Source of the DNA: Candidatus Tayloriibacteriota bacterium
Lineage (GTDB): Bacteria; Patescibacteriota; Minisyncoccia; Phycocordibacterales; PALSA-1337
Direction: 5' to 3'
Assembly: GCA_903857825.1 (NCBI GenBank)
Contig: CAIOGI010000001.1
Coordinates: 40,698 to 104,697 of the forward strand
DNA length: 64,000 nt
Shown: positions 1 through 64,000 of the stretch, piece by piece
Numbering within the stretch: the first letter of the stretch is position 1
Layout: each line of letters opens with the position of its first letter
The notes under the pieces: generated by a model
What the model was told of the DNA's origin: nothing
The model's input: only the letters and a program-made list of their open reading frames with translations
Database searches by the model: none
Translations under genes and position numbers: made by a program

Positions 1-1136
1 GGTCACTTGGAAGCATTCTCGGTGTTTTTGTCACTGGATTTTACTTTATTTCGAGACTTGGAAGTTCTATAACAATATATGTTGTTTCAGTAATATTATT
101 TATATTGTTTTTGTATTTCTATACAATTAACCTTAATAGCCACGGGTCTAGACTCCGAAGGGAACTGCTACTCATATGCATACTGATTATTATTTTTCTA
201 GCATTTCTTTTAACATATCCACATGGGAAATCATTACTTCGAGAAAAGATTGTATACGAGAAAGAAACTGAGTATTACAGAGCAATGGTCGTTGACTATG
301 ATTTATATCCACAGTACGGCAAAAATAGATGGCTATTTCTTGATATAGACTCACACAGCATACAAATGGAAAAAGCCACGAAATCATTCTACACTGACAT
401 ATACCCAGTATTTTCAATATTCTCAAACTCAATAAATAAGATTCATATTATAGGTGCTGGGGCATATACTTTGCCTATAAATTTAAAGAAGTACTATTAT
501 GAATCCGAAGTGTCTGTTTCTGAAATTGATCCCGAATTAGAAAAAATAGGGAATGAGTATTTTAATTTGAAAAAGTATGATATTAAGACAGAGACTATAG
601 ATGCTAGAGTAAAATTCTCTAAAGTAACGGGGAATGACTCAAAGTACGATCTGATATATGGAGATGCGTATAATTCTTTTATATCAGTACCTTGGCATTT
701 ATTAACAAAAGAATTTCTAGGAAATATTAAATCATCATTAAATACAGATGGAATTTATGCAATAAACTTTATAGGGTCAACAAAAGGTACTGATTCTGTG
801 ATGTTTGAAAGTGTTTATAGCACTCTAAATGAAGTATTTCCAAATAATCAAGTTTTTACCTTTGGAACATCAAATGTACAAAATATTACAGTACTAGGAA
901 TTAATAACAACAAGCACATGGAATATGATGAAGTATACAAAAAACTATTGGAAATAAAGTCTAATGATAAGCTGTCTCAATCCCTGTTAAACAAAGATTT
1001 ACTTAACAATGGAAATGGTATAAAAAGAGGTTTTATACTGACTGATGATTTTTCACCAATTGAATATATGATGAACGGCTTAATAAAAAAATACTTCTCA
1101 GGATACTACGGTACATACAAAGAAATTATCAGCTAG
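1..1136 (+). CDS. Spermidine-synthase-like polyamine aminopropyltransferase with a hydrophobic N-terminal segment. The 5' end runs off the window: the frame is open from position 3, and the track start at 105 is a TTG.
   Basis: Motifs IHIIGAGAYTLP (Gly-rich SAM/dcSAM loop) and DLIYGDAYNS match the spermidine synthase fold. There is no in-frame stop upstream of 105. Confidence 0.55.
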   Translation, partial: SLGSILGVFVTGFYFISRLGSSITIYVVSVILFILFLYFYTINLNSHGSRLRRELLLICILIIIFLAFLLTYPHGKSLLREKIVYEKETEYYRAMVVDYDLYPQYGKNRWLFLDIDSHSIQMEKATKSFYTDIYPVFSIFSNSINKIHIIGAGAYTLPINLKKYYYESEVSVSEIDPELEKIGNEYFNLKKYDIKTETIDARVKFSKVTGNDSKYDLIYGDAYNSFISVPWHLLTKEFLGNIKSSLNTDGIYAINFIGSTKGTDSVMFESVYSTLNEVFPNNQVFTFGTSNVQNITVLGINNNKHMEYDEVYKKLLEIKSNDKLSQSLLNKDLLNNGNGIKRGFILTDDFSPIEYMMNGLIKKYFSGYYGTYKEIIS

Positions 1137-1153
1137 AGTCTTTATTTATACTA

Positions 1154-1942
1154 TTAATCAAGATTGAGTTCGATGGGACAATGATCTGAACCAATTACCG
1201 CGTTGAGAATATTGGCTTTTTTTACTTTTTGCACTAGGGCAGGGGAGATGAAAAAATAGTCAATTCTCCAACCAACATTTCTTTCTCTTGCGAAGGTTTT
1301 CATGTCCCACCATGTGTATGCGCCTACTTTTGTTGGATTTTGTTGTCTAAATATATCAAGGTATCCAGCTTGAATTACTTGATCAATCCACTCTCTTTCA
1401 ATAGGAAGGAATCCAGTATGATTCGAATTCTCCTTTGGTCGTGCCAAATCAATTTCATTATGTGCCGTGTTTACATCTCCACAGAATATCACTTCGTATC
1501 CTTTTTTTCTTTGCGCATTTATATATTTTAGGAATTGATCATAAAACCCCAGTTTATACTCTAATCGTTTAGGATCCTCAGCACCATTGGGAAAGTAGCA
1601 ATTAATCAGTACATACTTTACACCCATTAAATTCTTGTTTTCGTAGAATAGAGCTAAAAAGCGACCCTCTTTGTCATATTCCTCAATTCCTAGACCATAT
1701 TCTACCTTATCCGACTTCTCTTTAGCGTAAACAGCGACACCACTATAGCCCTTCTTTTCCTTAGAATGATCAAAATATGAATAATAGCCTAGTGGATTTC
1801 GTACACCTTCCTCTAATTGCTCTGGGTGCACCTTGGTCTCTTGATAACACATAAAGTCAGGAGACTTCTGCAAAAACCAATCAAATCCACCCTTTTTCAC
1901 ATTGGCGCGCAAGCCGTTTACGTTCCATGAGATTATGTTCAT
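1154..1942 (-). CDS. xthA: Exodeoxyribonuclease III / AP endonuclease (Xth family)
   Basis: MNIISWNVNGLRA, QETK, WWD..., and the C-terminal SDHCPIEL motif are hallmarks of EEP-fold ExoIII. Confidence 0.9.
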   Translation of the reverse strand: MNIISWNVNGLRANVKKGGFDWFLQKSPDFMCYQETKVHPEQLEEGVRNPLGYYSYFDHSKEKKGYSGVAVYAKEKSDKVEYGLGIEEYDKEGRFLALFYENKNLMGVKYVLINCYFPNGAEDPKRLEYKLGFYDQFLKYINAQRKKGYEVIFCGDVNTAHNEIDLARPKENSNHTGFLPIEREWIDQVIQAGYLDIFRQQNPTKVGAYTWWDMKTFARERNVGWRIDYFFISPALVQKVKKANILNAVIGSDHCPIELNLD

Positions 1943-1977
1943 GGGATAATTATAGCAGAAATTTTAAAAGCTACCCC

Positions 1978-4176
1978 TTATTCACTCTTCCTATGAAATT
2001 TTTTGTGGATTTTCTTTAATTCTGTATCAGTAACATGTGTATAAATCTGAGTTGTATTGATATTGGCATGGCCAAGAAGCATTTGCACTGAGCGCAGATC
2101 TGCACCATTTCTCAACAGGTCTGTCGCGAAGGAATTATGTGAAATAAAACCATCAGTAATAAAGTTTGAGTATTTATTAATGGTAAAATCAAATACCTCG
2201 GTTTTACCTTTAATATTTTCTATTTTTTTTATCTTTAACCACCGAATATGCGAATTCAGTTTAAGTAAATTCTCAAGTATATCAATCGATCCATCTTTTA
2301 AGCCATTTCCTCGCAAAACAGTTATGATTTTCATTAATAGATTAGCAGACAAACAGATATTTTTATATCTGGTTAGATTTTTTATATTACATTTATTTTG
2401 TATTTCATATACCAATCCCTTATTTTGCAACAATATTGGATATAATTTCCTTAGTATTTGCTGACATGGTATTTTTTCATCCTCAATAATTTCGGGATTT
2501 AATATCGTCTTTTGTTTAAGGGTTTGAATTAAAGACTTAAAGTTTCTCTGGTTTTTAAAGGTGGTTATATGAAGCACATAAATAGTATTGTCAATTATTT
2601 TTCCTTGTGGGAGCTTAACTTTTCTATCTCTTTTTAATAAAATAGAGTCAATATTAAGTATTAAAAATAAAGATTGAACATCTTTTAACAGGTCTTTGCT
2701 TGTTGAAAATACTTTTATAGTTCCATTATTGCCTTCCGCATCATAATATCCAGCAAGAAATGCGCTTATCTCTTCCTTGCTCGCCTTAAACAGACTCTCG
2801 GGAACACGCCTATATTTTGAGTATTGTGTAATACCAAGTTTTCTCAGTTTTCTTAATAACTTAACATCATAAATATATAAAGAATGTGATTTGCTTTCTT
2901 TATTTGGACCAATTATTGGCTTCCTACCAATTATTTTTTCTGCCAAATTTGCATAATATTGAATATGCTTTATGTCCTTATCATTGATAATAATTCCTCG
3001 CCTTCTTTCACTTAAGGTACCATCTCCTAAAATATATCCCGTCAACCTCCAAAAATCCTTGCCCTCACCATCTTTTTTGTTAAAAGAAAAATCTACATGT
3101 TTTATGCCTGCAACATAGTCTCCAACAGATAGATCCTGCATTTGTCTTTCAACAATCCCATTTGTATTTACTGTAAAAAATGTATGATATGGTGTAGCTA
3201 TAATTTCTCTGCCATCTGCCCACATGCTTGATAGATTCTCTGTCGAATGCTTTTTTTTGGCAATAACCTTACCTTTCATTATTTGGCCATTATTAAGGTC
3301 TAGACTCATTACCATGCTTTGCTTGGAATTATTCAATTTATTTGCAGAAAAAATCCCAGAGCTTGTAATAATCCTTGTGTCTGAGTGTAAGCAGTGGCGA
3401 ATAACGTGTGGCGTTACTTTCTTGGAAATACCACTATTTATGGCATACTGCTTGACTATTCTCTCAACTGTTCTTCTATCTAGTCTTAGCGAATCCTTTT
3501 TCTGAGCCATTTTCTCATTCTTCTTGCCTGTAATTTGCACAAAAAGTGCATCGTCCATATCATCTCTTTTATCTAAATATTTTTGTACAGCGTTTCTTGC
3601 ATCATCTGAAATAAATACCACACGAACCTTCTCACCCTTTCCTCTGACAGACATTTCATCTAATTTTAAGTTTATATCTCTAGGGAGGGCACATAACTCC
3701 GACACACGAAGACCTGTTGAAAAAAGTAGCTCTAGCATGGCTTTATCTCTCAAGCCCTTCAAATTGCTTGTGTCTGGGGCGTTAAGCAAACGAACAAGTT
3801 CTTCAATAGTTATCAGATCTAATGATCTTTCTGGTACTTTTGCTAGCTCTATTCTATCTGGAGATAGAGAAGTAATGCTCTGTCTAGCCAGATATTTGAG
3901 AAAGGCACGCAATGCTATCAAATAGTAGTTCTGTGTACGTTTCTTTAGGGTTGTTGGGGCCAGTCCTTTCTCATTTCTAGCCTCTTGTCTGTTAAGCCAA
4001 ATACGGAAATCGCGTACAACATTGTCAGTAATACCTTTTGGATCTTTTATCTTCGTATAATCTAAAAAACGGCTCAGGTAGCGATCATAATTACGCACAG
4101 TATTCAGGCTTCTACCTTTTTCTATTTCAGTATATTGAAGAAATTCGGTTTTTAGTGAAAAAAGATTTTGCGACAT
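1978..4176 (-). CDS. XerC/XerD-family tyrosine recombinase whose catalytic C-terminal domain is interrupted by a roughly 420-aa intein
   Basis: The N-extein has the typical Xer N-terminal region ([13 protein letters not shown]...) and [13 protein letters not shown] (the Arg I region). The sequence ...TPHVIRH is then split from [34 protein letters not shown], which carries the catalytic Tyr. Confidence 0.85.
2134..3393 (-). mobile_element. Intein (Cys1 ... His-Asn, with a +1 Ser) carrying a LAGLIDADG homing endonuclease, inserted directly after the catalytic RH of the recombinase
   Basis: It starts [13 protein letters not shown] and has block B TPYHT. Two LAGLIDADG-type motifs are present ([12 protein letters not shown] and [11 protein letters not shown]). 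It ends FISHN followed by S. Extein coordinates were worked out from residue counts. Confidence 0.8.
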
Positions 4177-4216
4177 GATTTAAGTATACAATGCCAATCT
4201 TTTTCACACCCCCTTG

Positions 4217-4246
4217 ACAAAAAACTAGGGTATGCTATGATATCAC
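4217..4246 (+). promoter_or_regulatory. Near-consensus sigma70-type promoter (TTGACA-N17-TATGAT) pointing towards rpsO
   Basis: Sequence ccTTGACAaaaaactagggtatgcTATGATat. Confidence 0.5.
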
Positions 4247-4460
4247 CAACGTGTCTGAGCTTACTGCTATTGTTTATACCTATTGGCAAGGTAGGCAATG
4301 GCAATCGAACACCGCACAAACAATGGCCCCACGTGCTAAATGCGAGAGCACAGGCCACAACAATGAAAGGGAATCGCCATGATCAGAGGCCCGCCCCAAC
4401 TAGTTCGCCCCGTATCCCAATTTCGCACAGCTATGTGGAAAGAAGAGGATGCGGGGCATT
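4247..4460 (+). ncRNA. Candidate structured non-coding RNA or a long structured rpsO leader. The segment is GC-rich and sits downstream of the consensus promoter. Its class is unassigned.
   Basis: About 210 nt, visibly GC-rich in an AT-rich genome. It has no RBS or plausible ORF. A complementary pair cgccccgtatcc / ggatgcggggc is present. A second promoter-like TTGCAA-N17-TAGTAT lies just upstream of rpsO. Confidence 0.3.
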
Positions 4461-4502
4461 TAATTTGCAAATTTTATACATTCATGCTAGTATATCCCAA
4501 TC

Positions 4503-4772
4503 ATGTTAACAACAAGACAGAAGACAAATATCATAAAAAACGTAGCAATACACGATAAAGATACTGGCTCTCCAGAGGTTCAAATTTCAATATTAACAAA
4601 GAGAATCGAAGAATTAGCTGGTCACTTGAAAAAGCATAAGAAAGACAATCACTCAAGACGAGGACTTCTAGCCATGGTAGCCGATAGACAGACTCACATG
4701 AACTATTTAAAGAAGAAGAGCACTAAGCGTTATAACAGTATCGCGAAGAAACTAGATATAAAGGCAAAGTAA
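4503..4772 (+). CDS. rpsO: 30S ribosomal protein S15
   Basis: GSPEVQISILTKRIEELAGHLKKHKKDNHSRRGLLAMV matches the S15 signature. Confidence 0.95.
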   Translation: MLTTRQKTNIIKNVAIHDKDTGSPEVQISILTKRIEELAGHLKKHKKDNHSRRGLLAMVADRQTHMNYLKKKSTKRYNSIAKKLDIKAK

Positions 4773-4865
4773 AATTGGACTCGCTTGCTTGCGCTCGGAA
4801 GCTCCTCTTTTTTTCACAAGTTCAAAAAAGTAGGACTTCCTCACCGCGTCGAGTCTCAATTTTAC
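4769..4865. repeat. Palindromic intergenic repeat element, copy A. Its termini are gtaaaattggactcg ... cgagtctcaattttac, and it overlaps the rpsO stop.
   Basis: The same element recurs at 36090-36188, with variants at 44676-44702 and 45180-45317. Confidence 0.65.
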
Positions 4866-4977
4866 ATACCCTAATCATTATATGAGTCCAATTTTGTTAT
4901 TAATGGTATACTTAGTTCAGTAAGTATTTTAATAATAGTAGGTTAAATTTTAATAATAAATAAGTAAATAATTTTAT

Positions 4978-5613
4978 ATGTCAGTAATTAAACATAAAGA
5001 ACAGCGTGTTGGAGTTTTTATAGATACTCAAAACATTTATCATAGTGCGAAAAATCTATATCATTCAAAGGTCAATTTTGGTCAAATAGTAAAAGATGCG
5101 GTAGGGGAGAGATCTCTTATCCGTGCAGTCGCTTATGTCATAACAACAGAGGCAGGTGACGAGAAAGCATTTTTTGAAGCACTCACAAAAATGGGCATAG
5201 AAACTAAAACAAAGGATCTTCAGATATTCGGTAGTGGAGCAAAGAAGGCAGACTGGGATGTGGGACTTGCAATAGATGCTGTGAAGCTAGCACCAAAACT
5301 AGATGCAGTCATTCTAGTAACGGGCGATGGAGACTTCGTACCACTTGTAGAATATTTGCAGACAAATGAGGGGTGTCAGGTAGAAGTTGTTTCCTTTGGT
5401 AAATCAACATCAACAAAACTACGTGAAGTAGTAGATGATTTCTTTGACCTTGATGAAAGTGTTTCTAAATATTTAATCGGTCATCAAAATAGATTTCAAG
5501 GATCAGGAAAGGGTAAGGCACCTATTCGCCAAGGCTTCAAGAAGCGAGGACCAAAAGATGCGACAGTTGGAAATGTTGCAGATGAAATAGCGGATTTGAG
5601 TGGGCAGGAGTAA
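4978..5613 (+). CDS. NYN/LabA-like domain protein (a predicted RNase-like PIN-related fold)
   Basis: VFIDTQNIY, DVGLAIDA and ILVTGDGDFVPLV are the LabA/NYN acidic motifs. Confidence 0.7.
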   Translation: MSVIKHKEQRVGVFIDTQNIYHSAKNLYHSKVNFGQIVKDAVGERSLIRAVAYVITTEAGDEKAFFEALTKMGIETKTKDLQIFGSGAKKADWDVGLAIDAVKLAPKLDAVILVTGDGDFVPLVEYLQTNEGCQVEVVSFGKSTSTKLREVVDDFFDLDESVSKYLIGHQNRFQGSGKGKAPIRQGFKKRGPKDATVGNVADEIADLSGQE

Positions 5614-5634
5614 AAATTTTACACTATGAAACAA

Positions 5635-5669
5635 AAGACCTTGTGGCGGAAGTTCCCAAGGTCTTTTTG
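5635..5669 (+). terminator. Rho-independent terminator hairpin (aagaccttg...caaggtctt followed by a T-run)
   Basis: A perfect 9-bp stem followed by TTTTT. Confidence 0.6.
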
Positions 5670-5736
5670 ATTGATATAATTATGGATATTAAAAACTATT
5701 TTATAAATAATTATTAACTTTAATCTAAATATAAAT

Positions 5737-6561
5737 ATGAATGAAATAAAGGATATTGCATTGTTTGAGGGAAAGGAGGTGAGAAAAGTTTGGCATAATG
5801 AAAAATGGTACTTTTGTGTTAATGACATTGTGCTTGTTCTTACAGAAACCGTTGATCCAGTTGATTATATAAAGAAAATTAGACAACGAGATGAAGAACT
5901 TGGCAAAGGGTGGGGACAAATTGTCACCCCCCTTTCAATGCAGACAAGAGGAGGAAAACAGATGATCAATTGTGCAAACTTAGAAGGTATATTCAGAATA
6001 ATTCAATCTATTCCGTCACCTAAGGCAGAACCTATTAGGTTATGGCTCGCTCGTGTAGGCACCGAAAGACTTGAAGAAATTCAAGACCCTGAACTCGCTA
6101 TGGATCGGGCAAAAGCTATTTATGAAAGAAAAGGATATCCGAAGGACTGGATAGACAAGAGAATGAGGGGAATAAATGTTCGTCATAGCCTAACAGACGA
6201 ATGGAAGAACAGAGGAGTAAAGAAGGGTATTGAATTTGCTATTCTTACTGACGAAATATATAAAGGCACTTTTGACATGACTGCACAGGAGTATAAAAAG
6301 CATAAGTCATTAAATAAGGAGAATAATCTCCGTGATCATATGAATGACATCGAACTCATATTGACTATGCTTGGAGAGGCTACAACAACGAAGTTAACGC
6401 AAGATAGAGATTCACGTGAATTTGATAAGTTACAAAAAGATGCGGAAGAAGGTGGGGAAGTGGCAGGAAAAACTAGGAAGGACATTGAAAGTAGGACGAA
6501 GAAGACGGTAATAGCTAAAGAAAATTATTTGCCGAGAACAAGAAAAAATCTAAACTCATAG
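5737..6561 (+). CDS. DinD-family (DNA-damage-inducible protein D) / Bro-N domain protein
   Basis: It has a Bro-N-like N-terminus (KVWHNEKWYFCVNDIV...). The central FAILTDEIYKGTFDMTAQEYKKHKSL...DHMNDIELIL aligns with E. coli DinD FAIFQNRGYQGLYGG...DHMGSTELAANL. Confidence 0.6.
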   Translation: MNEIKDIALFEGKEVRKVWHNEKWYFCVNDIVLVLTETVDPVDYIKKIRQRDEELGKGWGQIVTPLSMQTRGGKQMINCANLEGIFRIIQSIPSPKAEPIRLWLARVGTERLEEIQDPELAMDRAKAIYERKGYPKDWIDKRMRGINVRHSLTDEWKNRGVKKGIEFAILTDEIYKGTFDMTAQEYKKHKSLNKENNLRDHMNDIELILTMLGEATTTKLTQDRDSREFDKLQKDAEEGGEVAGKTRKDIESRTKKTVIAKENYLPRTRKNLNS

Positions 6562-6778
6562 TTGATAGTTTACTGCCAACTATCAACCATAACATACAAA
6601 ATATACGACTAGAATATAAACTAGACTAATAATTAGACCAATAACTAGACTAATAATAGACTAATCTATAGTTATTAAATGGCTATATTTATAACTATAT
6701 ATGGATTTAGCTCAAAGTTATACCTTAAAAGCTAGTAGAAAAATTGATAGAAAAGTTAACCCATGATATACTCATATT

Positions 6779-8002
6779 GTGAACAATGAAACTATAGCAA
6801 AAAACAACTCAAATCCATTCAAAAAAGGCTTTCTATCTCATTTCAGCCTTGATTTTGACTTGTTTAAAATACAGGATTCAGATATACAGAGATTAGATAA
6901 TAAACTAAATTCCTTCGAAAAGATATTTCTGGACCCAAATATAGAAAAGACCCTAATAAGCAAGAATGAGTTACTTGCCTCTTTTGCAATATCAAAAGCA
7001 GAAAATTCTCAGCTCACATTAGAAGAAGCGGAAGATATCTATAAATTTGTTATAGAAAATAAAGATTTTGATTTTATAAGTAAAAAAATATCAAGTGGTA
7101 AAAAACTAGAAAAAAAAGACTATGAAAAGTTAGAATTCTTTAATATTGCTAGCACCTTTAGAGCTTTAAATGCAAATCCTTTTATGATTCAAGAACTGGA
7201 TGATAAATTGATTAGGAAAATCCATTTTGATATAACAAAAGGGCTAGATATTTTTGCTAAATATCTACCAGAATTTACTCTATATAAATCAGGAAACTGG
7301 CGTGATAATAATGAAATTCGTGTTGGAAAATATACTCCATCAGATTTCAAAGATATTCCAAATTCTATTTCTGATCTTATTTCATGGTTTAAAGATAATC
7401 AGTCCATAACAAATGTAGCTATATTTCATACTGCTCTATATGCAATACACCCTTTCAACAATGGGAATAAAAGAGTTTGTAGAATAATTGAGCATATTTT
7501 ATTAAAAATAATAGGGCTTAATAAGAATAATCTTTATAGTAATTCGTATTTTTATCATAAAGAAAAAACTAGATATTACAAGTATCTTTTAAGTTCACTA
7601 GAGAGAAGGAATCTTAATATTTTCTCATCTTTTATACTAGAGTCTATCGTCTTCTCTATTTTGGGAGTGATCAAAACTAGTCTAGAAATAAAAAGGCAAC
7701 AATACATTGCCCAGTCTGAACTTGATAAGGCAGTACAAAAAGCAATTAAAGGGCTTATTAAAAGAAGGGAATTGCAATTTAAAAACTTCTATAAAATAGT
7801 TAAAAACCAAATTTCCAAGCAAACATTCGTAAATTATCTAGAAAAAGCAGTAAGTGCTGGAATTCTTATTAAAAGAGATGCAGGCAAAGCAACATATTAT
7901 AGGTTAAATATAGAAACGGATGAGGAAAAGTTATTAGCGGAGTTACTTGAGGATATAAAAGGGAAGGTTGGGGTTATAGATGAGGATTTGAGGTTGGTGT
8001 AG
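6779..8002 (+). CDS. Fic/Doc-family protein with a non-canonical Fic motif (HPFNNGNKRVCR) and a C-terminal winged-helix-like region. The track start is a GTG.
   Basis: The HPFxxGNxR core is present. It deviates from canonical HPFx(D/E)GNGRxxR by having N at the D/E position and K in place of the second G. Confidence 0.65.
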   Translation: MNNETIAKNNSNPFKKGFLSHFSLDFDLFKIQDSDIQRLDNKLNSFEKIFLDPNIEKTLISKNELLASFAISKAENSQLTLEEAEDIYKFVIENKDFDFISKKISSGKKLEKKDYEKLEFFNIASTFRALNANPFMIQELDDKLIRKIHFDITKGLDIFAKYLPEFTLYKSGNWRDNNEIRVGKYTPSDFKDIPNSISDLISWFKDNQSITNVAIFHTALYAIHPFNNGNKRVCRIIEHILLKIIGLNKNNLYSNSYFYHKEKTRYYKYLLSSLERRNLNIFSSFILESIVFSILGVIKTSLEIKRQQYIAQSELDKAVQKAIKGLIKRRELQFKNFYKIVKNQISKQTFVNYLEKAVSAGILIKRDAGKATYYRLNIETDEEKLLAELLEDIKGKVGVIDEDLRLV

Positions 8003-8022
8003 AAATGTGATGTAAAAGAAAA

Positions 8023-8040
8023 CCGTACATCTCTGTACGG
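8023..8040. terminator. Bidirectional hairpin (ccgtaca-tctc-tgtacgg) between convergent genes
   Basis: A perfect 7-bp stem with A- and T-rich flanks. Confidence 0.45.
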
Positions 8041-8085
8041 CCGTTGTGGGTAATGCCCCGCTGAAACATTACCTTGATTTGCGTG

Positions 8086-8616
8086 TTATTGTGCGGCACG
8101 CTTTGCTTCATCTAGGTGTTGCCTGAGTTGCCCAAGAAACCTTCTTGAGTTCACAGTGATACCTTGTTTTTCTTCCTCCTCAAATAGCTTGATAAATTTT
8201 GTCAGAATCTCAACCGCAATTTTTGCGTCAAGAAATTTCTGGCAAAACCACCAAGCCATGGTCGGTCTGTAGTAGGCGAGTTCACGTGCAGCCTGCTTAA
8301 GATCTTTCTCGTTCATCCGAAGCATTCTCGTCGTCTGAATTACCCCCTCACCATATCCGGCCTTAGCGTATTCGGTCCAAGCTGACTCCAACACAATTTT
8401 CCTGTGGATTCTGGATAGTCCCCTAACCAGACTGGTAACGCCTTGTGTATCCCAAGTTGCCTTATCGGTCTTTGGGTGAATGATGTAAGAAGGGAAGTTT
8501 GTGGTATTCATGTACTTTGTCTTTCTTTTCTGGTGTTCAATGGCACACCTACTTAAAGCCGTATTTTGTTGTAAAGAACTAACTCTATGAATCTGCGACA
8601 TCAGTCGTAGACTCAA
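8086..8616 (-). CDS. Hypothetical protein with visibly higher GC than its neighbours
   Basis: A long ORF with coherent codon usage. I recognise no motifs in it. Confidence 0.4.
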   Translation of the reverse strand: MSLRLMSQIHRVSSLQQNTALSRCAIEHQKRKTKYMNTTNFPSYIIHPKTDKATWDTQGVTSLVRGLSRIHRKIVLESAWTEYAKAGYGEGVIQTTRMLRMNEKDLKQAARELAYYRPTMAWWFCQKFLDAKIAVEILTKFIKLFEEEEKQGITVNSRRFLGQLRQHLDEAKRAAQ

Positions 8617-8695
8617 TGAAGTCGAGGATTTTCTTAGGATCCTCGATGTTGAAAGTTTTAGGCGTTAGCCACGGTTACTTCACCGAGTGGAGTTA

Positions 8696-9070
8696 CTACT
8701 GTGCCTTATGTACCTTAACCATTTGGATGATTAAATGCGCCACCTCCTTCAACGGGAAAGGGTGTTCGTACTTTCCCAAGAGCCGGTAAGTGCAGTAAGC
8801 ATCTATTGCCTTGTGGTCACTGGTAGTCACAAGTGTAATGTCTTTCGGGATAAGTCTTGCGACTTCCGCTCCTGAAAACATATGCATCTGATGATCCAGC
8901 AGGACGAGCTGGCAACCATTGATTTTCTTCAACACCTGATTAATTGATGTGTTCATGGAAACCACGATTGACACCGCCTCAAATCCCGCTACCTGCACAG
9001 CTTGGCTGAGGTCTTTTACGAAGTATTGGTCGTCATCAACCACCGCTATTTTTGTTGTTCTATTTTTCAT
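8696..9070 (-). CDS. Stand-alone response-regulator receiver (CheY-like REC) domain protein
   Basis: IAVVDDD, and LVLLDHQM with the phospho-acceptor Asp. It is about 124 aa and has no output domain. Confidence 0.7.
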   Translation of the reverse strand: MKNRTTKIAVVDDDQYFVKDLSQAVQVAGFEAVSIVVSMNTSINQVLKKINGCQLVLLDHQMHMFSGAEVARLIPKDITLVTTSDHKAIDAYCTYRLLGKYEHPFPLKEVAHLIIQMVKVHKAQ

Positions 9071-9256
9071 AATCTGTTTGTTTTAATGTTCTTATCTGAC
9101 AATAGTATATCATCTCTGTCAATTCTTGTCTAAATTACGTCATTAATTATAGATGTATCTACTGAGTAGATGGCTAGGTTACTATATACATTGAGTATAG
9201 TTAAATTGTTGTCAGTATTATTGACATATGTATGCTATATTTGATATACTGATCCT

Positions 9257-9991
9257 ATGGAAAATATGTCTCAAATATTAGAGAAAATAGGACTTTCAAG
9301 CAAAGAATCGGCTATCTATCTGGCCTTACTCAAATATAACAATGCAACCGTACAGGATATTGCAAATGAAGCAGGAATTAAACGCCCAACCACATATCTA
9401 ATATTAGATGAGCTTAGAAAAAAGGGTCTGGTTCTAAAGATCCCCCATGCAAAGAGAGCGATATTTCAAGCCAGGGCACCAGATGAGGTATATGAACAGG
9501 TATCAAACAATTTGAATAATTTTGAAAAGATATTACCTAAACTTCGATCAATAAATCCATCTAGAAACACTGTAAAAACTTTATATTTCGAAGGAGCAGA
9601 AGGTTTAAAGGAATCATTAAACTACAGGCTCGCAGAAATGAAAGACAAGACGCTTGTAGGCTTTTGGGCAAAAGATAGTGGTTTACCAAAAAAGATTCTC
9701 GAATTATTTGATAATTGGAATAAAAATCTATTAAAATACAATATTACTATGGGAGGGGCAACACCAGATCATGAATCAACTAGGAAATATCTACAACAAT
9801 ATCCACAATTTTATAAATACCTTAAATTAGTACCCGAAAAAGACTACTCTTCTGATGTATCAATAGACGTAAGCGATGATTTTGTAAGAATAATAGATGG
9901 ACATGAATTAAAAGCAGTTATTATAGAAGATAAAAGGGTTGCTGATGCTGTAAAACAGATATTTGCACTTGCTTCTAAAAATATTCAATAG
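9257..9991 (+). CDS. TrmB-family HTH transcriptional regulator
   Basis: The N-terminus ILEKIGLSSKESAIYLALLKYNNATVQDIANEAGIKRPTTYLILDELRKKGLV matches the TrmB wHTH. Confidence 0.65.
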   Translation: MENMSQILEKIGLSSKESAIYLALLKYNNATVQDIANEAGIKRPTTYLILDELRKKGLVLKIPHAKRAIFQARAPDEVYEQVSNNLNNFEKILPKLRSINPSRNTVKTLYFEGAEGLKESLNYRLAEMKDKTLVGFWAKDSGLPKKILELFDNWNKNLLKYNITMGGATPDHESTRKYLQQYPQFYKYLKLVPEKDYSSDVSIDVSDDFVRIIDGHELKAVIIEDKRVADAVKQIFALASKNIQ

Positions 9992-10016
9992 TATAGTCAA
10001 AATTATAATTAAAATT

Positions 10017-10064
10017 CTATAGTTAACCCATGAAATCTAAGCAATACACCCTTGAGGTCGGTCC
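10017..10064 (+). repeat. Duplicated pnp 5' end (a pseudo-start encoding MKSKQYTLEVGPLL*). This is direct-repeat copy 1 of the 37-bp core acccatgaaatctaaRcaatacacccttgaggtcggt.
   Basis: It is identical to 12460-12496 apart from one mismatch. Confidence 0.75.
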
Positions 10065-10068
10065 TCTC

Positions 10069-10833
10069 TTATAGGTTTTCCTTTACAAAATCAACAGCAT
10101 ATCTAAACCTTTCTCCTAGTTTTTCTCTTTCACCAATAGCCACAAACGGCTTCATATCTGCAATAAATTCTTTTTCACTAAATTTATCTAATCTCTTATA
10201 AATTTCTTCTTTATTCTTCAAATCCAATCCGTAATATTTTAATTTCTCTTCTATCATAACACCATTAAAGACGGCCCCGAAACCAAGTAAGTAGGCCAAA
10301 TCATACAAATCCCTCCCTTTCTCTCTGGTCATGATTGCTCTTATTTTCTCAGAGAAAATTTCATTCATTGATAGATGATGAATATACGAATTAAAGATGA
10401 TAGGGAAATCACTTTTTATTGTAGATTTTGAAGGCTCTATTGGCTTTTCTCTAAAAGAAAAATCAAATTTTATAAAAACTTTATAATCTATAAAATCTGG
10501 CTTAACTGTAAGTAGATAGGTCTTACCAGAAATAGCCTCTCTTTCTTTAAATGAAAATCCTGAATTTTCTTTACAAATTAAAACAAAAAAATCTTTTATA
10601 AAGCCTTCAAACTCTTTATCTTGCATATCTACAGTAAAATCAAGATCTTCTGAAAATCTTGGGGCTCCAAAAATAATATGCACGGCTGTTCCTCCTTTAA
10701 AATAAACTTTTTCACAACCTTTCATAGAATATAATTTATCAAGACACAATAACTGTACATACTCTCGCAATACAATAGTCTCATTTGTCTTAAATTTCTT
10801 TGTTAGTTCATGTATTTGATCCTTTGTTATCAT
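10069..10833 (-). CDS. AbiEii/AbiGii-family nucleotidyltransferase toxin (type IV toxin-antitoxin / abortive infection)
   Basis: KGGTAVHIIFGAPRFSEDLDFTV is the AbiEii signature. Confidence 0.75.
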   Translation of the reverse strand: MITKDQIHELTKKFKTNETIVLREYVQLLCLDKLYSMKGCEKVYFKGGTAVHIIFGAPRFSEDLDFTVDMQDKEFEGFIKDFFVLICKENSGFSFKEREAISGKTYLLTVKPDFIDYKVFIKFDFSFREKPIEPSKSTIKSDFPIIFNSYIHHLSMNEIFSEKIRAIMTREKGRDLYDLAYLLGFGAVFNGVMIEEKLKYYGLDLKNKEEIYKRLDKFSEKEFIADMKPFVAIGEREKLGERFRYAVDFVKENL

Positions 10834-11450
10834 AGTATTTTATTAGTTTTTAATATTTCAATGATCTTATCTTTTACTATTCCTTTTTTTATATTATTTA
10901 CATATTCATCGAGTCTTTTCTTATCTATATTTGATAAATCATATTCGCTCATATCTATCTGTCTCTTTCCGTTTATAGACAAATATATCTGATCCAATAA
11001 TGCTTTTTCAGGAAGTGCAATGAGAAATCCATCCTTTTTCTCATAACCCCAGAATAAATCCTTATTAATATGAGAATAACTGTAGATATTGCCATCAATT
11101 TCTTTAATTTTTGTCTTTTTAACTGTTGCGCTAGTTATCTCAAAAGGGAATTGGGAAAGAATACCATGAAAATTCAAAGCTGATTCAAAAGAGATATATG
11201 ATGGTTCGTATAGGAAGTTTGCAATAAGAAAATTACTTGGCTTTTTACTTGGGATTATGTATTTACCCATTTCAAGTCTTTTTAAAATACCATTCATTAC
11301 AAGGCTATTTATCAAGTCGAAGGGGGCTTGATGTCTACTAATACCCAAAAGGTTTCGCAAGGTTTCACTGGGAATAATGCCAATATCTGATTGTAATATT
11401 GCTTCAGTTGCCTTTACTTTATTAAAGTTTTGATTATTCGATGATTCCAT
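10830..11450 (-). CDS. AbiEi-like antitoxin / transcriptional regulator (wHTH). Its stop overlaps the AbiEii start by 4 nt.
   Basis: It sits upstream of AbiEii and is translationally coupled to it (ATGA overlap). The N-terminal region ...LRNLLGISRHQAPFDLINSLVMNGILKRLEMGKY is HTH-like. Confidence 0.55.
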   Translation of the reverse strand: MESSNNQNFNKVKATEAILQSDIGIIPSETLRNLLGISRHQAPFDLINSLVMNGILKRLEMGKYIIPSKKPSNFLIANFLYEPSYISFESALNFHGILSQFPFEITSATVKKTKIKEIDGNIYSYSHINKDLFWGYEKKDGFLIALPEKALLDQIYLSINGKRQIDMSEYDLSNIDKKRLDEYVNNIKKGIVKDKIIEILKTNKIL

Positions 11451-11678
11451 ACACTACGTACTATACCAATTCTGTGGAATCATTACAAGTGGTGAATGTG
11501 GATAACTATATGAAAAGCGCAAAATACCTATATTAAATGTCATTTATATATGTTGCAAAATAAAGGTATTCTGATGATTTCGCATTTAAGTAATGTATAC
11601 TTGACTTAAAAGTGAGATTTAAATTAAGTATACTTAACTAAAATAAGGAAACTATACTACTTCTGATATAATATCCTC

Positions 11679-12424
11679 ATGAACAACGAATTTAAAAAAA
11701 AAACGCACAGCAAATACTATTAGAAAGGGCAGAAATTTCTTTACAAAAAGCAAAAGAACTTATACTCGAGCATATTCCAAATGAAGAAATACAAGCTATA
11801 TATGTAAAAGGGAGCTATATACAAGGGGAACTTAAAGAAGACAGTGATATTGACATAGTAGTGATTCTTAAAACAAAAAAATATTTACCTGATGTCTATA
11901 AACTAACAGATGATTTTGGTAATACTACAGATATGCCTTTTCAAGCTGTAGCATATACTATGGATGAATTGCAAACTGGAGTACTAGCCCAAAATAGAAC
12001 AAAATCGCCTACCACTATTAGTATCTTTGTTAAACAACTAGATCAACTTCCACTCATATATGGCCTAAAACCAGAAGGAAAACTCTATACTCGTACAGAT
12101 ATAAAAGATTTAACCGCTCAAATAGGGAACTTTAGAAAAATGTTTCTGCCAGATTTCGAGAAAGGGAACTTTCACTTCAAATCCCTAGTCAAACAAGTAT
12201 TATGGTTAGTAGAAAGGGAACAAAGGGCGCTGGGTATATTACCAGAATATTCTTGGCAACGCCTTGCGAATTCTATAAAAGATCCGGATCATATTGTCCA
12301 TAATACTTTAAAATATAGAAGGGGTGGAGAAGTTTCAGATAAAGAAAAGGATGAGTATATGAATAAATTAAATGAGTATTTGGAGATGTTGGGAGATAAA
12401 TATAAAAAGACAACAAATATTTAG
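11679..12424 (+). pseudogene. Pol-beta-superfamily nucleotidyltransferase gene (GS...DxD motif KGSYIQGELKEDSDIDIVVIL) interrupted by a frameshift at an A10 homopolymer (11694-11703). The track ORF is the GTG-initiated remnant 11861-12424.
   Basis: ATG at 11679 reads MNNEFKKK and then hits a stop. A -1 shift or an 11th A restores one continuous roughly 248-aa ORF, MNNEFKKKNAQQILLERAEISLQ...KGSYIQGELKEDSDIDIVVIL... Confidence 0.6.
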
Positions 12425-12459
12425 AAGCTATACCAATACCCCACATTCTGCTAAACTAT

Positions 12460-12496
12460 ACCCATGAAATCTAAACAATACACCCTTGAGGTCGGT
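12460..12496 (+). repeat. Direct-repeat copy 2 (the genuine pnp start region)
   Basis: See the feature at 10017-10064. Confidence 0.75.
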
Positions 12497-14551
12497 GGTA
12501 AGACCCTCACAGCAGAATTTAATGATTTAGCAGAGCAAGCTCACGGTTCTGTAATGATGCGATACGACAACACTGTCGTGCTCGCTACAACAGTTATTAG
12601 CAAAGAAGAAAAAAAGGGGGATTTCTTTCCACTCACTGTTGATTATGAAGAAAAGTTTTATGCAGCTGGGAAAATTTCTGGTGGTAAATATAATAAAAGA
12701 GAGGGAAGACCAAGTGATGAAGCCATTCTTTCTGGAAGAATAGTGGATAGGACTATTCGTCCGCTTTTTGATCAACACATTCGTAATGAAGTGCAGGTCA
12801 TACTTACTGTACTTGCTTCTGGCGAAGGAGACCTACATATTCTCGGAGTAATTGGCGCATCACTTGCACTAGGTACATCAAAAATCCCTTGGAACGGTCC
12901 AGCTTCATGTATTCATGATGTAAATCCAAACTACGACCTTGTCGCTTGTGGTAAAGATGGACTAATAAATATGATTGAAGTTGCTGGCAAGGAGGTTGAT
13001 GAAGAAATCGTAAACAAGGCTTTAGTGAATGCTAGTGTAGAAATTGAAAAAATTCAGTCATGGCAAGAAGAAATAATAAAAGAAATCGGAAAGACAAAAA
13101 TGATAATTCCGAAGCCAGAACTTACTGCAGGCACAGAGGAGCTCTTTAATGTTGAAATTACAAACAAACTAGGTGAATACATTTTTGGATCAATTGGTAA
13201 AGATAGAATGGGGGAAATAGCTGACATTTGGACAAAATTATTTATAGAAAAATTCCCTGAGGGGAATCTAGGGCTGGCACAGGAATTTCTTGATGAAAAA
13301 ATAAATGACTTAATACACGCAGAAGCAATAGAAAATGAAAAGAGACCGGACGGTAGAAAGATGGACGAAATAAGACCATTATTTGCAAAGGTTGGTGGAA
13401 TCTCACCGATTCTGCATGGAACAGGGACATTTTATAGAGGAGCAACACACGTTCTTTCAGTACTTACACTTGGCGGGCCTGGGGATGTACAAGAAATAGA
13501 TGGAATGGAAATTACTGAAGCAAAGAGATTTATGCATCATTACAATTTCCCTCCATTCTCAACAGGCGAGACAGGCAGAGTCGGCGGAATGAATCGCAGA
13601 ATGATCGGCCACGGAGCTCTCGCAGAGAAGGCCCTACTACCTATTATTCCAGCAAAAGAACTATTCCCTTACACAATACGCATAGTGTCAGAAGCCTTTT
13701 CATCAAATGGTTCTACATCGATGGGATCTGTTTGCGGATCAACATTAGCACTTATGGATGGAGGGGTTCCTATAAAGGCACCAGTGGCAGGTATTGCATC
13801 TGGACTTATGATGCGAGAAGCGAAGGCTGGCGTAATGGGTAAGCTTTTTGGAAAGAAAAATTATGAATATAAAGTTCTAACAGATATACAAGGACCAGAA
13901 GATCATCATGGTGATATGGACTTCAAGGTTGCAGGTACAAGACAAGGCATCACAGCAATACAAATGGATGTAAAAGTTAATGGTATTCCATTAGAAATTT
14001 TGAAAGAAGCATTCGAAAAGGCAAAATTAGCTCGTTTTCAAATCTTGGACTTGATAGAAAAAGAAATCACCAAGCCAAGAGAAAAGATATCACCAAACGC
14101 TCCTGAGATAGTTATGACAGCGGTCAAGCAAGATCAGATCGGCTTGGTTATAGGTACAGGAGGAAAGACAATCAAGGAAATAAAAGAGAAAACTGGTGTA
14201 GATGACATCACAATAGAAGACGATGGAACAATATTCATCACAGGAAAAAATGGTACCGCTCAAAAGGCAAAAGAAATTATATACAATATGACACGTGAGT
14301 ACAAAGCAGGGGAGAGATTTGAAGGAGAAGTTACAAAGATCACAGACTTCGGTGCATTCGTGAGGATTGCCGGTTCAACAGAGGGACTTGTGCATGTTTC
14401 AGAAATAGCAACATTCCGAGTCGATAGAGTTTCTGATTATCTAAAAGAAGGAATGAAAGTACCAGTAATCATTCGTGAAGTAGATGAAAGAGGAAGATTG
14501 AGTCTATCTATAAAACAAGTTGATCCAAACTTTATAAAGAAAAAAGCTTAG
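12464..14551 (+). CDS. pnp: Polynucleotide phosphorylase / polyribonucleotide nucleotidyltransferase
   Basis: Two RNase PH domains, then KH and S1 domains (…GLVIGTGGKTIKEI…, …GERFEGEVTKITDFGAFV…). Confidence 0.95.
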   Translation: MKSKQYTLEVGGKTLTAEFNDLAEQAHGSVMMRYDNTVVLATTVISKEEKKGDFFPLTVDYEEKFYAAGKISGGKYNKREGRPSDEAILSGRIVDRTIRPLFDQHIRNEVQVILTVLASGEGDLHILGVIGASLALGTSKIPWNGPASCIHDVNPNYDLVACGKDGLINMIEVAGKEVDEEIVNKALVNASVEIEKIQSWQEEIIKEIGKTKMIIPKPELTAGTEELFNVEITNKLGEYIFGSIGKDRMGEIADIWTKLFIEKFPEGNLGLAQEFLDEKINDLIHAEAIENEKRPDGRKMDEIRPLFAKVGGISPILHGTGTFYRGATHVLSVLTLGGPGDVQEIDGMEITEAKRFMHHYNFPPFSTGETGRVGGMNRRMIGHGALAEKALLPIIPAKELFPYTIRIVSEAFSSNGSTSMGSVCGSTLALMDGGVPIKAPVAGIASGLMMREAKAGVMGKLFGKKNYEYKVLTDIQGPEDHHGDMDFKVAGTRQGITAIQMDVKVNGIPLEILKEAFEKAKLARFQILDLIEKEITKPREKISPNAPEIVMTAVKQDQIGLVIGTGGKTIKEIKEKTGVDDITIEDDGTIFITGKNGTAQKAKEIIYNMTREYKAGERFEGEVTKITDFGAFVRIAGSTEGLVHVSEIATFRVDRVSDYLKEGMKVPVIIREVDERGRLSLSIKQVDPNFIKKKA

Positions 14552-14623
14552 AAAGACTTACGCTCAAATACATATTCAGTAAAATAGCATAGAGCGAATA
14601 TTCTTATGTTATAATAAATATCG

Positions 14624-16360
14624 ATGGATGAAGTAAAAACTAATCAGAAAAATGCTTTAGGAAAACAGGTATCTGGTAATATAATACCAGATGAACATCC
14701 TCTGCACATGCTCAACAATCAATCTGACCCAATAAGAAGACGCCGCCCACTATCTCAACAAGCTATCAGAACATACGAAAGCGATATGGCGGATTTGCTT
14801 GGGAAAAAAGAGACAACAGTTGCAACAATGGCAATTGCCGAGCAAAGAAGAAAGGAAGAAAAAACAACAATTGTGCGTCAGCCTCTAATAGAAAAAGTAA
14901 TTGTTCAGGAAAAAAGGGAAGAAATGAATACACATAAGCCTATTCAAAAAAGAGATGTGTTAGAAAATTCTAGAGTATATACACCACCAACAAAGATCAA
15001 GGTTGAATCACCAGCAATCATTCCAGAAAAACAAAATAAAGTAGAAGAGCATGCACTAGACAAATATAATGAAGATACAGCGCTGAGCAATGAGCCTGTT
15101 ATTGAAACCAAGCAAGCACCAATTTTATCTAATCTTATAAGCGCCGAAGACTTTACTAACCCAGAACCCGCAAGAGAGACGCCCATTCTAAAAATGGATA
15201 CTTTTGTTGAGTCGATGGATAAGCCTATTATTAGAGAAAATGATGTGCAACCGATTAAAGAAGATGTTTCAATCAAGCCAGATCAAGCAAATATAGAGAA
15301 ACTTTTCACGCCAGAACCAATAGGAGAAGTTGCCGTTCTTGAACCTGAACCAATTGTCGAGCCTGTAGTTGAACAAGAATCTCCCATCATCCCTGAAACG
15401 ACTTACAGGCCAGCACCTGCTCCATTCACTTTTCCAAAGTATACACCTCCAGTACAGGTTAAAAATTCTAGTTTACAAATTGAGGACAAAGAAGATGCAG
15501 TACCTGAGTTCATTGATAACATTGCCTCAAAAAAGGAGGCCTCTGTTTTTGTTCCAAAGAAAACATTTACCACAATAACCGATGAGTCCGCAGGTACTGG
15601 AAATTACAGTAGAAAGATTTTTATGGTTATAGTAAGCATAATACTTATAGTCGGCGGTGTGGGAGCTGGATACTATTTATACCTAAAAAGCCCTCTTGCG
15701 AAACCAACTGTTGTGCCGATTAGTACAAGCAAGGTTCCAAGTATAATTAAACCAGAAACTCAAAAGATAGTTCCTATAGGAAACCTGAAGGGTGTCTCTT
15801 TGGAAGAAAAGATTAGAAGTGTTGTTGTTTCTGATGCTGTAGCTGCAGGAGTCTTGAATGAGATTGTATTAACACAGACCACAGGTTCAAGCACAATAAG
15901 GGTAACTGCTTTAAATTTTATAAAGACAATTGGATACCAGACTCCAGAGATATTCAAAAGATCACTTATGAACATATGGATGCTTGGTGCATATGGATCA
16001 GATGAAGGAAATGCACCCTTTATAATATTCAAAACTGATTTCTTCCAGAATTCATATGCAGGAATGCTAGATTGGGAGAAAAATATGGTGGACGATTTAG
16101 CTATTTTATTAAATTTTGAAGAAAAAATAAAAAATCAAAACAACACAGGAACCAGCACAGTTAGAGGATACTTGGCTGTTAGAGGTAGGTTTGAAGACAA
16201 AATTATTCTTAATCGTGATGTAAGAAAGTTTACAAATGAAAATGGTGTATCTTTACTTGTATATTCTTTTATAGACAAAGATACCTTAGTAATCACAACA
16301 TCCGAAAATGTCTTACGAAGTATAATACAAAAGCTTGAAAAGCAAACGCAGATAAGGTAA
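14624..16360 (+). CDS. Hypothetical single-pass membrane protein. The cytoplasmic half is Pro/Glu-rich and a transmembrane segment lies near residues 333-355.
   Basis: The hydrophobic stretch IFMVIVSIILIVGGVGAGYYLYL is present. No recognisable catalytic motif. Confidence 0.45.
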   Translation: MDEVKTNQKNALGKQVSGNIIPDEHPLHMLNNQSDPIRRRRPLSQQAIRTYESDMADLLGKKETTVATMAIAEQRRKEEKTTIVRQPLIEKVIVQEKREEMNTHKPIQKRDVLENSRVYTPPTKIKVESPAIIPEKQNKVEEHALDKYNEDTALSNEPVIETKQAPILSNLISAEDFTNPEPARETPILKMDTFVESMDKPIIRENDVQPIKEDVSIKPDQANIEKLFTPEPIGEVAVLEPEPIVEPVVEQESPIIPETTYRPAPAPFTFPKYTPPVQVKNSSLQIEDKEDAVPEFIDNIASKKEASVFVPKKTFTTITDESAGTGNYSRKIFMVIVSIILIVGGVGAGYYLYLKSPLAKPTVVPISTSKVPSIIKPETQKIVPIGNLKGVSLEEKIRSVVVSDAVAAGVLNEIVLTQTTGSSTIRVTALNFIKTIGYQTPEIFKRSLMNIWMLGAYGSDEGNAPFIIFKTDFFQNSYAGMLDWEKNMVDDLAILLNFEEKIKNQNNTGTSTVRGYLAVRGRFEDKIILNRDVRKFTNENGVSLLVYSFIDKDTLVITTSENVLRSIIQKLEKQTQIR

Positions 16361-16370
16361 AATAAGCTTC

Positions 16371-16736
16371 ATGAATAAGAAAGATTTAATATATTTCAAA
16401 GACAAGCTGTTAAAGGAAAAAGCTCTACTAGAAGAGGAATTATCCACTATTAGTCGTGTAAACCCAGACAATGCAAATGATTGGGAAGCAACGACTACAG
16501 ATATCGAAGTCGATGCCGCAGACGAGAATGAAGTCGCTGACAAAATGGAAGAACTTGAGGACAATAAATCAATCATAAGACAATTAGAGCCACAATTAAA
16601 CGAAGTAAAAGCAGCTCTTGAGAGGATTGAGTCTGGCACATATGGCGTATGCGAGATATCTGGAGAACCTATAGAAAGAGAGAGGTTGGAGGCAAGTCCA
16701 TCAGCAAGAACATCAATGAAACACATGAAAAAATAG
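16371..16736 (+). CDS. DksA/TraR-family protein, a Cys-poor variant of the C4 zinc finger
   Basis: A coiled-coil N-terminus, then C-terminal GTYGVCEISGEPIERERLEASPSARTS, which resembles the DksA finger but keeps only one Cys. Confidence 0.5.
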   Translation: MNKKDLIYFKDKLLKEKALLEEELSTISRVNPDNANDWEATTTDIEVDAADENEVADKMEELEDNKSIIRQLEPQLNEVKAALERIESGTYGVCEISGEPIERERLEASPSARTSMKHMKK

Positions 16737-16842
16737 GCTTAGGCCTGTTTTTTTATTGTCAATTTAAAAAAGTTATTGTGAAACTACTAAAAACAGTGGT
16801 TTTCTTTATAATTTCTTAATAATTTTATTTTAAACTGGCAGC

Positions 16843-18372
16843 ATGAGTATAGCAAAAACTTACAGCGCACAATTATCTGGTCTACAAGCACATATTATCA
16901 ACATAGAAGTTGACTTATCAAATGGTCTTCATGCCTTTGTGATCATCGGACTAGGCGACAAGGCAGTCGAAGAGTCAAAAGATAGGATATCAGCCGCTAT
17001 AAAAAATACTGGTTTTACATCGCCAAAACAGAAAAATCAAAAAGTTGTGATCTCTCTCGCCCCAGCAGATATTCGAAAGGAGGGACCGTCCTTTGATCTT
17101 GGCATGGCGCTTGCTTATCTATCTGCCAGTGGTGATATTGATTTCGATCCAGAAAATAAAATCTTTCTTGGTGAGCTTTCTCTTGAAGGAGAGATAAGAA
17201 AAATCAGCGGAATACTGCCCTTGGTCAATGGAGCAAAGAAATTCGGCTTTAAAGAAATATTTATGCCAGAAGGAAATGCTGAAGAAGCAGCTCTTATCAG
17301 TGGAGTAAAGATTTATCCAATAAAGACATTGGATCAGGTTATTGCACATCTTACTCAGAGAAAAGATTCTAAGATACCAATTCAAAAAAAGACAAAAATA
17401 AAGTTAATTAATGAAAAGTTTGAAACTAATTTCAATTTAATTCAAGGACAAGAAACAGCAAAAAGGGCATTGGAAATAGCAGCCGCTGGAGGGCACAATA
17501 TAGCAATGTATGGCCCTCCAGGAACAGGAAAAACCATGCTGGCAAAAGCCTTACAAACTATTTTACCTCCTTTAAATGAAGAAGAGATCCTTGAAGTAAC
17601 TAGCATACACTCTATTGCAAAGATTCTAGACAAATCCTTTATTACGAAGCCACCCTTTAGATCACCACATCATACATCCTCATATGCTTCTATCGTCGGT
17701 GGGGGTTCTTTTCCAAGACCAGGAGAAATCACCCTTGCACACAGAGGTGTACTTTTTCTTGATGAATTTCCAGAGTTTGATAAGAAAGTAATAGAATCAC
17801 TAAGACAGCCACTTGAGGAACATTCAATAACAATATCCAGAGTAAGAGGCTCCATAAATTATCCAGCAAAATGTATTCTTGTGGCATCAATGAATCCATG
17901 TCCATGTGGGTATGGAAAGGGGAATAAATGTAAATGCACTGACTATGATATAAGTAATTATAATAAAAGAATATCAGGTCCTATAGTAGACCGTATCGAC
18001 ATTTGGGTTTCTGTATCAAAGATTGAGTATGATAAATTATCAAACAAGTCATCGAACAATGAAGATTCTAAAGACATATTAAATCGTGTAATCAAGGCTC
18101 GCAAAATTCAAGAACTACGTTTTGTCAAAAATAAAATATTTAATAAAAAGTATAATAGTGAAATATCTATAGCTAATATTGAAAAAATGATCTGTCTAAG
18201 TGACAAAGTAAGAAAAATGTTAAAAGATTTTTCAGAAAAACTAGAATTATCAGCCAGAGCGTATCATAAAGTAATCAAACTAGCACAAACAATAGCTGAC
18301 TTAGATAATTCAAAAGAAATTACAGAGTCTCACCTATTGGAAGCATTGCAATACAGAAAAAGGGAATATTAG
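16843..18372 (+). CDS. comM: YifB/ComM-family Mg-chelatase-like AAA+ ATPase
   Basis: A Lon-like N-domain, Walker A GPPGTGKTMLA and GVLFLDEFPEF. Confidence 0.9.
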   Translation: MSIAKTYSAQLSGLQAHIINIEVDLSNGLHAFVIIGLGDKAVEESKDRISAAIKNTGFTSPKQKNQKVVISLAPADIRKEGPSFDLGMALAYLSASGDIDFDPENKIFLGELSLEGEIRKISGILPLVNGAKKFGFKEIFMPEGNAEEAALISGVKIYPIKTLDQVIAHLTQRKDSKIPIQKKTKIKLINEKFETNFNLIQGQETAKRALEIAAAGGHNIAMYGPPGTGKTMLAKALQTILPPLNEEEILEVTSIHSIAKILDKSFITKPPFRSPHHTSSYASIVGGGSFPRPGEITLAHRGVLFLDEFPEFDKKVIESLRQPLEEHSITISRVRGSINYPAKCILVASMNPCPCGYGKGNKCKCTDYDISNYNKRISGPIVDRIDIWVSVSKIEYDKLSNKSSNNEDSKDILNRVIKARKIQELRFVKNKIFNKKYNSEISIANIEKMICLSDKVRKMLKDFSEKLELSARAYHKVIKLAQTIADLDNSKEITESHLLEALQYRKREY

Positions 18373-19493
18373 AATGGATTTTTTGCACCTCTAATCTCAA
18401 AGTGTATATGTGGTCCTGTTGACCTACCAGTAGATCCCAACTTTGCAATCATCTGTCCTTGCTCAACACTGTCTCCAACACTTACAAAGTTCTTCTGTGT
18501 ATGAGCATATAGTGTCTGAGATCCATTTGAATGTGAAATAATTGCATAATTACCATATCCACCATTGTATCCACCTGTCACACTGGCGATCACTATTCCT
18601 GCTGCAGAAGCTCTTATTGGAGTTCCTAGTGAAGCAGCCAGGTCAACAGCATTGTAACCATGCAAATCTTGAGACTTGTATCCTCCGACAATTGGACGAA
18701 TATAATATCCTGGGAAGTATTTACCATCAGCATCATGAAGGGGATTTGTGCTGGTTTTCTTTATCGCCAAAATCTTTGGAGTAGTTGCTGTATATGGTTC
18801 TGCGTCTGGAATTACAATAGTATCGCCAGGCATTATAACAGATGAAATTGTGAGATCATTGTATTGTAAGACTTCATTTAAATCTGTTTTGTATAGTTTA
18901 ACAATTCCTCTTATGGTATCACCCTTTTTGACAGTATAATTAATTCCAGAAATAGGCAAAATAACCAGCTTTTGACCTTCCTTTATTGTAAATCCTCTAG
19001 ACAGGTCGTTTGCCCAAATAATAGTATTCACAGTCACATCAAACATATCCGCAATCATTGAAAGAGTATCTCCCTCTCTAACGGTATAAAGACTTATTTG
19101 TGTATTTGTCCTTTCATTATCAATGTCTGACACTGTGCCCGAGGGTCCAATTTCTGCAACCAAAGAATTTCCAGATACGAGTGCTATATCCTCTGAAGTC
19201 TTGCCTGAATTTAATTCACGGTTAACGGCAGCCTGGAGAACTGGCATGCTTTGTGAGTTTGTGGCATTTTCTTCATCAAGAGTTTTGGCTGAAACCTTCT
19301 CATTTGTACTATCCATAAAATATGAAAAAAGGCCAGCATTCGTAGTTGCTGGGAGAGAAAAAGCTAAAGAAAATATAACAAAAAGAAATAAAGCAATCTT
19401 TGAAAAGATGCTTAAAAAGTTTATTTCCTTAGTATTATTTTTTTGTGAAAATTGCATAATATAAATAGGCTTTTGGCAATATCTGTATGACAT
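18369..19493 (-). CDS. Secreted LysM-domain M23 (LytM-type) peptidoglycan endopeptidase
   Basis: A signal/transmembrane N-terminus, two LysM-like repeats (YTVREGDTLSMIA..., YTVKKGDTIRGIV...) and M23 motifs HGYNAVDLA and GSTGRSTGPHIHFEI. Confidence 0.85.
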   Translation of the reverse strand: MSYRYCQKPIYIMQFSQKNNTKEINFLSIFSKIALFLFVIFSLAFSLPATTNAGLFSYFMDSTNEKVSAKTLDEENATNSQSMPVLQAAVNRELNSGKTSEDIALVSGNSLVAEIGPSGTVSDIDNERTNTQISLYTVREGDTLSMIADMFDVTVNTIIWANDLSRGFTIKEGQKLVILPISGINYTVKKGDTIRGIVKLYKTDLNEVLQYNDLTISSVIMPGDTIVIPDAEPYTATTPKILAIKKTSTNPLHDADGKYFPGYYIRPIVGGYKSQDLHGYNAVDLAASLGTPIRASAAGIVIASVTGGYNGGYGNYAIISHSNGSQTLYAHTQKNFVSVGDSVEQGQMIAKLGSTGRSTGPHIHFEIRGAKNPF

Positions 19494-19734
19494 CTATTAC
19501 GATGTGACGGAAGTATCAATCAATGCAGTAAATGGCTTTACTGAGCCACTCTTGTAACTATATTTAATAGGTACTTAATTAGACTACTTTAGCCCATAAC
19601 TAATGTCAATAGGCAGTGTGGAAAGAATATTTGATACAATCATTCTAGCAATCTGTCAAAAGCACAGTTGAAGTTGTTAAATATTATTGTCTAATATTTA
19701 TAAAAAACACGGTTAAGCATGTTATAGTTGTTTC

Positions 19735-21678
19735 ATGTCATCAGGAGAATTAAATCAGAGACAAAAAGAAGCGGTTGAGACCCTTGAAGGGCCCCTTCTT
19801 ATTCTTGCTGGCGCAGGTGCTGGCAAGACAAAGACCATAACCCACAGGATATTGAATCTTATAAAGTCTGGCATTCAGCCATCAAAGATCCTTGCCATAA
19901 CATTTACCAATAAGGCTGCCAAGGAGATGAGGGAACGAGTATTCGACCTGATTGAGAAAGACAAGAGTCTAAACATACCAATATCTTTCGCAGAAAGACC
20001 TTTTGTAAGCACGTTTCATTCACTTGGGGTTCATATAATCAAGGAAAATGCATCTTTATTGGGTATTACCAGACACTTCACCATATATGATCGCGGTGAT
20101 TCCAAAAGAGCAGTCAAGGACGCCCTTGAGCAAATAGGTTTAGATCCCAAACAGCATGATCCAGGAGCAATATTAAATGCTATATCTAGAGAAAAAGGTG
20201 ATGGGGTAACCTTTTCGGCTTATAGGGGAAAAAGTTCTAAAGAATTTTTTACAAAAATTGTTTCTCAAGTTTGGGAGAAGTATGAAGCGACCCTTCTGAA
20301 AGAGAAGTCGCTTGATTTCGACGATCTTTTATTAAAAACCGTGGTACTACTTGAAAATAATGAATCAGTGAGGGAGCATTATCAAAAAGTGTGGGAATAT
20401 ATTCATGTAGATGAATATCAAGACACAAATCAAGTACAGTATAAAATGGTACGCTTGCTAGGAGGACACAACAATGTGTGCGTTGTGGGGGACGGGGATC
20501 AAAACATATATTCATTTCGTGGTGCGAGTGTTAAAAATATTCTTGATTTTGAAAAAGATTTTCAGAATGCCAAAGTTATTACACTTGAAGAAAATTACAG
20601 GTCAACACAGACCATACTCACAGCAGCAAATAACGTCATAAAGAAAAATGTAATGCGTAGAGAAAAAAATCTCTATACAAAAAATGCTGAGGGTGAAAAA
20701 ATTGAATTATTAATTTCTTACATAGAGCAAGAAGAGGCCAGAATGGTTGCAGATGAGGCGAGAAAAAAAATTGATTCAGGAACCAATCCTAGGGATATAG
20801 CGGTCTTGTATAGGGCAAATTTTCAATCACGAGTCTTGGAGGAAGCATTTTTAAATAAAAACATTCCATATCAAGTCCTTGGAGTAAAGTTCTTTGAGAG
20901 AAGAGAGATTAAAGATGTCCTCTCATTTATCAAAGCATCTTTAAACAGAGACAGTACAAATGATTTAGTTAGAATTGTAAATGTTCCACCAAGGGGTATA
21001 GGGAAGGCCACGATTCTAAAGGTAATCACTGGGCAAGAAAATACGCTTGGACCAGCATTAAAAAATAAAGTTGCAACCTTTTTAAATTTGCTTGAAAGAA
21101 TAAAGGGTGTTGCATTAAAAGAGACACCATCACAATTAATAAAGTACATTATTCGCGAAAGTGGTATGGAAAATATATACAAAAATGGGACTTCGGAAGA
21201 GCAGGAAAAGCTTGAAAACCTTAGAGAATTAGTATCTGTAGCCACGCAATACGATTCATTACCTACTAACGAAGCTATAGAAAAGTTATTAGAAAATGCA
21301 GCATTAGCAACAGATCAAGATGAATTGGAAAAAGACAATAATGCTGTTCGTCTTATGACAGTTCACGCATCTAAGGGTCTTGAATTTGATTATGTATTTA
21401 TTGTTGGACTTGAGGAAGATCTATTCCCACATCAAAGATTAGGCAAGGAAGAGATAAGTATGTCCGAATCAGAAGAGGAACGTCGTCTTTTCTATGTAGC
21501 ATTGACTAGAGCAAGAAAAAAAGTATTCTTGAGTTATGCCCAACTTAGAACTATTTATGGCGCACAAAAAGTTAACGCTCCGTCAAGCTTTATTTCTGAT
21601 ATCGGAGACGAACACATAACGTCTGTTGGTGATGTGGAGGCCCCTAGAGGAATAAAGGCAATCTTCATCGACTTTTAA
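19735..21678 (+). CDS. pcrA: ATP-dependent DNA helicase PcrA/UvrD/Rep
   Basis: AGAGAGKTKT (Walker A), VDEYQDTN, and helicase motifs through to the C-terminus. Confidence 0.9.
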   Translation: MSSGELNQRQKEAVETLEGPLLILAGAGAGKTKTITHRILNLIKSGIQPSKILAITFTNKAAKEMRERVFDLIEKDKSLNIPISFAERPFVSTFHSLGVHIIKENASLLGITRHFTIYDRGDSKRAVKDALEQIGLDPKQHDPGAILNAISREKGDGVTFSAYRGKSSKEFFTKIVSQVWEKYEATLLKEKSLDFDDLLLKTVVLLENNESVREHYQKVWEYIHVDEYQDTNQVQYKMVRLLGGHNNVCVVGDGDQNIYSFRGASVKNILDFEKDFQNAKVITLEENYRSTQTILTAANNVIKKNVMRREKNLYTKNAEGEKIELLISYIEQEEARMVADEARKKIDSGTNPRDIAVLYRANFQSRVLEEAFLNKNIPYQVLGVKFFERREIKDVLSFIKASLNRDSTNDLVRIVNVPPRGIGKATILKVITGQENTLGPALKNKVATFLNLLERIKGVALKETPSQLIKYIIRESGMENIYKNGTSEEQEKLENLRELVSVATQYDSLPTNEAIEKLLENAALATDQDELEKDNNAVRLMTVHASKGLEFDYVFIVGLEEDLFPHQRLGKEEISMSESEEERRLFYVALTRARKKVFLSYAQLRTIYGAQKVNAPSSFISDIGDEHITSVGDVEAPRGIKAIFIDF

Positions 21679-21694
21679 AATAAACAAAATCATA

Positions 21695-22477
21695 ATGAAT
21701 AATAATTTCACTGCAAAAAAGTCTTTGGGTCAAAACTTTCTTCACGCACCGAATGTTATTTCTGCAATGGTTCATGCTGGAGAAATTTCTAAAGAAAATA
21801 CCGTGCTTGAGGTTGGTCCGGGGAAGGGCGCTTTGACGATAAAACTTTTAGAGACCGGTGTACACGTTATTGCAATCGAAAAAGACGATAGGGCTATTCC
21901 ATTTTTAGAAGAAAAGTTTTCTAACGAGATAAAAAGTGGTCAGCTCGAACTAATTCATGAAGATGTACTATCTTTTAACGAAAAAAGATTGAGTAACTAT
22001 ATTCTAATAGCAAATATTCCATATTATATAACTGGAGAATTTATGAGAAAGTTTCTAGAGACTTCAAATCCGCCTATAAGGATGGTTGTAATGCTTCAGA
22101 AGGAAGTAGCAAAAAGGATAGTTGATGCGAAGGGGAGCATTCTTTCTTTATCAATAAAGTCATATGGTGAACCGAAATATCTAGTAACTGTACCGAAAAA
22201 GTTCTTTAGACCGATACCAAATGTTGATTCCGCCGTGCTTATTGTTAATAACATATCAAAAAGATACTTTACGGAGTCTGGCATAAATGAAAAATACTTT
22301 TTTGATGTAATAAAAACTGCTTTTGCTCACAAAAGAAAGGTTGTTATAAAAAATCTAGAGCAAATAATACCAAGAGAAAAGCTAAATCTCATATGGGAAA
22401 GAGAAAATCTATCTACCAATGCGAGAGCAGAGGACTTATCCACTGAAATGTGGAAAAAAATCGTAGGAAATCCATAA
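21695..22477 (+). CDS. rsmA: 16S rRNA (adenine1518/1519-N6)-dimethyltransferase
   Basis: KSLGQNFLHAPNV, VLEVGPGKGALT and NIPYYIT. Confidence 0.9.
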   Translation: MNNNFTAKKSLGQNFLHAPNVISAMVHAGEISKENTVLEVGPGKGALTIKLLETGVHVIAIEKDDRAIPFLEEKFSNEIKSGQLELIHEDVLSFNEKRLSNYILIANIPYYITGEFMRKFLETSNPPIRMVVMLQKEVAKRIVDAKGSILSLSIKSYGEPKYLVTVPKKFFRPIPNVDSAVLIVNNISKRYFTESGINEKYFFDVIKTAFAHKRKVVIKNLEQIIPREKLNLIWERENLSTNARAEDLSTEMWKKIVGNP

Positions 22478-22480
22478 AAC
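22441..22480 (+). repeat. Direct-repeat copy 1 (the authentic rsmA 3' end), ggacttatccactgaaatgtggaaaaaaatcRtaggaaat
   Basis: It is 40 bp long and is repeated at 23775-23814 with one mismatch. Confidence 0.75.
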
Positions 22481-22542
22481 GGCTATAAATAGGGGTATTT
22501 TATTAACAAAAACCATATGTAATATAATACTTTACATTTGGT

Positions 22543-23763
22543 ATGACTTGGTGTAATATGATAGTTACAATGAATAAGACATATTATAAAAGAAAAATTT
22601 ATTCGGCTCTTAAAGAGCATATGAACAGTAATGATGTGACGATTATTACTGGTATGCGTCGTACTGGAAAAACAACCCTGGTAGAACATTTATTAAGCGA
22701 AATTGACTCAAAAAATAAAATATTTCTAGATCTAGAGAAAATTAGTAATCAAGAACTATTTTCAGATAAAAACTATGATAATGTGATCATAAATCTAGAA
22801 CGGAGAGGCCTCACACAAAAAGAGAGAATGTTTGTGGCCCTTGATGAAATACAAACGATGCAAAATATTCCGAGTGTTATAAAGTATTTACATGATCATT
22901 ATAATATAAAGTTTATTCTGACTGGTTCAAGCTCTTATTACTTGAAAAACCAGTTCACTGAGTCCCTAGCTGGCAGAAAAATGCTTTTCGAACTTTTCCC
23001 TCTTGATTTTAGTGAATTTTTAACATTTAAAGAGATTCCGCACATAGCAACTAAAAATATTGAATTAATCAAGTCATTCGATACTAATGAATTTGATAGA
23101 TTGAAAGCATATTACGAAGAATACATAGAGTTCGGTGGTTTTCCAAAAGTTGTACTTGCACAAAAAATCGAAGAAAAGAAAAATATATTAGATGATATTA
23201 TAAGTTCATATATTAATATTGATATAAAAAGTATTGCTGATTTTAAAGAAAGCTCTTCAATAATAAATATAGCTAAAATGTTGGCTGGAAGAATAGGGAA
23301 TAAGCTAGATTATTCTAAAATATCACATCTTACAGGCCTTTCTCGACCAACAGTGCAAAATTATATTAGTTTATTTGAACAGACCTATCTCATTTCTCTG
23401 GTACCAGTCTTTACAAAGAATCAAGACAGAGAGATAGTAAAAGCCCAAAAAATATACTTCTCAGACAATGGTCTAGCCGGAATCCTTGCCGACATTGACA
23501 GTGGATCAAAGTTTGAAAATGCTATTTTCAATCAACTTCGTAAAAAAAATAATATAAAATATTTTTCATTAAAAAATGGCAATGAAATAGACTTTATAAT
23601 GGACAATAAACTAGGTTTAGAGGTAAAGGAAACACCCACAGGACATGATTTGAAAGATTTAAGTAATTTGTCTGAAAAAGCGGGAATAAGTTCATATAAA
23701 TTAGTTGGTAGACACAAAACACCAAATTTTTCTGAATATATGTGGGGAGGCAATATTCTATAA
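22543..23763 (+). CDS. AAA-domain ATPase with a C-terminal DUF4143-type domain. It is the cargo of a direct-repeat-flanked insertion.
   Basis: TGMRRTGKTT (Walker A) and FVALDEIQ (Walker B) in the architecture typical of the AAA_14/DUF4143 family. Confidence 0.7.
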   Translation: MTWCNMIVTMNKTYYKRKIYSALKEHMNSNDVTIITGMRRTGKTTLVEHLLSEIDSKNKIFLDLEKISNQELFSDKNYDNVIINLERRGLTQKERMFVALDEIQTMQNIPSVIKYLHDHYNIKFILTGSSSYYLKNQFTESLAGRKMLFELFPLDFSEFLTFKEIPHIATKNIELIKSFDTNEFDRLKAYYEEYIEFGGFPKVVLAQKIEEKKNILDDIISSYINIDIKSIADFKESSSIINIAKMLAGRIGNKLDYSKISHLTGLSRPTVQNYISLFEQTYLISLVPVFTKNQDREIVKAQKIYFSDNGLAGILADIDSGSKFENAIFNQLRKKNNIKYFSLKNGNEIDFIMDNKLGLEVKETPTGHDLKDLSNLSEKAGISSYKLVGRHKTPNFSEYMWGGNIL

Positions 23764-23774
23764 TAGACAAATAT

Positions 23775-23814
23775 GGACTTATCCACTGAAATGTGGAAAA
23801 AAATCATAGGAAAT
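23775..23814 (+). repeat. Direct-repeat copy 2. It is a pseudo 3' end of rsmA encoding ...LSTEMWKKIIGNN*.
   Basis: See the feature at 22441-22480. Confidence 0.75.
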
Positions 23815-23871
23815 AATTAGGTTTATTGATATAATTTCATAGGTATTTTAAATAATTTTAAATACTACCCC

Positions 23872-24753
23872 GTGAAGTATTCAACAAAAAAACCTGGAGC
23901 AAAAAATGTACTAATGATCCTGGTCGCCATCCTCCTGGTTGGTGGAGCTTTTACTTATGCGGAATATTCTAATAAAGAGGCAGAAACTGTATATAGTAAG
24001 CCAGATATTGAGATTGGAACTTCTACAAGTCAGTCCTATCAAAATTCACAGGATAGTACTGATTGGAAGAGAATACTTCTCGCCACGGACACTGTTGCAT
24101 CTAGTTCTGTTAATGATTTAACAAAAAAGCCAGCCCCTCTAACCCCCGCAGACCTATTGGCAAGAGATTTTTTTGCTAGATATATGGAATTAAAACAAAC
24201 AGGAGATACTGCAGATGAGGCCAGCAGACAAGAACTCATCAACAAAGTACTTCAAAATGGAACACTTGTTGCGACGCCGAAGGTCTACAGCCATGGTGAT
24301 ATTAAGACAAAAGTAGACAGTAGCACTGAATCCCTAAAGACTTACTACAATCAACTAGGAACAGTAGTAAAAACATATTCAATACAATACAGAAATGAAG
24401 CCATCATAGCCAAAGAGGCATTTGATAAGGCTGATATGAGCATACTCAAGGAGCTTGACCCAATTATTAAGAATAATAAGGCTCAACTTGATGCGTTTTT
24501 AAAAATTGTGGTTCCACAAACCGTTGTAAAAACACATTTAGATCTTGTAAACACAATGAGCTCTATAGTTTACATGGATGAAGGATTTAGAAACTCTGCA
24601 AATGACCCTTTTGCTGGCATACAATCAACCAGTTTGGTATTAAAAAATAATGACAGCCTTGTTTTGATACTAAAAAGCATTCAGAATACAATTTTTTCAA
24701 ATGATATTACCTTTACGCCCTCTGAAAATGGTTCATTGTTTACAAAACTATAA
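23872..24753 (+). CDS. Hypothetical membrane-anchored protein (an N-terminal transmembrane/signal anchor). An alternative ATG lies at 23914.
   Basis: The hydrophobic stretch LMILVAILLVGGAF. It is the first gene of a long co-directional envelope gene cluster. Confidence 0.4.
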   Translation: MKYSTKKPGAKNVLMILVAILLVGGAFTYAEYSNKEAETVYSKPDIEIGTSTSQSYQNSQDSTDWKRILLATDTVASSSVNDLTKKPAPLTPADLLARDFFARYMELKQTGDTADEASRQELINKVLQNGTLVATPKVYSHGDIKTKVDSSTESLKTYYNQLGTVVKTYSIQYRNEAIIAKEAFDKADMSILKELDPIIKNNKAQLDAFLKIVVPQTVVKTHLDLVNTMSSIVYMDEGFRNSANDPFAGIQSTSLVLKNNDSLVLILKSIQNTIFSNDITFTPSENGSLFTKL

Positions 24754-24758
24754 AATAT

Positions 24759-26321
24759 ATGAGAATTAATTTTTATAAAAAATTCATTCCGGCAATACTC
24801 ATGATAACGCTTCTTGCCCAACCGCTATTCTTTTTGAAGCCAGCGAAAGCAAGCGCAATCCCCGTAGTTGATGCCGGGGTTATAGCACAATTGGTTATTG
24901 CAAATATTTCTCTAGGAACACTGGTGGGGCAGTCAACTGCAGCTAATCTAAAAACCTTTACACTTGACGGCCTCGCTTGGATGCTTGCAAAAATGATAGT
25001 GCAACAAATAACAGTTAGTACTGTAAACTGGATCAACTCTGGCTTTGAAGGAAGCCCTGCCTTTGTAGAAAATCCTGGTTCATTTTTTCTTGATGTGGCT
25101 GATCAAGCAACAGGTCAGTTCATTACTGGAGGCCTTTTAGCGGATATGTGTTCACCATTTAGCATAGATATAAAAATAGCTCTTTCTTTTAAGTACAGAC
25201 CATACACACCAAAGAGGTACGCTTGTACAATAAGTACAATAATGAGAAATATGGTTAATGCAGGAAAAAATGCATCTATAAATGGGTTTACTGCTGGAGA
25301 TTTTAAACAGGGAGGGTGGCCGGCTTTTGCCTCACTGACAACAGAGCCACAAAATAATATATATGGTTCATATCTGCAAGCAGAAAGCGATCTATCATTC
25401 CGTGTAGCCTCGATACAAGGACAAAAGAAAGACGAGCTAGGAGCTGGAAGAGGATTCCTTTCAAAAGAGGTGTGTACAGAAAAAACTGTTGAAAGTTCTG
25501 ATTTTGAGGGAAATGTATCTAGTCAGCTAGTCAAAGACTGCAAGGTACAAACCCCTGGTTCAGTGATCGCTGGCACACTGGATAATCAACTCGCATCAGC
25601 CGGTCACTCACTTGAGCTTGCAGACTCAATAAATGAAATTGTTGGTGCTCTTTTTGCACAATTGGTAACAAAAGTTCTTCAGGGTGGACTTGGTGGATCA
25701 AGTGGTGGCGGTGCGGGTGATTCAGAATCATATATGAATCAAGTTCGTGATGAAATAAAGGGAAGTTCAGAACAAGTAGAATCAATAAAGGTAAAGCTCC
25801 TTGATCAAATAAAAACAATGACAATGCCTTCAAGTGCATACATGGATGCAAAAACATCATCACTAAACCTATTCCTTAATATAAAAGGCACATTTGATAA
25901 GGCTAGAAGCTGTTATGCAGCAAAAATTATTTATCTAACTTCATTACCAACTACGCCACACAATTCTGGATTAATTCAGCAGTATCGAAATCAAATAAGT
26001 ACAATTGATTCGACCGTAGCATCAACAATCACTCCACTAGTCACAAGATTACAGGCTGAAAAAGATGCGGCGTACAGAACGTCCTCCAATCTTACGCGTA
26101 TTGAAAATACTATAAGGGCGGCTGCAACATTAAATGATTTGATTGAACCTAGTCAAACCCTGTCCCAAATGGAGACGATAACAGGAGCAAATATGACAAT
26201 CAAAACACAGGAAGCAAAAAATGAGTATGAACAATTACGAAATGATGTTGCGCCTGACTTAAATCAGACCGCCAGATCTATGCTAAACAACTGCCTAGCA
26301 CAACCAGGTCCTTCTATATAA
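24759..26321 (+). CDS. Secreted protein (signal peptide) with a Gly-rich linker and a C-terminal coiled-coil. It is a component of the T4SS-like cluster.
   Basis: The signal peptide is MRINFYKKFIPAILMITLLAQPLFFLKPAKASA. No enzymatic motif. Confidence 0.45.
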   Translation: MRINFYKKFIPAILMITLLAQPLFFLKPAKASAIPVVDAGVIAQLVIANISLGTLVGQSTAANLKTFTLDGLAWMLAKMIVQQITVSTVNWINSGFEGSPAFVENPGSFFLDVADQATGQFITGGLLADMCSPFSIDIKIALSFKYRPYTPKRYACTISTIMRNMVNAGKNASINGFTAGDFKQGGWPAFASLTTEPQNNIYGSYLQAESDLSFRVASIQGQKKDELGAGRGFLSKEVCTEKTVESSDFEGNVSSQLVKDCKVQTPGSVIAGTLDNQLASAGHSLELADSINEIVGALFAQLVTKVLQGGLGGSSGGGAGDSESYMNQVRDEIKGSSEQVESIKVKLLDQIKTMTMPSSAYMDAKTSSLNLFLNIKGTFDKARSCYAAKIIYLTSLPTTPHNSGLIQQYRNQISTIDSTVASTITPLVTRLQAEKDAAYRTSSNLTRIENTIRAAATLNDLIEPSQTLSQMETITGANMTIKTQEAKNEYEQLRNDVAPDLNQTARSMLNNCLAQPGPSI

Positions 26322-28330
26322 TGAAATTAATGAAAAAATTCTTTGCTACAATTCTAGTAATAATAATGGTCCTAACTGTAATGGGAGTAGTTACTGTTCC
26401 ACAAACAGCGAATGCAGCTTGTGCAAATCTTCTAAGTTTTAATTTCGGCGAATGTGTTACAGAGGGTACGGCTTGGGTGGGAAATATTCTATTAACCATG
26501 ATGAGTTATTTATTAACAGTTACTGGAACAATTCTAAGCTTTTCGATAAAAATAACACTAAATATAAAAAATATATACGACGGAACTCCAGCAATAAATA
26601 ATGTCTGGGTAATTGTGAGAAACTTGTCGAGCATGTTTATCATATTTATGCTTATGTATAGTTCGATACAAACTATTTTAGGAATAGGAAGTGCAAATGT
26701 TAAAACACTTATTGGAAAAATAATTATTGCTGGTCTACTAATAAACTTTAGTCTTTTCTTTACCAAAGTAGCCATAGATGCTTCAAATCTTATATCAATG
26801 CAATTTTATAGAGCAATAGCGCCACAGTCTGCGTCTCAAAATCTAAGCGGCTGGTCTAATGAATACTACGATGGGGGTCTATCAGACGTATTCATGTCTG
26901 CGCTAAAAATTCAAAGCATCTATCATCCAAGCAATACTGAAATAAAAAATGCTGGAAGCAAGGGGGAGGGAACAGTATGGATGTCAATAATAATAGCGAC
27001 TTATGGCGGAGTACTACTCATGTTGTTTGCAGCAATAAGTTTCTTGGGTGCTTCTGTAGCATTTACAATACGAACTGGTATGCTACTTCTATTAATGGCA
27101 TTTTCTCCTATATATTTCGCTGGAATGATATTCCCAAAAATTAAAAGTGATATTTCTGATAAATGGCTTAAATACCTTACTAATCAGCTTATTTTTATGC
27201 CTGTTTATCTCCTATTGATGTATGTGGCACTAACGATTGTAAGTGACAAAGGTTTTATGTCGTTCATAAGTAGTGGGAATCTCCAAGACAATGCTAAGGG
27301 CTCAGTTGTTATACTTATCGGTATTTGTATTCAGTATTTTATTGCAATATTCTTTATAAACGTACCTCTTATAGGAGCACTGCAGTCCGGGGCTATGGGA
27401 GCTGGTTTTGCAGAGAGCATGACAAAAGGTCTGAAAGATAGAATATATAAACAACCAGGGGCAGTGGCTTCATTTGCGGCTCAACACGGTGTTGGTCGTG
27501 GGGCTAGAGCTATTTCAGAGAGGCTGGCAACAAGCAATTTTGCCGCAAGGAATCCTTCATTGGCAATAATGGCTGATAAGGGATTAGGGAAGATTTCTGG
27601 AAACGCATTTGGTGGAAAAAAGGGTGGATATGATAAGAGGGTGGCTGAGTATGTTAAAGAAAGATCTGAATATGCAACAAAAAGATATGGACTGACGACA
27701 GACAAGAAACAAGACATTGAACAAGCAACTGAAAAAGAATTGAAGGGTAAAATGGCAGAATGGGCTGAAAATAAAAATCAAAAAATAAAGGAGTCAGAGA
27801 ACAATGCCAGTGTAGCAAAAGATTTACTATTAAACTTAGAAAAAGAAAACTCTAGAATAGCAGGTGAAGCCGCCTCACTTCAGAAAGAATATAGCGATGC
27901 AAAAGTCTTGTCAGGCGAAGATAGTCCACTAACAATAAAAATAAAGGATAGATTAGATGAAATAAATAAAATATTAAAAGAAAAGACTAAACAGATTGAA
28001 AATTCACGTCAAGCTATTAAAAATACTGAGAAAGAATTTGAAAAAGCAAACTTTGAAGCAAGCGAGCTAGCTAAGACTAGACATGAAGCCAGTCAAAAAA
28101 TAGAAATTGAGAAGAGGATAAAGAAGGAAACACGAGAGGGTGTGTCCGAAAAATTTGCTGAAAACCTTGATCAGGATTGGAATCCATTTACAAGAGAGGC
28201 AAGCAAGAAAGCTGCGAATGCAATTAGAGCTGGTAAACTCAAATCAGAACAGGAAATTAATTATGAAAAGGCATTAAAAGACTTAACTAGTGGGTTTGTA
28301 AAGAAAGAGGATGATGATGAGAAGAAATAA
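26321..28330 (+). CDS. Polytopic inner-membrane protein resembling VirB6/TrbL, with a long C-terminal coiled-coil tail
   Basis: A signal peptide, about six transmembrane helices, then a K/E-rich coiled-coil of roughly 200 aa. It lies in the same operon as a VirB4-like ATPase. Confidence 0.5.
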   Translation: MKLMKKFFATILVIIMVLTVMGVVTVPQTANAACANLLSFNFGECVTEGTAWVGNILLTMMSYLLTVTGTILSFSIKITLNIKNIYDGTPAINNVWVIVRNLSSMFIIFMLMYSSIQTILGIGSANVKTLIGKIIIAGLLINFSLFFTKVAIDASNLISMQFYRAIAPQSASQNLSGWSNEYYDGGLSDVFMSALKIQSIYHPSNTEIKNAGSKGEGTVWMSIIIATYGGVLLMLFAAISFLGASVAFTIRTGMLLLLMAFSPIYFAGMIFPKIKSDISDKWLKYLTNQLIFMPVYLLLMYVALTIVSDKGFMSFISSGNLQDNAKGSVVILIGICIQYFIAIFFINVPLIGALQSGAMGAGFAESMTKGLKDRIYKQPGAVASFAAQHGVGRGARAISERLATSNFAARNPSLAIMADKGLGKISGNAFGGKKGGYDKRVAEYVKERSEYATKRYGLTTDKKQDIEQATEKELKGKMAEWAENKNQKIKESENNASVAKDLLLNLEKENSRIAGEAASLQKEYSDAKVLSGEDSPLTIKIKDRLDEINKILKEKTKQIENSRQAIKNTEKEFEKANFEASELAKTRHEASQKIEIEKRIKKETREGVSEKFAENLDQDWNPFTREASKKAANAIRAGKLKSEQEINYEKALKDLTSGFVKKEDDDEKK

Positions 28331-28346
28331 GATAAAAATATAAAAT

Positions 28347-29117
28347 ATGGATATACAAGAAATATTAAAAGATAGATACAAGGTTTTACCACCAGATATG
28401 CAAAAAGTTATCTCTGGTTCTGATTACTATTTGAAACTAACTGAAATATGTAAAAAATATAATCTACATGTTGACCAAAGCGGGGCACTGCAAACAGAAA
28501 CCATATTGGTAATGCTAGGACTTGAATCCGCAAATAGCTATAGTTCTAATATTCAAAATGCTCTTGAGATATCTAAAGAAAGTGCAGACCGTATTGCAAA
28601 GGATATTAGCGATTCAATATTTGTTGAAGTGCGTGACTCGCTAAAGAAGATAGATGAAATGCGTAATTTACCTGAAAATACCCATAGTTCAGTGGATATA
28701 CTCATAGATAGGGGAATCCCATTAAATTCAGTACCCAAAAATCCTATAGCTCCACCGATAATCACCCCCTACACCAAAGCCCCACAAACAATACCAGATC
28801 AAAAAACATTAAGGGAAGCGACGTCAGAACAAGGACCTACTCAAATTCCAATAAGTAAAACAATATCAAATATAGAAAGAGTCGGGCAGTTTAAAGTAGA
28901 GAAAGACCCATTATCCTCATCTCCTCAATATAAAGAAGACAATATAAATAGGGAAGCACTACTTAAACAAATTGAGGATGCACCTGTTCCATTAGTAGAC
29001 CATTTACTTGCAAATCCTATTATCAATTCTAATAAAACTCAGACTGAGAAAGAAGTTCCAAATAAAAGTGTTGATAATAAATCATATTCATTAGATCCGT
29101 ATAGAGAACAGATATAA
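28347..29117 (+). CDS. Hypothetical soluble protein
   Basis: An ORF within the operon, with 16-bp spacing to the preceding gene. Confidence 0.4.
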   Translation: MDIQEILKDRYKVLPPDMQKVISGSDYYLKLTEICKKYNLHVDQSGALQTETILVMLGLESANSYSSNIQNALEISKESADRIAKDISDSIFVEVRDSLKKIDEMRNLPENTHSSVDILIDRGIPLNSVPKNPIAPPIITPYTKAPQTIPDQKTLREATSEQGPTQIPISKTISNIERVGQFKVEKDPLSSSPQYKEDNINREALLKQIEDAPVPLVDHLLANPIINSNKTQTEKEVPNKSVDNKSYSLDPYREQI

Positions 29118-29138
29118 TAAGTATGGTAAAATAAAAGA

Positions 29139-29567
29139 ATGCAATATCAAGTTCCACAATTTATTGAAGTTGAGGATAAAATATTTGAAAAAATAACACT
29201 AAAGCAATTTATTTATCTTGCTGGAGGTGCTGGATTATCTTTTCTTATATACAAAATTGCAGGATCATTGATAATAGCGGCAATACCTATACTCATAGTC
29301 CTATCATTTTCAATAGCATTAGCTTGGTATAGGCTATATAGTCGTTTTCCTTTCATAGAAGTTGTTGAATGGATGTTCAAATATTTTACATCTTCTAGAT
29401 TATACATATGGAAGAAGGTAGATAAAAAACCCTCAGCGAATCCTGTCAAAGAAGTAAAGGAATATGCATCAATACTAGTGCCCAAAATTTCAGACAGCAA
29501 ATTAAAAGACCTCACATGGAGTTTGGATATTAAAGATAGTGTGTATAGTAATAAAAACCAAAATTAA
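29139..29567 (+). CDS. Small two-transmembrane membrane protein, possibly VirB3/PrgI-like
   Basis: Two adjacent hydrophobic helices. It is located just upstream of the VirB4-like ATPase. Confidence 0.4.
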   Translation: MQYQVPQFIEVEDKIFEKITLKQFIYLAGGAGLSFLIYKIAGSLIIAAIPILIVLSFSIALAWYRLYSRFPFIEVVEWMFKYFTSSRLYIWKKVDKKPSANPVKEVKEYASILVPKISDSKLKDLTWSLDIKDSVYSNKNQN

Positions 29568-29569
29568 AT

Positions 29570-30202
29570 ATGGCACAATCAACAAAAACCACACAAGACT
29601 TTGTACCAATACAAGAAATACGAGATGGAATCGTCGTTCTTAAAGATGGAACCATGCGTTCAATTGTATTGGCTTCTTCGTTAAACTTTGCATTAAAATC
29701 ATCCGATGAACAAAATGCCATAATTTCTCAATTCCAAAATTTCCTGAATTCTCTTGATTTTTCAGTGCAGATATTCATACAATCAAAAAAACTAGATATA
29801 AGACCATATTTGGGGCTATTAGAAGACAGGTACAAGGATCAAGTTACTGAACTGATGAAAATACAGACCAGAGAGTATATTGAATTCATAAGAACGTTTG
29901 TAGAAAATTCTAGCATTATGACAAAGAGTTTTTTTGTTGTCGTCCCATATAGTCCAGTGAGTATTTCTACATCCAATAATCCTATTAATAAATTCATGAA
30001 AAAAGAAGGGGAGGAAAAGGTATTGGCAAACGAGAAGTTCGAAGAATACAGAAGCCAACTAGAACAAAGAACGGGTGTTGTGGAACAGGGCTTGGTTCGA
30101 TGTGGTATACGCGTTGCAGAACTTGGTACAGAGGAGGTTGTAGAATTATATTATAAGATATTCAATCCTGGAGAAACTGAGAAGCCTATTCAGATAAACT
30201 AG
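29570..30202 (+). CDS. Hypothetical protein of the T4SS-like cluster
   Basis: An ORF tightly spaced with its neighbours. Confidence 0.4.
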   Translation: MAQSTKTTQDFVPIQEIRDGIVVLKDGTMRSIVLASSLNFALKSSDEQNAIISQFQNFLNSLDFSVQIFIQSKKLDIRPYLGLLEDRYKDQVTELMKIQTREYIEFIRTFVENSSIMTKSFFVVVPYSPVSISTSNNPINKFMKKEGEEKVLANEKFEEYRSQLEQRTGVVEQGLVRCGIRVAELGTEEVVELYYKIFNPGETEKPIQIN

Positions 30203-30231
30203 CCTTAAAACTGATTAAATAAATAATAAAT

Positions 30232-32064
30232 ATGAGTATATTTTCAAAATTATTTGCAAAAAAAGAAGAATCTCCAATTGTTTCTCTGATGCCACAGGAA
30301 ATATATGAGGCTGGAGTGCTTGAACTAAAAGATGTCATTGCTCCATCTGCATTAAAAATAACACCAAAAGAAATAAACCTAGGCGAGAAAATGGCTAGAA
30401 CGTTTTTTGTCATATCATATCCTAGATTTTTAACAGAAAGTTGGTTTGCTCCTATTATTAATCTAGACAAAGTTTTTAATATTTCAATTTTCATTCATCC
30501 AATAGACACAGCAAAGATACTTAGACACTTTCAAAAAAAGGTTGCTGAGGTTCAAAGTCAGATATCCACAAGAGAGGATAAGGGTTTGGTTCGTGATCCA
30601 ATGCTTGATACAGCATACCAGGACCTTGAATCATTACGCGATAACCTAATGCAGGCACAGGAAAAGCTTTTTGATGTTGGTGTATATATTACAATCTTTG
30701 GTGACTCGACTTCTGACCTAGACAAGATAGAGTCTGAGATGAAGTCCATACTCGAATCAAAGCTTGTTTATGTAAAACCAGCACTATTTCAACAAGAAAG
30801 TGGCTATAAGAGTGTTCTACCAATAGGGGATGATCAGTTAATGGTTCATTCGAAGCTGAATTCCTCACCACTTTCAAGTCTTTTCCCATTTGTTTCCTTT
30901 GACCTTACGTCTGACAAGGGTATATTGTACGGTATAAATCGACACAACTCATCACTTGTGCTGTTTGATAGATTCCTACTAGAAAACTACAATTCTGTCA
31001 CATTTGCAAAGGCAGGATCTGGAAAATCATACTGTACGAAGCTAGAGATACTTAGAACTTTGATGTTCGATACTGAGGTTATTGTTATTGATCCAGAAAA
31101 AGAATATGAGTACATGGCAGAAGCTACTGGTGGCAAATATTTTAATATTTCTTTAAATTCAGAACATCATATCAATCCTTTTGATCTTCCGATTCCAAGA
31201 GAAGATGAATCTGCTGCAGATATATTACGTTCAAACATTATAAACCTTGTAGGATTGTTCAGAATAATGCTTGGAGGTCTTACTCAGGAAGAAGATGCAA
31301 TAATAGACAGAGCCATTACAGAAACCTATGCTCTTAAAGATATTTCTCCTGAATCAGACTTTAGAAATGTTGAGCCCCCAATGCTTTCTGACTTTGAACT
31401 AGTACTAGCCGGAATGGAGGGTGCGGAATCGCTGGTGGAAAGATTGACGAAGTATACAAAGGGAACATGGTCTGGTTTCATAAACCGTCCATCAAATGTT
31501 GATATAAATAAGAAATTCGTCGTTTTCTCTCTTAGGGACATGGAGGATGAGTTGAAGCCTGTAGCGATGTATATAGTCACACATTATATATGGAATGCTA
31601 TTAGAAAAAATCTCCGAAAACGTCTTTTGGTCATAGATGAGGCTTGGTGGATGATGAAATCAGAAGATACGGCCTCATTCTTGCTTGGACTAGCAAAAAG
31701 AGGTAGAAAATACTATCTTGGACTTGCAACAATAACACAAGACGTTGATGATTTCTTGAAATCACCATATGGTCTTCCAATTATTACTAACTCATCTATT
31801 CAAATTCTATTAAAACAATCTCCTTCTTCTATTGATAATGTTCAGAGGACTTTTAATCTAACGGATGAAGAAAAGTATCTGCTTCTAGAATCAGATGTTG
31901 GAGAGGGTATATTCTTTGTCGGATTGAAGCATGTGGCATTAAAAGTGGTTGCTTCGTACACAGAAGATCAGATAATCACCACAAACCCTGCACAGGTTTT
32001 AGCTATTAAACAAGCAAAGCAGGATCTGGAAGCTTCTCAGCAGGGTGGTGCTGGGGTACAATAA
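30232..32064 (+). CDS. VirB4/TraC/TrbE-family conjugation/type IV secretion ATPase
   Basis: N-domain ...TFFVISYPRF.... Walker A FAKAGSGKSY, DPEKEY and Walker B LLVIDEAWWMM. Confidence 0.8.
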   Translation: MSIFSKLFAKKEESPIVSLMPQEIYEAGVLELKDVIAPSALKITPKEINLGEKMARTFFVISYPRFLTESWFAPIINLDKVFNISIFIHPIDTAKILRHFQKKVAEVQSQISTREDKGLVRDPMLDTAYQDLESLRDNLMQAQEKLFDVGVYITIFGDSTSDLDKIESEMKSILESKLVYVKPALFQQESGYKSVLPIGDDQLMVHSKLNSSPLSSLFPFVSFDLTSDKGILYGINRHNSSLVLFDRFLLENYNSVTFAKAGSGKSYCTKLEILRTLMFDTEVIVIDPEKEYEYMAEATGGKYFNISLNSEHHINPFDLPIPREDESAADILRSNIINLVGLFRIMLGGLTQEEDAIIDRAITETYALKDISPESDFRNVEPPMLSDFELVLAGMEGAESLVERLTKYTKGTWSGFINRPSNVDINKKFVVFSLRDMEDELKPVAMYIVTHYIWNAIRKNLRKRLLVIDEAWWMMKSEDTASFLLGLAKRGRKYYLGLATITQDVDDFLKSPYGLPIITNSSIQILLKQSPSSIDNVQRTFNLTDEEKYLLLESDVGEGIFFVGLKHVALKVVASYTEDQIITTNPAQVLAIKQAKQDLEASQQGGAGVQ

Positions 32065-32069
32065 TATAC

Positions 32070-32522
32070 ATGGCAGGAGAAATAAAACATAAGATAAGCA
32101 AACAAGCAACGTATATTCTAATTGGCCTAGCTGGAATTGCTGATATATTTACATTTATACCTTTTGTTGGTGATTTTGTAGGATGGATATTCTGGATAAT
32201 AATGTCTGTAGTTTTCTGGAAACTTGGATTGGGATTAGTAAATTACAGAAAGCTGACAAGTATGCTCATATCAACCGCAATAGAATTCATTCCTTTTGTA
32301 CAAATGTTGCCATCGATCACAGCCGCTATGGCTGCTATTATCTTTTTTAGTAGAATCGAAGAGAAAACGGGTCTAAAAATACTACCGACAAAAACAAAAC
32401 CAGGCATAACGAGACCAAATATAAGAAAAGCCCCGTTAAATTCTCAGTCAGGTATCAGACAACCGAGAAACATAGTAAAACTTGAGCAGCCCGTTGACGA
32501 AGGGTTGGATATTGCTGCGTAA
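32070..32522 (+). CDS. Small integral membrane protein (2-3 transmembrane helices)
   Basis: ILIGLAGIADIFTFIPFVGDFVGWIFWIIMSVVFW. Confidence 0.45.
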   Translation: MAGEIKHKISKQATYILIGLAGIADIFTFIPFVGDFVGWIFWIIMSVVFWKLGLGLVNYRKLTSMLISTAIEFIPFVQMLPSITAAMAAIIFFSRIEEKTGLKILPTKTKPGITRPNIRKAPLNSQSGIRQPRNIVKLEQPVDEGLDIAA

Positions 32523-32634
32523 GTGGGGAAATGCGCTTGATAAGACAGGAGGAATCTTTTTGTACAACTAATTTCACACGAGCTGTACACAGTGAATGAT
32601 GAAATAGAAGTGCCCTTGTGGTAAAATATATGTA

Positions 32635-33651
32635 ATGAAAAAACTTTTATCAATAACTTTTATACTTGTTTTATCTCTATCTTTTTCATACACAAATGCC
32701 CAAGTACAACAGGGAATAGATGGCGTAGAAATATACTCTAAACCAAAGAATCCAGCCGAGTATCAGAATGTTACACTATATCTGGAAAGCTTTTTAGAGG
32801 ACCTAGACTCCTCATCCATAATCTGGATGATTAATGGTAAAACAGAGGCTCACGGCGTTGGAATGAAAGAACTTCAGGTTATCGCTCCAAAAACAGGTAA
32901 AACATTAGTGGCTGTTGCAATAATAAAAACAAGTGCTGGAAAGGAAATAAAAAAAAGTTTTGTTATAAAATCTGGTTCTGTAGATATTGTGTTTGAAAGC
33001 AAGGGATATGTTCCACCATTCTATAAAGGTAAGAACTTTTTTTCCTATCAAAACTGGATAAGACTTGTTGCAATACCACACCTATCGGTTGACGGTGTGA
33101 CCGAAGTTAGTCCAAAGAATCTTATCTATGTTTGGAAGCGCGGAGGTAAATACATAGAAGGTGGGAAGGGTTATGGCAAGCAAAGCGTAGACATAAAGGC
33201 TGATGATGTACCAAAAACACTTGAGGTATCTGTCGAAGTATACACAAGAGATCAAAGCCAATTTGCTTCTGCCACACTTAATATCAACCCCACAGAACCA
33301 ACCGTGCTTATTTATGAAATGAGTCCTCTATATGGAGTTTTGTTTAATAAAGCATTGATAGATAAGATCACACTTGATAGTTCAGAAATAAGTATGCTAG
33401 CTGCTCCGTTTGGTTTTAATTACAATTCAAAAACCAATCAATTAAAGTACAATTGGTCAATAAACAATGTAGAGCAGACAAACTTAGTTAACAATCAAAG
33501 TATTGTATTAAAGACAACAGGGGAGGTTGATGGTAGCTCGGATGTAAATATTGATATTAGAAGCAATACCGAAATGCTTCAAGGAGCTTATTCGTCAGTA
33601 AGAGTTAATTTTAAAAAAGCAACAACAAATAATGATAGCGTAATATTTTAA
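32635..33651 (+). CDS. Secreted protein (signal peptide) that is beta-rich
   Basis: MKKLLSITFILVLSLSFSYTNA followed by a hydrophilic mature protein. Confidence 0.45.
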   Translation: MKKLLSITFILVLSLSFSYTNAQVQQGIDGVEIYSKPKNPAEYQNVTLYLESFLEDLDSSSIIWMINGKTEAHGVGMKELQVIAPKTGKTLVAVAIIKTSAGKEIKKSFVIKSGSVDIVFESKGYVPPFYKGKNFFSYQNWIRLVAIPHLSVDGVTEVSPKNLIYVWKRGGKYIEGGKGYGKQSVDIKADDVPKTLEVSVEVYTRDQSQFASATLNINPTEPTVLIYEMSPLYGVLFNKALIDKITLDSSEISMLAAPFGFNYNSKTNQLKYNWSINNVEQTNLVNNQSIVLKTTGEVDGSSDVNIDIRSNTEMLQGAYSSVRVNFKKATTNNDSVIF

Positions 33652-33653
33652 AC

Positions 33654-34796
33654 ATGAAAAAGATTTTTATATTCATACTCATACTAGCAATATTAATACC
33701 AATATCAATTAGGGCGGCAGATGAATACACCCTACTTGAACCCCTGCCTTGTATTGAGGGAACTGGAAACACTTGTACTGCTGGGGCAACAAGCACACCC
33801 ACAATGAACATAGAGACCTATATTGGGTATATATTTAAATTTGCTATAGCTATTTCTGCATTCTTGGCGATAATAATGATAATATATGGCGGTTTTGAAA
33901 TAATGCTAAGCGAGGCTGTGCCAGCAAAAATGGACGGCAAGGAAAGAATAAAGAATGCTATATTTGGATTAATAATGGTTTTGGCTTCATATCTTATTCT
34001 AAGAACAATAGATCCAAGGTTAGTAGAAATAAATACAAGAATTGCACCAATAGATACAGCCCGTCTAATCGCAGAAATGAAAGATTTTCACGAGAAGCTA
34101 AATAGTGATATAAATAATTCGGTTAGAATAAATAATGCAAGTTCAAAGGCTTCTTTAGAACAATTAGATAGATTAAATAATTACAAGCAACAACTTGAAG
34201 ATACTTTGGAAATGGCAAATATCACAGACAACGAAAGAGATTTCTTTGAAGCCGAGCTAGAACAAGCAACAAGAAGCATAAACTCAGTTAAGTCTGAAAA
34301 AAACCTAAGTGAGGCCAATAGTAGTGGATTATCACATTTTAAAAGAGCCACCTCAATAATAAACAATCCAAATGCTGATAGCAGTGATCTTGCCACACTA
34401 AACTCTGAATATTTAAATCAAGATTCCATGAGTACATCTGTGTATACAACATATCAAGCCAAGATTCTTGATGCTGAATCAAGAAGAAATACTGCAGAGT
34501 CTGACCTTTTAATAAAACAGAGGGATTTCTTTATTAACCAAATAAAAGAAGAGAAGATATTAAAAGACAAAATAATAACTCACAAAACTACAGGAGTAGT
34601 AAATAATAGTGGCAGCTGGTCTCCAACGTCTGTCGGAGAGATTAATAATACAGTATTCCTTGAAAGCTATATCGAAGAATCGCGTAATGAGCTAATAAAC
34701 CCCACAAAGATTGTGGGAACGGGAATTGATCCTGTGGTATACACAACCATGCTGCAAACCAGAATTGATAAGTTAAACAAAGCCCTAAACAAATAA
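33654..34796 (+). CDS. Signal peptide plus a double-transmembrane hairpin (VirB2/TrbC pilin-like topology), followed by a roughly 250-aa coiled-coil extension
   Basis: MKKIFIFILILAILIPISIRAADEY..., then two hydrophobic helices (FAIAISAFLAIIMIIYGG / AIFGLIMVLASYLIL). Confidence 0.4.
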   Translation: MKKIFIFILILAILIPISIRAADEYTLLEPLPCIEGTGNTCTAGATSTPTMNIETYIGYIFKFAIAISAFLAIIMIIYGGFEIMLSEAVPAKMDGKERIKNAIFGLIMVLASYLILRTIDPRLVEINTRIAPIDTARLIAEMKDFHEKLNSDINNSVRINNASSKASLEQLDRLNNYKQQLEDTLEMANITDNERDFFEAELEQATRSINSVKSEKNLSEANSSGLSHFKRATSIINNPNADSSDLATLNSEYLNQDSMSTSVYTTYQAKILDAESRRNTAESDLLIKQRDFFINQIKEEKILKDKIITHKTTGVVNNSGSWSPTSVGEINNTVFLESYIEESRNELINPTKIVGTGIDPVVYTTMLQTRIDKLNKALNK

Positions 34797-34797
34797 C

Positions 34798-36090
34798 ATG
34801 CAAAAAGTATTTATAGCCAGCATATCAATAGTGATACTTATCCTTATCGGTGCAGGGGTGTATTGGTATGTGAACAAAGACATAGTCTCACAGTTACCAG
34901 CAACTACTGAGGGTGAAACAAGAGATCCTTTTGTTCCACTTAACAGAAATGGAATTACAGCAGAGAATCCAAACACCCCAACAAATCAGAATGAAAATAC
35001 TGAGCCCACAACACCATCGAACAACGCATCTTTTAAAATGCCCAAGCTTAGACAATTGAGCAACACGCCAGTAGCAGGAATGTATGCCAGCACAACAAAA
35101 ATAAGGGATTTAAATTTCTCAAGCACAACAATTGAAAAAACAATAGTTCGTTTTGTCGACAGGGGAACTGGGCACATATACGAAGCAAATGATAGTGATT
35201 TAAATATAGAAAAACTATCAAACACGACACTTCCAAAGATCTATGAGGCTTTTTGGAATAAAAACCTAACAGCAATGGTTGTGAGATATTTAAAGGACAA
35301 TACAGACATGATCACAAACTTTTATGCTGAAGTAAGGTCAAATCCAAACTCAACAGCATCTTCTACAACATCGTTCGAAGTTAAGGGTAAATATTTATCT
35401 CCAAATATTAACCAAGTAGCTGTATCTCCAGAAGGTAACAGAATATTTACATGGAATATTGAAAACGATAGCGGTGTTGGCTATTTATCATCTTTTGATG
35501 AAAAAGGTAAAACAAAAATAATAGATACTCCGCTAACCCAAATGAATATTGACTGGCCAGCAACATCTACAGTTACACTAACCACTCGCGGATCGGGTTT
35601 TTCTTTGGGATATATGTATGCAATAAACACAAAAAACGCCTCTACACGTAAACTATTTGGTGGAATTCGTGGTATATCTGCCAAAATGAGTAGGGATGGC
35701 AAGAATGTTATTTATTCTACTGGTGGAAACAATCTTACCTTAGGACTTTTCAATACAAACAAGTCTGAATTCACAGAAGTCATGTTCAATACGATCGCAG
35801 ACAAGTGTGTGTGGAGCTCAATCAGAACAAATGAAGCCTACTGCGCTGTTCCAAACGAAACACCTGCCGGAGTGTATCCCGATGATTGGTATAAGGGTAA
35901 AATCTTGTTTACAGATAAAATATGGCACCTAGACACAACGACAGGGGAAGTGCACTTATTGGCAAACCTTCTTGATCTTTCAAATAAACTGATTGACGCT
36001 ACTGAACTTGTACTTGATCCAAAAGAGAATTATTTATACTTTATAAACAAAAGGGATTTGACGCTTTGGGCACTAGATCTAAACCAGTAG
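34798..36090 (+). CDS. N-terminally anchored extracytoplasmic protein that is beta-rich. It is the last gene of the cluster.
   Basis: The transmembrane anchor ISIVILILIGAGVYWYV. Confidence 0.45.
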   Translation: MQKVFIASISIVILILIGAGVYWYVNKDIVSQLPATTEGETRDPFVPLNRNGITAENPNTPTNQNENTEPTTPSNNASFKMPKLRQLSNTPVAGMYASTTKIRDLNFSSTTIEKTIVRFVDRGTGHIYEANDSDLNIEKLSNTTLPKIYEAFWNKNLTAMVVRYLKDNTDMITNFYAEVRSNPNSTASSTTSFEVKGKYLSPNINQVAVSPEGNRIFTWNIENDSGVGYLSSFDEKGKTKIIDTPLTQMNIDWPATSTVTLTTRGSGFSLGYMYAINTKNASTRKLFGGIRGISAKMSRDGKNVIYSTGGNNLTLGLFNTNKSEFTEVMFNTIADKCVWSSIRTNEAYCAVPNETPAGVYPDDWYKGKILFTDKIWHLDTTTGEVHLLANLLDLSNKLIDATELVLDPKENYLYFINKRDLTLWALDLNQ

Positions 36091-36188
36091 TAAAATTGGA
36101 CTCGCTTGCTTGCGCTCGGGAGCACTTTATTTTTATACGCAAGCTAGTAAAAATAAAGTCTCCCTCACCGCGTCGAGTCCAATTTTAC
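36090..36188. repeat. Palindromic intergenic repeat element, copy B. It exactly fills the gap between convergent stop codons.
   Basis: Its termini gtaaaattggactcgcttgcttgcgctcgg ... cctcaccgcgtcgagtccaattttac are near-identical to copy A. Confidence 0.7.
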
Positions 36189-36926
36189 TTATAGTGGCTG
36201 ATGCTTCTTTAAATGCCTTCTAACTACTAGTTCCTGACCCAATGTGAACAAACTGCTTATAGCCCAATATAGAGCAACTACAGCTGATATTTTGTAGGAG
36301 ATTAGAAACACAATAACAGGAAAAACATATTTCATGTTTTTCATCATGTTTTGTGCCATATCCATTTGTGATGGTGGTCCCTTTGGTGCATTCGTATTTG
36401 GTTTTGGTGCTGTGGCTGAAAGAGAGTAGTGTAATTGGAAGAATTGAGCCGCTGCAGCAATTATCGATAATGGTATGCTTCTAACTCCAATATCCATAAT
36501 GCCCAAAAAATGCATATTTATAATGGGAGAAGAAACAAAGCTATATAAAAGAGCATCCTTTACTACTGGTAATCCTGAATTAATGAAAATTGAGTAAAGA
36601 GCATAAATAATTGGTAGTTGTATTATCAAAACAAGAAAACTAGAAAAAGGATTGACCCCCTTTTCCTTATACAAAGCCATAACCTTAACAGCTTGTTGTT
36701 GTTTGTCTGGAACTGTTTCTTTTAACCTGTTTAATTCTGGCTCTATTTCTTTCATCCTAACCTGCGTAACTATGGCTTTCTTTGAGAGAGGGAAGAGAAT
36801 GAGTCGAACAATTATTGTAAGAATAATCACAGCAATTCCAGCATCTGCCCAAGGAAAGACATCTATTAAATAGATTAACCCATTATAAAGAGGGTTAAAG
36901 ATAAAAGTGTTGTATATATAAGACAT
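36189..36926 (-). CDS. yidC: Membrane protein insertase YidC/Oxa1 (the short form)
   Basis: ...IVRLILFPLSKKAIVTQVRMKEIEPELNRLKE...KVMALYKEKGVNPFSSF.... Confidence 0.9.
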   Translation of the reverse strand: MSYIYNTFIFNPLYNGLIYLIDVFPWADAGIAVIILTIIVRLILFPLSKKAIVTQVRMKEIEPELNRLKETVPDKQQQAVKVMALYKEKGVNPFSSFLVLIIQLPIIYALYSIFINSGLPVVKDALLYSFVSSPIINMHFLGIMDIGVRSIPLSIIAAAAQFFQLHYSLSATAPKPNTNAPKGPPSQMDMAQNMMKNMKYVFPVIVFLISYKISAVVALYWAISSLFTLGQELVVRRHLKKHQPL

Positions 36927-36936
36927 GTTTTATATT

Positions 36937-37272
36937 TTACTTTAAAAGTCCTGATTTAACAAAGGCATATTCTATTTCTTTTTTTAATACATCGTGTGAG
37001 ATGTCTTCTATATTTTTTTTAATAGTGATTACCACACTTCTCTTGATCACAAATCTTGGTATTAGATCTTTCACAATTGAGTAGATACGTCTTTTTACCC
37101 TATTTCTAATTACAGCTGTCTTTGCTATCTTTTTTGAAATGACAACAGCGAAACGGCTACCACTGTCGGTATTTGAGCATTTAAGAAAAAATAACGGGCT
37201 ATGAAAAATAAGGCCCTTTGTCTGTGTTTCTTTAAAAACCTCCTTTGATATCCTCTGTGAACGAGGCAGCAT
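36937..37272 (-). CDS. rnpA: RNase P protein component. The track ORF is extended 5' to 37416, but the real start is probably the ATG two nt after the rpmH stop.
   Basis: ...SGSRFAVVISKKIAKTAVIRNRVKRRIYS... carries the RNR-motif. Confidence 0.8.
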   Translation of the reverse strand: MLPRSQRISKEVFKETQTKGLIFHSPLFFLKCSNTDSGSRFAVVISKKIAKTAVIRNRVKRRIYSIVKDLIPRFVIKRSVVITIKKNIEDISHDVLKKEIEYAFVKSGLLK

Positions 37273-37274
37273 GT

Positions 37275-37409
37275 TTATACGGCTATTTTCTTGCGTCCCT
37301 TTGTTCGACGTCGCTTCAAAACACGGCGTCCGGTCGAAGATTTTGAGCGCACAAGGAATCCATGTGTTTTTGCTCTCTTTCTTTTCTTTGGTTGATATGT
37401 AAATGACAT
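37275..37409 (-). CDS. rpmH: 50S ribosomal protein L34. It is not in the ORF track; I found it by hand-translating the minus strand.
   Basis: It translates to [44 protein letters not shown]. Confidence 0.85.
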
Positions 37410-37567
37410 AGTTCAAGTACTATACATCACAAGAAAGAATAATTCAAGTTTTTTGAATAATTACGGTAGTCCACAGCTTATCAACATGTTTATACCATTT
37501 CCACAAGTTTGCATTTTTATAAACAAGTATATAATTAGTAAATTAATTTGCTTATAATAATAACAAA

Positions 37568-38920
37568 ATGAAAGACTATGTAGAACTATGGAATAGGGCA
37601 ATGACTGATATAGAACTTGCTGTTTCAAAGGCAAATTTTTCTACATGGTTCAAGGATACTTATATTATAAAAATTGAGGAGGGGGTTATATTCCTTGGTG
37701 TTCCAAATCCTTTTATACAGCAATGGTTGTACAAGAAATTTCACAATACAATTCTAAAGTCACTACGCCAAATAGACACAGGCACGAGAGCGCTTGAATA
37801 CATCATTCTAAAGGAAGCAGATAGGAAAAAGATTGTAGAAAAGAAAGCGGCACCACAACAACAAAGCCCTACAATTTCAATGCCTCTTCATGATTTTTAC
37901 ATAGACAAAGACGACAATCTAAACCCTCGTTATGTCTTTGACTCCTTTGTTGTTGGTCCCTTTAATGAATTGGCACATGCAGCATCAAAGGCTGTTGTTA
38001 AAAATCCAGGGTCCGTATACAACCCTTTGTTTATATATGGAAACACAGGTCATGGAAAAACCCACTTGATACAAGCGATAGGTAATCATATAAAGAAAGA
38101 CTTTCCTCAAAAAAAGGTATTCTATCTAACATCAGAGCGCTTTGGTTCTGAATATTTCAGCTCTTTACAAACAAATAGTGCACAGAAGTTTAAAGAAAAG
38201 TATAGAAAGTATGATGTTATTATAATGGACGATGTACAGTTCTTTGCTAGTAAAGAGAAATTTCAAGAAGAATTATTCCATCTCTTTGAAACCTTTTACC
38301 AAACAAATCGCCAACTAGTCTTTTCTTCAGACAAACATCCAAATTTCATACCAGGGCTAGAAGGAAGGCTTAAATCTCGCTTTGTTTCGGGAATGATTAT
38401 CGACATACCAACACCAGATCAAGAATCTAAAATCGCCATACTAAAGGCAAAGAGTATGAGTAACAACATAGAGCTGACTGACGAAATCTTGAATTTTCTT
38501 GCCTCAAACATAGAAAGTAATGTTAGGGAGATAGAGGGAATAATAAACACCATTGCATGCCAGACACAATTAAAAAACCACACTCTCACAGTTATGGAGG
38601 TTAAGAATTTAATAAAAAACAGTGCTAGACCCAAGAAAAATATCTCCGTCAAAGAAGTAATAAAGATAATAACTGATTTTTACAACATTAGTGAGGAAAG
38701 TATTTTTGACAAAACAAGAAAGAAGGATGTGGTTAAGCCACGTCAGGTTATTATGTACTTGCTCAGGGAAGACTTTAGTCTTTCTTTCCCTTCAATAGGG
38801 GAGAAGCTCGGTGGACGTGACCACACAACAGTCATACACTCTTGCGAGAAGATCAGAGAAGACTTGAAAACCAATTCTGTTCTTATAAATGAGATTTCTC
38901 AGATAAGAGCGATGTTGTAA
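37568..38920 (+). CDS. dnaA: Chromosomal replication initiator DnaA
   Basis: GNTGHGKTHL, the AAA+ motifs and the C-terminal DNA-binding domain ...RQVIMYLLRE.... Confidence 0.95.
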   Translation: MKDYVELWNRAMTDIELAVSKANFSTWFKDTYIIKIEEGVIFLGVPNPFIQQWLYKKFHNTILKSLRQIDTGTRALEYIILKEADRKKIVEKKAAPQQQSPTISMPLHDFYIDKDDNLNPRYVFDSFVVGPFNELAHAASKAVVKNPGSVYNPLFIYGNTGHGKTHLIQAIGNHIKKDFPQKKVFYLTSERFGSEYFSSLQTNSAQKFKEKYRKYDVIIMDDVQFFASKEKFQEELFHLFETFYQTNRQLVFSSDKHPNFIPGLEGRLKSRFVSGMIIDIPTPDQESKIAILKAKSMSNNIELTDEILNFLASNIESNVREIEGIINTIACQTQLKNHTLTVMEVKNLIKNSARPKKNISVKEVIKIITDFYNISEESIFDKTRKKDVVKPRQVIMYLLREDFSLSFPSIGEKLGGRDHTTVIHSCEKIREDLKTNSVLINEISQIRAML

Positions 38921-39160
38921 GTTGTGGAAAGTATGTGGATAAGCTTGTGGTAAACTGGTTAAAAACTGTTATAAGATTGGGGTTAAATAGAGGTAAATTA
39001 TTTTAAACTTTGTTTTTTTCTAAAGTTATCAAAAGTTATGAGAAAAATAATTCACAGTTCATTCTTAAATAAAGAGCTTAAAAAAAGAGTTTTATTGAGT
39101 TATCCCCGTTTCCACAGGACTAATAGTAATAATAAATTAATTATATAAATAATAACAAAT
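38921..39160. promoter_or_regulatory. Candidate oriC / DnaA-box cluster in the dnaA-dnaN spacer
   Basis: A perfect DnaA box TGTGGATAA at 38934-38942, several 1-2 mismatch boxes (tgtggaaag, ttatccccg, tttccacag) and AT-rich tracts. Confidence 0.45.
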
Positions 39161-40267
39161 ATGAAAATAGAATGTGTACAAGAAAAACTTAGGAGTGCGA
39201 TCGGGGTATCAGGAAAGATAGCTGGAAAGCATATGACATTACCGGTACTGTCTTGTCTACTACTAGACGCATCTTCAAAGAACTCCTTGGTTATAAGATC
39301 AACAAACCTTGATCTAGGAATAGAAATTTCAATACCAGCAAAAATTCAAGACAGTGGAATAATAGCTGTTCCAGCCCAAGTCCTATCTTCTTTTGTTGAG
39401 GGGGTTAATAGCGATGATAGTGGTGTTAGACTAGAGTCAGATCAAAATAATTTAAAAATACTCACCACGCGCAGTTCTGGGACAATAAAGACTATGCCAG
39501 CAGAAGATTTCCCAACCATTCCAAGAGTCTCTGAAGACAATAAATTCTTTCTTAATGGTGCTGATTTTGCAAAAGGACTAAAATCTGTTTGGTACAGCTC
39601 CTCAGTTTCCAGTATTAAACCAGAATTATCTAGTATTTATATATATTGCGAAGACGAATCTATTGTCTTTGTTGCTACAGATTCATTTAGACTTGCTGAA
39701 AAGAGGGTAAAAATTAAAAAAACAAAGGATTTTGGACAAATATTGATCCCATTTAAAAATATACCAGAGATAATAAGGGTTCTTGAGAATATAAACGATG
39801 AAATAGAAATAAATCTAGATAAGAATCAAATATCATTCACATACAACAATCTTTATATGGTTTCACGAGTTGTTGACGGTATATTTCCCGATTATAAACA
39901 AATTATTCCAAAAAGTAGTACCACCGAGGTTGTTGTTCTAAAACAAGACTTATTAAACGCATTAAAATTATCAAATATTTTTTCAGATAAATTTAAACAA
40001 ATAAATTTTAAAATAAGCATAATAACAAAAACCTGCGAAATAAAAACAAAAAATAATGATATTGGGGAAAATATTACCAGTCTAGACGCTGCAATAACAG
40101 GGGAAGACATAGAAATAAACTTTAATTACAAGTATATTGTTGATTGTTTTCAGTCTATAGACTCAGACAGTGTTTCTATACACTTTAATGGTTTAAATAG
40201 GCCAATGATAATCAAACCTGTCTCCGATACATCATTTAGGTATTTGGTTATGCCAATGAATAGATAG
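39161..40267 (+). CDS. dnaN: DNA polymerase III beta sliding clamp
   Basis: A three-domain clamp, ...LPVLSCLLLDAS... to ...MPMNR. Confidence 0.95.
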   Translation: MKIECVQEKLRSAIGVSGKIAGKHMTLPVLSCLLLDASSKNSLVIRSTNLDLGIEISIPAKIQDSGIIAVPAQVLSSFVEGVNSDDSGVRLESDQNNLKILTTRSSGTIKTMPAEDFPTIPRVSEDNKFFLNGADFAKGLKSVWYSSSVSSIKPELSSIYIYCEDESIVFVATDSFRLAEKRVKIKKTKDFGQILIPFKNIPEIIRVLENINDEIEINLDKNQISFTYNNLYMVSRVVDGIFPDYKQIIPKSSTTEVVVLKQDLLNALKLSNIFSDKFKQINFKISIITKTCEIKTKNNDIGENITSLDAAITGEDIEINFNYKYIVDCFQSIDSDSVSIHFNGLNRPMIIKPVSDTSFRYLVMPMNR

Positions 40268-40269
40268 TA

Positions 40270-40518
40270 ATGAAAAAAATAGGACAATTCTTTGGAAAAT
40301 TTAATTCTGTTGCTGCAAAAGAAATTCAAAAAAGAGTTTATATTTGTAATATAATTAAAAATGAGATAGGACAGGAAATACAAATCGACGACATATCAAT
40401 TAGAAGTGGGGAGGTAATCATAAAAGGGGGATCAGGTTTGAAGAGTCAGATATTTATAAAAAAAGAAAAAATACTCTATTTAATCAACAAAGAAGTAAGT
40501 ATTAGGGATATAAAATAA
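40270..40518 (+). CDS. Small DUF721-like (DciA-like) protein downstream of dnaN
   Basis: Synteny after dnaN, and ...ISIRSGEVIIKGGSGLKSQIF... resembles the DUF721 core. This is a weak call. Confidence 0.3.
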   Translation: MKKIGQFFGKFNSVAAKEIQKRVYICNIIKNEIGQEIQIDDISIRSGEVIIKGGSGLKSQIFIKKEKILYLINKEVSIRDIK

Positions 40519-43065
40519 CTACTGAACGATAGAGATCCTAACCGATGAAGATGTGCTGTTGAAAATAGAGTCGTAAGAGATAATTTTTATATCATTTACA
40601 CCAGGCTCAAAACCACCAATATCAGAAGGTGTGAAGTTGATGATGGAAGGATCTGTTTCCTTGGAAGAAATATATTTATCATTAATATATAGTTCAGACT
40701 TCTTTATTGGATATTTACCTGTAGATGTAATCTTGATTTCAACTTTAGAATTTAAATTTATGGCATCACCTTCTTTTGGGGAAATAATTGTAATTGAAGG
40801 CTGGTTTTCTGGCACATGAACATCATCGGTTTCTGTTGGAATTGTATAAGAAGGAGTTTCTTTGAACGATTGATTGTCTTTCTGCCAAATATCAAACCAT
40901 TTTCTAACACCGTACTCCCAATAGTCATACTGAGAATCTTTTTTTGGTTCTGCTGGAACAGGTCCTTGTGGATGATCTTTTTCTAACCAATTCAATATTG
41001 TATGAACGCTTGGAACTATAATTTCTTGACGTGTTTGAGTTGGGGTCATTTCTGTCGCTATTTTTTTTGATACAGAATCAATTGTATAAGAAATACCACC
41101 TTTCCAAATGCCTCTTAATACAGGCTTAATATCTTCTGGGGAAGGTTCTGGTTTTTTAAATGATTCTTTTTCTAATGAATCATTTATTTCTGCCATAAAA
41201 GCCCCCCACACAGGAGTAATAATAGTTCCAGCAACTTTTTTGTCCATCGGACTATTGTCGTTTTTTCCAGCCCAAGCACCCACGACAATATTTGGTGTAT
41301 ATCCTTCTATCCAAACATCTCGAAAGTCATTGGTTGTTCCTGTTTTTACTGCTACCTGACGATTTAAATTTGCAACAACAGATGTGACACTCTCCATTCT
41401 TACAGATGGATCTGAAAGAATATCCGAAATCTGCCTAGCTGATTGAGAGGGTATTGCTTGAACAGGTTCGATAGAAGACTCCTCCAATACATTTCCTAGA
41501 GAATCTTCGATTCTAAGTATTGATCTATATGGATTTCTAATTCCATCATTTGCAAATACACCATAAGCACTTGTAAGTTCTAGTAAAGACACCTCGCCAC
41601 CACCAAGAACGAGGGTCAAACCATAGCGTCCTGGGTCTTTTAGGCTAGTTATACCCATTGTCTCAGCAGTATCAATAGACTCTTTAATACCAACCAAATA
41701 AAGCGCCTTAACCGCAGGAATATTTCTAGAATGAGCAAGAGCCGTTCTTATTGTTTCAGGACCTTCAAAGATTCCATCGTAATTATCAGGAGAATAGCAA
41801 ACTTTTTCAATATCATCACTTGGATTTGTTGGTTTTCCTTCAACGGTACACTTTGTTGAAAATTCCGTCTTTACATCAAACAAAATAGTTTCAGGGGTGT
41901 AGCCTTTTGTGAAAGCTGTTGCATAAACAAAGGGTTTAAATGTTGACCCCGGTTGTCTGTATGCTGTTGTTATATTGAAATTTCCTTGAATCTTTTTATC
42001 AAAGTAGTTTCTAGAGCCAATCATTGTCAGGATATCACCATTTTTTGGGTTTATGGCGATCATTGCTGTATTACTTGCACTAAAAGTGGATTCTAGTGTT
42101 GGTGCGAAATTGGCAACAACTTTTTCAGCCTTTTCTTGCATTGTATAGTCAAGAGTTGTTATTACCTTCATGCCATTTTCCTCCACAGCGTCTTCGCCGA
42201 ATTTTTGTATCAAATAATCCTTAACATACAATGCAAAATGAGGGGCCCTCATACCTGTTGAACTTTTTTCTAGAAATATTACATTTTCATTTGTTGCTTG
42301 TTGATATTCTTCTTCGTTTATAAAACCATTTTCTAACATTTTCTGTAATACAAGACGCTGTCTAGCTTTCAAAGACTCTTTGTTTGGGCCATATGGAGAG
42401 TAGAATGTCGGTGCTTGAGGTATGGCACCCAAATATGCAGCTTCCGCAAGTGTTACATTTTCTGCTGATTTACCAAAAAAGGTTTTACTCGCTTCTTCTA
42501 CACCATAAACACTTCCACCATAAGGGGTTTCGTTTAGATAGGTACTAAGTATTTGGTCTTTCGATAATATTTTTTCGAGTTTAATTGCCAAGACCCACTC
42601 CTTTATTTTTCTTGTTATTGTTCTATCTTTTGTAAGTACGGAGTTTTTTATAACTTGTTGGGTTATGGTTGAACCGCCTTGTTTTGTTCCAGAACCAGGT
42701 GTTATGTTTGAAAGTACGGCTCGAACTATTGAAGATGGCTTTATTCCCATATGTTGATAAAACTCTGTATCCTCTATTGCGATGGCGGCATTTTTAATAT
42801 AAACAGAAATCTTATCAAATTCTATAACTGTTCTTTTTGCATCACTATGAATATCATAAAGAAGAACTTGACCAGTTCTATCAAATATCTTTGTGGACTG
42901 TACAACTTTTCTTGCCTCGAAGGCACTCAAGTCTGGTATTTGGAGGGATGTAAACCATATTATAGAACCACCAGCCAAAAGAAGGGATAGGGAAATAGAC
43001 AGCATCAATAATGCCTTTATTATCTTCCACTTAGTACTCTTGAAGAATGTTTTTCTTCTATGCAT
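40519..43065 (-). CDS. Penicillin-binding protein 1A (bifunctional GT51 glycosyltransferase/transpeptidase) with an extra C-terminal domain
   Basis: IAIEDTEFYQHMGI, GGSTITQQVIKN (GT51), and SGSTFKP and KTGTTND (transpeptidase). Confidence 0.9.
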   Translation of the reverse strand: MHRRKTFFKSTKWKIIKALLMLSISLSLLLAGGSIIWFTSLQIPDLSAFEARKVVQSTKIFDRTGQVLLYDIHSDAKRTVIEFDKISVYIKNAAIAIEDTEFYQHMGIKPSSIVRAVLSNITPGSGTKQGGSTITQQVIKNSVLTKDRTITRKIKEWVLAIKLEKILSKDQILSTYLNETPYGGSVYGVEEASKTFFGKSAENVTLAEAAYLGAIPQAPTFYSPYGPNKESLKARQRLVLQKMLENGFINEEEYQQATNENVIFLEKSSTGMRAPHFALYVKDYLIQKFGEDAVEENGMKVITTLDYTMQEKAEKVVANFAPTLESTFSASNTAMIAINPKNGDILTMIGSRNYFDKKIQGNFNITTAYRQPGSTFKPFVYATAFTKGYTPETILFDVKTEFSTKCTVEGKPTNPSDDIEKVCYSPDNYDGIFEGPETIRTALAHSRNIPAVKALYLVGIKESIDTAETMGITSLKDPGRYGLTLVLGGGEVSLLELTSAYGVFANDGIRNPYRSILRIEDSLGNVLEESSIEPVQAIPSQSARQISDILSDPSVRMESVTSVVANLNRQVAVKTGTTNDFRDVWIEGYTPNIVVGAWAGKNDNSPMDKKVAGTIITPVWGAFMAEINDSLEKESFKKPEPSPEDIKPVLRGIWKGGISYTIDSVSKKIATEMTPTQTRQEIIVPSVHTILNWLEKDHPQGPVPAEPKKDSQYDYWEYGVRKWFDIWQKDNQSFKETPSYTIPTETDDVHVPENQPSITIISPKEGDAINLNSKVEIKITSTGKYPIKKSELYINDKYISSKETDPSIINFTPSDIGGFEPGVNDIKIISYDSIFNSTSSSVRISIVQ

Positions 43066-43121
43066 TTAGAAATATTATCATAAATATGATACATTACATA
43101 GTAATAAGTTATATAAATATT

Positions 43122-44348
43122 ATGAATAACATCAACAAACTAGAGACAATAGTAGACGAAAAAAAGATAGAAAATGTTTTGTCTAGGGGTATTGAAGCGA
43201 TATTTCCCAACAAAGACTTTTTAAAAAGTAGATTATTAAAGGGGGAAAGACTAACTTTATATTTAGGAGTAGATCCAACAGGCCCAACACTCCATCTTGG
43301 TCACGCAATACCATTAAAAAAGTTAGGTGAATTCCAAAAGCTTGGACATCAGATCATCCTCTTGATAGGAGACTTTACTGCTATGATAGGGGATCCCTCA
43401 GACAAGACAGCGGCAAGAAAAAAACTCACGAAAGAACAGGTCTTAGAGAATTGTAAAGAATATAAAAAACAAGCAGAATCATTTATTTCATTTGATGGAG
43501 AAAATCCTGCGTTATTAAAGTTTAACTCTGAATGGCTTGCAAAAATGAATTTTGGAGATGTGCTAGAACTGGCATCCCTAATGACTGTTGATCAAATGAT
43601 GAAGAGAGACATGTTCGCGAGACGAGAAGAAGAAAATAAGCCAATATATATACATGAATTCATGTACCCCCTTATGCAGGGTTACGATTCTGTCGCTATG
43701 GATGTTGACGTAGAGATCGGTGGGAATGATCAAACCTTCAACATGCTTACTGGGAGAGATTTTATGAAGACCATAAAGAATAAGGAGAAATTCGTTATAG
43801 CCACCAAGCTCCTAACTGATTCTTCAGGTAAAAAAATGGGAAAGACAGAAGGAAATATGGTTAGTTTGGACCAATCCCCAGAGGAGATATTTGGGAAGGT
43901 TATGAGCTGGTCAGACAATCTTATTTTGCCAGGACTTGAAATTGCAACAAATATCTCATTAGAAGAGATAGAAGATATTAAGAAATCTCTAGACTCTGGA
44001 TCAAATCCAAAAGAAGCTAAAGTAAAATTGGCAAAAGAAATTGTATCTATGGTTCATGATTTAGAATCATCAGAAACAGCTCATCAGTCTTTTGAAAAAG
44101 CTTTCTCTAAAGGAGAAATCCCAGATGACATAAAAGAAATTTCTACACCAGTGGGATTTTTGATTAGAGATTTGTTGGTCAAAGAGGGGATTGTGAGCTC
44201 AAATGGGGACTGGAAGAGGTTGATCGAGGGCAATGCTATTACTATTGTTGATTCTGATGAAATAATTAAAGACCTTTCCTTAAAATCAGAAAAAAACCTC
44301 ACTATTCGTATTGGTAAAAAAAGATTTGTTAAAATAATTATCAAATAA
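43122..44348 (+). CDS. tyrS: Tyrosine--tRNA ligase. The likely start is MNNINKLE, and the track ORF begins earlier at 43047.
   Basis: GVDPTGPTLHLGHAIPL (the HIGH motif), KMGKT (KMSKS-like) and a C-terminal S4-like domain. Confidence 0.9.
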   Translation: MNNINKLETIVDEKKIENVLSRGIEAIFPNKDFLKSRLLKGERLTLYLGVDPTGPTLHLGHAIPLKKLGEFQKLGHQIILLIGDFTAMIGDPSDKTAARKKLTKEQVLENCKEYKKQAESFISFDGENPALLKFNSEWLAKMNFGDVLELASLMTVDQMMKRDMFARREEENKPIYIHEFMYPLMQGYDSVAMDVDVEIGGNDQTFNMLTGRDFMKTIKNKEKFVIATKLLTDSSGKKMGKTEGNMVSLDQSPEEIFGKVMSWSDNLILPGLEIATNISLEEIEDIKKSLDSGSNPKEAKVKLAKEIVSMVHDLESSETAHQSFEKAFSKGEIPDDIKEISTPVGFLIRDLLVKEGIVSSNGDWKRLIEGNAITIVDSDEIIKDLSLKSEKNLTIRIGKKRFVKIIIK

Positions 44349-44378
44349 AAATAGTAACAAGATAAATCTTTCTATTTT

Positions 44379-44579
44379 TTACTCCTCCCACCTGTCTTTG
44401 AATGGGTCCACCTCATCGTCGGCTAGTGCCAACTCATCCTCTTCGTCATCTTCGTCAGTAGTTTCTTCTAGTGGGTCTACTATTGGTGCTGCATCATCGT
44501 CTAATAATAAATCTGGATCAAGCACCTTTTCGCTTTTTTCATCTTTTTCTTCACCTAATATTGCTTTTGTTTTTGGCAT
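44379..44579 (-). CDS. Small highly acidic hypothetical protein (Asp/Glu-rich)
   Basis: A 66-aa ORF in an otherwise empty gap. It is low-complexity, so coding is uncertain. Confidence 0.3.
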   Translation of the reverse strand: MPKTKAILGEEKDEKSEKVLDPDLLLDDDAAPIVDPLEETTDEDDEEDELALADDEVDPFKDRWEE

Positions 44580-44675
44580 GTTCTTCTATTTATTAAATTA
44601 TTTTCTAAGATTTCATATTTGTAACAAAACTATTTAATTTTTGCAAATAGTACAAACTGTGGAAAACTTTATATT

Positions 44676-44702
44676 GTAAAATTGAAGCGAGTCCAATTTT
44701 AC
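44676..44702. repeat. Short copy C of the palindromic repeat (gtaaaattgaagcgagtccaattttac), overlapping the ruvC stop
   Basis: It shares the terminal motifs of copies A and B without the internal region. Confidence 0.5.
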
Positions 44703-45169
44703 CTAAGTTTAGATCCAATATGAGATTGGCATGTAAGAGCAACGGCTATCGCATCATACTCATCATCTAAGGCTTTTTTTGCCTTTATTTTTAGGAGTAA
44801 AGGGATCATTTTAATTATTTGCGCCTTATCGCTACCACCGTGTCCTGTAACAGCAACCTTGATTTCGGGTGGACTGTATTCAAATATTTCAATGTCTTTT
44901 AGACCTGCTTCATATGATATTACTCCACGAGCCTCGGCTACCCTCATTGCCGTCTTTTGATTTTTTGTGATAAAAAGAGATTCGATGGCCATTATGTTTG
45001 GTGAAAATTCTTTAATTATTTTTCCAATTTTAATTCCAATTTCGCATAGTCTTTTGTGAAAACTGTCTTTTGATGAAGTAGAAAAACATTCGGAGTGTAT
45101 TAGTACTCCATCTTCTATTATCGCTATTCCTACTCGATCATATCCTGGATCTATTCCTAGTATTTTCAT
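44699..45169 (-). CDS. ruvC: Holliday junction resolvase RuvC
   Basis: MKILGIDPGYDRVGIAII..., with catalytic D/E positions conserved. Confidence 0.9.
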   Translation of the reverse strand: MKILGIDPGYDRVGIAIIEDGVLIHSECFSTSSKDSFHKRLCEIGIKIGKIIKEFSPNIMAIESLFITKNQKTAMRVAEARGVISYEAGLKDIEIFEYSPPEIKVAVTGHGGSDKAQIIKMIPLLLKIKAKKALDDEYDAIAVALTCQSHIGSKLR

Positions 45170-45179
45170 TTAGATTTAG

Positions 45180-45317
45180 GCAAAATAGGCTTGCCAATCT
45201 TGCGGTCGGAAGCACTTTATATTTCTAGCTAAGGCACTTGTTGTTTGATAAATCAAACAATGTCGCGCAAGCTAGGAAATATAAAGTCTTCCTCCCCGTT
45301 GGCTCGCACTATTTTGC
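45180..45317. repeat. Variant copy D of the palindromic repeat family (gcaaaataggcttgcc ... ggctcgcactattttgc), with a central 9-bp perfect inverted repeat ttgtttgat-aa-atcaaacaa
   Basis: Its internal segments gcggtcggaagcactttat and gcgcaagctag are shared with copy B. Confidence 0.55.
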
Positions 45318-45319
45318 AG

Positions 45320-45853
45320 TTACTCTGCATTGGTAAATACCTCCTGCACCTCCTCATTTTCTTCCAAAGCTTCAACAAGGGCCTGGAGCTTCTCTATATC
45401 CTCATCTTCAAGTGGCATGGTTGTCGTTGCCGCAATCACTCCGTCTGGACCCTTTGCAAAAGCCCACGACGCACTTCCTGGAGAAGCGAGCTCCGCGCCA
45501 TGTCTTGCAAGTATTGCCTTTATTTCCTGAGCAGCTTTGTTCCTGTTGTCTGTTAATACCTCGACAAGTATAGCAATACCACCTGGTCCGTATGATTCAT
45601 ATTGAATATTTTCCATCTGAGCACTGTTGTCTGTTGTTGCTTTTTTTATTGCTCTTTCAATAGTGTCGTTCGGCATATTTTCTTTTCTTGCCTTTTCAAT
45701 AGCTAAAGCTAGTCCTGGAGACTTCAGGTTTCCTCCAGATTTCTTTGCCTCTACTGTGATAAATCTAACAAGTTTACCGAACACATTACTCTTTTTTGCG
45801 TCATTAGCAGCCTTCTGATGCTTGATCTTTGAAAATTTATTATGTCCTGACAT
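45320..45853 (-). CDS. yebC: YebC/PmpR-family (TACO1) probable transcriptional regulator
   Basis: MSGHNKFSKIKHQKAANDAKKSNVFGKLVRFITVEAK.... Confidence 0.9.
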   Translation of the reverse strand: MSGHNKFSKIKHQKAANDAKKSNVFGKLVRFITVEAKKSGGNLKSPGLALAIEKARKENMPNDTIERAIKKATTDNSAQMENIQYESYGPGGIAILVEVLTDNRNKAAQEIKAILARHGAELASPGSASWAFAKGPDGVIAATTTMPLEDEDIEKLQALVEALEENEEVQEVFTNAE

Positions 45854-45854
45854 G

Positions 45855-46691
45855 TTATTGTTTGTTATTTTTTAATTTTTTAGTATCTTTTTTATATTTT
45901 GATTCTACTTTATTTATATCTTCCGCGGGAGGAAGATTTTCAGGATAAATACCTGTTTTAACAAGAACCCCACGAACACCAATATTATTATTCACGTGCT
46001 CAGTAAGTATACTATTTTTTCCTTGAAGATTTTTTCTGCGAGTATTTTCTGAGGTCATGGCAGTAGCAAGATCTTTTGCTTTTAGTGTGATATCCGGTAA
46101 AAAGTCAGCCAAAGGTTTTGAAGAATCTATACCCAATCTTTTCTTCATTGTATCTGTACTCTTTCCACCAAACAAAGCTTGATCACCAAAACTTCTTATT
46201 TCACCCAAACCCCTTCCATCGACGCCCCTACTCATAGCCAGAGTGCTAAAATCTTTCTCTGTAATCTTTAGTTTTTCCCTGGAATTTATTCTTTCTAATT
46301 CAGCCATTCTTTGTTCCAATACCTCCATTTTTCTTGTTTGGGTAACAAAATATGCTTGTGCAAATGCAACTTCTTTTTTTCTAGGATCACCGTTTAGGGC
46401 TGTTAAATAACATGCATATCTTGTTAATTTCATATCGTCAATACTTTTTTCTATATCAAGGCCTATTTTCGCCATTTTCTGCACGTGCAGGAAATGGTCT
46501 TCCACGAGACTTTTCGCATTTTTGCAGGCTTCCTTTGCTCTTTGTATTGTGGTATCAAAATTATCCCAACGGGTATATCCAAGTAGTGGATATAGTTCTC
46601 TCGCAAACCAAAACTCAACACCATTTTCTGTGTGTTTTATATCATCAAAGGTTTTGTATAGAGTTTGTAATTCTTTATTCTCCATTCCCAC
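45855..46691 (-). CDS. dinD: DNA-damage-inducible protein D (DinD family, Bro-N-like N-terminus)
   Basis: EFWFARELYPLLGYTRWDNF...KLTRYACYLTALNGDPRKK...AYFVTQTRKMEVLEQ aligns closely with E. coli DinD. Confidence 0.8.
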   Translation of the reverse strand: MGMENKELQTLYKTFDDIKHTENGVEFWFARELYPLLGYTRWDNFDTTIQRAKEACKNAKSLVEDHFLHVQKMAKIGLDIEKSIDDMKLTRYACYLTALNGDPRKKEVAFAQAYFVTQTRKMEVLEQRMAELERINSREKLKITEKDFSTLAMSRGVDGRGLGEIRSFGDQALFGGKSTDTMKKRLGIDSSKPLADFLPDITLKAKDLATAMTSENTRRKNLQGKNSILTEHVNNNIGVRGVLVKTGIYPENLPPAEDINKVESKYKKDTKKLKNNKQ

Positions 46692-46771
46692 ATTCTACTA
46701 CTTGAAAATGACTTGTAAACTTATCAGGATAGAAAATTTGTTTTGTGGTTTGGGTTTGATATACTCTACAA

Positions 46772-47602
46772 ATGGATAGTCAAACTGAGGCTAATAAATT
46801 CGAAAGACAAAATACTCCAAGTGTTAAATTTGAATTACCAGACACTGAGTATGAAGCGGGTATGTTTTTCTATTTTTGTTTTAAAAAAGATGGCTTGCTA
46901 GATTGGAGTGAAAGGGTATATGCTGCACATCCAAAACTAAAGGAGATGACTGTGGGGGTTGTCGATGGTAAGGAGTTTCTTGATATGTGTAAGGAATATG
47001 TCAGTGCATGCTTAAAAGAGCAGGATGTGTCTTTGCAGAACGCAAAAGAACATTTTCAATTAGCTTGGGATAAAATAGCAGAAACTTTTTTGAGAGAAAT
47101 TATAGGAGACTTTGAAACTCAACATCCAGAAAATATCGATGATATTGTTGCGAATGTTTCTATAAATCCAATTTGTCCAAGACACATAAAAGATTGGTCA
47201 TATAGTTTATTTTACAAATTCTCAGCAGAGCAAGTGTGCAAAACTAGTATTCATGAGATTATTCACTTTTTCTATTTTAAAAAATGGCTAGAGGTGTTTC
47301 CTGGTTATGACACAAGGACCTTTGAGAACCCTCATTCAGAATGGATATTAAGTGAAATTTTGGTTGTTGTAATAATGAATCAGAATAAGAAAATTCAAGA
47401 AATATTAAAGGGCGGTCAGTCTGATGTGTATAAAGAGTTTCAACATATAAAAATAGGGGACAAGTCCCTCGTTGATTTTTTCGGAGAAATTTATAGGAAA
47501 CATACGGACAGTCAGATGTCTTTTGAAGATTTTTTAAAGAAATCCTGGGAGGAATATAATAAACATAGAGGTGAGATTGAGGTAAAGAAAAACATAAAAT
47601 AG
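46772..47602 (+). CDS. Hypothetical protein with a HExxH motif (HEIIH)
   Basis: A clean ORF with an isolated HEIIHFFY motif. Confidence 0.35.
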   Translation: MDSQTEANKFERQNTPSVKFELPDTEYEAGMFFYFCFKKDGLLDWSERVYAAHPKLKEMTVGVVDGKEFLDMCKEYVSACLKEQDVSLQNAKEHFQLAWDKIAETFLREIIGDFETQHPENIDDIVANVSINPICPRHIKDWSYSLFYKFSAEQVCKTSIHEIIHFFYFKKWLEVFPGYDTRTFENPHSEWILSEILVVVIMNQNKKIQEILKGGQSDVYKEFQHIKIGDKSLVDFFGEIYRKHTDSQMSFEDFLKKSWEEYNKHRGEIEVKKNIK

Positions 47603-47612
47603 TTTATAATTT

Positions 47613-48611
47613 TTATTTCCTCACCTCCAAATGCCCATATGCCTTCTCCGTAACCGTTCTTCCTCGTGCGGTTCGTTCAAGCAATCCCAACTGTATTAGA
47701 TATGGCTCATATACTTCCTCTATTGTCGCTTGTTCCTCTGACAGGGCAGCAGCTATTGTGTTTAGGCCTACAGGACCCCCTTTAAACTTTTCAATCATAA
47801 CCTTCAGTATGTCTCGATCAGCACCATTTAGTCCAAGATTATCAACACCAAGCATTTTCAGTGCTTTTTCTACTGCATCTTTTGTAAGATCTGTTTTCTT
47901 TATCTGTGCATAGTCTCTACATCTTTTTAAAAAGTAATTTGCAGTTCTTGGAGTGAAGCGACTTCTAGACGCTATCTCTTTTATAGCTTCCGGATGAATA
48001 TCAATATCTAAAATCTTTGCAGATCTTTTAATAATTTCACCAATTTCGCCTTCGGTATAAAATTCTAGCTTAAATACTCCACCAGAAAATCTTGAACGAA
48101 GCGGCGAAGAAATCATGGCAATACGTGTTGTTGCGGCAATAAGTGTAAAAGAGGGTAGTTCGAGTTGAATGGTTCTAGCAGACGGTCCTTTTCCTATAAT
48201 AATATCCAGGACACCACTTTCCATTGCTGGATATAGCACTTCCTCGATGGCCTTATTTAATCTGTGTATTTCATCGATAAAAAGTATATCTCCATGCGAA
48301 AGGTTTGTAAGAATTGATGCTAAATCACCAACCTTGAGAATTGCGGGACCAGAAGTGACCTTCATTTGTGCACCAGTTTCCTTGGCAATGAGGTGAGCGA
48401 GGGTAGTCTTTCCCAGTCCTGGTGGACCATAGAATAAAATATGTTCAGGCGGATGTTTCCTCTCCTGCGCAGCAGTTAAAAGTATGTGCAAATTGTCTTT
48501 TATTGACTGTTGTCCTATGTAGTCCGCCCAGCGAGAAGGGCGCAGGGTCTGGTCTAGGTAGCCAGTATCTTTTTCTTGCTCGTTATTGTTCTTCTGAATA
48601 TTACTTGACAT
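47613..48611 (-). CDS. ruvB: Holliday junction branch-migration helicase RuvB
   Basis: GPPGLGKTTLA and ILFIDEIHRL. Confidence 0.95.
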   Translation of the reverse strand: MSSNIQKNNNEQEKDTGYLDQTLRPSRWADYIGQQSIKDNLHILLTAAQERKHPPEHILFYGPPGLGKTTLAHLIAKETGAQMKVTSGPAILKVGDLASILTNLSHGDILFIDEIHRLNKAIEEVLYPAMESGVLDIIIGKGPSARTIQLELPSFTLIAATTRIAMISSPLRSRFSGGVFKLEFYTEGEIGEIIKRSAKILDIDIHPEAIKEIASRSRFTPRTANYFLKRCRDYAQIKKTDLTKDAVEKALKMLGVDNLGLNGADRDILKVMIEKFKGGPVGLNTIAAALSEEQATIEEVYEPYLIQLGLLERTARGRTVTEKAYGHLEVRK

Positions 48612-48669
48612 AACTATTAATATATGCTAAGCTAATTGGGTTAGTGAATAGCGGAGCAAATGTAGCATT

Positions 48670-48900
48670 TTTACAGGAATCCTTCGGATTCATAAATCTC
48701 TAAACAATATAGTCCGTTTACTCGAACTATCTGGTGTAGTTTTGAGGACATTCTGGTTATAAACCTCGTGTTTATTTACTGGGATTATCCTTGATGCTAC
48801 GTTTAACTTTTGGTGATCGCATTGAAAGTATTGTTTAGAGATTCATGCACCCGATTTACTCGAGACGAGCAAATCAACCTCTCTATCTGGGTCTAATACT
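48670..48900 (+). ncRNA. Candidate structured ncRNA (class unknown, possibly 6S-like) in a 343-bp gene-free gap
   Basis: A gaatcc-ttcg-ggattc hairpin (UUCG-type loop) at 48676-48692. A 16-bp long-range inverted repeat (aaatctctaaacaatat at 48694-48710 pairing with atattgtttagagatt at 48828-48843). A direct repeat ccgWtttactcga. Confidence 0.3.
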
Positions 48901-48954
48901 ACCTACTATTAATAGAAAATTCAATTGACACTAATTTTCTTTTGAGTTTTAAAG

Positions 48955-49233
48955 CTATTGAGCCTGCCTTAATGCTAGTTCATGTGAAGACACCTCTTTC
49001 TTTAAGTGGTCAATTTCATTTTTAAGAGAGGGCTGTATTCTTTCTAGATTCATAATTTCCATTCTCATTGCATCATGACTTTTTTGTAAATTTACAATCT
49101 CTATTCTCTTCTCTCCTAGTGTAATTTCATTATCTGAGTACTTCTTTTCTTTGGTAGCTAATTCTCTTTTTTCATTCTCCATATCTTGCTTGATTTTTTG
49201 AATTTGCTGTTGGATGTTTGTTGGGTTTGTCAT
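48955..49233 (-). CDS. Small coiled-coil hypothetical protein
   Basis: A 92-aa heptad-rich ORF. Confidence 0.35.
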   Translation of the reverse strand: MTNPTNIQQQIQKIKQDMENEKRELATKEKKYSDNEITLGEKRIEIVNLQKSHDAMRMEIMNLERIQPSLKNEIDHLKKEVSSHELALRQAQ

Positions 49234-49262
49234 TGTTTTTTGTTAATTAATTTAATAATAAT

Positions 49263-50933
49263 TTAATCCTCAATCGATATAACTCTTTGCAACTCATCAA
49301 AAGATGTGATGCCTTGCAATATCTTTACTATACCATCCTGTGTGAGGGTTAGTATAGCCTGTGGGGCTGCGGCTTTTTCTACTTCATCTTCACTAGGATT
49401 ATTTTCTAGTGTAGCATTCACTTCTGGTGTCATGATTATGCCTTCGTATATACCTATTCTACCTTTGTATCCTGTATGATTACATTTCTCACACTCACCA
49501 GCTGTGAATATATTTGCTGGCATTGGTGGGATTTCGCTTTTATCAAAAATTGTTTCAACGACTTTGTCTATCTTGATCTTATTATCACCATCTATCGGAA
49601 TTGGTTTTTTACAGAATTCACACAGCTTTCTTATTAGACGTTGAGCAAGAACGATGTTTATAGCAGAACTCATGATTTTAGGATTAATACCAAGGTCTAT
49701 AAGGCGGGGGAATGCACCAGCGGCGCTATTTGTGTGCAGGGTAGAGAAGACAAGGTGGCCTGTTAAGGCAGAGTTAATAGCGATCGCAGCAGTTTCCCCG
49801 TCTCGGATTTCACCAACCATAATAATATCTGGGTCTTGTCTGAGTGCTGCTCTTAACCCATCAAGAAAAGTATAGCCTTTTTCATTTACCTGTGTCTGGA
49901 CTATGCCTTGCAGATGATATTCGATGGGGTCTTCAATTGTAATGATTTTTACGGTTGGGTTATGTGCCTTTTTCAAGAACGCATAAAGCGTTGTTGTCTT
50001 TCCTGAACCTGTTGGCCCTGTGGTTAGAAGCATTCCATTTGGCTTGTCGATCTCTTTTAGAATAATGGCAAGTAGCTTTGGAGGGATGCCAAGATTTTCT
50101 AGTGGCACTCCAATAGATTTAGGATTAAGTATACGCATAACGATTGATTCGTTATATGCACCTGGCAGAATAGATGTTCTTATTTCTATGTCTAAATCTT
50201 TTACATGAACACTGAATCTTCCATCTTGAGAATCAAGTTTGATGTTTAATTTTAATCCAGAAAGTAATTTTACACGAGATAGTAGTAGGGCATAAGTCTC
50301 CTTGTCGAAGTCGATCACTTGTACGAGTACACCGTCTAGTCTATATCTAAGCCTAATATATTCTTCTTCAGGTTCTATGTGAACATCAGATGCGTCCGTG
50401 GCGAGTGCTCCCGCAAGAATTGTTTCGAGTATTTTAGAAACCCTGTAGCTCCTATTCATTGAAAGTAAATCTTTTAGAATGGTCACTATTGCGGGTAGAC
50501 TTTTTGCCTTTTCGACAATATCACTAATTTCGTCGCTCGCCACTTCTAAAGAACCAGCCTTGCTCTCATAAGCAAAAGACATGTCTTTGTATGCATTCCA
50601 TGCTTTATTCAGGCTTGCTGTGGAACATATGTATAGTGTTGGTTCGTAACCCTTATTCTTCAAATCTACTAGGACTTCTTGTATTTTGCTATCCTCAGGA
50701 TTCCTTGTGGCTACTTTGATTTTTTTATCAACCAAAGCGAAACCTGCCATTTTTTTCTCTCTCGCAACTTTCTCCTCAATCAGTCTCAATGCATCACTGC
50801 TTATAGGAACAGCAGAAAGATCTACGTACTCTAATCCATATTTTGCGGATAACAGCTGAACAAGTTCTTCCTCCTCTCTCTTTAGAAGATCACTCATTTT
50901 TCTATTTTGCTTGTCTTCGTCAAATTGAATCAT
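49263..50933 (-). CDS. pilB: Type IV pilus assembly / type II secretion ATPase (PilB/GspE family)
   Basis: A GSPII_E N-domain. Walker A TGPTGSGKTTTL, the Asp box, the His box TLHTN, and a C-terminal Cys4 finger. Confidence 0.9.
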   Translation of the reverse strand: MIQFDEDKQNRKMSDLLKREEEELVQLLSAKYGLEYVDLSAVPISSDALRLIEEKVAREKKMAGFALVDKKIKVATRNPEDSKIQEVLVDLKNKGYEPTLYICSTASLNKAWNAYKDMSFAYESKAGSLEVASDEISDIVEKAKSLPAIVTILKDLLSMNRSYRVSKILETILAGALATDASDVHIEPEEEYIRLRYRLDGVLVQVIDFDKETYALLLSRVKLLSGLKLNIKLDSQDGRFSVHVKDLDIEIRTSILPGAYNESIVMRILNPKSIGVPLENLGIPPKLLAIILKEIDKPNGMLLTTGPTGSGKTTTLYAFLKKAHNPTVKIITIEDPIEYHLQGIVQTQVNEKGYTFLDGLRAALRQDPDIIMVGEIRDGETAAIAINSALTGHLVFSTLHTNSAAGAFPRLIDLGINPKIMSSAINIVLAQRLIRKLCEFCKKPIPIDGDNKIKIDKVVETIFDKSEIPPMPANIFTAGECEKCNHTGYKGRIGIYEGIIMTPEVNATLENNPSEDEVEKAAAPQAILTLTQDGIVKILQGITSFDELQRVISIED

Positions 50934-50997
50934 GTTTTTAATTTAAAAAAGTTAAATATTGTATTTATTATAGCGTATAAGGTAAATTTGACTGCTA

Positions 50998-51025
50998 TTG
51001 ACTTTACCGCTGACTGTGATATAAT
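50998..51025 (+). promoter_or_regulatory. Consensus promoter 1 (TTGACT-N16-TGaTATAAT, an extended -10), followed by leader hairpin agccagaa-ttgt-tctggct at 51036-51054
   Basis: It is near-identical to the promoter and leader at 51511-51570. Confidence 0.6.
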
Positions 51026-51072
51026 ACTACCGTAAAGCCAGAATTGTTCTGGCTCGGTTACGGAATGATCAT

Positions 51073-51399
51073 ATGAAAAAGAAAGTGTTTCTTCTGGTGG
51101 CGTGTGCCACCTTAGCCTACGCCCCAGCTCATGCTGGGGGGACACCGCCAAAGCAGGCGACCCTCCCAGTGGTCGCTACAGCGACGAACCCACCTCACAC
51201 TTTAGTGTTGGGAAGAGTGGTGGGATCTACGGAGATCCGACTGTTTGTCCCCATTCACACCCACCGGTGGACAAACAACCCAACCCCAACGCCGACGACC
51301 AACCAGTGGTCATCGGCGGGGTCTAAGACTCCAGCCACAAACGGTGTGGCTAAACAAAACTCTGGGGCAATCGCCCCCGGAAAGGTGGACGGCAAATAG
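51073..51399 (+). CDS. High-GC small secreted protein or lipoprotein, Thr/Pro/Asn-rich, 108 aa
   Basis: The signal peptide is MKKKVFLLVACATLAYAPAHA, with a possible LVAC lipobox. Its GC is much higher than the flanking DNA. It has a promoter, an RBS-like ggaa and a terminator. Confidence 0.5.
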   Translation: MKKKVFLLVACATLAYAPAHAGGTPPKQATLPVVATATNPPHTLVLGRVVGSTEIRLFVPIHTHRWTNNPTPTPTTNQWSSAGSKTPATNGVAKQNSGAIAPGKVDGK

Positions 51400-51417
51400 C
51401 TAAGACCACCCCACCAA

Positions 51418-51458
51418 GCGGCTCGAATCTCACAGGAGAGGCGAGCCGTTATTTTTTA
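51418..51458 (+). terminator. Rho-independent terminator (gcggctcg...cgagccg followed by TTATTTTTT)
   Basis: A GC stem followed by a T-run. Confidence 0.6.
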
Positions 51459-51510
51459 TATTTTCGATTAGGTAGTAATTGATTAGCAGGTTTAATATCT
51501 TTTAATACTA

Positions 51511-51538
51511 TTGACTTTGTGTCTAGATGTGATATAAT
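51511..51538 (+). promoter_or_regulatory. Consensus promoter 2 (TTGACT-N16-TGaTATAAT), followed by leader hairpin gctggaa-tatgttgt-tccagc at 51550-51570
   Basis: A paralogue of promoter/leader 1. Confidence 0.6.
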
Positions 51539-51592
51539 ACTAGTGTGAAGCTGGAATATGTTGTTCCAGCCAGATGACGGAAAGTTCTTCCT

Positions 51593-52003
51593 ATGAAAAA
51601 CATTCTTCTGTTGGCGACAGTGTTGGCTCTGATGGCGTTCACCTGCACTGGGTGTGCGGGTATCTTTTCAAAGTCTACGAAGCCGTTGTCCCGCCAGGTC
51701 ACCGAGCCAATGTCTGGCTCGAAGATGCCGGTGGAAAAGTTCCACTCGGTGTCAGTGAGTGGGCCTGGTTTCGGGTACTCCAAAGTCGAAGAGACTAGGG
51801 GGTATCCGGTCCAGGTCGTCAGTCGTGACCATAACGGCGCCCTTGTGTACACCAACGAGGTGTACATCTACTCCCAGACCAACGTCTGGGGATACCGGTA
51901 CAACACCGACAGGGTGCCCCAGACATACACCGCACCAGTGCCTTACAAGAGCACGGTGTACGGACCCCAGGGTCCGAGAGGAAGGAAAGCCTCCCCGCGC
52001 TGA
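51593..52003 (+). CDS. High-GC small secreted protein, Tyr/Gly/Val/Thr-rich, 136 aa
   Basis: The signal peptide is MKNILLLATVLALMAFTCTGCAG. It is GC-rich with strong GC3 bias. Overlapping ORFs in other frames are the expected high-GC artefacts. Confidence 0.5.
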   Translation: MKNILLLATVLALMAFTCTGCAGIFSKSTKPLSRQVTEPMSGSKMPVEKFHSVSVSGPGFGYSKVEETRGYPVQVVSRDHNGALVYTNEVYIYSQTNVWGYRYNTDRVPQTYTAPVPYKSTVYGPQGPRGRKASPR

Positions 52004-52023
52004 AAAAGCGCAAAACAGTTTCG

Positions 52024-52070
52024 CAGCCGGCTCCTTCTTGTCACACGACGAGATACGAGCCGGTTTTCTA
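52024..52070 (+). terminator. Rho-independent terminator (gccggctc...gagccgg followed by TTTT)
   Basis: A GC stem followed by a T-run. Confidence 0.55.
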
Positions 52071-52110
52071 TTATATTTTTATAATCGTCCTATTGTGTTA
52101 TATTTTAATA

Positions 52111-52551
52111 ATGAAAATCACAGTCACCACTCACTCTCTAGAAGAAGCTCAAAAGCTTGCGAAAGATTGGCTAGCCTCTTTACCTCAAAAAACTGACGAG
52201 GCGACTATTGTGGGATTGTATGGAAATCTCGGATCTGGGAAAACTACTTTTACACAATCCGTTGCTAGAGAGCTTGGCATAAATAGTGCGGTAACTAGTC
52301 CGACATTCGTAATAGAGAAACTTTACGAGACCACGCACCCGTATTTTGCCAGACTTATACATATAGACGCATATAGACTAGAAAGTGGAAGGGAATTGCA
52401 AACTTTAAACTTCGAGGATTTGGTAGATAATCCAAATAATTTGATCTTGATAGAGTGGCCAGAGAATGTAAAAGAGATTTTACCTGAAAATCATTTGAAA
52501 ATACTTTGCGAATTTGTCGATGAGAATTCTAGGAAATTTGAAATTCTTTAA
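52111..52551 (+). CDS. tsaE: tRNA threonylcarbamoyladenosine biosynthesis protein TsaE (YjeE). The likely start is MKITVTT, and the track ORF begins at a TTG at 52093.
   Basis: GLYGNLGSGKTTFTQ (the P-loop) and TSPTFVIE. Confidence 0.85.
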   Translation: MKITVTTHSLEEAQKLAKDWLASLPQKTDEATIVGLYGNLGSGKTTFTQSVARELGINSAVTSPTFVIEKLYETTHPYFARLIHIDAYRLESGRELQTLNFEDLVDNPNNLILIEWPENVKEILPENHLKILCEFVDENSRKFEIL

Positions 52552-52814
52552 GAATAAAGATTACTATGACTATCTATTTTATAAAAAGTATAGACGCCTT
52601 TTGGACTTTCTTTATAAATTAACCTCAAATCTGAGTTTACATTGATACTTCTAAAATCTTTTAGTTCACCATGTAGAGGGTGATTGTTTAATATTTGATC
52701 AAATGGATTAACAATAAAAATATCCCTCCTTGCCTTAAAAGATCCCTTCTGTTTATTATCTAGTTTTTTATACTGTTTTTCAAAACTTTTGTGTAAGTAT
52801 ATTTTCACAAACAC
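52548..52814 (-). CDS. RelE/ParE-family type II toxin (mRNA interferase)
   Basis: About 88 aa, with ...KARRDIFIVNP... and ...LRLIYKE... typical of the RelE/YoeB fold. It overlaps the antitoxin by 4 nt. Confidence 0.65.
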   Translation of the reverse strand: MFVKIYLHKSFEKQYKKLDNKQKGSFKARRDIFIVNPFDQILNNHPLHGELKDFRSINVNSDLRLIYKESPKGVYTFYKIDSHSNLYS

Positions 52815-52817
52815 ATT

Positions 52818-53087
52818 TTATATTGAATCTAGATAGTCGTCCATTTTTTTGCTATCAGAAAAAGAAGGGGACAGGTTCTTGCTCTTTTTAACGTCCATTT
52901 CAGCCTTTTTTAATTCACTTGTGGTTTTTGTATTAGGATAATATTCAAATTCAATCTTCTTCTCCCTTATCAATTTTCTCATAGAGGCATTTACAAAACT
53001 GCTAATATTAAAACCCATATCCTCAAGAATCTTTTGCGCCTCATCCTTTATTTTTTTGTCTGTTCTTATGTGTATCAGTGTATTCAT
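52818..53087 (-). CDS. RelB/DinJ-family antitoxin (ribbon-helix-helix). The likely start is MNTLIHIRTD, and the track ORF extends to 53180.
   Basis: IRTDKKIKDEAQKILEDMGFNISSFVNASMRKLIREKKIEF resembles DinJ. Confidence 0.6.
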   Translation of the reverse strand: MNTLIHIRTDKKIKDEAQKILEDMGFNISSFVNASMRKLIREKKIEFEYYPNTKTTSELKKAEMDVKKSKNLSPSFSDSKKMDDYLDSI

Positions 53088-53165
53088 AGTATACATAGTA
53101 TATACAATGTATACTATTTTGCAAGTACGGTGTATCTCGTCATATATTTGAGGTACAATAGGGGT

Positions 53166-53939
53166 ATGAAAGAGGAACAATCATTAGTTAATTATGAAAG
53201 AGGAGGTTTCAGGACCGATTTGTCTAAAAGAATTCTCGAGCCAGAGGAGATTATTACTGGTGAAGAGGGAGAAAAATATGCCAATCGAAAAGATGACAGA
53301 ACCCTGACTTATAGCATGGTCGCTAGGGATATTGTAGAAAGACTTGGTATGAATGAAAGATCTAGGGTCATGGAGGTTTGCTGTGGGTCAGGTCAATTAG
53401 CCCATTTTCTTAGAGAAATGACTGGTGCGTATATTGTTGCAACAGATGGAGGAAAAGAATTGGTGGACGCCGCCACCTCAAAGTATGGCGGTGAGGGTAT
53501 AGAATTCCGACAGCTTGATGTTCATGGTGCTACAGATGGCGATTTTGATTTTGTAATATGTAAAGACTCATTCCATCATTTTACTGACCCAGTACAATCG
53601 ATAAAAGATATGTTTCGCCTGTTAAAAGACGGCGGAAAGATTTACATTTTTGATTTAGTCAGAAGTTGTGATCCAGAACAAATAGATTATCGTCAAAAGG
53701 TGATGCAGATAGATGCTGAGGCAAAAAGGTTTTTGCAATCAGTTAACGCTTCATTAACTCCAGAAGAAATGAAGAGCGTGGCAATTGGGAGTGCAGTAAT
53801 AGATGTGGAGGTGATTTATCCGATGCAGTATTCAGAGGATAATATAGAGGAGCATAAAGAAATAATAGAGAGAGACTCAACCAAAGAGTACTTACTAGAC
53901 AAACTCTTTGCCGTGTACATCCTGACAAAAAAAATATGA
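53166..53939 (+). CDS. Class I SAM-dependent methyltransferase. The likely start is MKEEQSL, and the track ORF begins at 53034.
   Basis: VMEVCCGSGQLAHFL (motif I) and FDFVICKDSFHHF. Confidence 0.7.
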   Translation: MKEEQSLVNYERGGFRTDLSKRILEPEEIITGEEGEKYANRKDDRTLTYSMVARDIVERLGMNERSRVMEVCCGSGQLAHFLREMTGAYIVATDGGKELVDAATSKYGGEGIEFRQLDVHGATDGDFDFVICKDSFHHFTDPVQSIKDMFRLLKDGGKIYIFDLVRSCDPEQIDYRQKVMQIDAEAKRFLQSVNASLTPEEMKSVAIGSAVIDVEVIYPMQYSEDNIEEHKEIIERDSTKEYLLDKLFAVYILTKKI

Positions 53940-56305
53940 TCAAGACAATAACTCAAACCAAACGCCTTGTCCTTCTCGATGCCCACGCCATTTTACATAG
54001 GGCATATCACGCTCTGCCTGATTTCATGTCTGCAAAAGGCGAACCGACAGGTGCCCTGTATGGACTTACAACCATGCTCATAAAGATAATTGATGAGCTC
54101 AAGCCAGACTACTTGGTGGCTTGTTATGACTTGCCTCAGCCTACTTATAGACATGAGGCTTACAAAGACTATAAGGCGGGTAGGGCAAAGGCGGACGACG
54201 AGCTTGTGGCACAGATGAAAAGATCGAGAGACATTTTCAAAGCTTTTGATGTTCCAATTTATGATAAGCCTGGTTTCGAGGCAGATGATATGCTCGGAAC
54301 TATTGTTGAAAAATTAAAGGACGATCCTGAAGTAGATATCGTTATTGCTTCTGGTGACATGGACACACTTCAGCTCATCACCGGCAAAAAGGTTCAAGTC
54401 TATACTTTAAAGAAAGGAATAAAGGATACGATTATTTATGATGAAAAAGCTGTAAATGAACGATATGGTTTTGGACCACTTCAATTGCCTGATTATAAAG
54501 GGCTTCGAGGAGACCCCTCGGATAATATTATAGGCATTGCAGGTATTGGTGAAAAGACTGCAACAATACTCATCTCTACCTTTGGAAGCATAGAAAATAT
54601 TTATAAAGAGCTTGAGGCTGGGCATGAGGAGAAATTTAAAAAAGTCGGGATTACAGATAGAATAGTCAATCTTTTAAAAGAAGGAAAAGAGGATGCGGAA
54701 TTTAGTAAAATGCTCGGAACCATAAGAAGGGATGCGCCAATTGATTTCAATTTACCAAAGAACTTTGGTGAGAGTATTGATTTCGATAAAATCATTGCAC
54801 TTTTTAATGAATTAGACTTCAGGACTTTAGCTAATAGATTGAGAATGGTGTTGGGAGGTAAAGCGGAAGAGGTGAAGAAAGAGGAGGTGGAACAGAATAT
54901 TTCAAAAGAAGATTTAACTGAAACAGGTATTGCTCTTTGGCTTATTAATTCAAACCTTACAAATCCCACTGCAGACGATATTTTAGAATTTGCTAAGACA
55001 AAGGATTTTGCTGAAGCAAAGAAAATAATATTTACAGAGCTAGAAAAGAGGGGATTGAAAAAAGTTTATGATGATATTGAATTTCCAATTATTCCAATAA
55101 TAGAAAAGATGGATAAAAAGGGGGTGAAGATAGATGTCACTTTCTTGAATGATCTTTCAAAAACATATCACACCGAACTTTCTAAGCTAGAAAAGAAAAT
55201 CTGGGAATATGCTGGCGGGGAATTTAATATAAATTCACCGAAGCAACTTGGTGAAATTCTTTTTGATAAAATGGCTTTGACTGCAAAAGGTCTAAAGAAG
55301 ACTAGTGGCGGAGCGCGCTCTACTCGTGAGTCTGAGCTCGAAAAGCTTAGAGATGTTCACCCTATCGTTCCTCTACTCTTTGAATATCGCGAGCTTCAGA
55401 AACTTCTTTCTACATATATAGACACCATTCCGACACTTGTGGATGACAATCATCGCCTACATGCACATTTTCTACAAACAGGTACTACTACTGGGCGCAT
55501 GTCTTCTCAGGGGCCGAATCTCCAGAATATTCCAGTGAAAACTGATCTGGGTAGAGCTATTAGAAATGCATTTATTGCAGAAAAAGGTTTTGTTTTGGCC
55601 TCGCTCGACTATTCACAAATAGAACTTCGAATTGCTGCATTCCTTTCTGGTGATGAAAAGTTGATTGAGATTTTTACAAAAGGAGAGGATGTACATACAG
55701 CTGTCGCGTCTGAAGTTTTTGAAGTGTCACTTGATAAGGTGGATAAAGAAATGCGTAGGAAGGCGAAGATTATTAACTTCGGAATACTTTATGGTATGGG
55801 TGTGAATGCTTTGAAGCAGAATCTCGGAGAAGGCACAGAAAGGGCCGAAGCTCAGAAGTTCTATAATGATTACTTTGCCAAGTTTTCTGGTCTCGCTTCA
55901 TATCTCGATAGGGTAAAGGCAGATGCTCAGCGCAAGGGCTATACAGAAACTTTCTTTGGGCGTAGAAGATATTTCGAAGGTATAAATTCTAAGCTACCCT
56001 TCATAAAGGCTATGGCAGAGCGCATGGCTATCAATGCGCCGATACAAGGAACCAATGCTGATATTGTGAAGATTGCTATGAAGAGAATAGATGACTATTT
56101 GATAAAGGAAGGACTTCAGGAAGATGTGCAATTAATCTTGCAGGTGCATGACGAACTAGTTTACGAAATTAGAGAAGGAAAGGAAGAGGGGGTGGTTGCT
56201 GAAATAAAGAAGATGATGGAAACTGTTGTTGATCCAAAAGATATAAAGGGAATTCGCTGTGTGGCGAATGGGGTGACAGGAAAGAATTGGGGAGAGTTGA
56301 AATAG
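53936..56305 (+). CDS. polA: DNA polymerase I (5'-3' exonuclease plus polymerase; the 3'-5' exonuclease region is reduced)
   Basis: LLDAHAILHRAYHAL, ...DYSQIELRIAAFLSGD... (motif A), ...KIINFGILYGMG... (motif B) and QVHDELV (motif C). Confidence 0.95.
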   Translation: MIKTITQTKRLVLLDAHAILHRAYHALPDFMSAKGEPTGALYGLTTMLIKIIDELKPDYLVACYDLPQPTYRHEAYKDYKAGRAKADDELVAQMKRSRDIFKAFDVPIYDKPGFEADDMLGTIVEKLKDDPEVDIVIASGDMDTLQLITGKKVQVYTLKKGIKDTIIYDEKAVNERYGFGPLQLPDYKGLRGDPSDNIIGIAGIGEKTATILISTFGSIENIYKELEAGHEEKFKKVGITDRIVNLLKEGKEDAEFSKMLGTIRRDAPIDFNLPKNFGESIDFDKIIALFNELDFRTLANRLRMVLGGKAEEVKKEEVEQNISKEDLTETGIALWLINSNLTNPTADDILEFAKTKDFAEAKKIIFTELEKRGLKKVYDDIEFPIIPIIEKMDKKGVKIDVTFLNDLSKTYHTELSKLEKKIWEYAGGEFNINSPKQLGEILFDKMALTAKGLKKTSGGARSTRESELEKLRDVHPIVPLLFEYRELQKLLSTYIDTIPTLVDDNHRLHAHFLQTGTTTGRMSSQGPNLQNIPVKTDLGRAIRNAFIAEKGFVLASLDYSQIELRIAAFLSGDEKLIEIFTKGEDVHTAVASEVFEVSLDKVDKEMRRKAKIINFGILYGMGVNALKQNLGEGTERAEAQKFYNDYFAKFSGLASYLDRVKADAQRKGYTETFFGRRRYFEGINSKLPFIKAMAERMAINAPIQGTNADIVKIAMKRIDDYLIKEGLQEDVQLILQVHDELVYEIREGKEEGVVAEIKKMMETVVDPKDIKGIRCVANGVTGKNWGELK

Positions 56306-56387
56306 GATTGGGGCATTGACAAAACTCAGCGAAGTGGTAGTTTGGGGTTAGTTAGTGTCGGTTAACCCTTAATCGGAGAAAATCCAA

Positions 56388-56633
56388 ATGACGACGTTTA
56401 ATGATGCGGCGGCGGCGGCCTTTGTTAGGCAGGTCGGACAAGGGGTAAAAGGGCGTATGCCTCAAGAAATGCCGAATGTTCCAAGTGGAATGGCTGTTGT
56501 GGTGCTCTTGGGCGACACCATGTATTGCCTCGAAGATCCCAAAGACTACGACGTAGTCAAAGAAATGTTCGGCAACAGTGTCACAGCCGAACTCTTTGCC
56601 GTCGATTGGTCGCACTTTAATCAGGCGACCTGA
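56388..56633 (+). CDS. Small GC-rich hypothetical protein (81 aa, no signal peptide)
   Basis: There is a GGAG RBS 7 nt upstream of the ATG. The segment is GC-rich (ggcggcggcggcc...). A terminator follows. Confidence 0.35.
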   Translation: MTTFNDAAAAAFVRQVGQGVKGRMPQEMPNVPSGMAVVVLLGDTMYCLEDPKDYDVVKEMFGNSVTAELFAVDWSHFNQAT

Positions 56634-56667
56634 ATATCATCACCCCCCCCACTATGCAGTCACCTCA

Positions 56668-56700
56668 GACCGGTCCACACAAGACGCCGGTCTTCTTTTT
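56668..56700 (+). terminator. Rho-independent terminator (agaccgg...ccggtct followed by TTTTTAT)
   Basis: A stem followed by a T-run. Confidence 0.55.
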
Positions 56701-56730
56701 ATATTTTCCTTTTTATCCTATACTAAACCC

Positions 56731-57411
56731 ATGATCTACTTTTTTCACGGCACAGATACAGAGAAGGCCAGAGTAAAGGCAAATGAGCTTGCTGATTCTT
56801 TACGTAAGAAGAAGCCAGACGCCTCTTTCTTTAAAATGAGTGCAGAGAATTTTGACGCGATTACTTTACAAGAATATATAGGCGGGCAAGGACTTTTTTC
56901 AAATAAATATATTGTTTTACTAGACAGGCTTTGTGGAGATAAAGAAGTAAAAGGACAGTTTATTGATTTACTAAAAGAAATCGCTGAATCAGAAAACATT
57001 TTTATAATCTTTGAAGAAAAAATAGATAAGGCAACAGCGACAAAGATAGAGAAGAAAGCTGAAAAGACCGCAGTCTTTGATTTATCAGAAAAAGAAGAAA
57101 GAGAAATAAAGGCTAAAAAAGAGGAGGGTATGAACATTTTTGAGATTGCAAATGCCTTAGGGGACAAAAATAAAAAGCATCTATGGATTATTTATAGACA
57201 GCTAATTGAAGAGGGGAAGGCACCAGAAGAAATACACGGAGTACTTTTTTGGAAAGCAAAGACTATGCTTTTAGCTGGAGGTTCGGGGGTATGGAAAGCC
57301 GAAGAGTTGTCAAAACTAATTGAGGATCTGATAACTGTATATCATGAGTCCAGAAGGGGAATACATGAGCTCGAAACAGGACTCGAGGCTTTACTTGTAG
57401 GGATAAAATAG
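56731..57411 (+). CDS. holA: DNA polymerase III delta subunit-like protein (a short HolA). The start MIYFFHGTD is at 56731, and the track ORF begins upstream.
   Basis: MIYFFHGTDTEKARVKANELADSL... and ...NKYIVLLD... match the HolA N-terminal pattern. Confidence 0.55.
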   Translation: MIYFFHGTDTEKARVKANELADSLRKKKPDASFFKMSAENFDAITLQEYIGGQGLFSNKYIVLLDRLCGDKEVKGQFIDLLKEIAESENIFIIFEEKIDKATATKIEKKAEKTAVFDLSEKEEREIKAKKEEGMNIFEIANALGDKNKKHLWIIYRQLIEEGKAPEEIHGVLFWKAKTMLLAGGSGVWKAEELSKLIEDLITVYHESRRGIHELETGLEALLVGIK

Positions 57412-57412
57412 A

Positions 57413-58984
57413 TTATTTAATTGTAGGAATTGAAAAATAAAATGTGCTACCTTTTCCTATGCCGTCTGATTCAACCCACATTTTACCCTTATGATGTTTC
57501 ACTATTTCTTTAGAGATAAATAATCCAATTCCCATACCTTCGGTATCTGTTGTCCTTGCCTCATTTGTTCTGTAGAATTTCTCAAAAATCATTGGAAGTT
57601 CTGCCTTGTCTATACCAATTCCAGTATCTTTAACAGAAAAAACTGCCTCATTCTTTACTTTTTTAATCTTTATAATAATGGTGCCACCTTCTTTTGTATA
57701 ATGAATCGCATTCTCTATAAATGATTGTATTACAAATCTAATCCTTGCCACATCGCACATAACAAATATATCAGGCTCCATTTCTTTTATTAGTCCAGTT
57801 TTTCTTATCTGAATTTGCCTAGCAAGTGATTGAATTACATGTTCCACTTCTCCAGATATATTATTTTTCACCGGAACATAGTTGAATAAGTTTTTTTCAG
57901 AACTCGATGTGTTCATTAGTAAATCTGTTAGTTCGACAAGCTTGCTGTTTGAGTTTTTTATATATTCAATTTGTTCGAATGCTGCATCTGGCAAGTCCAT
58001 GGCTGTTAGGTTTTCAGTCGCCCATTTTATGCCCGTTAAAGGTGTGCGAAATTTATGTGTGATTGTTGTTATGAATTCATAACGGAGAAGATCGCCCTTT
58101 CTAAGGTTCTTCCATACGAGTATGCCTACGATCACAGTAAGAAGTGAAGATATGATAATTGTTGCCTTTGATGAATAAAAAGGTATAAGCGAAATTATCC
58201 ATGAATCTAGATAATTAAATAAGATAATTATCCCTCCTATTATTGTAATTCCTATAGAATATGAAAAAGCTTGTTTGGCAACAACCCTAACATTAAATAG
58301 TTCATATCTTATCGCTGCGTATATTAATGGTATTGAAAGTAATGCGGCAAAGGACATTCCCCATATAGGATCAATGGCGATATCATAAACTAGAAAGTTA
58401 GGAATGAAACCAATAAAATATCCAATAATAATTACAAAAAGTGCATAAATATAATGTCTTCTATCTACCTCCGAAATAGAATCATAGTATGCTTTTATTA
58501 ATATATAAATCAAGTAGGGAAGAGTTATACCAAATAGAAAAGCTAATCTCATCCAATTAAACTGACCAGGTACATAATAATTGGTAAAATACATCTTTGG
58601 AACCGATGATAAAAGGAAAAGATTTGGTGAAATCAAAAATACTATAATAAATACAAAACTAGTTATATAGAAAAAAATTATCATCCATCTTTTTTTAATA
58701 TCTTCTTCCACTAGTGCTAGTATCGCATGGACATTTGTAGATGCTATTGTAAACATCGAGAGATTAAACATAAAGAGTATCGTTGCAACTTTTGGATCTT
58801 GAGTATTTACTCCTATAACATGAGATAAACTAAATATGGCTATACTTAGCATTGTTAGTGAAAGAGCACGACCGGATATCTTTTTTTGTCCATTCATAAA
58901 CAAAAAGAGTGCCATTGCTAAAGCAACTATTGTAGAAATAATAGAGAGAACATTATGAAGAATTAAATAAAGCTCTGGACTCAT
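57413..58984 (-). CDS. Multi-pass membrane sensor histidine kinase
   Basis: About 8 transmembrane helices, then HisKA (ITHKFRTPLTGI) and HATPase_c (...VKDTGIGI..., GMGIGLFISKEIV). Confidence 0.85.
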   Translation of the reverse strand: MSPELYLILHNVLSIISTIVALAMALFLFMNGQKKISGRALSLTMLSIAIFSLSHVIGVNTQDPKVATILFMFNLSMFTIASTNVHAILALVEEDIKKRWMIIFFYITSFVFIIVFLISPNLFLLSSVPKMYFTNYYVPGQFNWMRLAFLFGITLPYLIYILIKAYYDSISEVDRRHYIYALFVIIIGYFIGFIPNFLVYDIAIDPIWGMSFAALLSIPLIYAAIRYELFNVRVVAKQAFSYSIGITIIGGIIILFNYLDSWIISLIPFYSSKATIIISSLLTVIVGILVWKNLRKGDLLRYEFITTITHKFRTPLTGIKWATENLTAMDLPDAAFEQIEYIKNSNSKLVELTDLLMNTSSSEKNLFNYVPVKNNISGEVEHVIQSLARQIQIRKTGLIKEMEPDIFVMCDVARIRFVIQSFIENAIHYTKEGGTIIIKIKKVKNEAVFSVKDTGIGIDKAELPMIFEKFYRTNEARTTDTEGMGIGLFISKEIVKHHKGKMWVESDGIGKGSTFYFSIPTIK

Positions 58985-59150
58985 GGGAGTATTTTAGCAT
59001 GAAATTTAAATATCTATGGCTAGTTTTTGCACTTTTTCAGATTTTGACTTTGTGGTCAGGAATAATTTTGTTTTCGTCGAAACAAAATTTTCATGACCTT
59101 ACCTCGTCTATTTTTTCTACTGAAAAAATATGACTGCGGTTCGCACAGCT

Positions 59151-59178
59151 AAAAAATCTGCAGAAGTGCAGATTTTTC
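59151..59178. terminator. Bidirectional terminator (AAAAA-atctgca-gaag-tgcagat-TTTTT) downstream of the tRNA
   Basis: A perfect palindrome flanked by A and T runs. Confidence 0.6.
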
Positions 59179-59187
59179 TTAACGCTG

Positions 59188-59260
59188 TGCGCCCAGTTGG
59201 AATCGAACCAACGACCCACTCCTTAAAAGGGAGTTGCTCTACCGACTGAGCTATGGGCGC
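59188..59260 (-). tRNA. tRNA-Lys (anticodon UUU)
   Basis: Hand-folded: acceptor GCGCCCA/TGGGCGC, D-arm GCTC-AGTCGGTA-GAGC, anticodon stem ACTCC/GGAGT with loop CTTTTAA, and T-arm GTTGG-TTCGATT-CCAAC. Confidence 0.85.
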
Positions 59261-59389
59261 GTTATTAATTTTTTACTGACTTGTCAAACATGCCGCCTAT
59301 ATGATTTGGGCCTACCAAAACAGCTATGGGCGCATTACTTCACACAAAAAGACTGTATGAAATGATATTACCACAAAAAATATAATTGG

Positions 59390-59758
59390 CTAGAGGGGAA
59401 GGTCAAATCCGAATGCTCCCGCTCCTGTGAATATAACTGATAAAGCCATAGCAAAGAGTAATAAATAGTAGTTAATTCCATCATTTAGAAACTTCCCATC
59501 AGATATTTTATGGCCAATTTTTATTACCAAAATAATTGCATTTATAAAAGCCGCTAGCTGAGCAAAAAGACCGATTACTAAAAATACTGCCACAGCGATT
59601 TCCAATATTCCATACAATTTACTGTTGCTACCTGAACTAGTGCCTTTTTCTATTGTTTTTCTATATCCAAAATACGCAAGAGTGATTCCCAACATAACCC
59701 TTATTATAAAAGGTCCTAACGCTTCATAAGCTAAAAGAGATGGAAAAAGTGATAACAT
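59390..59758 (-). CDS. DoxX-family membrane protein
   Basis: Four transmembrane helices, with ...RVMLGITLAYFGYRK... matching the DoxX pattern. Confidence 0.65.
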   Translation of the reverse strand: MLSLFPSLLAYEALGPFIIRVMLGITLAYFGYRKTIEKGTSSGSNSKLYGILEIAVAVFLVIGLFAQLAAFINAIILVIKIGHKISDGKFLNDGINYYLLLFAMALSVIFTGAGAFGFDLPL

Positions 59759-59793
59759 ATTGATATTTAATTAATTTACTATAAAGTAGCTAT

Positions 59794-60291
59794 ATGATAT
59801 CACAAAAAAGAGAAGCAGAACATAAAGATGTGTCGATACTGCTCCACAACATAAGAAGTACATATAATGTCGGTTCTATATTCCGAACAGCTGATGCTGT
59901 TGGCGTTTCTAAAATATATCTATCTGGATATACTCCAGCCCCTGTGGATCGTTTCGGTAGGAATCGTCAAGATATTTCTCGTGCTTCGTTGGGAGCAGAA
60001 AAAACAGTAGCTTGGGAAAGTGTCGATAGTCCTTTCGAGTTGATTAAAGAATTAAAGAAAGAAAAAGTAAAAATAATTGGATTAGAGCAAGATAAAAAGT
60101 CTATTGATTATAAAGAGATAAATTTAGATCAGAGGAGTTTAATAATATTAGGAGAAGAGGTAAGTGGTATAGAAAAGAAATTAATTGATCTTTGTGATCA
60201 GATAGTTGAGATACCAATGTTTGGGAAAAAAGAGTCGCTGAACGTATCGGTGGCCACAGGAGTACTTCTTTATAGAATTATGAAAATATAA
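59794..60291 (+). CDS. SpoU/TrmH-family (SPOUT) RNA 2'-O-methyltransferase
   Basis: NVGSIFRTADAVGV, IIGLEQ and LNVSVATGVLLY. Confidence 0.85.
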   Translation: MISQKREAEHKDVSILLHNIRSTYNVGSIFRTADAVGVSKIYLSGYTPAPVDRFGRNRQDISRASLGAEKTVAWESVDSPFELIKELKKEKVKIIGLEQDKKSIDYKEINLDQRSLIILGEEVSGIEKKLIDLCDQIVEIPMFGKKESLNVSVATGVLLYRIMKI

Positions 60292-60450
60292 GCAAAACAC
60301 CCCGTGAGGGGTGTTTTGCCAAAGACTAGGTTGTCTTTGGTGGACACGTACATTCAGCTGCTGGCTTTTCACATGTTGGGCAAGTTGCTTCACTCATAAA
60401 TTGTTTAGAAATTAAGGCGAATAATTTCGACCGACTCGATTACTATTATA

Positions 60451-61320
60451 CTACTTAATCGCCTGATGTGCATTACAATAATGTGTTCCTCTACCACCTA
60501 CAACTATTCGAACGATCTTTCCTCCACAACCCTTTTTAAGACAAGTAGATCCAGTCTTTCTATACGCCATATGTTGTTCCTGGAATTTTTCTCTTTCGCC
60601 ATGAATATTCCTATAGTCTGACATCGAGTCGCCTCCAAAGTCTATGCCACAAGAAAGTGTTTTTTGAATGGCTGTGTATAATATTTTTCTCTGTTTAATT
60701 GAAATCTCGCCCACTAGTTTTTCTGGATGAATTCCAGCACGCCACAGACTTTCGTCTGCATAAATATTACCGATGCCGGCAATTATACTTTGATCCATTA
60801 ATACTAGTTTAACTTTTTTATTTAATTGTTTGTTGATTTGATTATTAAAGGATTCGAAAGTGAATTTCTTTTCAAGTGGTTCTGGGCCAATATCTTTCAA
60901 ATGCTCTGTCTCTAGCAGGGAAGTAGTTTTTAAAAGAGTGACCTTCGCGAATTTTCTAGAGTCACAAAGCTCCATGGTTTTTCCATTTGATAAATAAAAT
61001 ATCAGTCTGATATGTCTATTGTAAGGGTCCTTCCTGTTGAAGTCGCCATACATGACATGACCAGTCATTTTCATGTGAATGAGAATGATGTAGCCATTTG
61101 ATAATTCAATCAATATGTTTTTACCCCTACGGCTTACACCCGTTATCCTAGATCCAATTATTGTTTTTTTGAAATATTTAAAATACTCAGGATCCTTTAT
61201 CGTATTTGACCCGTAGAAATATGGACTATTGTACTCAGTCCAAACATCATTAATAACAAGACCAGGGATAAACCGGTTCAATCCAGCCACTGTGGTTTGT
61301 ACTTCTGGCAATTCTGGCAT
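60451..61320 (-). CDS. mutM: Formamidopyrimidine-DNA glycosylase (Fpg/Nei family)
   Basis: MPELPEVQT (the N-terminal catalytic Pro and Glu), H2TH, and a C-terminal zinc finger C..C...C..C. Confidence 0.9.
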   Translation of the reverse strand: MPELPEVQTTVAGLNRFIPGLVINDVWTEYNSPYFYGSNTIKDPEYFKYFKKTIIGSRITGVSRRGKNILIELSNGYIILIHMKMTGHVMYGDFNRKDPYNRHIRLIFYLSNGKTMELCDSRKFAKVTLLKTTSLLETEHLKDIGPEPLEKKFTFESFNNQINKQLNKKVKLVLMDQSIIAGIGNIYADESLWRAGIHPEKLVGEISIKQRKILYTAIQKTLSCGIDFGGDSMSDYRNIHGEREKFQEQHMAYRKTGSTCLKKGCGGKIVRIVVGGRGTHYCNAHQAIK

Positions 61321-61377
61321 ACAATTCTTATAATATCAGAGTAATTCCATTTTAATCAATTCAAATTTATTTAATAA

Positions 61378-62643
61378 ATGAAAATCAATAAACACATTTT
61401 AATTACTTTTGTGGCATGCATCATTCTCGGCGTGCCTTGGTTGATAAACAAATATCCACAAAGTATGAACTTTATAGATGGTGTGTTCTACTATGTCAAT
61501 AACAATTATGCTGCAGTTTTTTTAAACAAATCAATTACTGTAAATGATTTGCATAATAAGTATGGTGCTGTTGCGGACGGCAATCCCAAGGTGCGCATAC
61601 TAATTGTTCCTGGACATGAGCCAGATTTCGGGGGAACCGAGTATAAGAATTTAAAAGAAAGAGATTTAAATGTAGAATTAGCAAAAAAATTGGAGGAATT
61701 TCTAAAAAGAAATGATCACTATGAAGCTATAATTGCGAGAGACAATAAGTCTTGGAATACGGATCTAGAAAATTATTTTACAAATAACTGGAAAGATATA
61801 ATTGCTTTTTTTAAGCAGAGAAAGGAAAATATGATTCACTTGGTAAATAGTGGAGAAGTAAAAAAAGCAACAAATGGAGTTAAGCACAATGCAGCACCTC
61901 AGAATGTTGCACTAAGACTTTATGGGATAAATAAATGGGTTAATGAGAATAAGGTTGATATTGCAATACATATTCATTTTAATGATTATCCGAGAAGTGG
62001 TGATTCATCAGCTGGGAAGTATTCTGGTCTATCTATCTATGTTCCAGAAAGGCAATATTCAAATAGCACCACGACAAGGGTGATAGCTGAAGCCGTATTC
62101 AATAGGCTTTCAAAATACAATGCTGTTAGTAATTTGCCAAAAGAAGAAAATGGAGTAAATGAAGATCAAGACCTGATAGCTATTGGATCATACAACACCC
62201 TTGATGCTCCAAGTATGCTTATTGAGTATGGTTACATATATGAACCGCAGTTTGCTGATGCAGAGGTTAGGGATGCTATTTTCAAAGATTTGGCCTTTCA
62301 GACCTATCTCGGACTACAGGACTTCTTTGGTGGACCAAATGATGTGTCAGTAGCATATGACACTCTAATGTTGCCTTATGATTGGAAAGATACACTGAAG
62401 AAAAATGGAACAAATAATAATAAAGATGTTTTGGCATTACAGACGGCACTACTTTTAGAAGGGGTATACCCTGGTGATGGTAAAACAAAAAATGACTGTC
62501 CTATAACGGGCAAGTTCGGAGCTTGTACAGCTGAGGCTGTTAGTCAGTATCAGAAAAAATATGGAATAACCGGAGAGAGTGGTGTTGCTGGTAGTAAAAC
62601 TTTAAGGTCATTAAATGGGGAATACTCACTAAATATTAGATAG
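61378..62643 (+). CDS. N-acetylmuramoyl-L-alanine amidase (Amidase_3 type) with a C-terminal peptidoglycan-binding domain
   Basis: ILIVPGHEPDFGGTEY, IHIHFNDY, and C-terminal ...LALQTALLLEGVYPGDG...TGKFGACTAEAVSQYQKKYGI (PG_binding_1-like). Confidence 0.75.
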   Translation: MKINKHILITFVACIILGVPWLINKYPQSMNFIDGVFYYVNNNYAAVFLNKSITVNDLHNKYGAVADGNPKVRILIVPGHEPDFGGTEYKNLKERDLNVELAKKLEEFLKRNDHYEAIIARDNKSWNTDLENYFTNNWKDIIAFFKQRKENMIHLVNSGEVKKATNGVKHNAAPQNVALRLYGINKWVNENKVDIAIHIHFNDYPRSGDSSAGKYSGLSIYVPERQYSNSTTTRVIAEAVFNRLSKYNAVSNLPKEENGVNEDQDLIAIGSYNTLDAPSMLIEYGYIYEPQFADAEVRDAIFKDLAFQTYLGLQDFFGGPNDVSVAYDTLMLPYDWKDTLKKNGTNNNKDVLALQTALLLEGVYPGDGKTKNDCPITGKFGACTAEAVSQYQKKYGITGESGVAGSKTLRSLNGEYSLNIR

Positions 62644-63907
62644 AAGAAAGTAACTTCTTTAATTCTTCTCGTGCGACAGTGGCGTCATCCCAAGGAGTCT
62701 TGGTACCATTTGGGCCCATTATGCATGGGTCAGTTCCTTTTCCGGTTATTAGAATACTATCACCAGTTTTTGCGTGTTTTATTGCTTCAGCGATTGCTAT
62801 TCTTCTGTCCATAATAATCGTGGGCTCTTTGTCTTTTATGCCAAGTGCGACATCAGCAACAATTTTATCAGGATTTTCATCATAAGGATCTTCGTTTGTA
62901 AGAAAGATTTCATCGCAATATGCGTCTGCTATTCTACCCATCTCTTTTCTTTTCCAATTATCTCTGCCTCCACCAGTACCACCTAAAACACAAATATTCC
63001 TTGAACCTTCAAATACTTGATATACCTTTTCTAGTGAATCTGGAGTGTGAGCGTAATCAACAATTACATTGAAATCCTGACCCTCAAGTATTTTTTCTAC
63101 TCTTCCTCGTACGCCATTAAACTTTTCTACTGTACGAATAATTACTTCATCCGATATTCCGAGGTTCTTGGCACACACCATGCCAGCGAGTAGATTGTAT
63201 AAATTAAATAAACCTGAAAGATTTGAGTGTATTCGTCTTCCTGCAAAACTAAATGAAATACCATCGAGTCCCACACTATAGGGTTCTGCGTCTTTTGTAC
63301 TATAGGTTGTTTTTTTGTCCGAGTCGCATGATAGGAATCTTTGGCTCTCTTTATCATCAGCATTTGCAACTATTATTCTTTCTGATTTTTTTGAGTTTAT
63401 CATTTCACATGCAATCTTTACTTTTGCATTTATATATTCTTCATATGTTCCATGAGACTCTATATGCTCAGGTGAAAGATTTGTAAAAACAAATGAGTCT
63501 AATTGTATAAATTTATGACGAAATTGAATTGTACCTTGAGATGTCATCTCTAAAATAACATAATCGCACTTTGCTTTCACTGCTTTTCTGATAAGTCTCT
63601 GTACAAAAAATCTTCCTGGCATGGACATTTTGAATTTATTGTCTGTCGATTCTTTGTCAATTTTATACCTAATGGTATTGGACACCGCGGTTTTGTATCC
63701 AGCTTCCTCTATGATTGCATTGATTATTTCTGTCGTGGTACTTTTTCCTTTTGTTCCTGTTACGCCAATTACTTTGATTTTTCTAGATGGAAAACGATAA
63801 TAGACAGCAGCTGCAAGTGCCAGTGTATAGTGATAGGCTGGTTGAAAAAATGAAAAAACCTTTATCGGTATATATTTTTTTATTTTTATTAGTATTTTAT
63901 CAAGCAT
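62636..63907 (-). CDS. murE: UDP-N-acetylmuramoyl-L-alanyl-D-glutamate--2,6-diaminopimelate (or L-Lys) ligase. The N-terminal domain is short.
   Basis: GVTGTKGKSTT (the P-loop), DYAHTPDSL and the Mur ligase C-domain. Confidence 0.8.
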   Translation of the reverse strand: MLDKILIKIKKYIPIKVFSFFQPAYHYTLALAAAVYYRFPSRKIKVIGVTGTKGKSTTTEIINAIIEEAGYKTAVSNTIRYKIDKESTDNKFKMSMPGRFFVQRLIRKAVKAKCDYVILEMTSQGTIQFRHKFIQLDSFVFTNLSPEHIESHGTYEEYINAKVKIACEMINSKKSERIIVANADDKESQRFLSCDSDKKTTYSTKDAEPYSVGLDGISFSFAGRRIHSNLSGLFNLYNLLAGMVCAKNLGISDEVIIRTVEKFNGVRGRVEKILEGQDFNVIVDYAHTPDSLEKVYQVFEGSRNICVLGGTGGGRDNWKRKEMGRIADAYCDEIFLTNEDPYDENPDKIVADVALGIKDKEPTIIMDRRIAIAEAIKHAKTGDSILITGKGTDPCIMGPNGTKTPWDDATVAREELKKLLSSI

Positions 63908-63925
63908 TTTATTATTTTATTTACC

Positions 63926-64000
63926 TAGTATTTTTAAAGCCTCTTTTATCTTATCGCTCGTTTTTTCTTTATCTTTTGAAACTTCTTTTAATGCATCACG
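63926..64000 (-). CDS. 3' end of an unidentified minus-strand CDS that runs off the window
   Basis: The open frame on the minus strand ends ...EALKILGK*. This is a weak call. Confidence 0.25.

Follow-up and report, generated by a model that had tools for sequence, protein, structure and literature searches.

The locus studied here raises the question of whether a Xer-type tyrosine recombinase encoded in a bacterial chromosome can be host to a complete and mobile intein, and what such an insertion would mean for the recombinase and its bearer. Inteins favour the active-site motifs of enzymes by which DNA is replicated, repaired and recombined. In the DNA analysed, a stretch of 64,000 nucleotides to which we refer as the window, a Xer-type gene carries a long in-frame insert; the bearer is a Paceibacteria-like bacterium of the Patescibacteria (CPR). 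With a probability of about 0.9, we take the insert to be a full-length class-1 intein with a LAGLIDADG endonuclease, which resides in a chromosomal Xer-type gene, splices and homes. As selfish elements go, it is of an ordinary kind; what is new is the host protein, for which we found no published report of an intein.

Anatomy of the interrupted gene

As a preliminary description of the locus had it, one open reading frame of 732 amino acids carries an insert of some 420 residues, which occupies aa 262-681 (window positions 2134-3393). The gene, its parts and its neighbours are, in window positions:

1978..4176 (-): whole gene for the precursor, a Xer-type tyrosine recombinase plus intein, 732 aa and stop, ATG start (ORF list, Pfam)
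3394..4176 (-): N-extein, aa 1-261, SAM-like DNA-binding domain and first part of the catalytic domain (residue mapping, alignment to 4a8e and 1a0p)
3706-3708 and 3628-3630 (-): N-extein catalytic residues Arg I R157 and Lys K183 (residue mapping)
3406-3408 and 3397-3399 (-): N-extein catalytic residues His II H257 and Arg II R260 (residue mapping)
2134-3393 (-): whole intein, 420 aa, precursor aa 262-681 (motif positions in the ORF)
3064..3393 (-): N-terminal splicing (Hint) part, intein aa 1-110 (Pfam, conservation, β-strands of the model)
3391-3393, 3193-3195 and 3184-3186 (-): Cys1 and the block B residues T67 and H70 (residue mapping)
2524..3063 (-): LAGLIDADG homing-endonuclease core, intein aa 111-290 (Pfam LAGLIDADG_3, model, Foldseek)
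3022-3024 and 2734-2736 (-): endonuclease catalytic residues D124 (motif 1) and E220 (motif 2) (residue mapping)
2254..2523 (-): helices, intein aa 291-380, lying between the endonuclease core and the strands of the C-terminal splicing part (model)
2134..2253 (-): C-terminal splicing part, intein aa 381-420 (conservation, residue mapping)
2188-2190, 2137-2139 and 2134-2136 (-): block F D402, penultimate H419 and terminal N420 (residue mapping)
1978..2133 (-): C-extein, aa 682-732 and stop (residue mapping, XerA/XerD alignment)
2131-2133, 2068-2070 and 2041-2043 (-): Ser+1, His III H703 and the nucleophile Tyr Y712 (residue mapping)
1154..1942 (-): neighbour xth, exonuclease III-like (Pfam Exo_endo_phos, 6.5e-29)
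4503..5613 (+): neighbours rpsO (S15; 4503-4772) and a NYN-domain gene (4978-5613) (Pfam)

The assignment of the frame to the Xer-type recombinases holds as well: Pfam reports Phage_integrase (3.6e-37) in two stretches that flank the insert, and Phage_int_SAM_1 (1.9e-12). When the exteins are joined, the product matches Xer proteins from end to end, with gap-free alignments to XerA of Pyrococcus abyssi (4a8e; 6e-40, 140.6 bits) and XerD of E. coli (1a0p; 1.6e-39, 139.2 bits) and a further match to Thermoplasma XerA (5hxy), and it is about equidistant from archaeal XerA and bacterial XerD. It has their two-domain architecture, a SAM-like N-terminal and a catalytic C-terminal domain, shows the HxxRH(S/A)FAT...LLGH...Y signature and retains the complete catalytic set (R157, K183, H257, R260, H703 and Y712).

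The insert in turn yields the Hint-domain match that had been proposed as a check, to Pfam Intein_splicing (PF14890, precursor aa 281-681; 1.3e-22, 80.7 bits, cut-off 35.8), and it matches LAGLIDADG_3 (PF14528) in two stretches (1.2e-12); these scores, obtained with the precursor protein, exceed the curated cut-offs. All of the motifs quoted in the preliminary description are present, namely Cys1, block B (T67-P-Y-H70), GYILGD124G, LAGYYDAE220G and the terminal H419-N420, and the block F Asp is D402 in intein numbering. The sequence and fold features expected of a class-1 intein are found together: a Hint fold, Cys1, TxxH, the block F Asp, His-Asn, Ser+1 and alleles free of the intein. Cys1, His-Asn and Ser+1 lie exactly where homology to intein-free Xer proteins stops and restarts, as judged by a 1260-bp gap in intein-free genes and by the XerA alignment. 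The preliminary description would have abandoned the intein for want of a Hint-domain match, for an ordinary domain or for junction residues off the domain boundaries; each was examined, and none was found. It had placed the insertion directly after the catalytic Arg-His, which is correct for the arginine, in that the insertion point between H261 and S682 lies one residue past Arg II (R260), but not for the histidine: H261 is conserved, yet stands outside the canonical catalytic set. The GC content of the intein is 0.30, against 0.38 in each extein, a drop that marks foreign origin and is equally expected of an intein.

The AlphaFold model of the intein (pLDDT 91.9, pTM 0.90) has a β-rich N-terminal (aa 7-97) and C-terminal (aa 383-419) part, and its endonuclease core contains the αββαββα elements twice. 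Together with the two motifs ending in Asp and Glu, these half-domains in model and sequence are what is expected of a two-motif monomeric LAGLIDADG enzyme. The top PDB matches in Foldseek are endonuclease-bearing inteins (TliVMA 7qss, 5.2e-26; PI-PfuI 1dq3, 6.5e-23; 2cw7; PI-SceI), and those of the endonuclease also include I-DmoI and I-Tsp061I; the best PDB match by sequence is PI-PfuI (4e-8). The helical region at intein aa 291-380, of which aa 311-379 are helical in the model with pLDDT >90, has no Pfam match of its own and, going by the model, probably represents an accessory module, DNA-binding or stirrup-like.

From these features, the following course is predicted. Translation would yield a 732-aa precursor in which the intein parts R157, K183, H257 and R260 from H703 and Y712. 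Splicing would begin with an N-S acyl shift at Cys1, continue with transesterification by the Ser+1 hydroxyl, helped by T67 and H70 of block B and D402 of block F, and proceed through cyclisation of N420, with H419 assisting, to an O-N shift that restores a normal peptide bond (...TPHVIRH-SFATDLL...); the products would be an active 312-aa recombinase and a free 420-aa intein. The released endonuclease would then be expected to cut intein-less xer alleles at the sequence coding for HVIRH|SFAT, for instance at the empty site of L001 or L085 (about 50 bp centred on ...CCCCACGTTATTCGTCAC|AGCTTCGCAACTGATCTC...), and repair off an intein-bearing copy would insert the 1260-bp element along with some flanking extein sequence.

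The host recombinase and its setting

The gene order xth-xer-rpsO-NYN is common to the window and four related loci (L001, on a 728-kb contig, L004, L085 and L086). The xth neighbour recurs in L001, L004 and L086, and rpsO and NYN follow in the same order beside the intein-free genes of L001 and L085 as well as the intein-bearing gene of L004. PNPase, PolA, UvrD and PBP1 are encoded within the same 64-kb window. By its synteny, the xer gene classes as a chromosomal housekeeping gene and not as part of a mobile element. No second tyrosine recombinase or intein was found in the window with an intein-family HMM and phmmer searches of the extein against the six-frame translation, and ten large ORFs of the window, including PolA, UvrD and PNPase, contain no intein domains. 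A candidate structured RNA in the GC-rich spacer between xer and rpsO was dropped, as it had no Rfam match at E<=1 and was poorly conserved.

One might nevertheless suspect the integrase of a mobile element instead of a dimer resolvase, in which case the intein would affect the mobility of that element and not the segregation of the chromosome. Small accessory genes (Bro-N, Fic, AbiEii) do lie within 2-7 kb, and members of this intein family are found, too, in tyrosine recombinases with non-Xer C-exteins and no SAM-like N-terminal domain (P0256, P0257, P0260, P0262, L068 and L069). We nonetheless hold this to be unlikely: the stable housekeeping context between xth and rpsO-NYN is shared by the window and the four related loci, XerA and XerD are the protein's closest relatives by structure, and orthologues of 80-95% identity are plentiful and uniform in length. 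Furthermore, a Xer-related subgroup of candidate phyla, 'Cand', is recognised in the available part of a published classification (PMC8138268). In a minimal genome such as this one, the host protein probably serves as the resolvase of chromosome dimers, and if so, dimer resolution would depend on splicing, as the preliminary description had supposed.

Distribution, conservation and probable homing

The same intein was found at the same site in at least 120 protein clusters across the Patescibacteria, and also in XerA of DPANN archaea. The architecture recurs in about 65 GTDB species representatives and in several sequence sources, and some of the genes bear the automatic IMG label "XerD/intein/homing endonuclease". 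In all, the carriers amount to about 250 bacterial and about 20 archaeal sequences, and closed genomes are among them (e.g. CP066689.1 of Roizmanbacteria, L070). When 1.84 billion representatives are searched, the Xer intein stands apart as a family of its own: 28 representatives match at E<1e-30, all with tyrosine recombinases as hosts wherever the host part or the junction could be examined, inteins of other hosts score at most 119 bits, and the nearest non-Xer relative is an archaeal RadA intein (P0266; 30% identity). A wider host range, suggested by contigs labelled as Gammaproteobacteria, Nevskiaceae, Chloroflexi and Desulfobacterales, was rejected on the grounds that their exteins and inteins group with Microgenomates-type, archaeal-type or non-Xer recombinases; the odd NCBI taxon labels are likely due to mis-binned or mislabelled contigs.

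Intein-free alleles, proposed earlier as a homing-site test, exist in close relatives, with extein identities of up to 95%. The spliced extein matches more than 100 intein-free clusters of about 312 aa at 80-95% identity, and exactly 1260 bp (420 codons) are missing from the DNA of L001, L085 and L086. The intein-free allele nearest to that of the window, P0121, is 95% identical at the amino acid and about 80% at the DNA level; no near-isogenic intein-free allele of the window's own organism was found among the relatives compared. In a tree of the exteins, over 100 alleles lack the intein, and among them the window with L005, and P0001, stand as separate intein-plus tips.

A direct view of such a polymorphism is offered by a sister lineage, in which L004 carries the intein and L085 does not. 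Their sequences differ at a single position in 2039 nt upstream, and at 31 positions in the 548 nt that flank the insertion, most densely right beside it (Fisher p = 1.7e-20 for the clustering); 30 of these 31 changes are synonymous. The tract in L004 has its left edge at about -416 nt; its right edge is not definable, because the xth allele of L085 is divergent (only about 50% identical), and general mosaic recombination could therefore have moved the intein instead of endonuclease-driven homing. Judged by sequence, the pattern would be the signature expected of recent homing. No donor of the tract was found: at the 31 sites, the window and L005 split 10/15 and 16/9 between L004 and L085.

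These observations bear on whether the element is still mobile. It might be a relic, in which splicing works, the endonuclease is dead, and vertical inheritance is accompanied by occasional precise loss. This would agree with the correlation between intein and extein identities over pairs (Pearson 0.55), with an intein tree that broadly tracks host groups, and with L005 being both the nearest intein relative of the window and its nearest intein-plus extein relative. Against it stand the residues of the endonuclease. In 121 sequences (homologues 41-76% identical), D124 is invariant, position 220 is occupied by E (115) or D (6), and the G/Y/D/A/G positions around these acidic residues do not vary either. 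The endonuclease part has a dN/dS of about 0.11, next to about 0.12 for the splicing part and for the intein as a whole, all of them rough values with dS near or beyond saturation. Moreover, inteins are clearly more alike than their exteins in 2.7% of pairs (e.g. P0076/P0068, 0.74 vs 0.50), and the clustered synonymous tract of L004/L085 speaks for mobility. A relic is accordingly very unlikely in our estimation. The splicing residues are conserved to the same degree, with C1, H70, D402, H419 and N420 each present in 121 of 121; the block B position 67 is T in 85 and S in 36, and at +1, 109 have Ser and 12 have Cys.

Alternatively, the intein might have been domesticated as a post-translational switch of Xer, with splicing made conditional, for example, on redox state via Cys1 or on the DNA substrate. 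The insertion lies inside an active-site motif, and the precursor must therefore be inactive; the intein has been kept across many classes of Patescibacteria, with a tree that broadly follows host taxonomy; and conditional splicing is known for RadA, RecA and DnaB inteins from the available portions of reports such as PMC5238726 and PMC6195587. On the other hand, the intein is absent from over 100 of the closest orthologues and therefore dispensable. The invariant catalytic residues of an endonuclease under purifying selection are needed by a mobile element and not by a switch, and the presence/absence polymorphism with its flanking conversion tract fits an ongoing invasion. We give a regulatory role as slender a chance as a relic. 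Finally, the notion that the insert is not an intein at all, but an ordinary domain or an assembly or frameshift fusion with a free-standing LAGLIDADG gene, is refuted by the one uninterrupted frame, by Hint blocks A, B, F and G at the exact boundaries, by the exact 1260-bp insert, by the at least 120 independent clusters built alike, and by an independent assembly that carries the window's allele (P0216, an ENA contig).

Archaeal copies, known inteins and implications

XerA-type exteins are encoded at nine GTDB loci, of which eight carry an archaeal label and one a wrong one; in their best PDB matches, XerA scores 171.6 bits and XerD 103.4. One archaeal-type gene sits on contigs of 84-140 kb next to TFE-alpha and aTrm56. 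In archaeal-bacterial pairs, the identity is 0.40 for inteins and 0.375 for exteins, and in 72% of these pairs the similarity of the intein equals or exceeds that of the extein, compared with 0.6% of bacterial pairs. Intein identity levels off at about 0.38-0.40 in all deep comparisons, for which reason identities fix neither when nor in which direction transfer took place, and we discarded the dating of a cross-domain transfer on this basis. At odds somewhat short of even, we propose that the alleles constitute an undescribed family, 'Xer-a', at the HxxRH|S(F/Y)A box, a motif universally conserved among tyrosine recombinases; on this proposal the family homes actively in natural populations of Patescibacteria, has crossed into the XerA of DPANN archaea and makes dimer resolution in these reduced genomes dependent on splicing, possibly gating it. 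Such gating of the dimer resolvase by splicing is pure speculation.

In its layout (Hint N, LAGLIDADG, helical module, Hint C) and in its class-1 residues (Cys1, TxxH, block F Asp, His-Asn, nucleophilic +1), the Xer intein is the same as the solved structures of TliVMA and PhoVMA (7qss, 7qst), PI-PfuI (1dq3), PI-TkoII (2cw7) and PI-SceI (1vde), to which it is related with TM 0.56-0.66 and E-values down to 5e-26 at a sequence identity of only 11-20%. Their hosts are the V-ATPase, ribonucleotide reductase and DNA polymerase, whereas here it is a Xer recombinase. To our knowledge, no intein occurs in any characterised Xer protein. The inteins of RecA (M. tuberculosis) and RadA (Pyrococcus horikoshii) likewise sit in the conserved catalytic motif of a recombination enzyme and leave it inactive until spliced, but those hosts are strand-exchange ATPases and not site-specific tyrosine recombinases. 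For these two, conditional splicing has been shown experimentally, according to the portion of PMC5238726 available. An engineered counterpart exists in the phiC31 integrase rebuilt by Npu/Ssp DnaE trans-splicing, as described in the accessible text of PMC6868429: recombinase activity is made dependent on splicing there, as we predict for the Xer intein. That system is synthetic, acts in trans, and combines endonuclease-free mini-inteins with a serine integrase, whereas the Xer intein is natural, would act in cis, bears an endonuclease and resides in a tyrosine recombinase.

The preliminary description had surmised that inteins are not commonly reported in Xer recombinases. This seems true of the literature and is not true of the genomes, as one is present in hundreds of Patescibacteria and in some DPANN archaea. 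In the full-text literature searched, we found no published intein in a Xer or other tyrosine recombinase, and the matches to 'recombinase intein' all concern RecA or RadA. The available portions of PMC7685451, PMC5498576, PMC13245101, PMC11270868, PMC4760082, PMC8371274 and PMC8138268 contain no such intein, and site-specific tyrosine recombinases are not among the host classes in the accessible part of the intein survey PMC4760082.

With this element, the site-specific tyrosine recombinases (Xer/XerA) join the known host classes of inteins. The L004/L085 polymorphism with its conversion tract provides a natural system for the study of homing in uncultivated bacteria, and the intein, being compact, highly conserved and tolerant of an RH|SF junction, could serve as a tool; the predicted target sequence of its endonuclease occurs in most Xer genes. 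Furthermore, that CPR bacteria and DPANN archaea have the allele in common hints that genes flow between them, and if the reading of an 'Xer-a' family is true, the family would mark exchange of DNA between these two groups of ultra-small symbionts. For the carriers themselves, cell division would hinge on protein splicing, if the host protein is the dimer resolvase.

Architecture of the split recombinase gene

The xer gene encodes a 732-residue precursor that matches, in Pfam, a SAM-like N-terminal domain (1.9e-12), Phage_integrase (3.6e-37) in two stretches flanking an insert, Intein_splicing (1.3e-22; 80.7 bits, with a curated cut-off of 35.8 bits) and LAGLIDADG_3 (1.2e-12) in two stretches. 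The preliminary description had read the insert as an intein with a LAGLIDADG endonuclease at 2134-3393 (residues 262-681). The two latter matches bear out this reading, and translation of the ORF agrees exactly with these coordinates; likewise, its Cys start, block B, two LAGLIDADG motifs, His-Asn end and +1 Ser could all be mapped to residues.

Features of the xer precursor and its intein. Catalytic residues are in precursor numbering and were assigned by alignment to XerA and XerD; all later entries are in intein numbering (1-420).
1978-4176, minus strand: xer precursor, single long ORF, 732 aa
2134-3393, minus strand: intein, precursor residues 262-681, 420 aa, C-terminal end GFISHN
N-extein catalytic residues: Arg I R157, hairpin Lys K183, His II H257, Arg II R260
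C-extein catalytic residues: His III H703, nucleophile Tyr Y712
Splicing residues: Cys1, block B T67/H70, block F D402, H419-N420, then Ser+1
LAGLIDADG acidic residues: D124, E220
Model, aa 7-97: N-terminal beta-rich part
Model, about aa 112-288: two alpha-beta-beta-alpha-beta-beta-alpha half-domains
Model, aa 311-379: five-helix module
Model, aa 383-419: C-terminal strands

TPHVIRH lies directly N-terminal of the intein, and the C-extein resumes directly after GFISHN. The intein DNA has a GC content of 30%, compared with 38% for each extein. An AlphaFold2 model of the intein, based on an alignment of 18 sequences, reached a pLDDT of 91.9 and a pTM of 0.90. Its closest PDB folds are endonuclease-bearing inteins, led by TliVMA (7qss; 5.2e-26, TM 0.65) and including PI-PfuI (1dq3; 6.5e-23), PhoVMA, PI-TkoII and PI-SceI, followed by the free LAGLIDADG enzymes I-DmoI and I-Tsp061I; by sequence, PI-PfuI is the top solved relative (4e-8).

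The intein is inserted one residue past Arg II, with catalytic residues on both sides, so that the halves of the active site are physically separated. Because R/K/H/R are thereby parted from H/Y, the precursor should be catalytically dead. By analogy with the class-1 mechanism, splicing would begin with an N-S shift at Cys1, continue with transesterification to Ser+1 and cyclisation of Asn420, and end with an O-N shift, yielding an active 312-aa recombinase and a free endonuclease. The latter would cut empty xer alleles at the sequence coding for HVIRH-SFAT (the hyphen marks the insertion point), and repair of the cut allele would copy the intein in.

Host protein, empty alleles and neighbourhood

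Conceptual splicing gives a 312-aa extein whose alignments to Pyrococcus XerA (4a8e; 6e-40) and E. coli XerD (1a0p; 1.6e-39) span the full length and run ungapped across the splice junction. The extein's bit scores to the two are nearly equal (140.6 for XerA, 139.2 for XerD), which fits a separate 'candidate phyla' Xer subgroup. Used as a query against 5.8 billion proteins, the spliced extein returned, among the 120 best matches listed, more than 100 clusters free of intein domains, about 310-316 aa long and 80-95% identical. The intein-free allele that the preliminary description had suggested looking for in relatives is thus at hand: the top such orthologue among the matches listed (P0121) is 95% identical, lies on a 728,797-bp contig in the same gene order (NYN, rpsO, xer, xth), and its DNA is shorter by exactly 1260 bp at the junction.

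The window also encodes PNPase, PolA, UvrD, a class A PBP and a type IV pilus ATPase, which places xer among chromosomal housekeeping genes rather than in a mobile element. Within the 64 kb, neither a second tyrosine recombinase nor a second intein of this family was found. The 326-bp xer-rpsO spacer (4177-4502) has an unusually high GC content (0.46, against 0.357 window-wide), matches nothing in Rfam at a threshold as loose as E<=1, and shows only a weak alignment to its counterpart in the intein-free P0121 locus (L001); in L004, an intein-plus locus of a sister lineage, the spacer measures only about 65 bp. Relative to L001, the window carries small accessory insertions at 5737-8002 and 10069-11450:
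5737-6561: Bro-N protein
6779-8002: Fic/DOC protein
10069-10833: AbiEii toxin
10830-11450: overlapping upstream ORF, probably the antitoxin
Further along, several large ORFs without a Pfam match (24759-26321, 26321-28330) precede a VirB4/TraG-like P-loop ATPase (30232-32064); the stretch 24759-32064 may be the type IV secretion or conjugation-like cluster of Patescibacteria.

Distribution of the Xer intein

Full-length searches listed at least 120 clusters of 705-795 aa with the same four domains, 257 at E<=1e-5; those that carry a name are assigned to Kaiserbacteria, Nomurabacteria, Brennerbacteria, Saccharibacteria, Kazan, Parcubacteria or the 'Patescibacteria group'. Throughout a 121-sequence alignment, the insertion point is identical, and C1, the block B His, the block F Asp, His-Asn and D124 are invariant (121/121); position 220 is Glu in 115 and Asp in 6, and +1 is Ser in 109 and Cys in 12. 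An exhaustive intein-only search of 1.84 billion cluster representatives gave 28 at E<1e-30, some of them fragments with a single junction, and all examinable hosts and junctions among these are tyrosine recombinases with HxxRH-C...HN-S(F/Y)A. Inteins of other hosts score at most 119 bits, such as an archaeal RadA intein with 30% identity. In GTDB, scanned at one genome per species, the full-length intein occurs in about 65 species representatives, mostly Patescibacteria of many classes.

Some carriers of this intein family (P0256, P0257, P0260, P0262, L068, L069) are tyrosine recombinases without the SAM-like N domain. They share the HxxRH-C...HN-S junction and continue in non-Xer C-exteins (SFAINWIK, SFAVQFIQ, SYVMRGIK), which suggests that the endonuclease may be able to invade paralogous recombinases or integrases. 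Nine loci bear NCBI labels of Nevskiaceae, Chloroflexi, Gammaproteobacteria, Pseudomonadales or Desulfobacterales (L024, L026, L028, L029, L032, L033, L047, L066, L069); as their exteins and inteins group with Microgenomates-type, archaeal XerA-type or non-Xer sequences, these MAG labels are probably wrong.

Eight GTDB loci carry the labels Nanoarchaeota, Pacearchaeota, Woesearchaeota, Iainarchaeum or 'archaeon', and a ninth, mislabelled Chloroflexi, behaves like them. These archaeal-type loci share 35-42% (exteins) and 39-46% (inteins) identity with the window. Judged by its scores, the extein of one of them, L034, is XerA-like (171.6 and 159.6 bits to two XerA structures, 103.4 to XerD). A 59%-identical homologue (P0391) is found on 84-140-kb contigs, where TFE-alpha and the archaeal tRNA methyltransferase Trm56 are encoded about 4-5 kb away. 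On one archaeal XerA-intein contig (L088), a free-standing 194-aa LAGLIDADG_3 protein (16034-16618) adjoins TFE-alpha/Trm56.

Between archaea and bacteria, mean identity is 0.375 for exteins and 0.402 for inteins, and intein similarity equals or exceeds extein similarity in 72% of pairs, compared with 0.6% of bacterial pairs. In a neighbour-joining tree (no support values), the archaeal inteins form two adjacent groups, with L068, a non-Xer bacterial locus, in their midst; both groups lie among Parcubacteria-type inteins. These comparisons favour horizontal transfer of the intein between CPR bacteria and DPANN archaea, with timing and direction blurred by a plateau of intein identity near 0.38-0.40 in all deep comparisons.

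Mobility and significance

There is also evidence for present or recent mobility. The nearest orthologues of the window's xer lack the intein, and in the extein tree more than 100 empty alleles surround the intein-plus sequences, which stand as isolated tips (the window with L005 and, apart from these, P0001). Mean pairwise identity is 0.54 for exteins and 0.41 for inteins (Pearson 0.55); in 2.7% of pairs, intein similarity far exceeds extein similarity, as in P0076/P0068 (0.74 vs 0.50). A comparison of the window with L005 gives a dN/dS of about 0.12 for the whole intein and about 0.11 for its endonuclease part, with dS near saturation; by this measure, purifying selection acts on both the endonuclease and splicing parts.

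The most informative case is the sister lineage, in which P0001 (intein-plus, L004) and P0206 (intein-minus, L085) differ by one extein residue. The two loci show one mismatch over 2039 nt upstream and 31, of which 30 are synonymous, from -416 to +132 nt of the insertion point; the 126 nt immediately 5' of it hold 15 of these, and the 132 nt 3' of it hold 14 (Fisher p 1.7e-20). In this flanking region, L085 and a second empty allele, L086, differ by a single mismatch. Such clustering is the pattern that co-conversion of flanking markers during homing would produce. Ordinary mosaic recombination is a possible alternative route for the intein into L004. The xth gene of L085 (2727-2948) has about 50% protein identity to those of L004 (4136-4921) and L086, while the opposite side is identical to L004 over 2.4 kb, which makes the locus a recombination mosaic in the population; because of this divergent xth allele, the right edge of the tract has no set boundary.

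Mechanistically, the Xer intein is a textbook LAGLIDADG intein; its host protein and insertion site are new. The preliminary description had known of no common reports of inteins in Xer recombinases. Within the full-text literature available, we found no published report of an intein in Xer or any other tyrosine recombinase: the main text of a large 2015 intein survey has 'recombinases' of the RecA/RadA type only (PMC4760082), and inteins go unmentioned in a global classification of the tyrosine recombinase family (PMC8138268) and of archaeal tyrosine recombinase reviews. Yet the sequences are abundant and have stood in public databases for years, in part with automatic annotation, some of it under the IMG label 'site-specific recombinase XerD/intein/homing endonuclease'. 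If xer is the sole Xer of its genome, it is plausible that chromosome-dimer resolution depends on splicing. The most valuable aspects of the Xer intein are its cross-domain distribution and its natural presence/absence polymorphism, a putative case of homing.

What the first reader, a model, noticed from the sequence alone, without database searches (positions are those of the whole stretch)
4217..4460. GC-rich non-coding segment behind a consensus promoter between the xer gene and rpsO: a candidate structured RNA or cis-regulatory leader
TTGACA-N17-TATGAT at 4217-4246 is followed by about 210 nt that are conspicuously GC-rich for this genome. The segment has no convincing ORF or RBS; the 113-aa track ORF overlaps both neighbouring genes. 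It has a complementary pair, cgccccgtatcc at 4404-4415 and ggatgcggggc at 4447-4457. rpsO then has its own TTGCAA-N17-TAGTAT promoter. It could be an sRNA, or an extended rpsO autoregulatory leader, since S15 regulates its own mRNA through a pseudoknot. I could not match it to RNase P, SRP or tmRNA consensus by eye.
Basis: partly seen in the sequence, partly recalled or inferred. Interest (0 to 1): 0.5.

Follow-up and report, generated by a model that had tools for sequence, protein, structure and literature searches.

The report
Fast-evolving small RNA gene before rpsO
The GC-rich stretch is most likely a self-contained small RNA gene of about 217 bases, a shortened member of an undescribed, fast-changing RNA family in Paceibacteria that carries a ribosome-loading site and a tiny Pro-Pro reading frame, and it is not a regulatory leader of the S15 gene.

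Summary
A near-consensus promoter (TTGACA 4214-4219, 16-nt spacer, TGcTATGAT 4233-4241) precedes about 217 nt of 50% GC RNA in a 36% GC genome. The RNA ends in a hairpin (4406-4457) plus U-tract that abuts rpsO's own promoter.

Rfam, ARAGORN and Pfam find nothing. rpsO is leaderless in 77 of 79 relatives, and 37 of 70 relatives have no insert, so this is not an S15 leader.

33 of 70 Taylorbacteria/Paceibacteria genomes carry one or two promoter-to-terminator units at this spot. The units are almost unalignable between genomes but share an architecture:
- a 5' helix P1 with covariation;
- a hairpin followed by an accessible GAAAGGAG-like Shine-Dalgarno (SD) sequence;
- AUG-AAN and an in-frame Pro-Pro (20 of 22 modules).

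The rest of each ORF is unconstrained. None of 49 window genes has an SD.

The window copy has every part. Its one close homologue (L123, about 81% identical) keeps all 46 predicted pairs, three by compensatory change, and shows that the window copy lost 83 nt, including the stop codon.

Most likely it is a stable small RNA whose action depends on loading a ribosome and pausing it early. Its target is unknown.

The parts
4214..4219 (+). -35 box TTGACA of the RNA gene's promoter. It lies 38 nt from the divergent xer start codon.
   Evidence: Promoter scan: 11 of 12 matches. In relatives that carry an insert, the same ACTTGACAAAA element sits 26-60 nt from the xer ATG. It is 32/33 identical to L113.
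4233..4241 (+). Extended -10 box, TGcTATGAT. The spacer to the -35 box is 16 nt.
4248..4464 (+). Predicted transcript of about 217 nt, 50% GC. The start is inferred as 7 nt after the -10 box. The end is inferred in the U-tract after the terminator.
   Evidence: GC profile. Fold z = -2.26 on the plus strand only. Homologous to L123 411-713. The ends are inferred; there are no expression data.
4251..4312 (+). 5' domain. Helix P1 (4251-4258 with 4305-4312) encloses hairpin H1 (4265-4274/4294-4303 and 4277-4281/4289-4293).
   Evidence: Minimum-free-energy fold. Kept in L123 with one compensatory and several one-sided changes. Relatives have the equivalent P1, with 92.5% of cells paired and covariation.
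4324..4357 (+). Hairpin H2: outer stem UGGCC/GGCCA, inner stem GUGCU 4333-4337 with AGCAC 4347-4351.
   Evidence: The inner stem has two compensatory pair changes against L123 (U-A to C-G, G-C to A-U). The loop and 3' side are homologous to L113 (33/37, E 1e-7). A hairpin sits just upstream of the SD in most relatives (mean z = -1.6, n = 29).
4358..4372 (+). Single-stranded C/A-rich linker and Shine-Dalgarno-like GAAAGGGA (4365-4372).
   Evidence: Identical in L123 up to GAAAGG. GAAAGGA and AGAAAGG are the commonest 7-mers among the 45 family transcripts. Predicted unpaired probability is 0.64 against 0.47 for the whole transcript.
4379..4396 (+). Start of the mini-ORF: AUG AUC AGA GGC CCG CCC (M I R G P P). 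The frame has no stop before the terminator (ORF 4379-4558).
   Evidence: The composite SD-ATG-ProPro motif is unique in the window and 260 times denser in xer-rpsO spacers than elsewhere. Pro-Pro is in frame in 20 of 22 modules. The L123 homologue reads MNKAPP... and has a stop.
4406..4466 (+). Intrinsic-terminator-like element. An 11-12 bp stem (4406-4417 with 4447-4457) carries an inner hairpin and is followed by AUUUAAUUU.
   Evidence: The stem is kept in L123, with only one-sided changes among its predicted pairs. Every unit in relatives ends in a hairpin plus T-run at this position.
4465..4493 (+). Boundary feature, not part of the RNA: rpsO's own promoter (TTGCAA, 17-nt spacer, TGcTAGTAT). 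Its -10 box ends 9 nt before the rpsO ATG at 4503.
   Evidence: Conserved in 77 of 79 loci, with or without an insert.

Best explanation
Positions 4248 to about 4464 (+) form an independent small RNA gene.

Transcription (inferred from sequence): a strong promoter starts transcription divergently from xer, and an intrinsic terminator ends it just before the separate, leaderless rpsO promoter.

Family (shown by comparison): the RNA is a shortened member of a fast-evolving RNA family, absent from Rfam, found in Taylorbacteria/Paceibacteria. Zero to two tandem units of this family occupy the xer-rpsO spacer. The conserved core, in order, is:
- a 5'-terminal long-range helix (P1);
- a hairpin;
- an exposed A/C-rich linker with a strong Shine-Dalgarno-like sequence;
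- AUG followed by an AAN codon;
- an in-frame Pro-Pro within the first 4-7 codons;
- unconstrained sequence, then a terminator.

Mechanism (inferred): the RNA acts as RNA. A ribosome is loaded at the only SD-led start site of this kind in an otherwise SD-less, largely leaderless genome. It then pauses early at Pro-Pro, which is encoded by CCG/CCC. I expected these codons to be rare in such an AT-rich genome but did not measure codon usage.

The bound or paused ribosome, together with the 5' helix and the 3' hairpin, would stabilise the transcript, gate its activity, or both. This is the logic of known 5' stabilisers and of dual-function sRNAs. It could make the RNA's level report translation status, such as EF-P activity or prolyl-tRNA supply. 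The trans target of the variable GC-rich body is unknown.

The window copy lost 83 nt, including the stop codon, so its frame runs through the terminator.
For: - Promoter, GC contrast and strand-specific folding.
- No known RNA or protein family: Rfam at gathering threshold and at E <= 10, Rfam on relatives, ARAGORN on six relatives' loci, Pfam.
- Locus comparison: 33 of 70 xer-rpsO spacers are 240-1100 nt and 37 are 190 nt or less. Most of the long spacers carry the promoter, each unit ends in a terminator, and units occur in tandem (L009, L029, L031; L123).
- Close homologue L123 unit 2: about 81% identical, 46 pairs with 0 broken, 3 compensatory and 5 one-sided changes.
- P1 in the family: 92.5% of cells paired against 21-51% when the partner is slid; no shuffle of 500 reaches the double-change count.
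- Core module: unique in the window, 260-fold enriched in spacers, recovered weakly by the covariance model at the spacer sites of L019, L029, L047, L113, L048 and L117.
- Reading-frame constraint: Pro-Pro is in frame in 20 of 22 modules, at offsets of 6, 9, 12 or 15 nt.
- The SD-to-AUG stretch is more accessible than the rest of the transcript (p = 4e-4), and a hairpin lies upstream of the SD (mean z = -1.6).
- ORF bodies are not under protein-level selection: mismatches are not enriched at third codon positions.
- 0 of 49 window genes have an SD core, and 14 of 49 look leaderless.
- Precedent for an SD-like 5' stabiliser that binds the 30S subunit: PMC4113751.
Against: - There are no expression or ribosome data, so the transcript ends and translation are inferred.
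- The window copy deviates from the family. Its second codon is AUC rather than AAN, its 5' motif is degenerate, and it has no stop codon. It may be decaying.
- Only one close homologue supports the window-specific helices.
- The family is absent from about half of the relatives and differs between strains that have identical S15 (L082). It is therefore dispensable, and it could be nearly neutral.
- If ribosomes of this lineage ignore SD sequences, the GAAAGGAG motif must do something else.
- In-frame ORFs are somewhat longer than the +2-frame control (median 32.5 against 13.5 codons), so a peptide product is not excluded.
- No target or partner was identified.
Confidence: 0.5

Rival explanations
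1. It is a small-protein gene, one of a set of micropeptide genes. The product that matters is the peptide beginning M-N/K-x-S/G/D-P-P, and the RNA structure is only a 5' UTR.
For: - SD, AUG and in-frame Pro-Pro are conserved.
- Alternative start codons occur (TTG in L048, GTG in L069).
- One such ORF was called as a 29-aa gene by JGI (L113).
- In-frame ORFs are somewhat longer than the +2-frame control.
- The L009b/L011 pair shows fewer second-position changes (8/3/7).
- The window holds other GC-rich small genes with the same promoter and terminator layout (51073-51399 and 51593-52003).
Against: - ORF lengths range from 5 to 59 codons.
- Sequence after codon 6 is not conserved.
- Mismatches are spread evenly over codon positions in four of five alignable pairs.
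- L093 has a premature stop, yet the downstream nucleotides stay conserved.
- Between L008 and L010 the peptide changes while a hairpin is kept by a compensatory insertion.
- The window copy has no stop codon before the terminator.
- No Pfam match and no database homologue.
Confidence: 0.15
2. It is an untranslated decoy or stabiliser. The GAAAGGAG-type sequence binds the 3' tail of 16S rRNA or the 30S subunit (STAB-SD-like), or some other factor, without productive translation. The RNA would then be a sponge, or simply be protected from 5' exonuclease.
For: - AGAAAGGAGG(U), an extended complement of CCUCCUUUCU, recurs within the units, sometimes with no start codon behind it (L023, L036, L068).
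- No gene in the window uses an SD.
- STAB-SD is an established precedent (PMC4113751).
Against: - The in-frame Pro-Pro at variable whole-codon distances (20 of 22) and the nearly invariant start codon are not needed for a pure decoy.
- The window copy has a single, imperfect SD-like site.
- The 16S tail of this lineage was not available to check.
Confidence: 0.12
3. The window copy is a decaying, functionless remnant of such a unit, or the whole family is near-neutral transcribed spacer DNA generated by duplication of the promoter region.
For: - An 83-nt deletion removed the stop codon and the CGCCGGCG block present in L123.
- The second codon and the 5' motif are degenerate.
- Units are gained and lost between strains with identical S15.
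- 37 of 70 genomes lack any unit.
- Unit cores are mostly unalignable with one another.
Against: - All 46 predicted pairs are kept against L123 at about 19% divergence, three of them by double changes.
- Promoter, SD, AUG, Pro-Pro and terminator are intact.
- The module architecture persists across relatives whose S15 is as low as about 70% identical.
Confidence: 0.13
4. It is a cis-acting leader or attenuator of rpsO. That could be an S15-binding autoregulatory leader. It could also be a leader-peptide attenuator, in which a ribosome paused at Pro-Pro (4391-4396) covers the foot of the terminator (from 4406) and lets transcription run into rpsO.
For: - It lies directly upstream of rpsO.
- In the window copy the ORF runs into the terminator, and the Pro-Pro lies 10-15 nt before the stem. 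That is a plausible attenuation geometry.
Against: - rpsO has its own conserved promoter and essentially no 5' UTR in 77 of 79 relatives.
- The insert is absent from 37 of 70 relatives.
- In other members the Pro-Pro lies 100-500 nt from the terminator (L123).
- The family also occurs away from rpsO (L111, next to a gene I took for a DEAD-box-like helicase from its RGG-rich N-terminus only).
- No S15-leader Rfam match.
Confidence: 0.06

Closest known systems
Dual-function small RNAs carrying a small ORF (SgrS/SgrT, RNAIII/hld, SR1/SR1P; from general knowledge)
   Same: A self-contained, structured transcript with its own promoter and terminator, and an internal ribosome-binding site with a short reading frame.
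   Different: - Only the first 4-7 codons are constrained here. The rest of the ORF drifts freely or is truncated.
- No base-pairing target is known.
- Units are hypervariable, occur in tandem, and are gained or lost between close strains.
- The host genome otherwise lacks SD sequences.
5' RNA stabilisers of Gram-positive bacteria: STAB-SD of cry3A (PMC4113751) and ribosomes stalled in the ermC leader (the latter from general knowledge)
   Same: A GAAAGGAG(G)-type SD-like sequence near the 5' end, a 5' helix, and an early ribosome pause would all block 5'-to-3' decay.
   Different: - Those elements sit in the 5' UTR of a protein-coding mRNA. Here no protein gene follows within the transcript.
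- The pause would be intrinsic (Pro-Pro) rather than drug-induced.
- The presence of RNase J in this lineage was not checked.
Leader-peptide attenuators and polyproline/EF-P-dependent stalling (for example the proline-codon leader mgtL; from general knowledge)
   Same: A short SD-led ORF whose critical feature is a pair of proline codons, followed by a terminator hairpin.
   Different: - No regulated ORF lies downstream in the same transcript.
- The distance from stall site to terminator is not conserved.
- rpsO has its own promoter.
S15 (rpsO) autoregulatory mRNA leaders (Rfam S15 families)
   Same: Position upstream of rpsO.
   Different: - A terminator and a separate promoter lie between the RNA and rpsO.
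- rpsO is leaderless.
- No covariance-model match.
- Absent from half of the relatives.
rRNA-operon leader with boxA (consensus GYTCTTTAANA in gamma-proteobacteria, PMC5725501) and boxA in front of long untranslated CRISPR transcripts (PMC7665894)
   Same: - Typical family members start with (G)ATGAYCTTTGA a few nucleotides after a TTGACA/TGnTAnnAT promoter.
- The same promoter plus motif lies about 370 nt upstream of a 16S gene in metagenome contigs L085-L087 and L108.
   Different: - The motif is the 5' arm of helix P1 rather than an obviously single-stranded site.
- The window copy has only a degenerate version (ACGTGTCTGA).
- NusB/NusE binding is untested.

Membership tests
S15 (rpsO) autoregulatory leader | The element is part of the rpsO mRNA 5' UTR, with no terminator or promoter in between. 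| tested here: not met
   A terminator hairpin (4406-4457) and the rpsO promoter (4465-4493) separate them. The -10 box ends 6-10 nt before the ATG in 77 of 79 loci, so rpsO is leaderless.
S15 (rpsO) autoregulatory leader | Match to a curated S15-leader covariance model. | tested here: not met
   Rfam 15 on 4100-4900 at E <= 10 gave no match of any kind.
S15 (rpsO) autoregulatory leader | Conserved together with rpsO in related genomes. | tested here: not met
   37 of 70 xer-rpsO spacers are 190 nt or less and hold only the two promoters.
Housekeeping RNAs (6S, SRP, RNase P, tmRNA) and any other Rfam family | Covariance-model or ARAGORN match. | tested here: not met
   The whole window at gathering threshold gave only a tRNA at 59188-59260. 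Nothing at E <= 10 on the region. Nothing on the inserts of nine relatives. ARAGORN found nothing in six relatives' loci.
New xer-rpsO spacer RNA family (defined here) | TTGACA / extended -10 promoter 26-60 nt from the divergent xer start codon. | tested here: met
   Window -35 box at 4214, 38 nt from xer ATG 4176. Same in relatives. 32/33 identical to L113.
New xer-rpsO spacer RNA family (defined here) | 5'-terminal long-range helix P1 that uses the conserved 5' motif. | tested here: met
   Family: 8 pairs, 92.5% of cells paired, covariation. Window: 4251-4258 with 4305-4312, kept in L123. The window's 5' motif sequence is degenerate.
New xer-rpsO spacer RNA family (defined here) | Hairpin, exposed SD-like sequence, AUG, in-frame Pro-Pro. 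| tested here: met
   One match in 64 kb, at 4365-4396, where 0.175 are expected. 260-fold enriched in spacers. In frame in 20 of 22 modules. The covariance model from the window plus L123 hits the module sites of six other spacers at E 0.09-5, which is weak.
New xer-rpsO spacer RNA family (defined here) | Direct sequence homology to another member. | tested here: met
   L123 unit 2 is about 81% identical over the whole RNA. The L113 block matches 33/37, E 1e-7. blastn against 80 species-level genomes found no homologue of the GC-rich part.
Leader-peptide transcription attenuator | A regulated gene lies downstream in the same transcript and depends on read-through. | tested here: not met
   rpsO has its own conserved promoter. 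Units occur without rpsO nearby (L111).
Leader-peptide transcription attenuator | The stall site is positioned to compete with terminator formation. | tested here: inconclusive
   The geometry fits in the window copy (Pro-Pro 4391-4396, stem from 4406). It does not fit in L123 or in most members, where the distance is 100-500 nt.
Type I toxin-antitoxin locus | A short hydrophobic toxin peptide and an overlapping antisense RNA. | tested here: not met
   The peptides are polar, rich in Gly/Thr/Pro and unconserved. Only weak minus-strand promoter-like sites were found. The minus strand does not fold better than chance.
boxA / Nus-factor antitermination leader | A boxA sequence bound by NusB/NusE shortly after the transcription start. 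| not testable with these tools
   This is resemblance only. The family motif GAYCTTTGA is similar to GYTCTTTAANA (PMC5725501), and the same motif lies upstream of a 16S gene. The window copy is degenerate.
Dual-function sRNA | Acts by base-pairing with a trans target. | not tested
   No target search was possible. Only a 64-kb window of the genome is available.

The most novel reading that the evidence does not exclude
In a CPR lineage whose genes have dispensed with Shine-Dalgarno sequences and are largely leaderless, these hypervariable RNAs are dedicated ribosome traps. Each would be an abundant transcript with rRNA-style signals that captures a 30S/70S particle through a near-perfect anti-SD complement. 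It would then park the ribosome on an N-terminal Pro-Pro, either to sense EF-P or prolyl-tRNA status or to titrate free small subunits. The variable body would diversify rapidly by recombination between repeated promoters.
Probability: 0.18. Interest if true: 0.8.

Novelty: new variant of a known kind. Interest (0 to 1): 0.6.

Why it matters
Almost nothing is known about regulatory RNAs in Patescibacteria (CPR), which are uncultured, reduced-genome episymbionts.

This locus gives a concrete and widespread RNA family. It occupies 33 of 70 sampled species-level genomes at one syntenic site, and it also occurs elsewhere. Its conserved parts are clearly defined and its evolutionary turnover is very fast.

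The family pairs a strong SD-led, Pro-Pro mini-ORF with a genome in which none of 49 neighbouring genes has an SD. That raises a testable question: what is the anti-SD tail of 16S rRNA used for in such organisms, and is ribosome loading on an sRNA used as a stabilising or sensing device?

For annotation, the result shows two things:
- The 113-aa and 59-aa ORFs here, and database 'proteins' such as P0123, are artefacts.
- rpsO in this clade is leaderless and cannot carry the classical S15 feedback leader.

Tried and rejected
- **Known families.** Rfam at gathering threshold and at E <= 10 on the region, and on nine relatives, found nothing on the inserts. ARAGORN on six relatives' loci found no tmRNA. 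Pfam on six overlapping ORFs found nothing.
- **Sequence search in relatives.** blastn of the region against 80 related species found no match to the GC-rich part. The true homologue turned up only indirectly, through a spurious protein hit.
- **Profile from an unsupervised alignment.** An nhmmer profile built from a plain MAFFT alignment of 28 modules failed to find the window copy. I replaced it with an explicit composite motif plus chance controls and with a covariance model.
- **Protein-coding reading.** The codon-position test and ORF-length controls argue against constraint on the ORF bodies.
- **Integron-like cassette array, or IMEX/dif insertion next to the tyrosine recombinase.** Rejected. 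Each unit has its own promoter and a canonical terminator, I saw no attC-like or dif-like repeats, short spacers hold only the two promoters, and repeated promoter segments explain gain and loss.
- **Phage origin.** No hits in viral contigs for the family pattern or for the window-type linker.
- **CsrB-like GGA sponge.** By my own count the window RNA has only about three GGA motifs, roughly the chance number.
- **Riboswitch aptamer closed by P1.** The interior of P1 is not conserved.
- **boxA identity of the 5' motif.** Kept only as a resemblance.
- **Literature.** Searches for CPR sRNAs or SD usage gave nothing specific.
Full report
**What is in the sequence**

The window comes from an AT-rich bacterium (35.7% GC) of the Candidatus Taylorbacteria / Paceibacteria group (Patescibacteria). 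The closest S15 genes all carry such titles.

Between the start of a minus-strand tyrosine-recombinase gene and rpsO lie 326 nt. The recombinase gene (xer, 1978-4176) contains an intein here. rpsO starts at ATG 4503.

About 217 nt of 49.8% GC follow, which is in the top 1.6% of equal-sized windows. The segment ends in an 11-12 bp stem (4406-4417 with 4447-4457) followed by AUUUAAUUU. This runs straight into the rpsO -35 box (TTGCAA 4465-4470; -10 box TGcTAGTAT 4485-4493).

The plus strand folds better than shuffled sequence (z = -2.26). The minus strand does not (z = -0.30).

**Not a known RNA or protein**

- Rfam 15 finds only a tRNA in the whole window, and nothing in 4100-4900 even at E <= 10.
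- The six ORFs that overlap the segment have no Pfam family.
- An exhaustive phmmer search with the 113-aa ORF gave a single weak hit, P0123. The word-index search with the 59-aa ORF hit only sequences that overlap rpsO.
- P0123 is a spurious ORF called over homologous non-coding DNA. Relative to the window it needs a frame change, which is what indels in non-coding sequence produce.

**Not an rpsO leader**

In 77 of 79 related loci, rpsO is preceded by TTGnnn, a 17-nt spacer and TGnTAnnnN, with the -10 box ending 6-10 nt (mode 9) before the ATG. rpsO mRNA therefore has almost no 5' UTR in this clade, whether or not there is an insert upstream.

The xer-rpsO synteny holds in 70 of the 80 loci. 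In 37 of those 70 the spacer is 190 nt or less and contains only the two divergent promoters. In the other 33 it is 240-1100 nt.

**A recurrent, fast-evolving unit**

Most long spacers begin with the same promoter (ACTTGACAAAA...TATGCTAnnAT) 26-60 nt from the xer ATG. GC-rich sequence follows, and each unit ends in a hairpin plus T-run just before the rpsO promoter. Some spacers hold two such units in tandem (L009, L029, L031, L123).

The unit bodies are almost unalignable. All-against-all blastn recovers only a handful of pairs. A strain with an identical S15 protein (L082) has a completely different unit and an intein-less xer.

A direct repeat of about 25 nt around each promoter in L123 (TTTTTCATACCCC-TTGACAAAA) offers a simple route for gaining and losing units by recombination. 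This is an inference.

The family is not tied to this locus. A metagenome pattern scan also found typical units next to a gene that I took to be a DEAD-box-like helicase, judging only from its RGG-rich N-terminus (L105, L106, L111). No copy was found in viral contigs.

**What is conserved**

1. *A 5' motif, (G)ATGAYCTTTGA, a few nucleotides after the start.* It forms the 5' arm of a long-range helix, P1.
   - RNAalifold on an unsupervised alignment of ten members predicts exactly this helix.
   - 92.5% of cells pair, against 21-51% when the partner is slid.
   - Two columns switch between G-C and A-U, and no shuffle of 500 reaches the observed number of double changes.
   - The motif resembles boxA (GYTCTTTAANA, PMC5725501).
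   - The same promoter plus motif lies upstream of a 16S gene in other contigs.
   - I keep the boxA reading only as a resemblance.
2. *A small hairpin upstream of the SD-like sequence* (mean z = -1.6 over 29 instances).
3. *An A/C-rich single-stranded linker and GAAAGGA(G).* GAAAGGA and AGAAAGG are the commonest 7-mers among 45 transcripts. The linker is predicted to be more accessible than the rest of the RNA (p = 4e-4).
4. *AUG, usually followed by AAN, then after 0-3 further codons a small residue and CCG-YCN (Pro-Pro, sometimes Pro-Ser).*

**Translated or not**

Two tests point in different directions, and together they are informative.

- The CC[GT]CC motif lies in the AUG frame in 20 of 22 modules, at offsets of 6, 9, 12 or 15 nt. 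Control ATGs give 9/3/7 across the three frames. Indels between the AUG and Pro-Pro therefore come in whole codons, which is a reading-frame constraint that an untranslated motif would not have.
- Beyond about codon 6 there is no protein-level constraint.
  - Substitutions between alignable pairs are spread evenly over codon positions (8/3/7, 9/8/5, 7/9/9, 10/10/10, 3/0/2).
  - ORFs range from 5 to 59 codons.
  - A premature stop in L093 leaves the downstream nucleotides conserved.
  - Between L008 and L010 the peptide changes while a hairpin is preserved.

The simplest reading is that a ribosome is loaded and decodes the first few codons, including Pro-Pro. What it makes afterwards does not matter.

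**Genome context that makes this unusual**

None of 49 genes in the window has even a 4-mer SD core at -20 to -4, where random positions give 15%. Fourteen of the 49 have an extended -10 box ending 4-11 nt before the start codon, so they appear leaderless.

The composite motif is an SD-like 6-mer, 2-12 nt, ATG, 1-4 codons, then CCN CCN.
- It occurs once in the 64 kb, at 4365-4396, where 0.175 matches are expected.
- In 80 related loci it is about 260 times denser in the xer-rpsO spacers than elsewhere.

**The window copy**

It has every part of the family architecture:
- P1: 4251-4258 with 4305-4312.
- H1: 4265-4303.
- H2: 4324-4357.
- Linker and GAAAGGGA: 4358-4372.
- AUG at 4379 and Pro-Pro at 4391-4396.
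- Terminator: 4406-4457.

Its one close homologue, unit 2 of L123, is about 81% identical.
- It keeps all 46 predicted pairs: 3 by compensatory double changes (two of them in the H2 inner stem) and 5 by one-sided changes.
- It has canonical family features that the window copy lacks:
  - ATG AAC AAA GCC CCG CCC (MNKAPP);
  - a 29-codon frame with a stop;
  - a CGCCGGCG block.
  These lie partly in an extra 83 nt.

The window copy is therefore a deletion derivative whose frame now runs through the terminator.

A block of H2 plus the linker is also shared with a distal module of the 821-nt spacer of L113 (33/37, E 1e-7), so the units are mosaics.

A covariance model built from the window and L123 recovers, weakly (E 0.09-5), the module sites in six other spacers.

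**Mechanism**

Shown:
- the anatomy;
- structure conservation against L123;
- family membership;
- the reading-frame constraint on the start of the ORF;
- the lack of constraint on the rest of the ORF;
- independence from rpsO.

Inferred:
- The transcript ends.
- That the SD-like sequence recruits a ribosome which pauses at Pro-Pro. The codons are CCG/CCC, which I expected to be rare at this GC content but did not measure.
- That the loaded ribosome stabilises the RNA or gates its activity, together with the 5' helix and the 3' hairpin. This is how STAB-SD works (PMC4113751), and stalled-ribosome stabilisers work the same way (from general knowledge).

The target of the variable body is unknown. 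I give this reading about 0.5. Rivals:
- peptide product, 0.15;
- untranslated decoy or stabiliser, 0.12;
- decaying remnant, 0.13;
- rpsO attenuator or leader, 0.06.

**Verdict**

This is a real feature, not a known family, and not an S15 leader. It is a new kind of small RNA gene with a tiny translated start, in a lineage where such RNAs are essentially unstudied.

Noticed in passing
window 1978-4176 (-): The xer-type tyrosine recombinase is 732 aa here because it carries an intein with a LAGLIDADG homing endonuclease (Pfam Intein_splicing, LAGLIDADG_3). Close relatives with an identical or near-identical S15 have an intein-less gene of 311-313 aa (L082, L113, L116).
   Followed up: partly
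window, all 49 ORFs of 100 aa or more: No gene has a Shine-Dalgarno core at -20 to -4 (0 of 49, against 15% at random positions). 14 of 49 have an extended -10 box (TGnTAnnnT) ending 4-11 nt before the start codon. This lineage appears to translate mostly leaderless or SD-less mRNAs. xer and rpsO both look leaderless.
   Followed up: partly
window 50980-52060 (+): This is the most GC-rich stretch of the window (up to 0.61). It holds two small genes, 51073-51399 (108 aa) and 51593-52003 (136 aa), with signal-peptide or lipoprotein-like N-termini. Each has its own TTGACT...TGATATAAT promoter, a 5'-UTR hairpin and a terminator. Several ORFs on both strands overlap them. Rfam finds nothing there.
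   Followed up: partly
window 5737-8002 (+): A Bro-N domain gene and a Fic gene follow the NYN gene downstream of rpsO. In relatives (L120, L121) the NYN gene is followed directly by polynucleotide phosphorylase. This suggests an insertion of mobile-element-type genes in this strain.
   Followed up: no
L123 128-365 and L082/L116 spacers: A second unit type at the same locus carries a strong SD followed by a three-codon ORF, ATG CTA CTT TAA (MLL*). The ORF is conserved between L082 and L123 even though the SD spelling differs. Other units hold five-codon ORFs, MKPFT*/MKPFL*, with synonymous variants (L007, L014, L097, L098) and MKDPP* (L117).
   Followed up: partly
L059 6723-6778 (-): Hammerhead_3 ribozyme match at 43.3 bits, just below the gathering score of 48.5 (E 3.6e-6), in a Paceibacteria-like contig.
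   Followed up: no
L039 2358-2486 and 5000-5163: Long, near-perfect inverted repeats. Rfam scores them as plant miRNA precursors, which is clearly spurious. Their nature is unknown.
   Followed up: no
L085/L086/L087/L108, about 370 nt upstream of a 16S rRNA gene: The same promoter type and the GATGATCTTT motif precede a 16S gene in an AT-rich bacterium. Its 16S ends in GGATCACCTCCTTT. This supports a boxA-like or leader-helix role for the motif.
   Followed up: partly

Follow-up and report, generated by a model that had tools for sequence, protein, structure and literature searches.

The palindromic elements found at gene ends in the window (the whole 64,000-nt stretch of Candidatus Tayloriibacteriota DNA that was analysed) form a family of common origin, which has decayed by deletion (copy C), gained a tip extension (copy D) and maintained its pairing. 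With moderate confidence, we interpreted them as REPIN/ERIC-like, non-autonomous mobile palindromes of about 95–140 bp, which are carried by some Patescibacteria and have terminator-like ends. The copies are inserted, without target-site duplication, within the few bases that follow stop codons, sometimes replacing the last codons and donating a TAA.

The window has a G+C content of 36% and contains the rnpA-yidC genes, dnaA, dnaN, a type IV secretion-like cluster, and toxin-antitoxin and Bro-N genes. The closest named relative of its YebC protein (81% identity) is from 'Candidatus Taylorbacteria'.

Copies A (4769–4865, plus strand, 97 nt) and B (36090–36188, plus strand, 99 nt) were both assigned to subtype 1. 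Read directly from the sequence, their left ends, GTAAAATTGGACTCGCTTGCTTGCGCTCGG, were the same at 30 of 30 nt, and their right ends, CCTCACCGCGTCGAGTC(T)CAATTTTAC, of 26/27 nt, were one indel apart. Copy D (45180–45317, plus strand, 138 nt), of subtype 3, had the layout of A and B with diverged ends, GCAAAATAGG...CTATTTTGC. Copy C (44676–44702, minus strand) was a 27-nt remnant that formed a hairpin, with 18 nt from the start of an A/B-type left end joined to the 9 terminal nt of a right end (GTAAAATTGGACTCGCTT + CAATTTTAC on the minus strand). Such a composition is consistent with internal deletion or with a footprint left by excision, by analogy with those of REPINs (PMC3337134). All three full copies lie on the plus strand, on both sides of dnaA. 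GC skew in the window tracks the coding strand and gives no position for the origin.

The predicted folding energies were −34.3 kcal/mol for copy A (z −5.4), −42.9 kcal/mol for copy B (z −8.1) and −60.4 kcal/mol for copy D (z −9.1), and for each of the three none of 200 shuffles folded as stably. The hairpin of copy C had a z of −7.6. The initial annotation had described complementary termini shared by A and B that could fold into a long hairpin; the identical ends and the folds far below those of the shuffles bore this out. It had also stated that the internal segments differ between copies. Those of A and B were indeed unlike in sequence, and the inner stem still paired in both.

Comparison of copy D with its 100-nt ortholog in a related contig (L145), together with the fold, located an apical extension of about 38 nt at 45225–45263 (plus strand). 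Pairing of CTAGCT/AGCTAG between the extension and the old loop lengthens the hairpin, and an extra small hairpin is added.

At 4884–4897 (plus strand), 18 nt downstream of copy A, a sequence resembling a right end, GAGTCCAATTTTGT, differed from the 15-nt terminus by three mismatches. A counterpart, GAGCCGATTTTGT, was present in two contigs (L002 and L003), both without copy A. This suggests that the site probably once held an older copy.

A covariance model gave 95.6–101 bits for A, 106–112 for B, 83–91 for D and a weak 15 for C, and a scan of the whole window with the filters off returned these four and nothing else. A search of the window for the element termini revealed short elements only and no longer parent. 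The count stood at three full copies, one remnant and one relic in about 80 kb (the window and about 15 kb of flanks). Contigs from other samples that belong to the same species carried all four copies, A to D, unchanged, and no polymorphism was seen among those examined.

As the initial annotation had claimed, the copies were sited at gene stops: according to the open reading frames and the sequence, none of the four was more than 2 nt away from a stop codon. The TAA of rpsO (4770–4772) forms bases 2–4 of copy A, which provides this stop. The TAG of a 430-aa ORF (36088–36090) ends on the first base of copy B, and the TAA of yidC (36189–36191, minus strand) starts one base after the last base of B, which fills the gap between these convergent stops exactly. 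The TAA of ruvC (44699–44701, minus strand) lies inside copy C, so the element supplies the stop codon. Copy D is 2 nt from the TAA of yebC (45320–45322, minus strand) and 10 nt from the ATG of ruvC. The yebC-ruvC operon is on the minus strand, so that copy D appears in its mRNA as the reverse complement of the strand used for the model.

Pfam confirmed the S15, YidC, RuvC and YebC proteins. The 430-aa ORF to the left of B had no Pfam match, and it stands at the end of the type IV secretion-like gene cluster. Truncation of YebC by copy D was ruled out, a length of 175–177 aa being the norm of the clade, including genomes free of the element.

Searches outside the window yielded further copies. 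A pattern derived from the left half, AAAAT-N-GG-N9-CTTGCGSTCGGRAGC, led to five metagenome contigs with real copies, and more were added from syntenic contigs of relatives. Another, G+C-rich pattern, CTTGCGCTCGGN{30,60}CCTCACCGCG, gave only chance matches in high-GC genomes when run over genome contigs; the only two matches of low GC, in L048 and L050, were both coding and were ruled out. Nine further distinct copies were obtained in other Patescibacteria contigs, of which seven scored fully (one each in L124, L125, L127 and L128, two in L126, designated a and b, and one in L148 at 843–942) and two weakly, at about 33 bits (L126, 3970–4067; L128, 8782–8878). Relatives had additional copies at the site of D (L145 and L148). 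The distinct members, including the weak ones, numbered 14, and they lay in tight intergenic gaps adjoining housekeeping genes.

The gap between ftsZ and trxB held a copy in L128 and in L135 (identical in sequence to L126). In L135 two more lay in the gap that separates trxB from a convergent nuclease gene, and L128 had a degenerate one upstream of ftsZ. The copy in L125 was 0 nt from the rplJ stop and 33 nt from rplL, and that in L140 (identical in sequence to L124) was 5 nt from the smpB stop and 13 nt from the tmRNA gene. In L148, one copy lay between a 122-aa ORF and a tRNA-Lys gene 14 nt away. The yebC|ruvC gap was occupied in L145 and L148.

The density in relatives was 0–3 copies per 20 kb, and the regions fetched from L129–L134, L152, L155 and L156 had none. 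The left-half pattern had no match in viral contigs, nor did copy B in phages and plasmids by blastn. Rfam models gave no hit overlapping the elements, whether the cut-off was the gathering threshold or E ≤ 10. The initial annotation would have been contradicted by a family confined to this window with unconserved termini. Instead, copies were present in other genomes, and their ends were conserved or co-varied.

The family structure was deduced from an alignment of the 12 full-scoring copies (A, B, D, the seven outside the window, and the L145 and L148 copies at the site of D). An outer stem of 15 bp, with the base G-N-AAAAT...ATTTT-N-C, is followed by a strand-asymmetric internal loop, near-invariant as cTTGcG-S-TCGg on the 5' side and CcTc-M-CCG on the 3' side. 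In copy B these two strands are CTTGCTTGCGCTCGG (36105–36119, plus strand) and CCCTCACCGCGT (36162–36173, plus strand). The loop columns were near-invariant also in the copies found through synteny and not through the search pattern. The loop surrounds a 4-bp middle helix, GCGS/SCGU, in which S co-varies between subtypes, and is followed by an AT-rich inner stem of 13–18 bp, usually with a bulged C, ending in a variable tip. The 5' arm, GTAAAATTGGACTCGCTTGCTTGCGCTCGGAAGC, had no internal palindrome, and the fold was one continuous hairpin.

Standard pairs occupied 94.2% of the cells in the 12 copies, as compared with about 50% when the partner was slid by 1–3 columns. Double changes, on both sides of a pair, were present in 18 of 38 pairs. 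The paired percentage, the numbers of pairs and of cells with double changes, and the covariation score were each beyond the reach of all 500 shuffles. In DNA palindromes, double changes can also come from template-switch mutation during replication, so that the covariation does not prove selection.

Three outer subtypes were distinguished. Subtype 1 comprised A, B, the L127 copy and the L148 copy between yebC and ruvC; subtype 2, the copies in L128, L125 and L124 and that at 843–942 of L148; and subtype 3, D, the L145 copy and L126 a and b. A 38-nt inner module, GCACTTTATTTTTATACGCAAGCTAGTAAAAATAAAGT, was identical or 1 nt off in B, the 843–942 copy of L148 and the L145 copy. Its carriers thus span all three subtypes, in genomes about 72–75% identical in DNA over syntenic genes.

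Relative to host transcription, four of the 14 members were sense, seven antisense (five of the 12 full-scoring copies and the two weak ones) and two between convergent genes, with one unresolved. The G-T pairs fell on the same element strand throughout: the sense copies had 9 G-T against 2 A-C pairs, and those in which the host mRNA is the complement of the element strand had 12 against 4. The bias was constant despite the mixed orientation, which argues that the strand asymmetry is a property of the element and not of the host transcript.

Filled and empty sites, which the initial annotation had proposed to compare between strains, were compared in relatives, and empty sites were found for A, B and C, and in more distant relatives also for D. 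Two contigs spanning yebC to yidC, L145 (729 kb) and L148, have about 75% and 72% DNA identity to the window, respectively. At the site of B in L145, the convergent stops abut as CTATAA|TTATAG with 0 nt between them. The site was empty also in L148, L152, L155 and L156, where the stops were 0–9 nt apart. The change from the empty TA-A-TTATAG to the filled TA-[element]-TTATAG created no direct repeat.

Copy A was missing after an identical RpsO gene (L002 and L003) and after one more than 90% identical (L129–L134), in eight contigs. Copy C was missing in L145 and L148, whose RuvC has other last codons. At the site of D, the window and L145 had orthologous subtype-3 copies. In the outer stem the L145 copy carries a C-G to T-A double change, and the window copy is longer by the 38-nt tip extension. 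L148 had there a subtype-1 copy, 86% identical to copy A of the window. No element lay between yebC and ruvC in L155 and L156, where the gaps were 2 and 14 nt, respectively, or in L152, where the two genes are separated by an extra ORF.

The relatives without A, B and C, and the distant relatives without D, indicated that the copies arose by insertion. The distribution was patchy; sites were gained, and the subtype at one site can change. Precise loss at any one site may formally have occurred instead, the compared genomes being distant (about 75% identity).

The initial annotation had further proposed a small mobile element that targets gene ends. The empty sites upheld the insertion. As to the targeting, neither a target motif nor a target-site duplication was present in the left and right flanks of the 14 copies, and survival bias would explain the gene-end siting equally well, since hardly any DNA lies between the genes of this genome.

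A transcriptional role for the hairpins was considered. The window has simple gene-end hairpins of its own, such as GCAAAACACCCCGTGAGGGGTGTTTTGC at 60292–60319, 1 nt after a stop, composed of an A-tract, a stem and a T-tract. Others are at 5633, 16728 and 59152. A scan for this arrangement gave eight hairpins in the window against 0.6 in shuffles, and four of the eight were intergenic, three of them just after a gene stop and one adjoining tRNA-Lys. Because the ends of the elements share this design, a role as bidirectional terminator or 3'-protecting hairpin is plausible, judging from the sequence.

Such termination would only be leaky, because several copies immediately precede protein or RNA genes whose expression is needed, and strong termination there would do harm. 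Copies were 8–33 nt upstream of the co-directional ruvC, rplL and trxB, and 13–14 nt from tmRNA or tRNA-Lys genes. The base of the element has AAAAT/ATTTT tracts but is atypical for a terminator, with only four T/U after the stem; these are preceded by CAA, and two A separate them from the G+C-rich part. A scan with a terminator consensus did not call the elements. The rpsO 3' region of L002 (CCGCC-CTCA-GGCGG-TTTG) was dropped as a classic terminator, its fold (z −1.6) being no better than shuffles, and for the same z no functional replacement of such a terminator by copy A is claimed. For an internal promoter of ruvC, rplL or tmRNA, only weak −10-like TAAAGT motifs were seen by eye, with no convincing −35.

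Three other explanations were weighed against insertion of a mobile palindrome. The elements might be cis-acting RNA hairpins selected by the host (for RNase III-type processing, as a block to 3' exonucleases or as a motif bound by a protein), spread by duplication and setting the relative expression of neighbouring genes. We regard this as possible, if unlikely. It would account for the strongly maintained pairing and the conserved internal loop, for the sites between the housekeeping cistrons rplJ|rplL, ftsZ|trxB, smpB|tmRNA and yebC|ruvC, and for the retention at yebC|ruvC across genomes of about 75% identity with a compensatory C-G to T-A change. The two stems with an asymmetric loop may also recall the RNase III sites of phage T7, which have this two-stem architecture. 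On the other hand, with the mixed orientation the asymmetric loop would be shown as its complement in over half of the cases, and the G-T pairs track the element strand and not the mRNA strand. Sister lineages with the same operons manage without the element, with gene gaps of 0–14 nt, the subtype was replaceable at one site, and no Rfam family matched. The SRP RNA, 6S, Y RNA, retron and guide-RNA classes were also considered, and were dropped for the multiple copies, the variable orientation and the lack of a model match.

Ordinary long bidirectional intrinsic terminators of shared ancestry, rarely duplicated and kept similar by gene conversion, would have A4-5/T4-5 base tracts like those of the simple terminator-like hairpins in the window, and would stand directly after stops and between convergent genes, as the copies do. 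This explanation appeared improbable to us, as it does not predict that unlinked loci should have ends identical over 30 and 26 nt, or that genomes 72–75% identical should have an inner module in common. The insertion between stops that abut with 0 nt, sites directly before genes of the same operon, the failure of the terminator consensus scan to call the elements, and conserved loop bases superfluous for termination also speak against it. A binding or recombination site acting at the DNA level, for a tyrosine recombinase or nucleoid protein, in the manner of integron attC or dif-like sites, was considered very improbable. The likeness to attC is a loose one, in that structure is kept while sequence varies, some bases are unpaired, the tip is variable and the elements directly follow ORFs; in addition, a gene for a XerC/D-like recombinase is 0.6 kb from copy A. 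The ends, G-N-AAAAT / ATTTT-N-C, do not match the core sites RYYYAAC/GTTRRRY, however. The neighbours are housekeeping genes in conserved synteny and not cassettes, and the recombinase gene stands by rpsO also in relatives without copy A.

The reading as mobile palindromes invites comparison with known repeat families. The ERIC (IRU) sequences of Enterobacteriaceae and Vibrio are imperfect palindromes of about 127 bp, located in transcribed intergenic regions near stop codons in either orientation, with size variants due to internal insertions or deletions. The present elements resemble them, in architecture only, as single long imperfect palindromes near stops, in either orientation and with size variants. 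No kinship in sequence with ERIC is expected, and the host phylum is another; the present elements also stand apart by their conserved asymmetric internal loop and their division into outer and inner modules.

In Neisseria, Correia elements (CREE/NEMIS) create duplications of a TA target and end in inverted repeats of 26 bp that are related to a transposase. They and classical MITEs are 100–150 bp long with inverted ends, lie near genes, are co-transcribed, and can be terminators or RNase III substrates. Size, inverted ends and siting near genes are shared with the present family. The filled and empty B sites, however, showed no target duplication, and here the whole element is palindromic and not only its ends.

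REPINs and REP sequences of Pseudomonas and Enterobacteria are mobilised by RAYT transposases (Bertels & Rainey, PMC3337134). REPINs have runs of A and T at their ends, for which co-option in transcription attenuation has been suggested, and their excision leaves short palindromic footprints (PMC3337134). The elements described here are likewise extragenic, non-autonomous hairpins of about 100 nt, without target-site duplication, with several subtypes per genome and with A/T runs at both ends, and copy C is like a REPIN excision footprint. On the other hand, their arms are not themselves REP palindromes and form no REP doublet, their copy number is probably in the tens at most and not in the hundreds, the host phylum is another, and the sequence examined revealed no RAYT or Y1 gene.

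Derivatives of IS200/IS605 offered a further comparison. Strand-specific recognition of an imperfect hairpin in single-stranded DNA would fit the strand asymmetry of the element, and insertion without duplication is common to both. The IS200/IS605 derivatives differ in having separate subterminal hairpins at each end and inserting 3' of a fixed 4–5-nt target; the left flanks here were inconstant (…CAAA, …AGTA, …TTAG, …CTTG and …CCAG). Bidirectional terminators are similar in the A-tract/stem-loop/T-tract placed after stops, and the simple hairpins of the window share the GCAAAA...TTTTGC ends. The stem of the elements is 3–4 times longer, the loops are conserved, the copies are repeated and insertable, and the T-tract is short and set apart from the G+C-rich stem.

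The family appears to work like REPINs, ERIC and Correia elements and falls within the definition of none of them. The likeness to REP, MITE or ERIC elements proposed in the initial annotation thus held for the general kind, that is, dispersed imperfect palindromes that are inserted, and not for strict membership of the REP/REPIN, MITE, Correia or ERIC classes.

For the movement itself, we propose that one strand, folded as single-stranded DNA, would be read through its asymmetric loop by a trans-acting enzyme, the recognition being modelled on REPIN/RAYT or IS200/IS605 systems. Once inserted, the element would be co-transcribed with the upstream gene. Its ends, in copying the A-tract/stem/T-tract design of the genome, would probably make it a leaky bidirectional terminator or a hairpin protecting the 3' end. 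No gene for a transposase, Y1/HUH protein or RAYT was present among the ORFs of the window or, at the loci fetched, among the annotated genes.

A more specific version is a speculative one that we think has a small chance of being right. The elements would be substrates of a strand-specific, hairpin-recognising mobilisation system of CPR bacteria, in whose genomes transposons are otherwise nearly absent. The system would install ready-made bidirectional terminator hairpins with a built-in stop precisely at gene ends, the element being a 'mobile terminator' needed by the host in its ultra-compact operons. What the system would recognise is the loop, CTTGCG-S-TCGG / CCTC-M-CCG, once the single strand has folded.

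Dispersed palindromic intergenic repeats as such are already known. Full-text searches of the literature returned no description of a family of these in CPR bacteria, and as far as these searches show the family as found here appears to be undescribed in them.

The genomes of Patescibacteria are tiny and densely packed, and mobile elements are believed to be very rare in them. The present family shows that about 100 bp can enter a zero-length gap between two stops, or the space between operon genes, cleanly. Such elements can donate a new stop codon and reshape gene ends, and possibly the boundaries of transcription units. The covariance model provides a handle for annotating them in metagenome-assembled genomes and could guide the search for the moving enzyme, and filled and empty sites could give a history of strains. 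If the terminator role is true, these would be transcription signals that spread as mobile DNA.

In copy B, one of the full copies of the palindromic hairpin element, the GCTTGCG of the invariant loop (36109-36115) and the CGCAAGC of the tip loop (36138-36144) were exact complements. The same complementarity was present in copy D, between yebC and ruvC, and in the copies of the relatives' contigs L128, L145 and L148, making up about half of the element copies in all; the CGCAAGC complement was absent from copies having other tips. Judged from sequence, the loop and this tip could pair in a pseudoknot or give rise to an alternative fold.

In another relative (L135), two element copies (9872-9968 and 10944-11040; 93 of 97 positions identical) lay mutually inverted, one on each side of trxB, and a third, degenerate copy was found 19 nt beyond the pair. 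This trio could have arisen by local duplication, or it could represent a composite arrangement.

Genes encoding a Bro-N domain were found in the window (5737-6561 and 45855-46691), in L148 (9418-9990) and in L135 (20217-20936), and their presence varied among close relatives. Two of the Bro-N genes were near element copies. One of those in the window lay immediately upstream of yebC, a site at which L145 lacked it, and the other lay two genes past copy A, the element copy at the rpsO stop.

Also adjoining rpsO was a gene for a XerC/D-type tyrosine recombinase (1978-4176, minus strand). The length of its product, 732 aa, was due to an intein that includes a LAGLIDADG endonuclease domain; the intein-free recombinase at the same place in L002 and L129, two contigs of relatives, was 313-316 aa long.

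Two insertions in the window were flanked by direct repeats of gene ends. A 2.4-kb island with AbiEii and nucleotidyltransferase genes was bordered by 46-nt repeats (10017-10062 and 12451-12496; 89% identical), which consisted of pnp codons 1-11 (MKSKQYTLEVG) and the bases upstream. Insertion of the island therefore duplicated the 5' end of pnp. Neither gene was present between the TrmB gene and pnp in L002. Likewise, an inserted AAA_14/DUF4143 ATPase gene (22543-23763) was flanked by 40-nt repeats (22432-22471 and 23775-23814; 98% identical) that reproduce the 3'-terminal sequence of the rRNA adenine dimethylase gene. The ATPase gene was absent after the dimethylase gene in L129.

Simple hairpins of an A tract, a stem and a T tract (5633-5667, 16728-16753, 59152-59177 and 60292-60319) lay directly after gene ends and adjoining tRNA-Lys. 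By their sequence, these are probably the ordinary bidirectional terminators of the genome. A standard terminator scan of the window did not pick them up, because the T run belongs to the stem.

A 58-nt repeat (50987-51044 and 51500-51557; 74% identical), located in a stretch of higher G+C content (0.41), contained a near-consensus promoter sequence (TTGACTTT...TGTGATATAAT). It preceded two small ORFs, for which a Pfam search gave no match.

Between ruvB and a small ORF was a gene-free stretch of 343 nt (48612-48954), for which a large, branched fold was predicted (-83 kcal/mol, z -4.8). An Rfam search with this stretch gave no match. The BLAST segment spanning it and ruvB was 87% identical to L145, compared with 72-77% in the adjacent segments. 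The stretch may be an unannotated structured RNA.
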